From Deltaproteobacteria bacterium (GTDB taxonomy: Bacteria; Myxococcota_A; Polyangia; Haliangiales; Haliangiaceae): a stretch of 24,962 bases of DNA. Shown piece after piece: positions 1-24,962 of the stretch. The notes beneath the pieces are model-generated. The model had not been told where the DNA came from and did not search any database. It saw only the letters and a program-made list of their open reading frames with translations. Position 1 is the stretch's first letter, and each line of letters opens with the position of its first letter. The stretch lies in contig JAHCIV010000002.1 in NCBI GenBank assembly GCA_026129065.1, forward strand, positions 64,001 to 88,962. The letters are read 5' to 3'. Both the position numbers and the translations under genes were made by a program.

Positions 1-923
1 CGCGTACCGAAGATGTCCGCGTCGCGGCTCAGCCGGGTGTCCGACCACACCACGAGGTAGTTCGTCCCGTCGAACGCGATCGAGGGCGTGACCTGGCTGG
101 CGCCGGCACCTCCGCCGGCCACGGCCGTGTCGATGAACGCCTCGCCGGCGACGGTGGGATCGAGGACCGCCGGGTACTGCGAGCTCGCGAGGAGCTCCTG
201 GGGGACGGTCAGCACGATCCGCCCGTCGATGAAGCGCGAGGGAATCGGCGTCTCGGTGCCGGTGGCGTCGATCCACAGGCCGTCGCTGTACCGAAAGCCG
301 AGCCCCTGATCGGACTGGAAGTGCAGGCCCGAGTGGTTCTGCGCGACGAGGCGCTCGCCGGCGACCGAGACCGAGATCGTCAGATCGCCGGTCGCCGCGG
401 GCCGCGCGTCGAACCGCCACGCTTGTTCGATGCCGTCCTCGCGGTTCGTGATCGTCTCGACCACCGCGCCGCGGTCGAGCTCGACGACGCCGTTCGCCAG
501 GCGCGTGCGCACCTCGGAACCGAGCTCGACGCCGTCGATCTCGATCGTCCCGGTTCGCAGCGTCATGGTTCCGCCGCGTACGGGTTCGCCTCCGTCGGGC
601 GCGTGCAGCGGCGTGATCTCGATGATCCCGTCGGTGACGGTGACGTCGTGGGTCAGGTGTCCCGCGCGATAGCGCCCGCCCGCCGCGCGAAACGCGTTCA
701 CCGCGACGGCGCTGATCACGTGGAGGTTGTGTTCGGGCATCGCGACGAGCGGCAGCCCCGTCGGACTCGCCGGCTCGGCGTTCGGCGCCTCGGCGCTCTC
801 CTCGGGCGACGGCGAGCCGTCCGCCTGTGGTTCGGTGGAGTCCTGGCAGCCCGTCACCGCGAGGAGAAGGGCAACGTTTCCGGCGATCAGACGATGAAAG
901 CTCACAGATCCCCCGAAGGCCAT
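1..923 (-). CDS. Putative secreted lipoprotein. Partial: the C-terminus runs off the window start. This edge ORF is not in the supplied track.
   Basis: Manual minus-strand translation gives an N-terminus MAFGGSVSFHRLIAGNVALLLAVTGCQDSTEPQ..., i.e. a signal peptide with lipobox LAVTGC. The frame stays open to base 1 with GC-rich third positions, and the tail reads ...IAFDGTNYLVVWSDTR. The start is either the ATG at 921-923 or the GTG at 903-905. I could assign no family. Confidence 0.45.
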   Translation of the reverse strand, partial: MAFGGSVSFHRLIAGNVALLLAVTGCQDSTEPQADGSPSPEESAEAPNAEPASPTGLPLVAMPEHNLHVISAVAVNAFRAAGGRYRAGHLTHDVTVTDGIIEITPLHAPDGGEPVRGGTMTLRTGTIEIDGVELGSEVRTRLANGVVELDRGAVVETITNREDGIEQAWRFDARPAATGDLTISVSVAGERLVAQNHSGLHFQSDQGLGFRYSDGLWIDATGTETPIPSRFIDGRIVLTVPQELLASSQYPAVLDPTVAGEAFIDTAVAGGGAGASQVTPSIAFDGTNYLVVWSDTRLSRDADIFGT

Positions 924-966
924 GCGGCCATCATAGTCGACAAACCCTGCCCATCTTCGCACCGAT

Positions 967-2102
<1,136 letters not shown>

Positions 2103-2106
<4 letters not shown>

Positions 2107-4013
2107 GCCCCGATCTCCAGCGGGGCACCGACGTGCTCGACGAGGTGCGGCTTCGCCTCGAGCGCGGCCGATCGCGGTGCGGTGCCCGCGTACTCGGGAA
2201 CGAGGGTGCGGAGGGACGCGCGGATCGCGTCGGGTGCGCCCTCGCAGTGCGCGAGGAGGTCCTCGATCCCTCGGGAGATCTCGGACCAGGTTCCGCGCGC
2301 GATGCGACCGATGAAGATCTTGGGGTGCTTGGTCTTGTCGGCGTGCTCGGCGCTCGTCGAGAGCTCCTCGAACAGCTTCTCGCCGGGCCGCACGCCGCTG
2401 AACTCGATCTCGATGTCCTCGTCGGGACGGAGCCCCGAGAGCCGGATCAGGTCGCGCGCGAGCTCGACGATCCGCACCGGTGCACCCATGTCGAGGATGA
2501 AGATCTCGCCGCCGTTCCCCATCGCGCCGGCCTGGAGCACCAGCTGGCTCGCCTCGGGGATCGTCATGAAGTAGCGCTGCATCTCGGGGTGCGTCACGGT
2601 GACCGGACCACCGCGGGCGATCTGCTCCTTGAAGATCGGGATGACCGAGCCGTTCGACCCGAGGACGTTTCCAAAGCGAACGGTGACCATGCGCGTGCGG
2701 CTGCGCTCGCCGAGCGCCTGCACGTACGTCTCGGCGACCCGCTTGGTGGCGCCCATGACCGACGTCGGGTTGACCGCCTTGTCGGTCGAGATCAACACGA
2801 ACCGCGAGACGCCGAAGCGGTCGGCGAGGTCGGCGAGCAGGCGGGTCCCGCCGATGTTGTTCTTCACCGCCTCGCCCGGGTTCGCCTCCATCATCGGCAC
2901 GTGCTTGTGCGCGGCCGCGTGCAGCACGATCGACGGCCGGTGGCGCGCGAACAGCGGCTCCATCCGTCTAGGATCCGTGACGTCCGCGATGCACGGCGTG
3001 ATCTCGAGCGCCGGGTAGTCCTTCGTCAGCTCGCGATCGATCTCGAACAGCGCGTTCTCGAACCGCTCGACCAGCACGAGCTGGCGCGGTCCGAACCGGC
3101 ACGCCTGCCGGCACAGCTCGCTGCCGATGCTGCCGCCGGCGCCCGTCACCATGACGACCTCGCCGCGGATCGAATCGTTGATGGTCTCCTCGTCGAGCCG
3201 CACCGGCTCGCGCCCGAGCAGGTCCTCGATCGCGACCTCGCGGATCCGCGACAGGTTCACGTGATCCCCGACGATCTCGTAGATTCCGGGGATGATCTTC
3301 GTGTCGAGCTGAGCCAGCTGACACGCGATGGTGATCCGCCGGATCTCGGCGCCCGGGGCGTTCGCGATCGTGATCAGCACCCGCGCGACGCGCTTGCGGT
3401 GCGCGACCTCCTGGAGCTGCGCGGTCGTCCCCAGCACGGGCGTACCCGCGACGAGAGTGCCGACCTTGTGGGGATCGTCATCGAGGAAGCCGACGACGTG
3501 GAGCCCGAGGTCCGGCCGGCGCGTGATCTCGCGTGCCACGAGCACACCCGCCTGCCCGGCGCCGATCAGCAGCACCCGCTTGCGGGAACGCTCCGCACCA
3601 CGCCGGTTGCGCTCGCGCACGTCGACGTACATCCGGCGCGAGGCGCGGACCGTGATCAGCCCGGCGGCGGCGAGCACGAAGTTGGAGCACACCACCCCGA
3701 GCGGCAGGAACGCGAAGTCGAGCACCTCGACGAACCTCGACACCAGGAGGACTGTGCTCGTGATCGTGATCGAGATCACGATCTGGAGCGCCTCGCGAAG
3801 GGAGACGAACCGCCACGAGTGCTTGGGGATCCCGAGGAGCGCGAGGGTGACGTACTCGAGGACGAGGACCGTGGGCCACGCGATCACGCACGCCCGCAGC
3901 CAGAAGGCTGGGATCGCGAACTCGAATCGGATCAAGAACGCGAGCCAGAGGGCGGCAGACAGCACCGCCAGGTCGACGACGACCTGGAGTGCTCGCGTGA
4001 TGTGCCGGGACAT
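2103..4013 (-). CDS. Membrane-anchored polysaccharide biosynthesis protein CapD/PglF/WbpM family (UDP-N-acetylglucosamine 4,6-dehydratase)
   Basis: The 636-aa ORF has N-terminal TM helices, then a Rossmann motif VMVTGAGGSIGSELCRQ and the SDR-type YxxxK region ...STDKAVNPTSVMGATKRVAE. The length and architecture match PglF/WbpM. Confidence 0.85.
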
Positions 4014-4093
4014 GCCGTACGCTTAGTGGGCAGCCGGGGACCGTGTGTTCACGACCGGACCCTATCACGAAGCCACGACGGCGTTCTCACGGG

Positions 4094-4117
4094 ATGATTC
4101 GCCGGAATCCGGACGAA
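4094..4117. promoter_or_regulatory. 24-bp near-perfect palindrome gattcgCCGGAatCCGGacgaatc in the intergenic region between the beta-helix gene stop (4136) and the PglF start (4013)
   Basis: Read directly: arms gattcgccgga / tccgg(a)cgaatc with a nested CCGGA-TCCGG palindrome, in a locally lower-GC stretch. It is either an operator for the pglF-aminotransferase operon or an intrinsic terminator hairpin for the upstream gene, and no U-tract follows it. Confidence 0.35.
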
Positions 4118-4135
4118 TCAGCCTCGTTCGTGTGC

Positions 4136-5629
4136 TCATCGCAAAGGCAGCGGCGCCACGGTGCGCTCGCGCACCTGGACGTCGCGACACGCGACCTTGC
4201 GGACGCCGTGCTGGTCGCCCGTGATCTGCTCGAACGCCACGGCGCGACCCGAGCACCGGATGCTCACGGGAACGAGGGGCGCGGTGTTGCCACGCACGTC
4301 GACGCGCTTGATCGCGTGATCGCGGTTACCGATGACCAGGATCGCGCTCGCCTCGCCGGCGATCTCGTTCTCGGCGACGGACACACCGGCGACGTCGCCG
4401 AGAACGGCGCTCACGTTGATGAGCGGCATCGCAGCATCGCCGCCGCGGTAGGCGAGGCGGTTCCGGCGGACCTCGACCGCGCTCGCCGAGGTGAGACGCA
4501 CGACCGCGGACGGCGTCGCCTGCTCGATCGTGTTGTCCACGATCGCGAGCTCGCGGGTCGTGCGACCGGCCAGGTGAGTCGCCGCGATCACCGGGCCGGG
4601 CGGAGCGGTGGCGGGGCGGTGAAGCGTGTTGCCCGCGATCCGGACCCCGGTCGTGCCGCGCATCAGCGAGATCGTCGGCGCGCGCGATCCGCGCGGGCCG
4701 TCGACGCGGTTGCGCAGCAGGTGGACGTCCGCCACGTCGAGCAGGCGGATCGAGCCGCCCGTGATCTTCGAGTCGGCGAGCACGACGCGGCGGGTGGTGA
4801 ACTTGCCGTTGCCGCCGATCGCGATCGCGTCGGGACCCTGCGCCTCCGGGTGGTGCTCGATGACGAGGCCGATCATGATGACGTCCTCGATCGAGCCCGA
4901 GCCCGTCGGCTCGAAGTCGATCGACTGGTCGCCGGTGCCGGTGATCACGTCGTGCGTGATCACGATGCGGCGCAGCCCGCGCTGGAGCGCGATCCCGGAC
5001 CGATCGCACGCGGTGAGCGTGGAGTTCGCGATCGTGACGTCGCTGACCTCCGCGCCGAGCCGGCCGAGCAGGCGGATGCAGTCGCCGCCGATCCCGGCTC
5101 CGACCTGCTGCTCGGGGCGGCGCATCGGCCCGAGCGTCATCCGGTTGATCGTGACGTCCGAGCTGCCGTGCACGACCTCGATCAGGTGGGTCTGCTCCTC
5201 GGTGTCGAACGCGCCGAGCCCGTCGATCGTGAAGTCGTGGAGGTACACGCCGCGCGCGCCGGTGATCTGGATCGCGCGCCAGTCCTCGCGTCGTCCCGAG
5301 CCGCTCATCCGGATCACGGTGCCGGGTCCGGCGCCCGCGATCTCGATGGGACCCGACCGGATCATCAGCGAGCCCCACTCCTGCCCTCGGCGCGGCGGCC
5401 GCTCGACCAGGAAGACGCCGCGACCGAGGCACACGCGCTTGTGCTCGGCGGTCGCGATGTCGATCGCGCGCTGGATCGCCGCGGTGTCCGGCTTGTCGTC
5501 GTCGGGGACCGCGCCGAGGTCCGCGGGATCGACGCAGGCCACCACGGGAGGGTCCGGCTTGTCGTCGTCGGTCACCACACCTCGCCTCGCGCAGGCGGCG
5601 ACGGCGACGAGCAGTGCGAGCCTCAGCAT
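4136..5629 (-). CDS. Secreted right-handed parallel beta-helix repeat lipoprotein (pectin-lyase fold; possible glycan hydrolase/lyase/epimerase)
   Basis: The 497-aa ORF has a signal peptide with lipobox MLRLALLVAVAAC. It contains repeated ~22-residue beta-helix coil signatures such as ...VTIANSTLTACDRSGIAL..., ...IVITHDVITGTGDQSIDF..., ...VHLLRNRVDG... and ...VRIAGNTL... The function was not resolved. Confidence 0.6.
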   Translation of the reverse strand: MLRLALLVAVAACARRGVVTDDDKPDPPVVACVDPADLGAVPDDDKPDTAAIQRAIDIATAEHKRVCLGRGVFLVERPPRRGQEWGSLMIRSGPIEIAGAGPGTVIRMSGSGRREDWRAIQITGARGVYLHDFTIDGLGAFDTEEQTHLIEVVHGSSDVTINRMTLGPMRRPEQQVGAGIGGDCIRLLGRLGAEVSDVTIANSTLTACDRSGIALQRGLRRIVITHDVITGTGDQSIDFEPTGSGSIEDVIMIGLVIEHHPEAQGPDAIAIGGNGKFTTRRVVLADSKITGGSIRLLDVADVHLLRNRVDGPRGSRAPTISLMRGTTGVRIAGNTLHRPATAPPGPVIAATHLAGRTTRELAIVDNTIEQATPSAVVRLTSASAVEVRRNRLAYRGGDAAMPLINVSAVLGDVAGVSVAENEIAGEASAILVIGNRDHAIKRVDVRGNTAPLVPVSIRCSGRAVAFEQITGDQHGVRKVACRDVQVRERTVAPLPLR

Positions 5630-5712
5630 GTCGGTTGGTGGATGCTGCCGCGATCCGGGTTCATCCGAACCTTATCACCCGTGGCGTAGGTGCAAAACGC
5701 AGCCCGGCGCCG

Positions 5713-6315
5713 TCACCGCGACCTGGCCGGCACGCCGACGACGGTGGCGCCGTCGTCGACGTCGCGCACCACCACGGCGCCGGCGCCGACGCGCGTCCAC
5801 GCCCCGATCCTCCGCCCGGGAACGACGACCGCGCCGATGCCCAGGAACGCGCCGGCGCCCACGGTCACGGTGCCGGCGAGGTGGCTGCCGGGGGCGAGGT
5901 GCGCGGCGTCGCCGATCACGCAGTCGTGATCGATCGAGCACGACGTGTTGACGATGACGCCCGCGCCGAGCCGCGCGTCGGGCTGGATCACAGCGCCGGC
6001 GAAGACGACGGTCCCCGGGCCGAGCGTCGCCGACGCGTCGACGCATGCGCGGGCGTGGACCAGCGTCGCCAGCTCGCACCGGGCGCGGCTCATCAGGCGA
6101 TGCCTCGTCGCGTTGTCGCCCACCGCGATCACGGCGAGCTCGTCCGCGCGGTCGAGGACCTCGTCGACGGCTCCGACGATCGGTGCGCCGCACAGCACCT
6201 CGCCTCGACGGGCCGGATCGTCGTCGTACACCGAGATCTGCGCGTAGCCGATCGAGCGCGCCGTGGCGATCACGACCTTCGCGTGGCCGCCGCCGCCCAG
6301 CACGCACAGCTTCAC
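5713..6315 (-). CDS. NeuD/PglD-family sugar N-/O-acetyltransferase (left-handed beta-helix, hexapeptide repeats)
   Basis: The 200-aa ORF has the N-terminal motif LCVLGGGGHAKVVIATAR typical of NeuD/PglB/PglD (TIGR03570-like). Its C-terminal half has hexapeptide repeats (...GAGVIVNTSCSIDHDCVIGDAAHLAPGSHLAGTVTVGAGAFLGIGAVVVPGRRIG...). Confidence 0.75.
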   Translation of the reverse strand: MKLCVLGGGGHAKVVIATARSIGYAQISVYDDDPARRGEVLCGAPIVGAVDEVLDRADELAVIAVGDNATRHRLMSRARCELATLVHARACVDASATLGPGTVVFAGAVIQPDARLGAGVIVNTSCSIDHDCVIGDAAHLAPGSHLAGTVTVGAGAFLGIGAVVVPGRRIGAWTRVGAGAVVVRDVDDGATVVGVPARSR

Positions 6316-6324
6316 GCGCGCACG

Positions 6325-7182
6325 CTAGATCTCGAGCTCTTCGCCCTCGCGCGCGGGGACGAGGCCGATGGCGGCGCCGCCGCGCGCGTCGAGGGTGGCG
6401 CGGCAGCTCGCGAGGAGCTCGTCGACGTCGGCGTCGCTGTAGTCCTGGTCGTAGTGGAACATGACCAGCTTGCCGACGCGGGCGGCGATCGCGGCGTCGG
6501 CGGCGTCCTCGTAGGAGGAGAAGCCGCGGTTGCGGCGCGTGGCCTGGTCCTCGGGGCGGTAGGTGGTGTCGTGGAGGAGGACGTCGGCGCCCTGGTAGAA
6601 GGCGATGGCGTCGGGGTGCGGTGGGGCGCCGGCGTCGGGCTGGCCGACGTCGGAGGCGTAGACGAACGTGCGGGTGCCGTCATCGATGCGGAAGGCGAGG
6701 GCGGTGGCGCTGCCGTGCGGGTGCTCGCGGCAGGTGACGCGCAGGCCCTCGGCGTCGAACGGCAGGCCGCAGCGCACGGCGCGCACGTCGAACGTGGCCG
6801 AGAAGTTCTTGAGCGTCTGCAGCGGCGAGAAGTTGGGATCCATCTGGCCCTCGAGGATGCCCTCGAGCACCTCGGGCGAGCCGCCGGGGCCCCAGACCGT
6901 GAACTGGTTGCCGGCGACGAACACGGGCGGGAAGAAGCCGAGGCCCTGGATGTGGTCCCAGTGGGTGTGCGAGAGCAGGATCGACGCGCGGCCCTGGCCC
7001 TTGCCGAACGCGCCGGTCATGAGGTGGTTGCCGAGGTGCATGAGCCCGGTGCCCATGTCGATCACGACGAGCCCGCCGGTTCGGGTCTCGACGGAGACGC
7101 ACGACGTGTTGCCGCCGTAGCGGATCGTGTCGGGCCCCGGCGCGGGGATCGAGCCGCGCACGCCCCAGAAGCGAATCTTCAC
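6325..7182 (-). CDS. MBL-fold metallo-hydrolase, paralog A (285 aa, GTG start)
   Basis: This is the C-terminal part of track ORF 6325..8136. The protein starts VKIRFWGVRGSIPAPG and carries the HxHxDH motif (LSHTHWDHIQG). The GTG start at 7180-7182 overlaps the stop of paralog B (7179-7181), a GTGA overlap. The upstream part of the 603-aa track ORF is Arg/Pro-rich junk antisense to paralog B. Confidence 0.65.
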   Translation of the reverse strand: MKIRFWGVRGSIPAPGPDTIRYGGNTSCVSVETRTGGLVVIDMGTGLMHLGNHLMTGAFGKGQGRASILLSHTHWDHIQGLGFFPPVFVAGNQFTVWGPGGSPEVLEGILEGQMDPNFSPLQTLKNFSATFDVRAVRCGLPFDAEGLRVTCREHPHGSATALAFRIDDGTRTFVYASDVGQPDAGAPPHPDAIAFYQGADVLLHDTTYRPEDQATRRNRGFSSYEDAADAAIAARVGKLVMFHYDQDYSDADVDELLASCRATLDARGGAAIGLVPAREGEELEI

Positions 7183-8111
7183 TGATCCCCCAGTGGGATC
7201 TCGAGTCCCTCGAAGGCGCTGTCGAGCGAGAACGGATCGCCCTGCGCCGCGACGACGCCGCGGTACTTCGCGAGGATCCTGTCGTTGTCGTCGTCGGAGC
7301 GCATCGGCGCGTGGTGGAACAGGCACAGGCGCTTCACACCCGCGTCGCGCGCGATCTGGATCGCGTCGTCGGGGTGCGAGTGGCCCCAGTGCGGGCGCAG
7401 CCGGTACTCCTCGTACGTGAACTGCGTGTCGTAGATCAGCAGGTCGGCGCCCTTCGCGAGCGCGACCACGCCCGCGCGCATGCGGTCGAGCTCGGCCGCG
7501 ACGTCGGGCGGCAGCGGCTGGTCGAGCGCCGGCGGCGTCGTCACGAACTCGCGCCCGAACAGGATGTCGGCGAACGGCGCGGTGTCGGCGCAGTAGACGA
7601 GCGACGCGCGATCGCAGTCGATGCGGTACGCCATCGCGACCCACGGGTGGTTGAGGCGCGTGCACGAGATGCGGATGCCGCCGGGCAGCTCGAACCGCGC
7701 ACCCTCGAGCAGCTCGCGGAAGCTCATGTCCGCCTGCATCGCGGACATCGGCACCGGGAAGTACGGCGAGTCGTGCTGCTGCGAGAACACGGCCTCGAGG
7801 TGGGTGTCGCGCTGGCGCGCGAAGATCTCGACCTTGTTTCCGGCGCGGTACAGGGGCGAGAAGAACGGGAGGCCCTGCACGTGATCCCAGTGCGTGTGGC
7901 TGATGAGGATCGTCGCCGAGCCGCGCCCGTCGCCGAACGCCTCCTCCATGAGCGACTTGCCCAGCCTCCGGAGCCCCGTGCCCGCGTCGATGATGATCGG
8001 CGAGCCGTTCCGGGGCCGCACCTCCACGCACGACGTGTTCCCGCCGTACCGGCTGGTCGCTCGCCCGGGTACCGGAATCGAGCCGCGGACTCCCCAGAAC
8101 CTGACCTTCAT
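7179..8111 (-). CDS. MBL-fold metallo-hydrolase, paralog B (alternative upstream ATG start at 8168)
   Basis: The protein MKVRFWGVRGSIPVPG...ISHTHWDHVQG... has the same N-terminal box and HxHxDH motif as paralog A. By analogy with paralog A, I prefer the internal Met at 8111 over the track start at 8168. Confidence 0.65.
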   Translation of the reverse strand: MKVRFWGVRGSIPVPGRATSRYGGNTSCVEVRPRNGSPIIIDAGTGLRRLGKSLMEEAFGDGRGSATILISHTHWDHVQGLPFFSPLYRAGNKVEIFARQRDTHLEAVFSQQHDSPYFPVPMSAMQADMSFRELLEGARFELPGGIRISCTRLNHPWVAMAYRIDCDRASLVYCADTAPFADILFGREFVTTPPALDQPLPPDVAAELDRMRAGVVALAKGADLLIYDTQFTYEEYRLRPHWGHSHPDDAIQIARDAGVKRLCLFHHAPMRSDDDNDRILAKYRGVVAAQGDPFSLDSAFEGLEIPLGDQ

Positions 8112-8193
8112 GAAACTCGCGTGAGCCGAACCGCACCGCCGACAGACCCCGGCGCGGCCAATCGGCACCCTAACGCCCGGAACACCCTCGCGG

Positions 8194-8661
8194 CTAGAAC
8201 CCCTTGCGCGAATCTAGAAGGATCGTCACGGGCCCATCGTTGACGAGCTCGACCGCCATATCCGCGGCGAACTCGCCGGCTTCGACGCGCACGACACCGG
8301 CGGCGCGCAACCCGGCGAGCGCCTGCTCGCACAGCATCTTGGCCGCGACCGGTTCGAGCGCGCCGGTGAACGCCGGTCGGCGCCCCTGACGCGCGTCGCC
8401 ATACAGCGTGAACTGCGACACGAGGAGCACGCCGCCGCCGACGTCGAGGACGCTGCGATTCATCTTGTTTGCGTCGTCGGCGAAGATCCGGAGGTTCGCG
8501 ATCTTGTCGACGATGTAGGCCAGGTCGGTCGCGGTGTCCCCGGCGCCCGCGCCGAGGAGGACCATGAGGCCGCGCTCGATGACGCCGGTCACGCGCTCGC
8601 CACCGTCCGCATCGCGCACGGTGACGCGTGCCCTCGTGACTCGCTGGACGACCGCGCGCAT
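8194..8661 (-). CDS. dtd: D-aminoacyl-tRNA deacylase
   Basis: MRAVVQRVTRARVTV...GLMVLLG...KIANLRIF...KMNRSVLDVGGGVLLVSQFTLYGD...GRRPAFTGA...NDGPVTILLD are canonical Dtd motifs (SQFTL, NDGPVT). I prefer the internal Met at 8661 over the track start at 8700. Confidence 0.85.
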   Translation of the reverse strand: MRAVVQRVTRARVTVRDADGGERVTGVIERGLMVLLGAGAGDTATDLAYIVDKIANLRIFADDANKMNRSVLDVGGGVLLVSQFTLYGDARQGRRPAFTGALEPVAAKMLCEQALAGLRAAGVVRVEAGEFAADMAVELVNDGPVTILLDSRKGF

Positions 8662-8729
8662 GCCCGTTCGATACCACGACTTTTCCGGGCAACCCCGCAC
8701 GCTTGCTGGTGGTCTGATCGACCGCTAGG

Positions 8730-9224
8730 ATGCCCGCGCGCATGAGACTCCTTCTTCTTCTCGCCGTGATCGCCGGTTGCGGCAGGGAGATCGGCGACAA
8801 GTGCATCATCAGCACCGACTGCGACCCGAACGGCACACGCCAGTGTGATTCGTCGGCGCACGAGGGTTACTGCACGATCCAGGGCTGCGACGTCGGCACG
8901 TGCCCCGACGAGGCCGTGTGCGTCCGGTTCTTCACCGGGAGCTTCGCGAACCGGCCGTGCGACCCCGCCACCGAGGACCGCCCGGGCGGCACGAACGAGT
9001 GCACCTTCGACGAGCTGTGCTCGCTCGCCGGCCACTGCGTGCCGCGCTCGAGCGAGATCCGCTTCTGCATGAAGATCTGCGAGTCCGCCAGCGACTGCCG
9101 CGACAAGTACGAGTGCCGCAACCTCGACCTCATGCGCGCGCACGGCGGCGAGCCGGTGCTCGAGCCGGGCACCATCATCGACGAGAAAGCCCCGAACTTC
9201 TGCGCCGCCGAAGGCACGCTCTGA
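8730..9224 (+). CDS. Cys-rich secreted lipoprotein, function unknown
   Basis: The signal peptide has lipobox MRLLLLLAVIAGC. The mature region of ~145 aa holds about 17 Cys in CxxxxC / C.DxxTC patterns and is probably disulfide-rich. It diverges from dtd across a 68-bp gap. Confidence 0.55.
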   Translation: MPARMRLLLLLAVIAGCGREIGDKCIISTDCDPNGTRQCDSSAHEGYCTIQGCDVGTCPDEAVCVRFFTGSFANRPCDPATEDRPGGTNECTFDELCSLAGHCVPRSSEIRFCMKICESASDCRDKYECRNLDLMRAHGGEPVLEPGTIIDEKAPNFCAAEGTL

Positions 9225-9264
9225 GCGCGCTCGTAACGTCGTAGCGACGGGGTAGGCTGCCCGC

Positions 9265-10215
9265 GTGGCGGTGGACGTCTCCTCGCTCGGCTCGTTCCTG
9301 CTCCGCAGGCTCGGCTCGGGTGCGCTCGCCGTCCTCGGCGTGTCGATCCTCGCCTTCTCGTTCCTGCACATCGTCCCCGGCGATCCCGTCGACCACCTCG
9401 CGGGCGGCGAGGCGACGCCGGCGCAGCGCGCGCAGATCGAGCAGTGCATGGGGCTCGATCGCTCGCTGCCGATGCAGTTCGTCCACTTCCTCGGCGACAT
9501 CGCCGACGGCTCGCTCGGGCACCAGTGCCCCGACCCCAAGGGCAAGCCGACGGTCGCCGCGCGCATCGCCGAGGTGTTCCCGCACACGGCCGAGCTCGCG
9601 CTCGCCGGCATGCTCGTCGCCGTGATCTTCGCGCTGCCGCTCGGCATCGTCGCGGCGATCCGGCGCGGCTCGTGGATCGACACGCTCGCGACGACGGCGT
9701 CGCTGTCGGGCATCGCGATCCCGCAGATGATGTTCGCGCCGATGCTCGTGTTCCTGTTCTTCGTCACGCTCGGCTGGTTCCCGGGCCCGACGGAGACGGG
9801 GCTCGCGGCGCTCGTCCTGCCGGCGTTCGCCGTCGGCACGCACCTGATGGCGATGCTGGCGCGCATGACGCGCTCGTCGATGGTCGAGGTCCTCGGCGAG
9901 GACTACGTGCGCACGGCGCGCGCGAAGGGGCTGCCCGAGCGGCAGGTGCTGCTCGTCCACGCGCTGCGCAACGCGCTCCTGCCGGTGATCACCGTCGCCG
10001 GCCTGCAGTTCGGGTCGCTGCTGTCGGGCGCGATCGTGATCGAGCGGGTGTTCTCGCGGCCGGGGCTCGGCACGACGCTGCTCGACGCGATCCTCGAGCG
10101 CAACTACCCCGTCGTGCAGGGCTGCGTGTTCGTGATCGCGCTCGTCTACATCACCATCAACGTGCTGGTCGACCTGGCGTACGGCCTCGTCGACCCGAGG
10201 ATCCGGCGCGCGTGA
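9265..10215 (+). CDS. ABC transporter permease, DppB/OppB family (oligo-/dipeptide or nickel type)
   Basis: The 316-aa ORF has an N-terminal ...[31 protein letters not shown]... signature of DppB-type permeases, 6 predicted TM segments and an EAA-like loop (...[10 protein letters not shown]...). Confidence 0.8.
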
Positions 10216-11042
10216 AGCTGTCGGTCAGCGCGAAGATCGGGATGGTCATGCTGGCCGTGTTCGTCGTGCTCGGCGTGTTCGGCCCGTGGCTCGCCCCGTA
10301 CGACGTCGGGACGCGCGGGATCGACCTGGCGCACCGCTTCGAGGGCTCGTCGGGCGCGCACCTTTTCGGCACCGACTCGACCGGGCGCGACACGCTCTCG
10401 CAGCTCCTGTTCGGCGCGCGCTCGGCGCTGCAGATCAGCCTCATCGTCGTCGCGATCTCGGCGGCGGTCGGCCTCACGCTCGGCGCCGTCGCCGGCTGGT
10501 TCGGCGGCGCCGTCGACGAGGTCGTGATGCGCGTCGTCGACGTGCTGATGGCGTTCCCGGGCATCCTGCTCAACATCGCGATCGTGGCGACCGTCGCCGA
10601 GCCGGGCCTCGGCATCATGATCGCGGCGCTGTGCGCGAACGGCTGGGTCGGCTACGCCCGCGTCGCGCGCGGCCAGGTGCTCGCGCTGCGCGAGCGCGAC
10701 TACGTGAAGGCCGCGATCGCGCTCGGCGCCGGCGATGCGCGCGTGATCGGCCGGCACCTCGTCCCGAACCTGATGGCGCCGGCGCTCGTGCAGATGACGT
10801 TCGGCTTCGGCGGCGTGATCCTCGTCGAGGCGTCGCTGTCGTTCCTCGGCCTCGGCCCGCAGGTCGACTACACCTGGGGGGCGATGCTCGACCAGGCGCG
10901 CACGTTCCTGTGGAAGTCGGAGTGGGTGAAGCTCTACACGCTCGTGCCCGGCCTCGCGATCCTGTGGGTCGTGCTCGCGGCGAACCTGCTCGGCGACGGC
11001 CTGCGCGACTGGCTCGATCCGCGCCAGCGAGGGCGGGGGTAG
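10212..11042 (+). CDS. ABC transporter permease, DppC/OppC family
   Basis: The real gene is the C-terminal part of track ORF 9444..11042, which is in the same frame: [31 protein letters not shown]...GTDSTGRD...[17 protein letters not shown]..., all typical DppC features. The GTG start overlaps the DppB stop (GTGA at 10212-10215). Alternative ATG starts lie at about 10242 and 10248. Confidence 0.75.
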
Positions 11043-11046
11043 ACCG

Positions 11047-11361
11047 ATGCCCCTGCGCGTGCGCGTGTGCACCATCGCCGACGTCGCCGCCGGCGAGCTG
11101 CGCGCGTTCCCGGTGCACGGCGTGACGTGGCCGGTGATCGTGACGATCGTCGACGGCGCGTTCGTCGCCGTCCCCGGCGTGTGCCCGCACGAGGACGTCG
11201 CCCTGTGGGAGGGCGACCTCGACGGGGGCGAGATCGTGTGCCCCGGCCACGGCTGGGGCTTCGACGTCCGCACCGGGCGCTGCAAGAGCGCACCCGGCCT
11301 CGAGCTGCGCCGCTACGCGATCACGCTCGTCGGCGACGAGATCTGGGTCGATCTCCTCTGA
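11047..11361 (+). CDS. Small Rieske [2Fe-2S] ferredoxin-like protein
   Basis: The 104-aa ORF has the two Rieske boxes CPHED (CxH) and CPGHGW (CxxH) about 19 residues apart. It starts 5 nt after the DppC stop and is probably co-transcribed. Confidence 0.7.
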   Translation: MPLRVRVCTIADVAAGELRAFPVHGVTWPVIVTIVDGAFVAVPGVCPHEDVALWEGDLDGGEIVCPGHGWGFDVRTGRCKSAPGLELRRYAITLVGDEIWVDLL

Positions 11362-11380
11362 GATCGCTTCCGACGTCGCG

Positions 11381-14134
11381 TTACTTGTACTCGGGCTCGA
11401 CGATCTTGACGTCCTTGATGCCGGCGTCGGCGAACGTCTTGTCGAGGTGCGCCTTGTCGCCGAGGACGACGATGACCTCGTTGTTCGGGTTGAGCTCCGT
11501 CGCGATCATCGCCCGCAGCTGCGCCGGCGACACGGCCGCGACCTGCTGGAGCAGCGTGTTGAAGTAGTTCGGCGGGAGGTTGTACGTCGAGATGAAGCCG
11601 AGGCGCTGCGCGAGCTCCGCGGTCACCGTCGACTCGCCGAGCAGCGTCGACAGGATCTTGCGGCGCGCGCGCACGAAGTCCTTCTCGAAGGTGTCGCCCT
11701 TGCGCAGCATCTCCACGCCCTCGCGGATCGCCTTCAGCGACTCGCCGCCGCGCTCGGCGTCGACGGTGCCGCCGATCGCGTAGGCCGCGGGGCCCTTGCG
11801 CGCGCGGCGACCGGCGTACACGCCGTACGTCGAGCCGAGCTTGAAGCGGACGTCGCCGACGCGGATGTTCATCATCTCCGCGAGCACCTGGCGCGCGCCC
11901 TCCTGGCCGTCGACGCCGGCGGGCGCGGGGTAGGCGATCCGGATCTCGAGCTGCGGCTCCTCCTTGCCGACGACGCCGACGAACGACGGCCCGGAGCGCT
12001 TGGGCGCGGTCGGATCGACGGGGCTCGCGACGGAGCCCTTGCCCCAGTCGCGGAACGTCGACTTCACGAGCTTCTCGGCGTACTTCGTGTCGAAGTCACC
12101 GGTGATGATCAGCGTCGCGTTCCCCGCCGTGTAGTGCGACTTGCGGAACGCGTCGAGCGTGTCCTTGTCGACCTTGTTGACCGCGTCGGCGGTGAGGACG
12201 CCGCTCTTCGTGTAGGGGTGATCGGGGCCGTACAGCGTCAGCAGGATCTGGCGCTCGAACTCGACCTGCTGTTGCGACTGCTTCGTCGCGAGCCGCCCCT
12301 TCACGATCTTCTGCCAGGACTCGATGCCGTCCTGGTTGTAGGTGCCCGCGTGGACCAGGCGCTCGAGCCCCTTCACCATGACCTCGAGGTAGATGTTGAT
12401 CCCGCTCGACTCGCACACGGTCGCGTCGCCGGCCGCCTCGCAATCGACGCTGATCCCCGTCTTGTCGAACGCGTCGGCGAACGGCATCTGGAGGAAGCGC
12501 GCCGCGGCGTCGGGCACCGCGCGGCTCGACGGGTAGCTCGCCGTGCCCGCGTTGTCGAACACGAGGCGCGTCGCGACGAGCGGCATCGACTTGAACGGCA
12601 AGAGGACGACCTTCATCCCGTTACCGAGCTCGAACCTCGACGCGCCGGACAGGCCCTTCAGCTCGGCGGCGAGCTTGATCGGCCGGCGCGCCTCCTCGGG
12701 GTTGATGTCCTCGACCTGCTTCTCCTCGTGCGACTTCGCGTCGAACTTGACGCGCGTGTTGCGCGTGTCGCCCTTCACGCCCTCCTTGTTCGGCTTGATG
12801 ACGATGATCCGCGCCTTGTCATAGTCGAGGTACTTCTTCACGACCGCGCCGACCTTCGCCGCGTCGAACTTGCCGATCTTGTCGAGCTCGTGGAACAGGT
12901 ACAGGTCCTGCGAGTCGAAGTTGAAGTCCTTCGAGAACTGCACGCGGTCCGCCACCTCGATCGTGCGCGCCGCGAGCTGCTCCATGCTCTGGATGAACGA
13001 GGCCTTGCGCTGGTTCCTCCACAGCTCCATGATCTCTTCGTTCGCCTCGTCGAACCCGCGGTACGCCTGCTTGATGGCCTTCTGCGTGAACTCGAGCGCG
13101 TCGTCGAGCTTGCCCATCCCCTTCAGCTCGATCGAGATCGCCGCGACCGGCGCGAGCTCGCCGCCGAGGATCGTGGGCGACACCGAGTACGCGAAGCCGT
13201 ACTCCTGACCCTTGCGCGCGATCTGCGAGAACATCCGGCCGAGGCCGAACCGGACCAGCTCGCCGTCGGGCGTGTTGTTCGGGGGGAGCGCGAACGCGAC
13301 GTGGACGCTCGCGCGCTCGACGTCGAGCTCGAACTGCTGCTTGCCCCGCGCGACGGCGAGCTGCTGCACGGGGACGCGCGGCGCGCCGGGGGCCTTCTTG
13401 AGCTTGCCGAACCACTTCTTGATCGCGTCCAGCGTCTTGTCGACGTCGATGCCGCCGGCGATGACGACGGTGGCGCGCTCGGGGACGTAGTAGTCCTTCA
13501 TGAACTTGCAGGCGTCCTCGAGCGTGATGCTCGTCAGCTGCTTGTCGTCGCCGCCGATCATGCGCTCGTAGGCGTGGCCGTGCGGGTAGATCGACGACAG
13601 GATCAGCTGCGGGATCTGGCCCTCGGCGGTGCCCGTGCGCTGGCGGATCTCGTTGCGGACGACCTCGCGCTCCCGGAGGAACTCCTCGTTGGAGATCGTC
13701 TGGCAGCCGTAGAACATCCGCATCGTCTCGATCTTGAGCATCGCGTCGAGGTTCTCGGCGCGCGCGGTGTTCATGTAGTGGGTCGTGTCCCAGTTCGTGT
13801 ACGCGTTGAAGAACGTCGTGAGCTCGTTGATGCTCTGCATGAGCGGCGCGGACTGCGCGCCGTCGGGCCGGAGCTGGAACATCAGGTGCTCGACGACGTG
13901 GGCCAGGCCCGCCTTGCCCGGCGGGTCCTCGCGCGACCCGACGTCGTAGCGGATGTCGACCTCGACGAGCTGCGTGCTCGAGTCCGGCATGAGCACGAAC
14001 TTGAGGCCGTTGGACTCGAGCTTGCCGCGGCGCTCGGCGTGGGTGAACGCGAACTTCGGCGCCTTCGGTTCGCAGGCGGGTAGCGCGCCGGCGGCGAGGG
14101 ACGCGGCGACCAGGAGGCCCCAGGGCTTGGACAT
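11381..14134 (-). CDS. Secreted tandem-unit M16 (pitrilysin/insulinase) family zinc peptidase
   Basis: The inverted zinc motif HVVEHLMF (HxxEH) lies near the N-terminus, and the ~900-aa length fits two M16 units. The probable start is the internal Met at 14134, giving MSKPWGLLVAASLAAGALPAC as a signal peptide. The track start at 14185 is the alternative. Confidence 0.8.
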   Translation of the reverse strand: MSKPWGLLVAASLAAGALPACEPKAPKFAFTHAERRGKLESNGLKFVLMPDSSTQLVEVDIRYDVGSREDPPGKAGLAHVVEHLMFQLRPDGAQSAPLMQSINELTTFFNAYTNWDTTHYMNTARAENLDAMLKIETMRMFYGCQTISNEEFLREREVVRNEIRQRTGTAEGQIPQLILSSIYPHGHAYERMIGGDDKQLTSITLEDACKFMKDYYVPERATVVIAGGIDVDKTLDAIKKWFGKLKKAPGAPRVPVQQLAVARGKQQFELDVERASVHVAFALPPNNTPDGELVRFGLGRMFSQIARKGQEYGFAYSVSPTILGGELAPVAAISIELKGMGKLDDALEFTQKAIKQAYRGFDEANEEIMELWRNQRKASFIQSMEQLAARTIEVADRVQFSKDFNFDSQDLYLFHELDKIGKFDAAKVGAVVKKYLDYDKARIIVIKPNKEGVKGDTRNTRVKFDAKSHEEKQVEDINPEEARRPIKLAAELKGLSGASRFELGNGMKVVLLPFKSMPLVATRLVFDNAGTASYPSSRAVPDAAARFLQMPFADAFDKTGISVDCEAAGDATVCESSGINIYLEVMVKGLERLVHAGTYNQDGIESWQKIVKGRLATKQSQQQVEFERQILLTLYGPDHPYTKSGVLTADAVNKVDKDTLDAFRKSHYTAGNATLIITGDFDTKYAEKLVKSTFRDWGKGSVASPVDPTAPKRSGPSFVGVVGKEEPQLEIRIAYPAPAGVDGQEGARQVLAEMMNIRVGDVRFKLGSTYGVYAGRRARKGPAAYAIGGTVDAERGGESLKAIREGVEMLRKGDTFEKDFVRARRKILSTLLGESTVTAELAQRLGFISTYNLPPNYFNTLLQQVAAVSPAQLRAMIATELNPNNEVIVVLGDKAHLDKTFADAGIKDVKIVEPEYK

Positions 14135-14138
14135 GGAG

Positions 14139-14158
14139 CGGGATCTTTTCCAATCCCG
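14139..14158. promoter_or_regulatory. Hairpin cgggat-cttttcca-atcccg immediately 5' of the proposed M16 peptidase start codon (14134)
   Basis: Read directly: 6-bp perfect inverted repeat with an 8-nt loop, inside the divergent M16/POT intergenic region. It would overlap the ribosome-binding region of the 14134 start. Confidence 0.3.
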
Positions 14159-14268
14159 TCCCGTTTGCAAGCCACTCCTACTCACCTTCCCGAGGCGCCG
14201 CGTGGGGGGCTGCGACCGCGGGCGCGTCGCACCCCTAAACGGTTTTCACCTCGAGAGTCTTCGCGCTA

Positions 14269-15888
14269 GTGTCCGCGGCGATGACAAGCGACCCCGACCG
14301 CGCCTTCTTCGGACATCCGAAGGGGCTCGCCACCCTCTTCTTCACGGAGATGTGGGAGCGCTTCTCCTACTACGGGATGCGCGCGTTCCTGATCTTCTAC
14401 CTCGCCGCCCCGGAAGACCTCGGCGGCAAGGGCATGTTCGTCCTCAACAAGGCGGGCGAGCAGGAGCCGTCGGGTGCGGCCGGCGCGATCGTCGGCGTGT
14501 TCGGCGCCTCCGTCTACCTGCTGTCGCTGCCGGGTGGCTGGATCGCCGACCGCTTCATCGGCCAGCGCAAGGGCGTCATGATCGGCGGCTTCGGCATCGC
14601 GGCCGGCAACGCGCTCCTCGCGATCCCCGGCACCGGCGATCTGTTCTACGTGGGCCTCGTGTTGATCGCGCTCGGCACCGGGTTCCTGAAGCCGAACGTG
14701 TCGACGATCGTCGGCCAGCTCTACCGCCCCGACGACCTGCGCCGGGACGCCGGTTACACGATCTACTACATGGGCATCAACATCGGCGCGACGGCCGCGC
14801 CGATCGCGTGCGGCATCCTCGCCCAGGACCCTCAGTTCCGGGCGTTCCTCGCCGACTCGGGCATCAACCCGAACTACTGCTGGAACTTCGCGTTCGGCGC
14901 GGCGGCGGTCGGCATGGTCGGCGGCCTCATCTCGTACTCGGCCGGCCAGCGCGCGCTCGGCGACGCGGGACTGCACCCGACGATCCCCGACGATCCGGTC
15001 CGCGCCGAGCGCGACCGCAACATCCTCAAGGTCATCATCGGCGCGCTCGTCGCGCTCGCGGTGATCGTCGCCGCGACGGCGCCGTCGAAGAAGACCATCA
15101 CCGACGCGATGGGCGTCGGCCTCGGCCTCGGCTCGATCGCGCTGTTCTACGGCCTCTACCGGTCGGCGCGGGATGCGAGCGAGCGCCGGCGCATCATCGC
15201 GATGGTGCCGCTGTTCGTCGGCGCGATCGGCTTCTTCGGCATCTTCGAGCAGTCGCCGACGACGCTCAACATCTACGCGGAGAGCCACACCGAGCGCGAG
15301 TTCCTCGGGCTCAACATCCCGGCGAGCTTCTACCAGAGCGTCAACGGCTTCTTCATCGTCGCGCTCGCGCCGCTGTTCGCGTGGATCTGGGTCAAGCTCG
15401 CGCGCGCGAGGAAGGAGCCGACGAGCGTCAACAAGTTCGCGATCGGCATGGCGATCCTCGCGCTGTCGTTCGTGGTGATGCTGCCGTCGCTGGCGTCGAT
15501 CGACGCCGGCCAGCGCGTCTCGCCGATGTACCTGATCATGCTGTACTTGCTCTACACCTGCGCCGAGCTGTGCATCTCGCCGGTGGGCCTGTCGTCGATG
15601 TCCAAGCTCGCGCCGCAGCGGCTCGCCGGCATGGTGATGGGCACGTGGTTCCTGGGCACGTCGATCGGCATCTACCTGGCCGGCCGCGCGAGCGAGATCT
15701 CCGAGGTGCGCGGGTTCCGGTTCCTGTTCGTGTTCCTGATCGTGTGCTCGCTCGTGATGTCGGCCGCGCTGTTCCTGGTCGCGCCGATGATCCGCAGGAT
15801 GATGGGCAAGGAAGCGACGGCGACCTCCGAGCCGGCCGAGTTGCCGGTCGCGATCGCGAAGGAGATCCCGAAGGACAAGAAGAACTAG
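14269..15888 (+). CDS. POT/PTR2-family proton-dependent di-/tripeptide transporter (DtpT-like)
   Basis: The N-terminal motif FGHPKGLATLFFTEMWERFSYYGMRAFLIFYL is the PTR2 signature, and there are about 14 predicted TM segments. It diverges from the M16 peptidase. Confidence 0.85.
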   Translation: MSAAMTSDPDRAFFGHPKGLATLFFTEMWERFSYYGMRAFLIFYLAAPEDLGGKGMFVLNKAGEQEPSGAAGAIVGVFGASVYLLSLPGGWIADRFIGQRKGVMIGGFGIAAGNALLAIPGTGDLFYVGLVLIALGTGFLKPNVSTIVGQLYRPDDLRRDAGYTIYYMGINIGATAAPIACGILAQDPQFRAFLADSGINPNYCWNFAFGAAAVGMVGGLISYSAGQRALGDAGLHPTIPDDPVRAERDRNILKVIIGALVALAVIVAATAPSKKTITDAMGVGLGLGSIALFYGLYRSARDASERRRIIAMVPLFVGAIGFFGIFEQSPTTLNIYAESHTEREFLGLNIPASFYQSVNGFFIVALAPLFAWIWVKLARARKEPTSVNKFAIGMAILALSFVVMLPSLASIDAGQRVSPMYLIMLYLLYTCAELCISPVGLSSMSKLAPQRLAGMVMGTWFLGTSIGIYLAGRASEISEVRGFRFLFVFLIVCSLVMSAALFLVAPMIRRMMGKEATATSEPAELPVAIAKEIPKDKKN

Positions 15889-15897
15889 CTCGGCCGG

Positions 15898-17544
15898 CTA
15901 GCGCGTCGGCCACGCGCCCCAGTACGCGCGGGCCTCGGGTGGGACGCGGGCGAGGGCCCAGTCCCACACCGGCTCGGTGACGAGGACGAGGCCGTTCGGG
16001 TGGCGCGGATGGGCGCCGAGGGGCGGCGGCAGCGGCGCCGCGCGCGCGTCGAGCAGGGCCTCGTCGAGGGGCGAGCCGGCCTCGATCCACGCGAGCGGCA
16101 GGATGCGCACGCGCGACGCGGCCGGGACGTCGTCGGGGCGGATGCGGATCGGCGCGCGCGTGTACCACGCGACCATGAACGCGATGTGGCGCTCGGGGAC
16201 GATCGCCGTCGCGCCGGCCGGGATGCGCGGGCCGAGCGCGAGCACGCTCGTCACGAGCGCCGGGTGCACGACCACCTCGCCCTCGACGAGGCCCTGCTCG
16301 ACGCGGCCCTGCTCGACGCGGATCGGCCCGCCGCGGCGCGCGACGGCCTGCGTGCCGCGGTCGAGGAGGCCGAACGCGAGGAGCGCGAGCAGGAGCTCGC
16401 GGTGCGGGACGCGCGCGAGGGCGCGGCCGGCGAACATCGCCGCGCACAGCGCCATCGGGACGTACGCGGCGACGCGCAGGCGGAAGCCCAGGCCCTGCGC
16501 GTCGTCGACGGCGAGCCACGGCAGCCCGATGGCGAGCGCGAGGACGACGGCCGCCCACTCGATCGGCGCGCTCGTTTACGTTTGCTGCCCCGGCGCGGGT
16601 CGCGCGCGATCGCGAAGTCTGCGACGGCGGTGAGCGAGGGCGCGTTGCGCAAAAGGCGCCGCATGGGCGCACGAAGGTAACGGCGATCGCGAGGAGGGCG
16701 AGCACGGCGCCGATCACGCCTCGTGCCCCATCGCGAGCGTCGCGCGGTCGCTCGCGATGCCGGCGCGGTCCAGCGCGCGTCCGTGGTGAACGGCGCCGGC
16801 GACGAGGTCGACGTCGGCGGGCGATGGAAAGCGCTGTGGGAACAGCAGGCCGAGGACGAGCGCGACGGCGGCGAGCGCGGCGAGGTGGCGGCGGCGAACG
16901 CCATGCGCCGGAGTGGTCGAGGGCCCCGCGCGCGCGGGCCTCGGCGAGCGCGGCGAGCGCGGCCGCGACGACGATCGCCGCGGCCATCTTGCGAGCCCCG
17001 CCGCCAGCTTGTGGGTCGCGAGCGCGGCGGCCAGCCCGAGCGCGGCGGCGGCGACACGTCCGCGATCCGGACGCTCGAGCGCACGCAGCAGCAGCCACAC
17101 CGCGGTCAGCGCGACGGTCAGGCCGATGCTGTTCTTGACGAACTCGAGCGTCGCGTACATCGACCCGGCGCTCACCGTCGCGAGCGCGGCCGCGACCAGC
17201 CCCGCGCCGCGCCCGCCGCCGAGGCGCGCGCCGACGCCGTACGCCGGCACCGCGATCAGCGCGCCCCAGAACGCGGCGCCGAGCTTGGCGCCCACGATCG
17301 GATCCGTCGCGAGCGCGAACGGCGCCATCAGCCAGAACGCGAGCGGCGACGCCGGGTACGCGAGCGCGCCGCCGTCGAGCAGCGAGCGCAGCTGGATCGC
17401 GTAGAAGTAGCCGTCGATGCCGACGGGGTACGGCGTCGCGTCGAGCACCGCCCAGCGCTGGTGGAACGACCACCCCACGAGCAGCGCGAGCAGCGCGGCG
17501 ACGGCGGCGTGCGGGAGCTCCCGCCGGTAGGGTCCGTCGCTCAC
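15898..17544 (-). pseudogene. Probable disrupted gene for a polytopic membrane protein (GT-C/PMT-like architecture). It is split by an in-frame TGA and probable frameshift(s) into an N-terminal membrane part (16714..17544) and a C-terminal part (15898..~16560).
   Basis: ORF 16714..17544 encodes a multi-TM N-terminus (…AVLDATPYPVGIDGYFYAIQLRSLLDGG…). ORF 15898..16455 is in the same frame (coordinates congruent mod 3), and its frame is open and hydrophobic upstream to a TAA near 16563 (…APIEWAAVVLALAIGLPWLAVDDAQGLGFRLRVAAYVPMALCAAMFAG…). Between 16563 and 16716 the frame is broken by TGA at 16714-16716 and TAA, and a TM-like stretch appears in another frame. A lower-GC patch at 16560-16690 coincides with the break. 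Alternatively these are two separate genes, or sequencing errors. Confidence 0.4.
16291..16320. repeat. Perfect 2 x 15-bp tandem duplication (gccctgctcgacgcg)2, preceded by a degenerate third copy at 16279-16290
   Basis: Read directly. On the minus strand it encodes the duplicated pentapeptide RVEQG-RVEQG within the C-terminal fragment of the disrupted membrane-protein gene. Confidence 0.85.
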
Positions 17545-17568
17545 CCGCGGAACATAGACCGCGACGCG

Positions 17569-18135
17569 TCAGTCCGCGACGGCGGTGGCGCCGGCGCCGG
17601 ATCCGGACGCCGAGGCGACGCGCACCATGCACGTGCTCATCTGCTGGCCGAGGTCGGTGATCAGCTGCATCTCCTCGGCGGTCGGCTGGGGCGCCGGGTT
17701 GCGGGCTCCCTCCTTCGCCATCGCGGCCGCGTCCTTCGCGTAGGCCTCCATCACGCGCGTGGTGCAGTCCGTCGACGAGCACGCGCACAGCCTGTCGGCG
17801 GCCGCGCGCATCTTGTCGACCCAGCACGAGGTGCCGTCGCAGTCGCCGACCTCGATCTCGGGGAACAGCCGGGGCGCGCACTTCGCGGCGGCGTTCTTCG
17901 ACGTCGCCTCGTCGAGGCACTCCGCCTCGTCGAGGCCGATGCCCGCGTCCTTGCACATGGCCCGGTACTTCTCGACGGCGGGGGCGCGCGCCTCGGGCTC
18001 GGCGTAGTTGCCGAGCTCCCACGAGGTCATCTGCTCGGCGATCGGATCGCAGTCCGCCGGGATCTTGCCGACCGCGCGCGTCAACGCGTAGGCGGCGGTG
18101 ACGGCCACGAAGAACAAGAGGGCGATCTTCATCAT
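17569..18135 (-). CDS. Cys-rich secreted protein, function unknown
   Basis: The true start is the internal MMKIALLFFVAVTAAYALTRA signal peptide inside track ORF 17569..18759. The upstream part of that track ORF is antisense to queC. The ~165-aa mature protein has 11 Cys. Confidence 0.55.
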   Translation of the reverse strand: MMKIALLFFVAVTAAYALTRAVGKIPADCDPIAEQMTSWELGNYAEPEARAPAVEKYRAMCKDAGIGLDEAECLDEATSKNAAAKCAPRLFPEIEVGDCDGTSCWVDKMRAAADRLCACSSTDCTTRVMEAYAKDAAAMAKEGARNPAPQPTAEEMQLITDLGQQMSTCMVRVASASGSGAGATAVAD

Positions 18136-18195
18136 CGTCCCGGCTAGGACGCGCGAGCGGGCCGGCTTCTTGGGGCCGCGTGCTAACTTGCCGCC

Positions 18196-18870
18196 GTGCC
18201 AGGCGCCGTCGTCCTCCTCTCGGGAGGTCTCGATTCCACCACCGTCCTCGCGATCGCGCGGTCGGAGGGTTACACGTGCCACGCGCTGACCGTGCGCTAC
18301 GGGCAGCTCCACGAGGTCGAGCTCGCCGCGGCGCGGCGCGCGGCCGCCGCGCTCGGGGCCGCCGAGCACCGGGTGATCGACCTCGACCTCACGCAGCTCG
18401 CGCCGTCGGCGCTGACGGCCCGCGACATCGCCGTGCCGAAGGACCGCTCGCTCGCCGAGATCGGCGCTCCCGGCGACGTGCCGGCGACGTACGTGCCGGC
18501 GCGCAACACGGTGCTGCTCGCCCTCGCGCTCGCATGGGCCGAGTCGCTCTCGGCGCGCGACATCTTCGTCGGGGTCAACGTCCTCGACGCGAGCGGCTAT
18601 CCGGACTGCCGTCCGGAGTTCGTGCGCGCGTTCGAGGCGCTCGCGCAGGTCGCGACGCGCACCGGCGGCTTCTGCATCCACGCGCCGCTGATCGCGCTCG
18701 ACAAGGCCGGGATCATCCGGCGCGGGCTCGAGCTCGGCGTCGACTACGGCGCGACGCACTCCTGCTACGACCCCGTCGGGGACCTCGCGTGCGGCCGGTG
18801 CGACGCGTGCGCGCTGCGCCGGAAGGGGTTCGCCGAGGCGGGCGTTCCGGATCCCACGCGCTACGCCTGA
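18196..18870 (+). CDS. queC: 7-cyano-7-deazaguanine synthase
   Basis: It has the PP-loop [11 protein letters not shown] and the C-terminal zinc-binding Cys cluster [16 protein letters not shown], with QueC length (224 aa). Confidence 0.9.
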
Positions 18871-18896
18871 CCCGGGTGGTGCACTAAGCTCGCGCC

Positions 18897-20183
18897 GTGC
18901 CCGGCGACAGCCTCGACAACCTCGACGACTTCCTCGCGTTCCTGCACGCCTCGCCGACGCCGTTCCACGCGGTCGTCGAGGCGCGCCGCCGCCTCGAGGC
19001 GGCGGGCTTCCGCGCGCTCGGCGAGGCCGATGCGTGGGACGGCCTCGCGCCCGGCCGCTACCACGTCACGACGAGCGAGACGAACCTCATCGCGTTCGTC
19101 CTGCCGCCCGGCGCCGAGGGGCGCACGCGCTACCGCATCGTCGGCGCGCACACGGACAGCCCGAACCTGCGCCTGAAGCCGCATGCCGAGTACACGTCCG
19201 AGGGGTACGCGCAGCTCGGCGTCGAGGTCTACGGCGGGGCGCTGCTCAACTCGTGGCTCGACCGCGACCTCGGCATCGCCGGCCGCGTGATCGTGCGCGA
19301 GGGTGACAAGGAGGGCGAGGGCTTCGCGAGCCATCTGGTGCGCCTCGACAGGCCGCTCGTGCGCGTGCCGCAGCTCGCGATCCACCTCGACCGCGAGGTC
19401 AACGAGAAGGGGCTCGTGCTCGACCGCCAGAACCACCTCGCGCCGGTGTGGGGGCTCGCCGGCGGGCCAGCGCTGTCGCAGCTCGTCGCCGACGCGATCG
19501 GCGTCGCGCCCGACCGCATCGCGGCGAGCGACCTCATGCTCCACGACGCGGTGGCGCCGGCGATCGGCGGCGCGTCGAACGAGCTCCTGTTCTCGGCCCG
19601 CCTCGACAACCTCGCGATGTGCCACGCCTCGATCACGGCGCTCGCCGCCGCCGCGCCGGGCGCGCAGTCGATCGCCGTCGTGGCGCTGTTCGATCACGAG
19701 GAGGTCGGCAGCAACAGCGCCGCCGGCGCGGGGAGCTCGACGCTGCCGCGCATGCTCGAGCGCCTGGTGCCGTCGCGCGAGGCGTTCCACCAGGCGTGCG
19801 CGCGCTCGACCTGCGTGTCGGCGGACATGTCCCACGCCGTGCACCCGAACTATGCGAGCCGGCACGAGCCGCGGCACAAGCCCGTCCTCAACGGCGGCCC
19901 GGTGATCAAGACGAACACGCAGCAGCGCTACGCGACGAACGCGGCGACGGCGGCGATGTTCGCGCGCCTGTGCCGCGACGAGGACGTGCCGGTGCAGCAC
20001 TACGCGCACCGCACCGACCTGCCCTGCGGCAGCACGATCGGCCCGATCACGTCGACGCTCCTCGGCATCCCCACCGTCGACGTCGGCAACCCGATGCTGT
20101 CGATGCACTCGGCGCGCGAGATGGCGGGGACGCGCGACCCGGCGCTCATGAACCGCGTCCTCGCCCGCTACCTGCGCAGCTGA
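18897..20183 (+). CDS. M18-family aminopeptidase (aspartyl aminopeptidase-like)
   Basis: Signatures ...RIVGAHTDSPNLRLKP..., ...LFDHEEVGS... and ...HSAREMAG... are characteristic of M18/ApeB aminopeptidases. The ORF is 428 aa. Confidence 0.85.
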   Translation: MPGDSLDNLDDFLAFLHASPTPFHAVVEARRRLEAAGFRALGEADAWDGLAPGRYHVTTSETNLIAFVLPPGAEGRTRYRIVGAHTDSPNLRLKPHAEYTSEGYAQLGVEVYGGALLNSWLDRDLGIAGRVIVREGDKEGEGFASHLVRLDRPLVRVPQLAIHLDREVNEKGLVLDRQNHLAPVWGLAGGPALSQLVADAIGVAPDRIAASDLMLHDAVAPAIGGASNELLFSARLDNLAMCHASITALAAAAPGAQSIAVVALFDHEEVGSNSAAGAGSSTLPRMLERLVPSREAFHQACARSTCVSADMSHAVHPNYASRHEPRHKPVLNGGPVIKTNTQQRYATNAATAAMFARLCRDEDVPVQHYAHRTDLPCGSTIGPITSTLLGIPTVDVGNPMLSMHSAREMAGTRDPALMNRVLARYLRS

Positions 20184-20220
20184 TCGCGCTCGCGCCCCGC
20201 CGTAGTATGCTGCGCCCGCG

Positions 20221-21375
20221 ATGAAGCTCGGCACGCTGCTCCTGCGCAACGCGGCGATCGGGCTGTCGCAGCTCGAGAGCGCGCTGCGCAACCAGGTGCT
20301 GTACGGCGGCCGCCTCGGCACGAACCTCGTCGAGCTCGGCTTCATCGACCTCGAGCTGCTGTCGGCGTACCTCGCCGAGCTGTCGGGCTACCCGATCGCG
20401 ACGCCGACGCTGCTCGACGAGGTCGACGCGTCGCTCCTCGAGAAGCTCGGCGCCGACGACGCCCACGCGCTGCGCGCGATCCCGCTCGGCAGGCTGGCGG
20501 CCGGCGACGGCGCGCCGCCGCAGGTGGCCGTGGCGATGGTCGAGCCGACGCGCGCCGAGTCGCTCGAGATCCTGCGGGCGCGGTTCGACGCACAGGTCGT
20601 GCCGTACGTCGTCCCCGAGCTGCGCGCGCTGTACTACCTGGAGAAGCACTTCGGCCTGCCGCGCCGCGCGCGCTTCATCCGGTCGGCGCGGCCGGGCGGC
20701 GAGTGCGCGCGAGCGGCCTGCCGTCCCGGCGGTGGCGTCCGCCGGCGCGGGCGCGGCCACCCCGGCGGAGCGCGCAAGTCGCAGCCGCTGCAGGGGATGG
20801 TGATGCCGCCGGCGTTCACGCTCGAGCCGCGCCGCCGCCGCGCGTCGCAGGTGCCGGCCGTGCCGGGCGTGCCGATCACGGCGACGTACACGGCGACGTG
20901 CGACGCGATCGACACGGCGACGCACCGCGACCAGATCGGCGAGGCGCTCGTCCACTACGCGAAGGGCCGCGTCGACGCGCTCGTCCTGTTCCTCATCCGC
21001 GACGGCAACGCGCTCGGCTGGGGCGGCTACGTCGCGGGCGGCGCGCCGCGGACGCCGATCGAGGAGATCTCGCTGCCGCTCGGCGGCGCCTCGTCGCTGC
21101 AGTCGGCGCACGACGCCGGCCAGCCGTTCGTCGGCCCGCCCCCGTCGGCGGCGCGCCCCGTCGAGACGAAGCTGTGGCAGGCGCTCGGCACCACCCCCGA
21201 GCCGGGCATCGTGATCGTCGTGCCGGTCATGGTGCGCCAGCGCTCCGTCAACCTGATCTACGCGCACCCCATCCCGGGGGCGTCGCCGACGGCGCAGCTC
21301 GTCCACGAGCTCAACGACCTCGCGAACCGGGCGCAGACCGCGTACCTGCGCCTGATCCGTCAAGCGCGCGGATAA
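20221..21375 (+). CDS. Hypothetical protein with an N-terminal T2SS GspE-N-like (T2SSE_N) domain
   Basis: The N-terminal ~140 aa (MKLGTLLLRNAAIGLSQLESALRNQVLYGGRLGTNLVELGFIDLELLSAYL...) matches the GspE/PilB N-terminal domain pattern common in myxobacterial standalone proteins. This is followed by an Arg/Gly-rich linker and an unassigned C-terminal domain. Confidence 0.5.
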   Translation: MKLGTLLLRNAAIGLSQLESALRNQVLYGGRLGTNLVELGFIDLELLSAYLAELSGYPIATPTLLDEVDASLLEKLGADDAHALRAIPLGRLAAGDGAPPQVAVAMVEPTRAESLEILRARFDAQVVPYVVPELRALYYLEKHFGLPRRARFIRSARPGGECARAACRPGGGVRRRGRGHPGGARKSQPLQGMVMPPAFTLEPRRRRASQVPAVPGVPITATYTATCDAIDTATHRDQIGEALVHYAKGRVDALVLFLIRDGNALGWGGYVAGGAPRTPIEEISLPLGGASSLQSAHDAGQPFVGPPPSAARPVETKLWQALGTTPEPGIVIVVPVMVRQRSVNLIYAHPIPGASPTAQLVHELNDLANRAQTAYLRLIRQARG

Positions 21376-21495
21376 TTCGACATGCCGCCGGCGGAGTGAT
21401 CGTCCGGTCACGATGCACGCAGGGTCCACTCGATCGGTCGCGAGCGACGTCCTCGTCGATCGAGCACGAGCACGAGTACGATCTGGAGACGCGAG

Positions 21496-22335
21496 ATGCA
21501 CGAGGCCATCCACAAGTACCCGCGGACGCACCACCTCGAGGGCAGCCGGTTGCAGCCGGGCGACCACGACCTGGCGCAGGTCCCGCTCGCGTCGCTGCGC
21601 GGGCGGTACTGCGTCGTCGAGGAGAAGCTCGACGGGGCGAACGCGGGGCTATCGCTCGACGAGCGCGGCCGGCTGCGGCTGCAGAGCCGCGGGCACGTGC
21701 TGAGCGGCGGGCCGCGCGAGCGCCACTGGGACCTGTTCAAGCAGTGGGCGCGGGCCCACGAGACGGCGCTCGCGGAGCGGCTCGCGGCCCACCCGGGAGG
21801 CCTCACGATCTACGGCGAGTGGCTCTACGCGAAGCACACGGTGTTCTACGACCAGCTGCCGCACTACTTCATGGAGTTCGACATCCGCGACGCGGCCGGC
21901 GCGTTCTGGTCGACGGCGCGGCGCGCGGAGCACCTGGCGGCGGCGCCGATCGTGGCGGTCCCGGTCGTGTGGGAGGGCGTCGTCGAGGACCCGCGCGACC
22001 TGCCGGAGCTGGTCGCGCCGTCGCTGTACAAGTCGGCGCGCTGGCGCGAGGCGCTGCGCGACGCGGCGGTCGAGGGCGGCGTCGAGCCGGAGCGCTGCGC
22101 GCGCGAGACCGATGCGTCGGATCACGCCGAGGGGCTGTACGTGAAGGTCGAGGACCGCGCGACCGGGACGGTCGTCGGGCGCTACAAGTGGATCCGGCCG
22201 TCGTTCCACCAGGCGATCCAGGAGGCCGGCGACCACTGGCTGCAGCGGCCGATCGTCGCGAACCGGCTGGCCGAGGGCGTCGACCTGTTCGCGTCGCCCG
22301 GATCGGAAGGATCGGAAGGATCGGAAGCGCCGTGA
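21496..22335 (+). CDS. ATP-dependent RNA/polynucleotide ligase, minimal nucleotidyltransferase-domain type (Rnl-family)
   Basis: The N-terminal KYPRTHHL box is typical of the RNA_ligase family. Motif I is VVEEKLDGAN, with the predicted adenylylated Lys at nt 21625-21627. Motif IV is EGLYVKVED and motif V-like is GRYKWIRPSF. The C-terminus is a (GSE)3 repeat. Confidence 0.75.
   Translation: MHEAIHKYPRTHHLEGSRLQPGDHDLAQVPLASLRGRYCVVEEKLDGANAGLSLDERGRLRLQSRGHVLSGGPRERHWDLFKQWARAHETALAERLAAHPGGLTIYGEWLYAKHTVFYDQLPHYFMEFDIRDAAGAFWSTARRAEHLAAAPIVAVPVVWEGVVEDPRDLPELVAPSLYKSARWREALRDAAVEGGVEPERCARETDASDHAEGLYVKVEDRATGTVVGRYKWIRPSFHQAIQEAGDHWLQRPIVANRLAEGVDLFASPGSEGSEGSEAP
22300..22326 (+). repeat. 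Perfect 3 x 9-bp tandem repeat (ggatcggaa)3 encoding (GSE)3 at the ligase C-terminus
   Basis: Read directly: ggatcggaa ggatcggaa ggatcggaa, ending 6 nt before the ligase stop / HD-Pnk start. Confidence 0.9.
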
Positions 22336-23504
22336 CGCTCCCCGACCTGGCGCCCGGCGCGGCGATCGACTGGGCGGCCGTCGAGGCGTGGCTCGCGCCG
22401 ATCGCGCCGGCGGCCGAGCTGGCGGCGACGCCGCAGGACCACGCGTTCCACGCCGAGGGCGACGTGTGGACGCACACGAGGATGGCCGTCGAGGCGCTCG
22501 TCGCGCAGCCGGCGTACGCCGCCGCGGATCCGGTCGCCCGCGGGATCCTCGCGGCGGCGGTCCTGCTCCACGACGTCGGCAAGCCGAGCACCACGCGCGT
22601 CGTCCCCCAGGAAGGCGGGGAGCGGATCACGTCGCGCGGGCACTCGGCGCGCGGCGAGGGGCTGGCGCGGGTGGCGCTGTGGCGCGCCGGCGTGCCGTTC
22701 GGGGTCCGCGAGCACGTGTGCGCGCTCGTCCGCTACCACCAGGTGCCGTTCTTCGGGATCACGCGCGAGCCGCGTGAGGCCGAGCGGCTCGCGCTCCGCC
22801 TGTCGCTGATCCTGCGCCACGACTGGCTGACCGCGGTCGCCGAGGCCGACGGGCGCGGCCGGCGCTGCGCCGACCCGGCGGACCAGGTGCGCATCGTCGA
22901 CCACTGCGGCCTGTGGGCGGAGCACTGCCGGGAGCACGGCGTCCTCGCCACGGCGCGCGCGTTCGCGACGCCCCACACGCGCCGGGTGTGGTGCGAGTCC
23001 GAGGCGCCGCGGTCGCCGGACGTGCCGGCCCACGACGACACGACCTGCGAGGTCACGCTGATGTGCGGGCTGCCGGCGGCCGGCAAGGACTCGTGGCTGC
23101 GGGCGAACGCGCCCGAGCTGCCGGTGATCTCGCTCGACGCCGTCCGCGACGAGCTCGACGTCGAGCCGGGCGACAGCCGCGGCGAGGTCATCGCGCTCGC
23201 CCGCGAGCGGGCCCGCGAGATGCTGCGCGCCGGGACGTCGTTCGCGTGGAATGCCACGAACTTGTCGCGCGACCTGCGCGCCCAGCTGCTCGGCTTCTTC
23301 CGCTCGTACCGGGCGCGCACGCGCATCGTCTACTGCGAGGCCACGGCCGCCGACCAGCACGGACGCAACCGGCAGCGCGACGCGATCGTGCCGGCGCGGG
23401 TCATCGATCGCATGCTCGAGCGCTGGACGGTCCCGGATCCGACCGAGGCCCACGCGGTCCTGTACGTCACTCCCGGCGACGCGAGCTGGCCACCTACATC
23501 GTAG
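22332..23504 (+). CDS. Bifunctional HD-domain 2',3'-phosphoesterase / P-loop 5'-OH polynucleotide kinase (HD-Pnk-like RNA end-healing enzyme)
   Basis: The GTG start overlaps the ligase stop (GTGA at 22332-22335). It is in frame with the C-terminal third of track ORF 20703..23504. The N-terminal HD domain has H...HD motifs (DHAFHAEGDVWTHT; LLHDVGKP at nt 22563). The C-terminal kinase has the P-loop VTLMCGLPAAGKDS (nt 23067) and the Pnk-type RxxxR element (FRSYRARTR). Confidence 0.75.
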   Translation: MTLPDLAPGAAIDWAAVEAWLAPIAPAAELAATPQDHAFHAEGDVWTHTRMAVEALVAQPAYAAADPVARGILAAAVLLHDVGKPSTTRVVPQEGGERITSRGHSARGEGLARVALWRAGVPFGVREHVCALVRYHQVPFFGITREPREAERLALRLSLILRHDWLTAVAEADGRGRRCADPADQVRIVDHCGLWAEHCREHGVLATARAFATPHTRRVWCESEAPRSPDVPAHDDTTCEVTLMCGLPAAGKDSWLRANAPELPVISLDAVRDELDVEPGDSRGEVIALARERAREMLRAGTSFAWNATNLSRDLRAQLLGFFRSYRARTRIVYCEATAADQHGRNRQRDAIVPARVIDRMLERWTVPDPTEAHAVLYVTPGDASWPPTS

Positions 23505-23771
23505 TTGGCGGCACGAAGCAGGTCGGTGGTCAAGTTGTTTCGACCGGCAAAAGCGCAGTTAGATCGATGAAATCACAGCAGAACTTGGGCACCATCGACA
23601 GGCGGGACGGTAACTTGACTGGCGCCGCCAAAGAGGGATGCTGCCCTCGTGCCCGAACGAATCAGCCTTCCGAATCAGACCTGCGCCAAGGTCGGTTTCG
23701 GAACCATCGCCGCCGCGCTCGCTGCTCTCTCCATGGCCATCCTCGGCCATTTCTTCATCTAGGCCTTCTGA

Positions 23772-24218
23772 CTAGGCCTGCTCGCTCCAGTAGCGGACCC
23801 AGTCTCCATCTGCGATCAGCGTGCCGAGCTTGATCGCCGCCGGGTCGGCCAGCGTGTAGATCCACGTCCACACCTCCTCGCCGGTGTCGGTCGTGACCTG
23901 CGCGATCACCCGTGCGAAGTCCTCGCCCTCGTACGCGTCGAGCAGCCCGAACGTGGCCGCCAGGTTGTCGAGCCAGAGGATCTCGCCCACGACGCTGCCG
24001 GCGCCGTCCTCGACGAAGCCGGGATAGCCCATCGGAAACGCGTAGATCTGGCCGGGCACCCGGGCCGGGACGCAGCGCAGGATCGAGCTCGCCACGAGCG
24101 AGCGCGCCGTCTGGCCCCGGCGCAGGGTCCCGTAGACGAACAGCCGGTCGAGGATCTCGTGCGACCCGGTCGTGCGTTCGACCTCGAAGCTGCCCGTCGA
24201 CCGCCGCCGCTGCGTCAC
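23772..24218 (-). CDS. Gamma-glutamyl cyclotransferase-like (GGCT/AIG2-family) protein
   Basis: The LFVYGTLRRG motif followed by ...YAFPMGYPGFVEDG...VVGEILWL... matches the GGCT-like fold. I propose the GTG at 24216-24218 as the start. The upstream remainder of track ORF 23772..24950 is an alternate frame of the CobT-like gene. Confidence 0.55.
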   Translation of the reverse strand: MTQRRRSTGSFEVERTTGSHEILDRLFVYGTLRRGQTARSLVASSILRCVPARVPGQIYAFPMGYPGFVEDGAGSVVGEILWLDNLAATFGLLDAYEGEDFARVIAQVTTDTGEEVWTWIYTLADPAAIKLGTLIADGDWVRYWSEQA

Positions 24219-24226
24219 ATCCCTTT

Positions 24227-24962
24227 CTAACCGCGCGACGACAGGGCCGCCACCTGATCCAGCAGCGGCAGCACCATCGCCGCGCCGACGCCCTCCCCGT
24301 GGCCGATCCCCTGCGGGAACAGGGGATCGCGGCCGAGCCGCGCGAGGAGCTTGCCGAGGAGCGGCGACCCACCCTGGGCGGGGAGGAGGTAGCCGGCGAC
24401 GTCGGGGTGGAACAGCGAGGCGGCGAGCCCGGCGGCGACGGTCGCGTGACCGTCGAGGATCGCCGGGACGTGCATCGACGCGAGCCCGAGCAGGAGCCCG
24501 GTCAGCACGGCCGTGTCGCCGCCGCCGAGCGCCGCGAGCAGCTCGCCCGGTGGGCGGCCGGCGTGGGCGGCGCCGCGGATCCCGGCGAGCTCGGCCTCGG
24601 GATCTCCGAGCCCCTGCGGGCCGGCGCCGGTCGCCGCGCCGAGGAGGGCCGCGGCGGCGAGCTCGGAGCCGATGCCGAGCGCCCCGAGCGCGACCACGTC
24701 GCAGTCCTCGGCGAGGGACACCGCGAGCGCGATCCCGCCCTCGAGGCCGTCCAGGCGGACGGTGGAGGACGGCGGGAGCAGGGTGGGCTCCCGGACGCCG
24801 GCGTCGACGAGGAGGATCGGTGTCCGGTAGATGCGCACGAGGCGCGTGACGGCGGCCGTGCCGTCGGCGATCGCGGCGGCCGCGACGATCGTCGGGTGGC
24901 CGGCGCCGAGCGCGATCCCCGGGTCGGCGGCCGGGTGATCCGCGGCGCACACGACGAGCGTG
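24227..24962 (-). CDS. CobT-like nicotinate-nucleotide--dimethylbenzimidazole phosphoribosyltransferase-family protein. Partial: the N-terminus lies beyond the window end.
   Basis: It is collinear with CobT: ...VVALGALGIGSELAAAALLGAATGA... versus CobT GEMGIGNTT...; ...AILDGHATVAAGLAA... versus LLDGFISTAAAL; and C-terminal GIGHGEGVGAAMVLPLL versus MRLGEGTGAALA. Several canonical residues differ, so it may be a divergent paralog. The stop lies 8 bp upstream of the GGCT-like start. Confidence 0.55.
   Translation of the reverse strand, partial: TLVVCAADHPAADPGIALGAGHPTIVAAAAIADGTAAVTRLVRIYRTPILLVDAGVREPTLLPPSSTVRLDGLEGGIALAVSLAEDCDVVALGALGIGSELAAAALLGAATGAGPQGLGDPEAELAGIRGAAHAGRPPGELLAALGGGDTAVLTGLLLGLASMHVPAILDGHATVAAGLAASLFHPDVAGYLLPAQGGSPLLGKLLARLGRDPLFPQGIGHGEGVGAAMVLPLLDQVAALSSRG

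Follow-up and report, generated by a model that had tools for sequence, protein, structure and literature searches.

A run of four genes on the forward strand, at positions 8742-11361 of the window (the whole 24,962-nucleotide stretch of DNA that was analysed), encodes a lipoprotein with 16 invariant Cys beyond that of its lipobox, a DppB-type permease (PermB), a DppC-type permease (PermC) and a 104-aa Rieske ferredoxin. This arrangement of a Cys-rich lipoprotein, a DppB/DppC-type pair and a Rieske protein had been described in an earlier, sequence-only reading and is confirmed here, all four open reading frames lying on the plus strand with a coding-type GC3 of 0.93-0.99. The features are given below in order of position.

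6325..8661, minus strand: two tandem MBL-fold (Lactamase_B_2) paralogues and the D-Tyr-tRNA deacylase Dtd (8194-8661), assigned by Pfam.
8686..8744, plus strand: conserved upstream element, from an alignment of 46 loci, in the 80-nt divergent intergenic region between Dtd and the lipoprotein gene.
8742..9224 (alternative start 8730), plus strand: Cys-rich lipoprotein with signal peptide and lipobox ..VIAGC; first operon gene.
9265-10215, plus strand: permB, DppB-type TMD; BPD_transp_1 PF00528 (E 1.4e-40, 139.5 bits) and BPD_transp_1_N PF19300 (45.2 bits).
10212-11042, plus strand: permC, DppC-type TMD; BPD_transp_1 PF00528 (E 2.2e-27, 96.4 bits) and OppC_N PF12911 (26.5 bits).
11047-11361, plus strand: Rieske [2Fe-2S] ferredoxin-type protein, 104 aa; PF00355, 57.2 bits against a cut-off of 20.3.
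11381..14185, minus strand: M16 (pitrilysin-like) secreted peptidase, 934 aa; PF00675 and PF05193; outside the operon.
14269..15888, plus strand: POT/PTR2 di-/tripeptide:H+ symporter; PF00854 (E 5.6e-65) and TIGR00924 (383 bits, above cut-off).

The divergent MBL/Dtd block is the most constant neighbour of the operon, 51 of 54 genomes having Dtd upstream and on the other strand. On the other side the M16 gene converges on the Rieske gene, leaving 19 nt between the two stops, and lies downstream in 40 of 46 assessable genomes, as does the POT symporter (40/46); an M18 aminopeptidase is also among the conserved neighbours. M16 is absent in locus L088 and displaced in L086, and the four-gene module is intact in both. 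A PQQ or RiPP-type cluster, considered for the combination of MBL and M16 genes, was rejected as no PqqC, PqqE or radical-SAM gene is present.

Conservation and packing of the four genes

The order lipoprotein-permB-permC-Rieske recurs in about 65 related genomes (Kofleriaceae/Haliangiales MAGs), which rules out chance juxtaposition and marks the arrangement as a conserved module. Among 54 Rieske-seeded loci with enough upstream sequence, permB and permC are both present in 52 and the lipoprotein gene in 50, and all three permB-seeded long contigs (3/3) carry all four genes, also those in which the downstream synteny is different. The exceptions are of two kinds. Lipoprotein and Rieske genes adjoin in L030, from which the permeases are gone, L076 has the Rieske gene without the rest of the module, and in L034 a 3.5-kb insertion separates permC from the Rieske gene; these cases indicate that the Rieske protein can persist without adjacent permeases. 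In L041, L057 and L065 the lipoprotein gene is displaced or absent, and permB, permC and the Rieske gene stay together with a promoter-like TTGACA of their own. Adjacency by itself says little about function, since throughout this one family the syntenic neighbourhood takes in even unrelated housekeeping genes (Dtd, QueC).

The genes are also tightly packed. The gap from lipoprotein to permB is in most loci short (50 of 64 extracted stop-to-anchor stretches are below 130 nt, with typically about 13-40 nt between the genes). The GTGA overlap of permB and permC noted earlier is present in the sequence at 10212-10215, and the annotated genes of L003, L004, L087 and L088 overlap by the same 4 nt. 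The annotation of a 98.9%-identical sister genome starts permC at an ATG, window position 10242; the GTG start puts a positively charged N-terminus ahead of TM1. In the window the Rieske ATG sits 4 nt past the permC TAG, and in 60 of 64 genomes the distance between permC stop and Rieske start is from -4 to +4 nt, 37 of those 60 having a 1-nt overlap. The tight coupling of the Rieske gene to the permease genes that had been read from the one sequence thus holds in 60/64 genomes, the stop and start either overlapping or standing no more than 4 nt apart.

As far as the module genes go, a promoter-like conserved element is found only 5' of the lipoprotein gene. In the window this element contains GGCAACC (8688-8694), CTTGC (8702-8706) and TTGCTG (8703-8708), the last followed after 17 nt by TAGGAT (8726-8731), and its consensus over 46 loci is C.GGCAACCC......CTTGC....GGTC.AA.C.GCCGCTAGGATGC.C.CGCTCATG. 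It is probably the operon promoter and would then yield a near-leaderless mRNA starting just 5' of the ATG at 8742. That ATG, giving a lipoprotein of 160 aa, is more likely the start than the ATG at 8730 (164 aa), because the first ATG falls within a conserved nucleotide motif, CTAGGATGC. The Rieske gene had been taken as co-transcribed with the permease genes, and in agreement with this a strict sigma-70 scan finds no sigma-70-like site 5' of it, the same scan being blank also at the putative operon promoter. Rfam and terminator scans gave no element or terminator inside the four-gene unit, and an inverted-repeat scan of the upstream region gave short, weak pairs only. A sigma-54 promoter was rejected for the GGCAAC..TTGC motif, whose GG and GC stand 5 nt too far apart.

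Permeases without linked ATPase and binding protein genes

PermB and PermC have the domain make-up of PepT-family TMDs, their scores for PF00528, PF19300 and PF12911 all exceeding the cut-offs. The EAA coupling loop of PermB is nearly identical to that of E. coli DppB in an alignment with 58 orthologues, and PermC retains RDYV.A...GAG with respect to E. coli DppC in an alignment with 63. The periplasmic scoop region of PermB is likewise conserved when aligned with E. coli DppB and the 58 orthologues, and it contains two clade-invariant Cys, C61 and C88, that E. coli DppB does not have. Median identity across genomes is about 76% for permB and about 72% for permC; Dtd stands at 79%, QueC at 80% and M16 at 56%. 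The view that the permeases are decaying relics was rejected on these figures, since conservation at the level of housekeeping genes implies that they are functional. In a homologue search with permB, the matches listed are clade members only, all at no less than 79% identity.

Dpp/Opp-type peptide importers are five-gene systems. The sequence-only reading had called the present pair an orphan, and this is borne out well beyond the window: no NBD or SBP gene occurs in the 25-kb window, nor within 10 kb on either side in about 65 related genomes. A Pfam scan of the window's called ORFs gave no ABC_tran and no SBP_bac_5, and tblastn with E. coli DppA, DppD and DppF on the whole window gave no match. 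Over 80 loci (about 1.2 Mb) tblastn returned only two generic ABC ATPase matches, at 22-27% identity and several kb off; no DppD/DppF-type NBD (ABC_tran plus oligo_HPY) lies in the window or adjacent to the module in the 80 loci, and no family-5 (cluster C) SBP was found in the window or the loci.

The window extends 8.7 kb beyond the operon on the upstream side and 13.6 kb on the downstream side, and the missing genes might be thought to lie just past its ends; a CobT-like gene stands at its right end, and in L002 a FecCD permease and an ABC ATPase come after this gene. That ATPase, however, belongs to a type II (FecCD/BtuCD-like) system and is not Dpp-type, and in roughly 65 genomes, where synteny breaks off at varying places in the flanks, no DppA-, DppD- or DppF-like gene appears within 10 kb on either side, leaving linkage just outside the window with a very low probability.

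ATPase and binding protein are therefore probably encoded elsewhere and supplied in trans, one of the two possibilities raised earlier and the favoured one: the EAA loops that dock ATPases and the scoop that docks the binding protein are retained, which makes supply in trans the best reading. We know of no documented shared NBD for the PepT family, the documented shared ATPases being those of sugar (CUT1) or iron systems that retain their own SBP gene. In E. coli the coupling loops of DppB and DppC dock DppD and DppF, and DppBCDF is inactive without DppA (PMC12136057). Precedents for shared ATPases are MsmK in Streptococcus suis (PMC4519317) and FhuC, which serves Isd in S. aureus (PMC10147376). 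Importers of this kind (MsmK, MsiK and MsmX for CUT1 sugars, FhuC for Isd heme) resemble the module in having TMD genes without an NBD gene and a presumed unlinked ATPase (PMC4519317, PMC10147376), but they belong to other ABC families and their operons include an SBP gene of their own; in the module the SBP gene is missing as well and the sharing is presumed.

Lipoprotein and Rieske protein

The lipoprotein has a lipobox of the form [LVI][ASTVI][GAS]C, occurring as MRLLLLLAVIAG-C17, with Cys17 invariant and preceded by G or A in 39 homologues, and it is predicted to be lipidated and extracytoplasmic. Its 17 Cys comprise the lipobox Cys and 16 invariant others, sufficient for 8 disulfides. The mature protein, of about 145 aa, is mostly beta and disulfide-rich, and no match came from Pfam, from NCBIfam or from fold comparison.

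The absence of an SBP gene nearby would be accounted for if this protein were a non-canonical extracytoplasmic receptor that replaces the family-5 SBP and docks on the PermB scoop, with only the ATPases supplied in trans; the sequence-only reading had offered it as a substitute binding partner. Linkage and position agree with that proposal, as the gene takes the first-gene place, of which dppA or oppA is the usual occupant, ends about 13-40 nt 5' of the permB start in most genomes and shares the sole conserved promoter-like element, while the two clade-invariant scoop Cys that E. coli DppB lacks suggest a clade-specific docking surface. The protein itself does not agree with it: no SBP Pfam domain and no two-lobed alpha/beta fold were detected, whereas all type I importer receptors known to us are two-lobed alpha/beta proteins. 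Moreover, permB, permC and the Rieske gene persist with their own TTGACA where the lipoprotein gene is displaced or absent (L041, L057, L065), and in L030 it still stands beside the Rieske gene though the permeases are gone. We regard a receptor role as quite unlikely, and consider that the lipoprotein may instead be a clade-specific extracytoplasmic accessory of the transporter.

The Rieske protein retains its cluster ligands, CPH..CPGH, as C46-P-H48 ... C65-P-G-H68, invariant in 36 homologues, in which C8 and C79 are also invariant, and the family has motifs of its own (GVTWPV, LRRY and a C-terminal DLL). It has no signal peptide or Tat motif and is thus predicted to be cytoplasmic. Full-length profile matches are to TodB, T4moC, BphF and CarAc (E about 1e-14 to 1e-9), and scores against the HcaC, AndAb and MocE equivalogs fall below cut-off. 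The subfamily does not occur outside the module-bearing clade: the 80 genome matches are without exception Kofleriaceae or Haliangiales, and its profile found only 4 clusters at E<1e-30 among 1.84 billion cluster representatives. An exact-sequence look-up returned no record for the window's Rieske protein, nor for a 384-aa protein encoded at 20221-21375. Long matches to the Rieske profile are tandem Rieske, NIR_SIR-Rieske, protoglobin-Rieske and DUF2231-Rieske proteins.

With such relatives, the protein could be a passenger in the operon, a general soluble ferredoxin working for an oxygenase, a reductase or a nitrite/sulfite-reductase system whose genes lie elsewhere, and the packing would then be a product of compaction and inherited synteny. 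Its closest solved relatives are indeed electron carriers of multicomponent oxygenases, and like them it is a single-domain protein of about 105 aa with CxH..CxxH ligands. A paralogous Rieske protein in the same genomes stands alone, in unrelated and variable contexts and with no consistent partner; the gene under study is kept without permeases in L030 and L076; the whole region is syntenic, unrelated genes included; and the best 150 of the cluster representatives drawn from 1.84 billion proteins include no permease-Rieske fusion. Against this, the stop/start overlap is kept in 60/64 species-level genomes though Rieske identity falls to about 60%, the module is intact where downstream synteny is broken, and the subfamily occurs only in the module-bearing clade. 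The loci inspected (the window, L001-L003 and L086-L088) have neither a terminal oxygenase nor a ferredoxin reductase within 10 kb; in contrast to the oxygenase ferredoxins, the module protein is translationally coupled to an ABC permease gene and has the extra invariant Cys8 and Cys79 and the GVTWPV, LRRY and DLL motifs. With NirD, the Rieske_2 small subunit of assimilatory nitrite reductase, it shares a small Rieske-like fold and weak sequence similarity, but its scores are below the cut-offs (TIGR02378, 25.3 bits against 74.65; PF13806, 26 against 27), no nirB or other NIR_SIR gene is nearby and its cluster ligands are fully retained. A passenger is a possibility to be taken seriously, if on balance an unlikely one.

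Candidate substrate and proposed role

Going by the neighbourhood alone, the substrate is most likely small peptides or a related PepT-family substrate, because the conserved neighbours (secreted M16 protease, POT symporter, M18 aminopeptidase) are those of peptide scavenging. No curated NCBIfam cut-off was reached for any specific equivalog (DppB/C, NikB/C, GsiC/D, Opp1-4, CntC, DdpC), so no substrate class can be assigned from NCBIfam; the best scores against cut-off are Opp2B 300/350, GsiC 275/463, Opp4C 253/350 and NikC 237/358, with DppB also among the best for PermB and Opp1C for PermC.

The operon might instead import a metal chelate (nickel, an opine-metallophore, heme or a ferric complex), with the Rieske protein reducing the cargo or helping to release it in the cytoplasm, as had been suggested earlier for a metal or metallophore that needs reduction. 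FhuF-type [2Fe-2S] siderophore reductases offer a comparison, and a redox protein in an importer operon would fit reductive release. The best sub-threshold models include nickel-type Opp2B, Opp1C and NikBC, yet the nickel, staphylopine (Cnt) and other equivalogs, Opp1 and Opp2 among them, all stay below their curated cut-offs, and peptide and glutathione models score equally well. Genes for metallophore biosynthesis are missing from the window, as are a TonB receptor and a metal riboswitch, and the conserved neighbours, the divergent MBL/Dtd block aside, have to do with peptides. Gene context gives one hint, a Fur-family regulator convergent with and directly after the Rieske gene, and this is a single case, in L041. 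The suggestion is not upheld by these results, and we consider metal chelate import very unlikely.

A literature search found nothing relevant joining Rieske proteins with an ABC permease, an oligopeptide permease or dppC, and nothing relevant on Kofleriaceae peptide transporters. The nearest known system is E. coli DppABCDF of the PepT family (TC 3.A.1.5; Dpp/Opp/Nik/Gsi), with which the module shares a heterodimeric TMD pair of the same Pfam architecture, nearly identical EAA loops, the DppB scoop and adjacent, overlapping TMD genes (PMC12136057). It differs in having no dppA, dppD or dppF equivalents in the operon or within 10 kb, in adding the Cys-rich lipoprotein as first gene and the Rieske ferredoxin as last, and in a PermB that lacks the ~33-residue periplasmic insert of E. 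coli DppB but has two clade-specific periplasmic Cys. The module is thus a genuine variant, specific to its clade, of a transporter type already known, and it includes an unexplained redox accessory.

In the reading we prefer, to which we give a probability of about one half, the four genes would form a single transcription unit for the membrane core of a PepT-family (Dpp/Opp-type) type I ABC importer. The ATP-binding subunits, and most likely the periplasmic binding protein too, would be encoded elsewhere and join the PermB/PermC heterodimer in trans, and the transporter would most likely import small peptides or a related PepT-family substrate. Translational coupling would cause the Rieske ferredoxin to be made together with PermC, and we infer a physical or functional link between it and the transporter, in which it may act as a cytoplasmic redox-linked accessory, with the lipoprotein as a further accessory. 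Most specifically, though as a guess, it might exchange electrons with the C-terminal [4Fe-4S] domains of Dpp/Opp-type ATPases or sense redox state on their behalf. E. coli DppD and DppF have one C-terminal [4Fe-4S] cluster each, and a cryo-EM study (2025) shows that Dpp/Opp ATPases carry such clusters, the only reported role that we found for them being structural stabilisation (PMC12136057).

A stronger form of this proposal makes the Rieske protein a dedicated cytoplasmic partner of the PepT importer, produced in stoichiometric amounts with PermC. It would give electrons to the ATPase [4Fe-4S] clusters, take them up or sense redox state there, with the result that the redox or Fe-S status of the cell gates peptide import, the lipoprotein perhaps being a new kind of extracytoplasmic receptor. 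We think this form unlikely; were it true, type I ABC importers would have in the Rieske protein their first described redox-protein subunit, and the question of why Dpp/Opp ATPases have Fe-S clusters would become easier to approach.

Throughout a whole family of soil myxobacteria, the Kofleriaceae, then, the membrane core is parted from its ATPases and binding protein and has a Rieske gene joined to it. Should the Rieske protein be a passenger, this is a clade-specific operon layout, useful for annotating Kofleriaceae MAGs. If its link to the transporter is functional, the family would be a natural experiment on how PepT-family transporters recruit unlinked subunits and on whether their Fe-S domains have a part in redox signalling.

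The predicted four-gene operon and its upstream element

Genes in the window, where GC is about 70%, were chosen by third-position GC and named with Pfam and NCBIfam. The sequence-only reading had described a DppB/DppC-type permease pair coupled to a Rieske ferredoxin and preceded by a Cys-rich lipoprotein, and we identified all four open reading frames on the + strand in this layout, together with the GTGA overlap it had reported between permB and permC and a 4-nt spacer ahead of the Rieske ATG.

Features of the operon and its surroundings
8730/8742-9224, +, Cys-rich lipoprotein, 160-164 aa, with signal peptide, lipobox (VIAG-C17) and 16 further Cys; no family match
9265-10215, +, DppB-type permease (permB); BPD_transp_1 and BPD_transp_1_N
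10212-11042, +, DppC-type permease (permC); BPD_transp_1 and OppC_N
11047-11361, +, Rieske protein, 104 aa; PF00355, 57 bits; CPH..CPGH
Upstream of the operon, divergent, D-Tyr-tRNA deacylase (Dtd) and two metallo-beta-lactamase (MBL)-fold paralogues
Downstream of the Rieske gene, convergent, M16 peptidase, 934 aa, with a POT peptide symporter next
Farther downstream than the POT gene, QueC and M18 aminopeptidase

The Rieske start lies -4 to +4 nt from the permC stop in 60/64 genomes; 37 of these 60 tight junctions are 1-nt overlaps (TGATG/TAATG type), and the tight junction persists down to about 60% Rieske identity. Most genomes also keep the lipoprotein stop close to the permB start, with a typical gap of about 13-40 nt, and scans detected no Rfam families or terminator-like sites within the four-gene unit. 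We strongly infer that the four genes are co-transcribed and that permC and the Rieske gene are translationally coupled.

The sole strongly conserved non-coding element, about 60 nt long (window 8686-8744) and kept across 46 genomes, precedes the lipoprotein gene, in the intergenic region that separates it from the divergent Dtd gene; its consensus is GGCAACC..CTTGC..GGTC.AA..GCCGCTAGGATGC..CGCTCATG. In the window it holds GCAA..TTGC half-sites and the hexamers TTGCTG (8703-8708) and TAGGAT (8726-8731), 17 nt apart, plausibly a weak sigma-70-type promoter that went uncalled by a strict scan; this candidate would place the mRNA start a few nt ahead of the ATG at 8742. That ATG is the likelier lipoprotein start because the first ATG (8730) sits within the conserved motif, overlapped by the TAGGAT box, and the motif would imply that the lipoprotein mRNA is near-leaderless or else has an AGGA Shine-Dalgarno sequence 11 nt before ATG 8742. 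Three related loci without a lipoprotein gene at the usual position (L041, L057 and L065) have a TTGACA-like hexamer directly upstream of permB.

Distribution of the module

Of 608 homologues of the Rieske protein, the best 120 show 69-98% identity, almost all have a length of 104 aa, and they derive from Kofleriaceae or other Myxococcota MAGs. A Rieske alignment scan of 185,579 species genomes gave 128 relatives; the best 80 are all MAGs labelled Kofleriaceae, Haliangiales, Myxococcales/Myxococcota or, more broadly, Delta-/Proteobacteria. We searched these 80 loci by tblastn using the window proteins and clustered their Rieske sequences, which fell into an orthologue group (n=69, motif CPHEDV, 104 aa) and a paralogue group (n=12, motif CPHDDVSLVDYG, 105 aa).

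Neighbours were counted at the 54 orthologue loci with 3 kb or more of upstream sequence and at the 46 with 7 kb or more downstream. Both permB and permC are present at 52/54 loci, with a same-strand lipoprotein at 50/54, a divergent Dtd at 51/54, and M16 and POT genes each at 40/46. The four genes, again overlapping by 4 nt and 1 nt, also occur on each of three long contigs that were found independently with permB as the seed (3/3), and they stay together despite loss (L088) or alteration (L086) of downstream synteny. The most constant neighbours across the family are Dtd and the two tandem MBL paralogues (Lactamase_B_2; 6325-8168, - strand), which share about 35-38% identity, both begin (M)K[VI]RFWGVRGSIP, and have weak Anti-Pycsar_Apyc1 matches in precomputed Pfam. 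The locus counts and permB-seeded contigs thus mark the conserved unit as the four-gene module plus the divergent MBL-MBL-Dtd block.

The sister genome (L005; MAG ACE_MYX2, GCA_019637375.1) is 98.9% identical in nucleotides to window 6324-21379, and identity breaks exactly at the stop codon of the distal MBL gene. Left of the break the window (1-6324) encodes a beta-helix protein, a PglD-like acetyltransferase, a PglF-like dehydratase and a DegT aminotransferase, whereas the sister genome (L005 1-5278) encodes Poly_export and Wzy_C, which looks like strain-level exchange of a surface-polysaccharide island. To the right, GC reaches 0.74-0.78 at 15500-17600 across genes for a 185-aa hypothetical protein and a PMT_2 glycosyltransferase-like protein; the sister counterpart is called as one 542-aa PMT_2 protein and a 188-aa protein, and the window calls may be fragmented. 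No output domain could be recognised in a 384-aa protein (20221-21375, +) that carries an MshEN-type c-di-GMP-binding motif (NF053729, 38.2 bits) at its N-terminus. None of the three open reading frames at 22388-24372 (129, 306 and 205 aa) matches a Pfam family, GC falls to 0.68 past 23000, and a CobT-like (DBI_PRT) gene is truncated by the right window end; at locus L002 a FecCD permease and an ABC ATPase (type II importer) precede the CobT-like gene on the same strand.

Permeases and their required partners

Relative to the window, permB and permC have median identities of 76% and 72%, compared with 79% for Dtd and 80% for QueC (housekeeping), 56% for M16, and 59% for both POT and the lipoprotein. 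The permeases are under strong constraint, with identity similar to that of their housekeeping neighbours. In alignment, their EAA coupling loops are almost identical to those of E. coli DppB/DppC and invariant across orthologues, and PermB keeps the DppB scoop region (PGDP..AGGEA..). Two scoop cysteines, C61 (9445-9447) and C88 (9526-9528), are invariant in 59/59 orthologues and absent from E. coli DppB, and probably form a clade-specific periplasmic disulfide. In E. coli the EAA loops are the docking sites of DppD and DppF, and the scoop docks into DppA, in whose absence DppBCDF is inactive (PMC12136057). The simplest reading of the conserved sequences is that PermB and PermC would still need an ATPase dimer as well as an extracytoplasmic receptor.

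Both permeases fit the family definition of PepT-type (Dpp/Opp/Nik/Gsi) permeases and none of the substrate-specific equivalogs; of the features of a complete PepT system, neither a linked ATPase (NBD) nor a linked binding protein (SBP) was found. The sequence-only reading had seen no such genes nearby, and this held: Pfam and tblastn with E. coli DppA, DppD and DppF found none in the window, and none lies within 10 kb either side across about 65 genomes. The only matches are two generic ABC ATPases of 22-27% identity, several kb off (L030 and L062), and a UvrA-like protein in L088. That the missing genes sit just beyond the window is very improbable. Shared or unlinked ATPases are documented in other ABC families, as for MsmK (PMC4519317) and FhuC-Isd (PMC10147376), and here NBD and SBP would be supplied in trans.

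The lipoprotein, the Rieske protein and the proposed importer

All 783 lipoprotein homologues are annotated hypothetical and lack a Pfam domain. Invariant residues include the lipobox Cys and a further 16 Cys. The AlphaFold model is confident and mostly beta (pLDDT 84.8, pTM 0.76); Foldseek gave no PDB fold match (best E-value 1.5) and a profile search against PDB sequences no match. By size, domain and fold it is not a classical binding protein. It is unlikely to be a substitute, non-canonical receptor: tight linkage and first-gene position would suit such a role, but an obligatory one is opposed by its displacement in L041, L057 and L065 and by L030, where it stays beside the Rieske gene with the permeases gone. 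In L041 (Haliangiales MAG) the gene is relocated 3 kb away on the other strand. At L030 (Kofleriaceae MAG, 9458-10315) lipoprotein gene and Rieske orthologue are separated by 30 nt, both permease genes are absent, and an AAA_14/DUF4143 ATPase gene lies downstream of the pair.

In the Rieske protein all four cluster ligands (4/4) are invariant, as are C8, C79, GVTWPV, LRRY and a C-terminal DLL. Its full-length profile matches among solved structures (E about 1e-14 to 1e-9) are ferredoxin components of the toluene, biphenyl, naphthalene and carbazole oxygenase systems; unlike those oxygenase components, it has no oxygenase or reductase gene nearby at any inspected locus. NirD and other equivalog models score below cut-off, and the protein, which lacks both a signal peptide and a Tat motif, is therefore cytoplasmic. 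The subfamily is narrow, with only 4 representative clusters at E<1e-30 among 1.84 billion proteins, and the top 150 representatives include no permease-Rieske fusion.

The paralogous Rieske (105 aa, at L044, L045, L063, L067, L071, L072, L073, L078, L079, L081 and L084) is present elsewhere in several orthologue-bearing genomes, in variable contexts where no consistent partner was found. In three cases (L044, L045 and L071) its gene has, at a distance of about 2 kb, a conserved gene pair (about 213 aa and 1090 aa) that may encode alternative complex III subunits. In L068 a paralogue-type sequence lies behind permC.

We put at about even odds (roughly 0.5) a PepT-family importer in which PermB and PermC would form the membrane core, NBDs and SBP would join in trans, and a Rieske accessory would be co-made with the core. 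Its cargo would probably be peptides because of the M16, POT and M18 neighbourhood. A metal chelate released by reduction is a doubtful cargo, the only hint seen being a Fur-family regulator gene, convergent and immediately after the Rieske gene in L041 (10315-10740, -). The only nameable bridge from ferredoxin to transporter, a speculative one, would be the C-terminal [4Fe-4S] cluster that DppD, DppF and OppD carry (PMC12136057); that the Rieske gene is simply a passenger is a lesser but genuine possibility.

The literature searched yielded no description of a Rieske gene coupled to Dpp/Opp permeases. The four-gene layout is real, and it is an unusual one that extends across the clade. ABC components often occur as orphans; what is unusual here is that the predicted translational coupling of permC to a Rieske ferredoxin gene is conserved.

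Follow-up and report, generated by a model that had tools for sequence, protein, structure and literature searches.

A frameshifted gene of a GT-C-type glycosyltransferase family in a Deltaproteobacteria bacterium genome, with its lesions in a sharply bounded tract

The described proteins that stand closest to the one considered here are ArnT (GT83; PMT_2; PDB 5EZM/5F15), STT3/PglB (GT66) and the O-mannosyltransferases of GT39. In some bacteria, genes for glycosyltransferases are classic examples of phase variation, and frameshifted genes of the sort described below are familiar, be they artefacts or young pseudogenes. What is unusual here is only the tract in which the frame is lost, which has sharp bounds and is mosaic or noisy.

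The window, by which we mean the whole stretch of 24,962 nt that was analysed, derives from a Deltaproteobacteria bacterium. An initial annotation made from the DNA alone had described a polytopic, GT-C/PMT-like membrane-protein gene at 15898-17544, interrupted by an in-frame TGA, a TAA and likely frameshifts in a locally low-GC patch, and had offered a genuine decaying pseudogene, local assembly or sequencing errors, or two genes as explanations.

Reading frames, homologues and fold

We designate the three minus-strand frames A, B and C, with A starting at 17544. Frame A opens with a GTG at 17544 and runs for 276 codons into a TGA at 16716-16714, passes through 45 codons that are not protein-like to a TAA at 16578-16576 and then yields 225 codons of good protein sequence up to the natural stop, a TAG at 15900-15898. 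The features concerned are the following.

15898..17544, minus strand: whole disrupted gene, orthologue of an intact 542-aa GT-C (PMT_2) protein, as delimited by homologues and alignment
16714..16716, minus strand: in-frame TGA in frame A, arising from a 1-nt deletion at 16717 (GAGGCGCTGATC becomes GAGGCG-TGATC)
16576..16578, minus strand: in-frame TAA in frame A, inside patch 2 (listed below), which is substituted AT-ward
16649..16720, minus strand: authentic TM helix VIGAVLALLAIAVTFVRP, now readable in frame B only

The TGA lies exactly where it had been reported; the TAA had also been seen, although its position, given as about 16563, was some 13 nt off. The frameshifts that had been suspected were confirmed by three approaches that agree on the frame path, namely a homologue profile run on the three minus-strand frames, a GC3 frame plot paired with Viterbi segmentation, and a base-by-base alignment to the orthologue. 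The path leads from A (17544-~17000) through B and C to A (~16884), C (~16793) and A (~16758), and from there through B (16717) and C (~16664) back to A (from ~16563). The central helices of the window copy can be read solely via these frame changes. In particular, the hydrophobic peptide GVIGAVLALLAIAVTFVRP, which the initial annotation had picked out in a different frame, is present there and is the counterpart of a genuine helix, LIGAVLALLAIAVTFVRP in the intact orthologue, displaced by the 1-nt deletion at 16717. Compared with the 542-aa orthologue, the continuous frame is lost, with two stops inside the gene and nine indel events that change the frame. Because the sequence is 77% GC, the stops alone mean little, and it is the homologue evidence that lifts the observation above chance. 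The plus-strand ORFs at 15977..16633, 16000..16680 and 16723..18147 were rejected as antisense frames typical of high-GC DNA, since the GC3 pattern identifies the minus strand as the coding one.

A search with the joined frame-A translation found more than 470 full-length homologues, of ~500-540 aa, that span both halves. The best 120 of these are single proteins of ~490-570 aa, most of them covering 95-99% of the query, from metagenome bins of Myxococcota, Kofleriaceae and Haliangiales, and tblastn alignments with homologue proteins run straight across both stops. The gene has queC on one side and a POT transporter gene on the other, in the order MshEN-domain gene, queC, GT-C gene, POT, M16 peptidase, Rieske, oppC, oppB that is kept in ~20 related genomes. 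An unbroken reading frame is present at 18 of 20 orthologous loci, so that the comparison with orthologous loci agrees with one gene broken by stops and frameshifts; the GT-C gene is also frameshifted in two public assemblies (loci L016 and L025), the first of which has multi-megabase contigs. We regard it as virtually certain that 15898-17544 is one conserved GT-C gene whose full protein, as the sequence is written, cannot be translated.

The initial assignment to a polytopic GT-C/PMT-like protein was borne out by domain and fold searches. The Pfam model PMT_2 (PF13231; gathering threshold 26.1 bits) scores 26.5 bits on the N-terminal ORF of the window and 37.1 bits on the intact orthologue, and 22.4-23.3 bits on three other family members; precomputed tables list it for only some members, and we treat PMT_2 membership of the family as borderline. 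A search of NCBIfam returned no family match and a profile search of PDB sequences no meaningful one. An AlphaFold2 model of the family member P0001, computed from a 94-sequence alignment (pLDDT 90.8, pTM 0.90), consists of long helices up to residue ~393 followed by an alpha/beta C-terminal domain. Foldseek matched this model in the PDB to STT3/PglB (E 4e-6 to 1e-4) and ArnT (1.2e-4), with further matches to DPY19, AftD, ALG9, Pmt4 and EmbA/B and probabilities of 0.99-1.0 for the top 25. An aspartate, D45, in the motif G-x-D-G-Y-F-Y just after TM1, in the first extracytoplasmic loop, is invariant in the 94 sequences; its equivalent in the window is D44 in GIDGYFY (codon 17415-17413). Other invariant motifs of this alignment are H179-K180, GFRLR, PERH and W-Y. 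Fold and motif together place the family among the GT-C-fold glycosyltransferases, and its members would accordingly act in the manner of ArnT- or STT3-type transferases. Membership of GT39 was rejected, as PMT (PF02366) reaches 13.4 bits against a cut-off of 22.7 and the Pfam search gave no match to the MIR domain; the public label 'GT family 39' is an annotation by similarity. Membership of GT66 was likewise rejected: WWDYG is absent from the invariant and near-invariant columns of the 94-sequence alignment, where only W440-Y441 in 'VAWYT' occurs, and the STT3 model TIGR04154 of NCBIfam reaches 7.9 bits where 450 are required. The family as such (~510-540 aa, GT-C fold, own C-terminal domain) is uncharacterised, yet it appears as 'GT family 39' in public records.

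Comparison with an intact sister copy

A genome scan identified a sister genome, the MAG Deltaproteobacteria bacterium ACE_MYX2 (contig JAHBVW010000001.1, locus L001), which aligns to positions 6324-24962 of the window (18.6 kb) at 98.9% identity, the flanks being 99.5% identical, and in which the orthologous position is occupied by an unbroken ORF of 542 aa. The gene measures 1647 nt in the window and 1629 nt in ACE_MYX2. Outside it, 86 substitutions separate the two genomes over 17,968 nt (0.48%), and indels occur solely in a cluster of three at 20703-20773 and in a 9-nt repeat-copy difference at ~22319. Exact look-ups with the M16 peptidase returned the sister MAG as the sole match, and those with the N-terminal ORF, QueC, a 188-aa neighbour, the POT transporter and a lipoprotein returned no match at all; a second assembly of the window's strain was thus not found. 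A metagenome scan found distant relatives only (46-54% identical), and a literature search on the MAG name and accession found no match. Aligned to ACE_MYX2, the gene falls into four segments.

17226..17544, minus strand: S1, N-terminal, codons 1-106, with the GTG start and D44; 0/319 substitutions, no indels
17014..17225, minus strand: S2, diverged allele; 39/212 (18%) substitutions, no indels in the in-register codon alignment
16560..17013, minus strand: S3, orthologue-like backbone; 38/454 (~8-9%) substitutions and all frame-changing indels
15898..16559, minus strand: S4, C-terminal third, frame A; 8/662 (1.2%) substitutions, no indels

S4 covers the last TM helices and the soluble alpha/beta domain; six of its eight differences fall on third codon positions, and an in-frame 15-nt tandem duplication (RVEQG x2) within it is shared with the orthologue. 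GC3 is ~1.0 in both flanks of the gene, S1 and S4. The two inner segments differ from each other in kind. The differences in S2 number 26, 17 and 10 at codon positions 3, 1 and 2, with 16 synonymous codon changes and symmetric counts of GC>AT and AT>GC, and the encoded protein is 72% identical to the orthologue, which makes it no closer to the sister genome than to other genera. Judged by this pattern, S2 represents real coding divergence, that is, an in-frame allele of foreign appearance and not noise. No donor was found among 25 loci and 120 proteins, the best candidates (~77% aa, 80-83% nt) being no closer than the sister genome itself. The substitutions in S3 are spread evenly over the codon positions (9/11/11), which marks them as unselected, and are AT-biased (20 GC>AT against 4 AT>GC; 28:30 outside the gene). 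They interrupt, together with single-base indels and in two dense patches, a backbone made of runs of 60-95 nt that are identical to the sister genome. The individual lesions, placed by alignment to the orthologue, are listed below.

17040-16994, minus strand: net +20 nt, first frameshift (frame A to B)
16974..17013, minus strand: 20-nt imperfect tandem repeat, copy 1 CACAAGCTGGCGGCGGGGCT at 17013-16994, copy 2 CGCAAGATGGCCGCGGCGAT at 16993-16974
16956, minus strand: in-frame -3
16913-16912, minus strand: +2
16885, minus strand: -1
16793, minus strand: +1
16758, minus strand: -1
16717, minus strand: -1, creating the TGA
16664, minus strand: -1
16586, minus strand: +1
16563, minus strand: +1
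16641..16667, minus strand: patch 1, dense substitutions, ~11/24 nt plus a -1 indel; PMRRLLRNA where the orthologue has PPAPHPRDV
16570..16589, minus strand: patch 2, orthologue GCCGGCGCCGGC changed to GCAAACGTAAAC, adjoining a +1 indel; core of the low-GC stretch

In the alignment to the orthologue all 11 gap events are confined to 17040-16563, and the listed lesions sum to a net length change of +18 nt. The net +20 is best read as the 20-nt imperfect tandem repeat at 17013-16974. Its first copy continues the upstream allele and its second is identical to the sister genome at 19 of 20 positions, such that the invariant His-Lys motif occurs in duplicate, the S2-type version preceding the orthologue-type one. 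The remainder of S3, 16973-16560, holds eight frame-changing indels and one in-frame 3-nt deletion. The indels are mostly of 1 nt and lie outside homopolymers and repeats, several of them touching a substitution, and in 16855-16665 the ratio of indels to substitutions is near 1:1. A search of the window for an ectopic template that could have given rise to the substituted patches or to the 20-nt repeat found none.

GC content adds a further coordinate to this picture. The stretch 16560-16690, which the initial annotation had called conspicuously low in GC, is indeed lower than the gene as a whole (71% against 77%), but only relatively so, as 71% is close to the window average of 71.4% (41st percentile). 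The matching stretch of the orthologue has 83% GC, and the ~12 points were lost by AT-ward changes of the kind seen in patch 2. In the intact orthologue, the tract corresponding to S2 and S3 holds the highest GC of the aligned 18.6 kb (99th percentile at 450 nt), with peaks of 0.89-0.92 at a resolution of 60-100 nt. Elsewhere, the two genomes differ by frame-changing indels at one site only, the other top peak:

20703 (-1), 20718-20719 (+2) and 20773 (-1): second indel cluster, in the MshEN-domain gene, at a GC peak of 0.89-0.92

There, 23 codons are read in shifted frames (ECARAACRPGGGVRRRGRGHPGGA against EVRASGAVPAVASAGAGAATPAER in the sister locus L001) without closing the ORF. The orthologue has five 60-nt peaks with GC >= 0.90. 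Indels are present in the window at four of them, including that at 20703-20773; the fifth, 24519-24578, is equally GC-rich and clean. In each of the two indel clusters the length changes add up to 0 mod 3, for which the chance expectation is 1 in 9. A global, motif-specific error, for example at methylated GCCGGC, was rejected because 65 of the 72 GCCGGC sites are unchanged.

The remainder of the window is well preserved. Its ~20 other genes are all intact by ORF, GC3 and Pfam coverage, among them the OppC-like ORF at 10205-11042, and a second in-frame-stop pseudogene, considered at ~6316-6327, was rejected in favour of two complete genes that encode an MBL-fold protein and a PglD-like acetyltransferase. 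Left of 6324 the two genomes part: the window carries PglD-like, beta-helix, PglF-like (73% nt identity) and DegT genes where ACE_MYX2 carries Wzy_C, Poly_export and a PglF-like gene, which means that the polysaccharide locus has been replaced. The PglF/E/D-like genes of this strain-variable locus lie 10 kb from the GT-C gene, whose inactivation, as the initial annotation had proposed, might bear on nearby glycan-precursor genes.

Cause of the lesions

The reading that we favour, at about an even chance, is that the lesions are technical and reflect a consensus with poor support, or of chimeric origin, where the locus is richest in GC and varies between strains. For instance, native reads may have been too few when a gap was bridged or 'polished', or reads belonging to a relative may have been cross-mapped there. 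A 212-nt in-frame allele of foreign appearance would thereby have been joined out of register, via the 20-nt repeat, to 450 nt of sister-like sequence, which would have taken up unselected AT-ward substitutions and nine small indels, the latter generating both stops. The gene would then be intact in the organism. A single technical cause explains why the lesions are so confined and fall on GC maxima at two sites, why the changes are AT-ward and evenly distributed over codon positions, and why there are 1-nt indels outside homopolymers and an out-of-register junction. The intact state of the other genes in the window and the frameshifts that this gene shows in other public MAGs likewise speak for it. 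Of the three explanations that accompanied the initial annotation, local assembly or sequencing errors fit best. Several observations pull the other way. S2 is not random error and would have to be a true allelic difference or part of a chimera with the orthologue of another organism; real recombination has occurred nearby, where the locus left of 6324 was replaced, which makes natural mosaicism plausible; the GC peak at 24519-24578 is clean; the ~9% of S3 lies above usual consensus error; and both clusters sum to 0 mod 3.

The strongest competitor, which we consider a real possibility though a less probable one, is a genuine and very recent inactivation by mosaic recombination that left a true young pseudogene in the strain. 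S2 would have integrated homologously on one side and illegitimately on the other, leaving the 20-nt out-of-register junction, and the adjoining 450 nt would have been struck by a burst of mutation, e.g. because repair synthesis was error-prone or resected single-stranded DNA was damaged at a tract of extreme GC content. That S2 looks like a functional allele, equally far from the sister genome and from other genera, is consistent with such an event, as are the replacement of the polysaccharide locus 10 kb away, which shows that recombination with diverged DNA occurs here, an AT-biased spectrum that resembles raw mutation, and the rest of the assembly, which is without stray indels and thus points to generally good sequence quality. 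The hypermutation has to be postulated ad hoc, however, with 38 substitutions and 9 indels in 454 nt between flanks at 0-1.2%, and the indels lie outside the repeats and homopolymers at which natural slippage occurs. Moreover, the coincidence with GC maxima at two places is more simply predicted by a coverage problem, and the gene is conserved and syntenic in ~20 related genomes.

We think it unlikely, but would give it some weight, that the lesions are real and stem from a single kataegis-like event, in which an out-of-register diverged patch and ~450 nt of AT-biased substitutions and 1-nt indels arose together at the most GC-rich DNA. Were that so, a GT-C gene that is otherwise universally conserved would have been lost in a strain that also exchanged its neighbouring polysaccharide locus.

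An ordinary old pseudogene in uniform decay under relaxed selection is very improbable. The internal stops, the frameshifts and the AT-ward changes in S3 are what such decay produces, but at the rate of S3 one would predict ~45 substitutions in S4 and ~22 in S1, where 8 and none are observed. The flanks keep a GC3 of ~1.0, the differences in S4 are mostly at third positions, and S3 lies far above the 0.48% that separates the two strains; its divergence exceeds every other difference between the genomes several-fold, too much for neutral decay since they separated to account for. Instead of relaxed selection over the whole former gene, the central 0.66 kb alone is degraded. The genuine decaying pseudogene, in the form in which it had been proposed, therefore does not agree with flanks at 0/319 and 8/662 and a centre at 39/212 and 38/454 that holds all of the indels.

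Regulated expression through slipped-strand phase variation, programmed frameshifting or stop read-through has next to nothing in its favour: glycosyltransferase genes are phase-variable in some bacteria and the length changes of either indel cluster come to 0 mod 3, but the indel sites have no homopolymer or short-repeat tracts, and at least eight frame changes would be needed where the orthologue needs none. Equally negligible is the proposal of two independent genes, an N-terminal membrane protein at 16714..17544 and a C-terminal protein at 15898..16455, since, despite two sizeable same-frame ORFs with possible start codons, the full-length homologues are all single proteins across both parts, the sister orthologue is a single 542-aa ORF, the sequence between the ORFs encodes the missing helices in other frames, and translated alignment to homologues gave no two independent full-length genes.

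For annotation, this means that the two ORFs should not be entered as two genes and that the locus is best flagged as 'frameshifted, possibly an assembly error' and not as gene loss. It also illustrates how such cases can be told apart without reads, namely by comparison with a near-identical genome and by asking whether the lesions are spread or clustered, selected or unselected, and placed at GC extremes. If the lesions were real, the strain would be without a GT-C enzyme that ~20 Kofleriaceae and Haliangiales genomes have kept at the same position, and its loss could connect with the different polysaccharide locus of the strain.

Likeness to known systems

ArnT shares with the family the PF13231 match, a size of ~540 aa, the GT-C fold, with a TM of ~0.50 in both directions, and, in the first outward loop, which follows TM1, an acidic residue (D45, invariant in the family); sequence identity, in contrast, is just 14-15%. 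The C-terminal domain of the family has invariant motifs of its own, PERH, WY and H..G.

STT3/PglB provides the best structural matches (probability 1.0, TMq 0.48-0.56), and the family is built in the same way from a membrane module and a C-terminal extracytoplasmic domain. Unlike STT3/PglB, its members are shorter by ~170-200 aa and lack WWDYG among their invariant columns. The 'DGY' after TM1 presumably resembles the loop-1 motif of PglB, a likeness that we take as a lead only.

The GT39 O-mannosyltransferases resemble the family in the GT-C fold and through the weak PMT_2 match, with Pmt4 and Pmt1-Pmt2 among the fold matches, whereas these matches to Pmt span only ~200-240 residues. Several members of the family have been named protein O-mannosyltransferase (GT39) by NCBI.

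As to the lesions themselves, the closest comparison is with 'pseudogenes' that arise from consensus or polishing errors, which the locus resembles in its clustered 1-nt indels, AT-ward miscalls at GC maxima, clean neighbours and an intact copy in a near-identical genome. It departs from them in the coding divergence of S2 and in the 20-nt junction repeat, neither of which is explained by simple base-calling noise.

Orthologues of the GT-C gene

Frame disruption of the minus-strand GT-C glycosyltransferase gene (15898..17544) has counterparts in two other public assemblies, namely a MAG that includes a contig of 2.9 Mb and a metagenome contig of 3.7 kb. The orthologue at locus L016 is disrupted at 10849-10872, about 11420 and about 11540, and that at locus L025 at about 2242-2296; these positions are unlike those in the window. 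An intact 542-aa orthologue with a PMT_2 match is recorded in the contig collection under GCA_019637375.1. When the joined frame-A translation of the disrupted gene was used in a protein search, this orthologue was absent among the matches listed, the best of which was only 53% identical, and the search can therefore miss close relatives.

Tandem repeats and a second indel cluster

Three further small-scale features were located:
about 16289-16318, in the minus-strand GT-C gene: perfect 15-nt tandem duplication, two copies of GCCCTGCTCGACGCG on the plus strand
20703-20773, inside the plus-strand ORF 20221..21375: second indel cluster, made up of small differences from the near-identical sister genome
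about 22300-22330: 9-nt tandem repeat GGATCGGAA, three copies in the window

The 15-nt duplication is in frame, yields RVEQG-RVEQG and is common to the window and the sister genome, and tblastn alignments place a gap at this point in other family members. The second indel cluster coincides with a GC peak of 0.89-0.92 and comprises changes of -1, +2 and -1 (window versus sister genome), giving a net of 0. Here, 23 codons are read in shifted frames (ECARAACRPGGGVRRRGRGHPGGA in the window, EVRASGAVPAVASAGAGAATPAER in the aligned sister-genome locus L001), the affected part of the ORF is a low-complexity linker, and the ORF remains open despite the indels. The 9-nt repeat, at which the sister genome is 9 nt longer than the window, lies at the junction of the RNA-ligase gene (21496..22335) with the next gene, listed here as part of a pair:
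21496-23504, plus strand: RNA_ligase (PF09414) gene, followed directly by a gene for an HD and AAA_33 (kinase-like) protein

This adjacency is also kept in two relatives' loci (L010 and L011), and the two genes look like an RNA-repair pair.

A strain-variable polysaccharide locus

Near-identity to the sister genome breaks off abruptly at 6324, where an MBL-fold gene ends. The genes on either side of this break are:
6325-8168, minus strand: two neighbouring paralogous MBL-fold (Lactamase_B_2) genes
5713..6315, beyond the break: PglD-like gene
4136..5629, beyond the break: beta-helix gene
2103..4013, beyond the break: PglF-like gene, only 73% nucleotide identity
967..2106, beyond the break: DegT/PglE-like gene

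In the sister genome, one MBL-fold gene of the pair has a weak precomputed match to Anti-Pycsar_Apyc1 (PF23023). Opposite window positions 1-6324, the sister genome (locus L026, 17811-22754) carries Wzy_C, Poly_export, a small ORF and a PglF-like gene; the polysaccharide locus here varies between strains.

Follow-up and report, generated by a model that had tools for sequence, protein, structure and literature searches.

The gene pair at positions 21496 to 23504 of the DNA analysed here (24,962 nucleotides of a Deltaproteobacteria bacterium, GCA_026129065.1 JAHCIV010000002.1:64001-88962, hereafter the window, to which all positions refer) raises the question of whether two adjoining genes work together to repair broken nucleic-acid ends by healing and sealing, and whether such ends would be RNA or DNA. 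A preliminary description regarded the locus as a complete RNA healing and sealing cassette, composed of an RNA ligase and a fusion of an HD domain with a polynucleotide kinase. The gene pair and its domains stand. The sealing part was overstated, as the two tested partner ligases joined neither RNA nor DNA alone (PMC6097658; PMC1997131) and DNA is a candidate substrate as well.

Both genes are located on the (+) strand. ORF1, the ligase gene, extends from an ATG at 21496 to a TGA at 22335 (279 aa), and is followed by ORF2, the HD-Pnk gene, which begins with a GTG at 22332 and ends at 23504 (390 aa). They are translationally coupled, since in the sequence GCGCCGTGACG the GTG start and the TGA stop share 4 nt, GTGA (22332-22335, +), exactly as the preliminary description had it. 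The GTG start is supported by the same start in the NCBI-annotated, 99%-identical protein P0001, by the N-terminus of the ORF2 product, which is kept among homologues, and by the recurrence of a 4-nt [A/G]TGA overlap in 14 related genome loci, one of them from Acidobacteriota (12 of the loci are distinct; L001 and L002 share one contig region). A lookup of the exact HD-Pnk sequence of the window found no record, and P0001 served in its place. The overlap suggests that the two proteins may be co-expressed stoichiometrically, and its conservation is a testable hint that ligase and HD-Pnk act as a complex.

A Shine-Dalgarno-like GGAGA (21485-21489, +), read from the sequence, is placed 6 nt 5' of the ligase ATG. 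A perfect 9-bp tandem repeat, GGATCGGAA x3.1 (22300-22327, +; TRF score 56, 100% matches), codes for the C-terminal (GSE)3 tail of the ligase while also giving GGAAGG/GGAAG Shine-Dalgarno-like sequences 5' of the HD-Pnk start; in strain L001 (~99% identical) the unit is present four times, and neither the frame nor the GTGA overlap is disturbed. The promoter scan found no sigma-70-like promoter in 20100-24000, and the Rfam and tRNA scans found no RNA genes in the window. Between the HD-Pnk gene and the convergent GGACT gene, a consensus scan indicated a weak terminator-like hairpin (23733-23750, +), which alone is not significant (1 site found versus 0.5 expected by chance).

The ORF1 product is a minimal ATP-dependent RNA-ligase-type nucleotidyltransferase, 100% identical to the NCBI 'RNA ligase family protein' P0121. 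Its match to the Pfam model PF09414 (RNA_ligase; E 1.4e-31) spans 2-171 of the 171 model positions. Motif I, K44-L-D-G-A-N49 (21625-21642, +), is invariant in 36 homologues and contains K44, the predicted AMP-accepting lysine, which aligns with K40 of DR_B0100 from Deinococcus radiodurans. In a local hhalign comparison of the ligase family with T4 Rnl2, which is weak (E 0.12) and aligned only motifs I and Ia, motif I corresponds to K35/N40 of Rnl2. Motif III, Y106-G-E108-W (21811-21822, +), is invariant and lies inside the full-length PF09414 match, and the motif IIIa residues F125/D129 are invariant among the ligase homologues. The same applies to E212, G213, L214, Y215 and K217 of motif IV, E212-G-L-Y-V-K217 (22129-22146, +), and to R229, K231, W232 and R234 of the motif V region, R229-Y-K231-W-I-R234 (22180-22197, +), K231 and R234 being kept across five phyla.

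The AF2 model of the ligase (pLDDT 81, pTM 0.83) was matched by Foldseek, with a probability of 1.00, to T4 Rnl2, Naegleria NgrRnl, TbREL1, Trl1-LIG, Rnl3 and Rnl1, the first four being the best matches (E 5e-7 to 1e-4), while DNA ligases appeared at E>=8e-4. As the TM-scores are 0.45-0.48 at 15-17% identity, the kinship to these fold neighbours is remote, and PDB sequence searches gave no match at E<=10, whether started from the single ligase sequence or from a profile of 36 sequences. The presence of motifs I, III, IIIa, IV and V, together with the fold, places the protein in the ATP-dependent RNA ligase superfamily (PF09414 branch), and the earlier assignment of an RNA ligase with a KxDG motif I is upheld.

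The ligase consists of a bare nucleotidyltransferase domain with neither an OB domain nor an Rnl2-type C-terminal domain; about 37 N-terminal and 45 C-terminal residues are located outside the core. The N-terminal KYPxxxHL and C-terminal HWxxxPxxxNxL elements are common to it and DR_B0100. Being a stand-alone domain encoded directly upstream of an HD-Pnk, by an overlapping ORF, it represents an HD-Pnk-associated minimal ligase. It belongs to a subclade distinct from DR_B0100, here called type A (a newly noted but minor point), which is well populated in Myxococcota, Acidobacteriota, Pseudomonadota and Cyanobacteriota. Type A is probably distinct from the Runella slithyformis enzyme too, as judged from a Cytophagales relative, Chondrinema: with no more than 24% identity between the Chondrinema and window ligases, the latter is placed in another subclade.

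ORF2 (22332-23504, +) encodes an HD-Pnk, in which an N-terminal HD phosphoesterase is fused to a C-terminal 5'-OH polynucleotide kinase (Pfam HD and AAA_33; AF2 model with pLDDT 93.8). The HD-superfamily domain, about residues 33-230 (22428-23021, +), has conserved His/Asp residues as candidate metal ligands (H48, H80-D81, H104, H136, D173). The Pfam model PF01966 matched residues 64-145 with E 5.2e-5 and 24.0 bits, barely over the cutoff of 22, which counts against the explanation proposed below. This weak hit is supported by a family profile, for which the Aquifex A-adding enzyme gave a match in its HD region (E 6.5e-6), and the fold of this half is closest to tRNA nucleotidyltransferase. 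The HD domain of the E. coli CCA enzyme is reported (Yakunin et al. 2004) to possess 2',3'-cyclic phosphodiesterase and phosphatase activity. For the window HD-Pnk we infer a phosphoesterase activity.

The kinase domain, about residues 238-380 (23043-23471, +), includes the P-loop G246-LPAAG-K252-D253, D269, R272, N307 and R345/R349, and its match to PF13671 (AAA_33; E 1.1e-22) covers residues 241-367. K252, D269, R272 and R345/R349 map onto CthPnk K21, D38, R41 and R116/R120, which corresponds to the P-loop lysine, the general-base aspartate, the substrate arginine and the RxxxR lid of such kinases, and the fold is closest to the polynucleotide kinases CthPnk, T4 Pnk and PNKP. Thus, the fusion of HD and kinase domains proposed earlier is confirmed by both Pfam models, and the motifs then named (KxDG, EGxxxK, P-loop and RxxxR) are all present: K44-L-D-G-A-N, E212-G-L-Y-V-K217, G246..G251-K252 and R345-N-R-Q-R349 are invariant or nearly so in the homologues. 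In the P-loop, Asp253 takes the place of the canonical Ser/Thr and is paired with Asn307. It seems that the metal-site carboxylate has been relocated in this kinase (GKD + NATN), which is again newly noted and minor. As the replacement is found throughout the family and N307 varies along with it, it is a weak argument against activity, and raises the side question of whether the metal or NTP-donor preference of the kinase has changed. Some HD-Pnk representatives of approximately 500 aa bear N-terminal extensions; we did not accept these as real, since they contain no extra Pfam domain and their starts are therefore probably miscalled.

The preliminary description called the system essentially unexplored, a view that does not survive comparison. 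HD-Pnk relatives form 472 clusters (50% identity) at E<=1e-30, there are precedents in D. radiodurans and Runella, and the ligase-then-HD-Pnk order is found in at least seven bacterial phyla (Myxococcota, Acidobacteriota, Pseudomonadota, Cyanobacteriota, Bacteroidota and Deinococcota among them), on plasmids and in one jumbo phage. As the derived patterns are clade-specific, the genome-collection scan reached Myxococcota and Acidobacteriota, and the other taxa come from plasmid and phage searches. The ligase gene is directly upstream of the HD-Pnk gene in 18 of the 22 genome loci with upstream sequence. It is also upstream in 10 of the 12 plasmid or phage loci, mostly adjoining, with one small gene or gap in between in three.

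The chromosomal neighbourhood (QueC, M18 peptidase, MshEN-like protein, GGACT and CobT) is kept in relatives, and the locus has a syntenic, housekeeping setting in Kofleriaceae-like Myxococcota, in agreement with the myxobacterial-type assignment made earlier. Neither the window nor the surrounding +/-10 kb of the 99%-identical sister contig was found to carry a gene for a nuclease, toxin, stress regulator or mobile element, which extends the earlier remark that a damaging nuclease is not visible. The upstream gene for the 384-aa MshEN-like protein was considered as a third component and rejected: it is absent beyond Kofleriaceae-like loci, other genes occupy its position elsewhere, and its presence is therefore a matter of lineage-specific synteny.

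We suggest, with a probability of about one half, that the pair is a co-translated two-gene module which heals and seals broken nucleic-acid ends, with RNA favoured as the substrate. The HD domain would convert 2',3'-cyclic-phosphate, 3'-phosphate or 2'-phosphate ends into 3'-OH with the use of a transition metal, and the P-loop kinase would phosphorylate 5'-OH ends with an NTP, D269 serving as the putative general base, R272 holding the terminal nucleotide and R345/R349 forming the lid. The ligase would form ligase-AMP from ATP on K44, pass the AMP to the new 5'-phosphate and catalyse the attack of the 3'-OH. Gene structure, domain identity, catalytic residues and conserved linkage are matters of observation, whereas we infer sealing and complex formation by the window pair. 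As the ligase has no domain beyond the nucleotidyltransferase and the relatives assayed so far were inactive by themselves, it probably has to form a complex with HD-Pnk or another partner in order to work, and such a dependence would account for the conserved start/stop overlap. The favoured substrate would be RNA, e.g. fragments of tRNA or rRNA left by transesterifying nucleases or by stress, because of the KxDGxN motif I, the RNA-ligase fold neighbours and the similarity of the HD half to tRNA CCA/A-adding enzymes. What speaks against RNA sealing is that neither the Runella nor the Deinococcus ligase worked on standard substrates and that no member of the family is known to seal RNA; in addition, the known in vivo phenotypes of the homologous operon concern ionising radiation, i.e. 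DNA damage. The lack of a linked nuclease, toxin or stress regulator, and of any PADLOC match, also counts against this explanation.

A more specific suggestion, which we put forward only tentatively and consider rather doubtful, is that the type A ligase is competent solely as a stoichiometric complex with HD-Pnk, the latter supplying the nucleic-acid-binding module. Such a complex may seal unconventional ends (broken tRNA loops or 2'-PO4/3'-OH), which were never offered in the Runella and Deinococcus assays. If true, this would explain a puzzle that has persisted since a 2007 report, namely that HD-Pnk-associated ligases adenylylate without ligating, and would define a new RNA-ligase clade. 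What the bare ligases join, and whether they need HD-Pnk to do so, is a question of the whole family and not of this locus. The type A ligase is a reasonable fresh candidate for biochemistry, as it is distinct from DR_B0100 and probably from the Runella enzyme, both of which failed in vitro.

The same biochemistry might have DNA as its physiological substrate, in which case 3'-phosphate/5'-OH breaks of oxidative or radiation origin would be cleaned and then resealed by the ligase, as back-up repair resembling the D. radiodurans ligB (DR_B0100-DR_B0098) operon; we consider this possible, but not probable. The homologous Deinococcus operon is radiation-induced, DR_B0098 (its HD-Pnk) is required for ionising-radiation resistance, and in vitro DNA ligation by DR_B0100 has been reported, only together with DR_B0098 and PprA (reviewed in PMC6300522). 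DR_B0098 is active as a 5'-kinase and accepts a DNA oligonucleotide with a 5'-OH end as substrate (PMC1997131). The kinase fold of the window protein is equally close to mammalian PNKP, a DNA-repair enzyme, and to RNA kinases, and the chromosomal housekeeping setting is also compatible with DNA repair. However, the ligase matches the RNA-ligase Pfam model, its RNA-ligase fold neighbours (E 5e-7) precede DNA ligases (E>=8e-4), and its motif I reads KxDGxN, where DNA ligases typically have KxDGxR. Moreover, DR_B0100 alone did no DNA ligation (PMC1997131), the window and Deinococcus pairs are only 28-32% identical, their ligases belong to different subclades, and the macro/PARG gene is absent between the window genes. 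It is unlikely that the ligase-like protein joins no strands at all and uses its lysyl-AMP for 5'-adenylylation or capping of HD-Pnk-made ends, or for another AMP acceptor, so that HD-Pnk would be the sole true repair activity. This idea derives from two independently studied homologues that self-adenylylate and ligated nothing tested: DR_B0100 is adenylylated on K40, the K40A mutant lost adenylylation, and the enzyme ligated neither DNA nor RNA (PMC1997131), while the Runella ligase forms ligase-AMP, yet joined no 3'-OH/5'-PO4 substrate tested (as described in PMC6097658). The window ligase, for its part, has none of the known accessory domains for step 2 and substrate binding, and sequence searches, the one with the family profile included, detect no PDB ligase. 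On the other hand, conservation is strict throughout motifs I to V and extends to the motif IV/V residues of the later ligation steps, DNA ligation was reported once partner proteins were added (PMC6300522), and the obligate pairing with an enzyme that makes ligatable 3'-OH and 5'-PO4 ends renders sealing the simplest explanation.

Still less credible, and in our opinion very unlikely, is a role in conflict, i.e. that the pair is a mobile counter-measure, not a housekeeping system, mending the cuts that ribotoxins, anticodon nucleases or abortive-infection systems make in RNA, in the manner of T4 Pnkp and Rnl1. Homologous pairs do occur on plasmids (one in P. aeruginosa is flanked by two IS21 copies) and, in one case, in a 462-kb phage genome, and a comparative-genomic study of jumbo phages interprets the kinases and phosphoesterases (occasionally HD) that accompany ATP-dependent RNA ligases as counter-defence (PMC7824862). 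Here and in related genomes, however, the pair is part of the conserved chromosomal neighbourhood described above, which has no toxin, nuclease or mobile-element gene nearby; GC content is unremarkable, and the PADLOC defence-system models gave no match for either protein at E<=0.01.

Compared with known end-repair systems, healing and sealing by the window pair would combine the same activities as T4 Pnkp with Rnl1/Rnl2, Pnkp-Hen1 and Pnkp1-Rnl-Hen1, that is a 5'-kinase, a 2',3'-phosphoesterase and an ATP-dependent ligase. The kinases of T4 Pnk, CthPnk and Pnkp1 share the fold and the catalytic Lys/Asp/Arg set with the window kinase, and the Rnl2 nucleotidyltransferase fold resembles the window ligase. 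In contrast, the T4 and Pnkp systems use a DxDxT acylphosphatase or calcineurin-type phosphoesterase instead of an HD domain, their domain order is opposite to that of the window HD-Pnk, and the Pnkp-Hen1 systems include a Hen1 methyltransferase, which the window lacks. Rnl1 to Rnl5 bear C-terminal or N-terminal accessory domains; neither the Rnl2 C-terminal domain nor the Rnl5 N-terminal OB-like domain is present in the window ligase, whose likeness to Rnl2/Rnl5 is confined to the nucleotidyltransferase and which belongs to neither group. Class II tRNA nucleotidyltransferases (CCA/A-adding) have an HD region similar to the HD half of the window protein, but the latter half is fused to a kinase and the protein is devoid of their polymerase-beta head domain.

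No Tpt1, MTase-HIT or macro/PARG domains were found among the window genes or within +/-10 kb of the sister contig, and the pair therefore differs from both the Runella four-gene and the Deinococcus three-gene cluster. In the D. radiodurans operon, DR_B0100 (LigB/DdrP) - DR_B0099 (PARG/macro) - DR_B0098 (HD-Pnk), a PF09414 ligase is likewise upstream of an HD + AAA_33 fusion, but the macro/PARG gene separates them, and the operon is plasmid-borne and radiation-induced, whereas the window pair is chromosomal. The window HD-Pnk is homologous to the experimentally characterised DR_B0098 over its full length (32% identity, residues 12-380, E 2e-27), and the ligase to DR_B0100 (28% identity, E 4e-11). 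DR_B0100 is shorter (210 aa) and without two helical inserts of the window ligase, and DR_B0098 has a canonical GKST P-loop and a DAT motif in place of GKD and NAT. The 3'-phosphatase signal of DR_B0098, which was contaminated, was not lowered in the H81A and D82E mutants (PMC1997131), a further point against the proposed healing by the HD domain.

The Runella precedent invoked earlier holds up. According to the description in PMC6097658, the Runella ligase ORF is directly upstream of, and overlaps, that of a bifunctional HD-Pnk with 2',3'-phosphoesterase and 5'-OH kinase functions, the domain order being HD-then-Pnk as in the window; genes for Tpt1 and MTase-HIT are part of the Runella cluster as well. 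The same pair occurs in Chondrinema, with an HD-Pnk 35-36% identical to that of the window. The window pair is thus an additional Myxococcota case (Kofleriaceae-like) of the cassette known from Runella and Deinococcus, a break-repair system that is widespread and of which little is understood.

The two ORFs of interest, both on the forward strand, comprise a ligase gene (ATG at 21496 to TGA at 22335, 279 aa) and a gene for HD-Pnk, an HD-polynucleotide kinase fusion (GTG at 22332 to 23504, 390 aa). The start codon of the second and the stop codon of the first overlap in a GTGA (22332-22335), and a Shine-Dalgarno-like GGAGA lies 6 nt upstream of the ligase start. As the G+C content of the window is high (~70-76%), long spurious ORFs are frequent; both ORFs are nevertheless real genes. 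Pfam analysis assigned the first to RNA_ligase (PF09414, E 1.4e-31, whole model covered) and the second to AAA_33 (PF13671, E 1.1e-22) and HD (PF01966, E 5.2e-5, barely over the gathering score). Together with the overlap, these matches to all three proposed families bear out the preliminary description of coupled genes for a ligase and an HD/kinase fusion. NCBIfam gave only weak matches for the pair, i.e. the HD part of CCA tRNA nucleotidyltransferase, PSTK and HDIG. In NCBI, an "RNA ligase family protein" is 100% identical to the ligase and an "AAA family ATPase" 99% identical to HD-Pnk, each from a Deltaproteobacteria MAG, and the nearest named relatives are Kofleriaceae and Haliangiales.

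Conservation of the ligase was scored over 36 homologues. The predicted Rnl-type motifs I (KxDG; K44-L-D-G-A-N49) and IV (EGxxxK; E212-G-L-Y-x-K217) were found and are invariant, as are S64-R65-G66, motif III (Y106-G-E-W), motif IIIa (F125-x-E-F-D129), R229-Y-K231-W-x-R234, and the N-terminal YPRTxHLxGSRxQxGDxD and C-terminal HWxxRPIxxNxL elements. The AF2 model (pLDDT 81, pTM 0.83) adopts a nucleotidyltransferase fold, whose top PDB neighbours are the RNA ligases T4 Rnl2, Naegleria Rnl, TbREL1, the Trl1 ligase domain, archaeal Rnl3 and T4 Rnl1 (E 5e-7 to 5e-4), with DNA ligases ranking after them (E >= 8e-4). Identity to the fold neighbours is only 15-17%, at TM-scores of ~0.47, and neither the ligase alone nor the family profile matched any PDB ligase by sequence. 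No OB domain, Rnl2-type C-terminal domain or Rnl5-type N-terminal domain was found in the protein, which is a minimal stand-alone adenylyltransferase-ligase domain. The 5' leader of its gene (21429-21464) carries an 8-bp perfect inverted repeat (CTCGATCG ... CGATCGAG), with arms 20 nt apart and an inner palindrome between them, a potential operator or RNA hairpin.

HD-Pnk was modelled confidently (pLDDT 93.8). Its C-terminal half is a polynucleotide kinase, with profile matches to PSTK (E 3e-8), Clostridium thermocellum Pnk (CthPnk, E 8e-6) and T4 Pnk (E 0.04). In a profile alignment, for which the CthPnk sequence was confirmed against 4gp7, K252 corresponds to CthPnk K21, D269 to the general base D38, R272 to R41, and R345/R349 to R116/R120, the last pair being the RxxxR element expected beside the HD domain and P-loop. 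In the HD half, H40, H48, H80-D81, K84, H104, H136, D173 and R177 are invariant among the aligned homologues; the related HD domain of the E. coli CCA-adding enzyme is a 2',3'-cyclic phosphodiesterase/phosphatase.

The P-loop lysine of HD-Pnk is followed by Asp253 (23088-23090), where Ser or Thr is usual, and Asn307 (23250-23252) occupies the Walker-B-like position of CthPnk D78 and T4 Pnk D85. Among 150 family representatives the two positions covary: D/N occurs in 99, S/D in 21, N/N in 10, T/D in five, S/N in four and D/D in none, and therefore the metal-site carboxylate appears either in the P-loop or at the classical position. We read the swap, from the alignment, as a probable relocation of this carboxylate with function retained. 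Homologues with the GKD + NATN form come from Myxococcota, Acidobacteriota, Cyanobacteriota and Bacteroidota; a Pseudomonas plasmid encodes a GKN + NST variant.

The pair belongs to a known and widespread cassette with precedents in Runella and Deinococcus, and the earlier view of a myxobacterial version as essentially unexplored makes it look newer than it is. HD-Pnk homologues were reportedly noted in 11 phyla, frequently with a ligase, in the 2017 Runella paper, and our scan of 1.84 billion cluster representatives gave 472 clusters of the family at E<=1e-30 and 1,365 at E<=1e-10. The HD-Pnk alignment retrieved 24 species-representative genome loci. The ligase lies immediately upstream of HD-Pnk in 18 of the 22 having upstream sequence; a small membrane-protein gene intervenes in two, and the ligase is elsewhere on the contig in one and absent from one. 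An (A/G)TGA overlap occurs in 14/25 loci, one of them from Acidobacteriota (12 distinct, homologous loci L001 and L002 being one and the same stretch of contig), and gaps of 3-17 nt in most of the others. The ligase has a (GSE)3 tail, encoded immediately 5' of the HD-Pnk start by a perfect 9-bp tandem repeat (GGATCGGAA x3, 22300-22327, forward strand). With four copies in a ~99% identical sister strain, the repeat is a copy-number polymorphism, and copy number alters the count of GGAAGG Shine-Dalgarno-like sites before the coupled start.

In plasmid and phage records, the ligase precedes HD-Pnk in 10/12 loci inspected; one locus is from a 462-kb phage, and the bacterial hosts are Chondrinema (Bacteroidota), P. 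aeruginosa, Variovorax (where one small ORF separates the genes), Ralstonia, Methylorubrum, Bosea, Proteus, Sphaerospermopsis (Cyanobacteriota) and D. radiodurans. A 291-kb P. aeruginosa plasmid carries the pair and three small hypothetical genes between two copies of one IS21 element (locus L027, 970-3257 and 7222-9509; identical IstA and IstB protein accessions), an arrangement like that of a composite transposon. Two distinct ligase subclades partner HD-Pnk (window 21496-22335 versus homologous loci L026, 5111-5911; L029, 3299-3931; and the phage locus L032, 4240-4932). Type A comprises the ligases of the window, Acidobacteriota, Pseudomonas, Variovorax, Ralstonia, Methylorubrum, Bosea and a cyanobacterium; direct comparison of four with the window ligase gave 48-54% identity. 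Type B (24-28% identical to it) comprises those of Chondrinema, Proteus and a jumbo phage, together with DR_B0100 of D. radiodurans. Published assays cover two of the ligases, DR_B0100 and that of Runella, which may likewise be type B, judging from the Cytophagales relative Chondrinema.

Around the pair lie ordinary genes, for polysaccharide biosynthesis, a metallo-beta-lactamase-fold protein, an ABC permease, a Rieske protein, peptidases of the M16 and M18 families, D-Tyr-tRNA deacylase (8194-8700), QueC (queuosine synthesis, 18196-18870, which is 2.6 kb upstream of the ligase gene) and, convergent downstream, GGACT and CobT. D-Tyr-tRNA deacylase and QueC are tRNA-related, with no evidence of a functional link to the cassette; tRNA and Rfam scans found no tRNA genes or Rfam RNAs in the window. 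Since the neighbours are ordinary, gene order is identical in the sister strain and G+C is unremarkable, the pair is chromosomal and vertically kept in this lineage; elsewhere the cassette is mobile. Just upstream of the ligase, a 384-aa protein (20221-21375) has a sub-threshold match to MshEN (T2SS-E N-terminal, c-di-GMP-binding type). Its gene precedes the ligase in many Kofleriaceae-like loci, and in one (L010) still adjoins it although HD-Pnk is 5 kb away; since the cassette lacks this gene in other phyla, the adjacency is probably lineage synteny. In an Acidobacteriota locus (L021), a SAM-dependent methyltransferase gene (6402-7166) stops 12 nt short of the ligase start and calls to mind the methyltransferase-HIT gene of the Runella cluster.

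Based on these observations, we suggest, with a probability of about 0.5, that the pair is a heal-and-seal module with RNA as its favoured substrate. HD-Pnk would convert 2',3'-cyclic-P or 3'-P to 3'-OH and 5'-OH to 5'-P, and the ligase would seal the healed ends by lysyl-AMP chemistry. Three features favour RNA: the ligase fold resembles that of RNA ligases, motif I has the KxDGxN form, and the HD half is like that of tRNA nucleotidyltransferases. We infer that the ligase depends on HD-Pnk, since it consists of a nucleotidyltransferase domain and nothing more, homologues assayed on their own were inactive, and the overlap recurs in different phyla. The preliminary identification is right at the level of domains, complete RNA repair having been demonstrated for no member of the family.

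A role in DNA repair, although less probable, is a serious rival, because the sole in vivo data on a homologous operon point to DNA-damage resistance: the D. radiodurans operon is radiation-induced, resistance to ionising radiation requires its HD-Pnk, DR_B0098, and the in vitro DNA-ligase activity of DR_B0100 required DR_B0098 and PprA (review PMC6300522). DR_B0100 self-adenylylates on K40 and joins neither DNA nor RNA, and DR_B0098 is a 5'-polynucleotide kinase whose phosphatase activity was left unresolved (PMC1997131). That the ligase acts in a non-sealing role is unlikely compared with either kind of repair, and a dedicated conflict role at the window locus is more doubtful still. PADLOC found nothing on the pair, and no Tpt1, HIT, macro, Hen1, RtcB, nuclease or toxin gene was found around it, in agreement with the earlier remark that no damaging nuclease is visible. 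An adjoining type B pair in a 462-kb uncultured phage (LR756500.1; locus L032, 4240-6014) is consistent with use of the cassette in phage counter-defence.

In the Runella slithyformis cluster described in PMC6097658, the ORF directly preceding HD-Pnk, and overlapping it, encodes a putative ATP-dependent ligase, which forms ligase-AMP but sealed none of the 3'-OH/5'-PO4 substrates tried; HD-Pnk is described there as both a 2',3'-phosphoesterase and a 5'-OH kinase. The cluster also holds Tpt1 and an MTase-HIT gene; in contrast, the window locus has neither Tpt1 nor HIT. The Deinococcus proteins share the Pfam architecture of the window pair and are full-length homologues of it (DR_B0098, E 2e-27; DR_B0100, E 4e-11, with K40 aligned to K44). 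Two modest additions are made here, namely the type A subclade of ligases and the carboxylate swap of the kinase; as regards the latter, DR_B0098 retains the classical form, whereas the window HD-Pnk has the swapped one.
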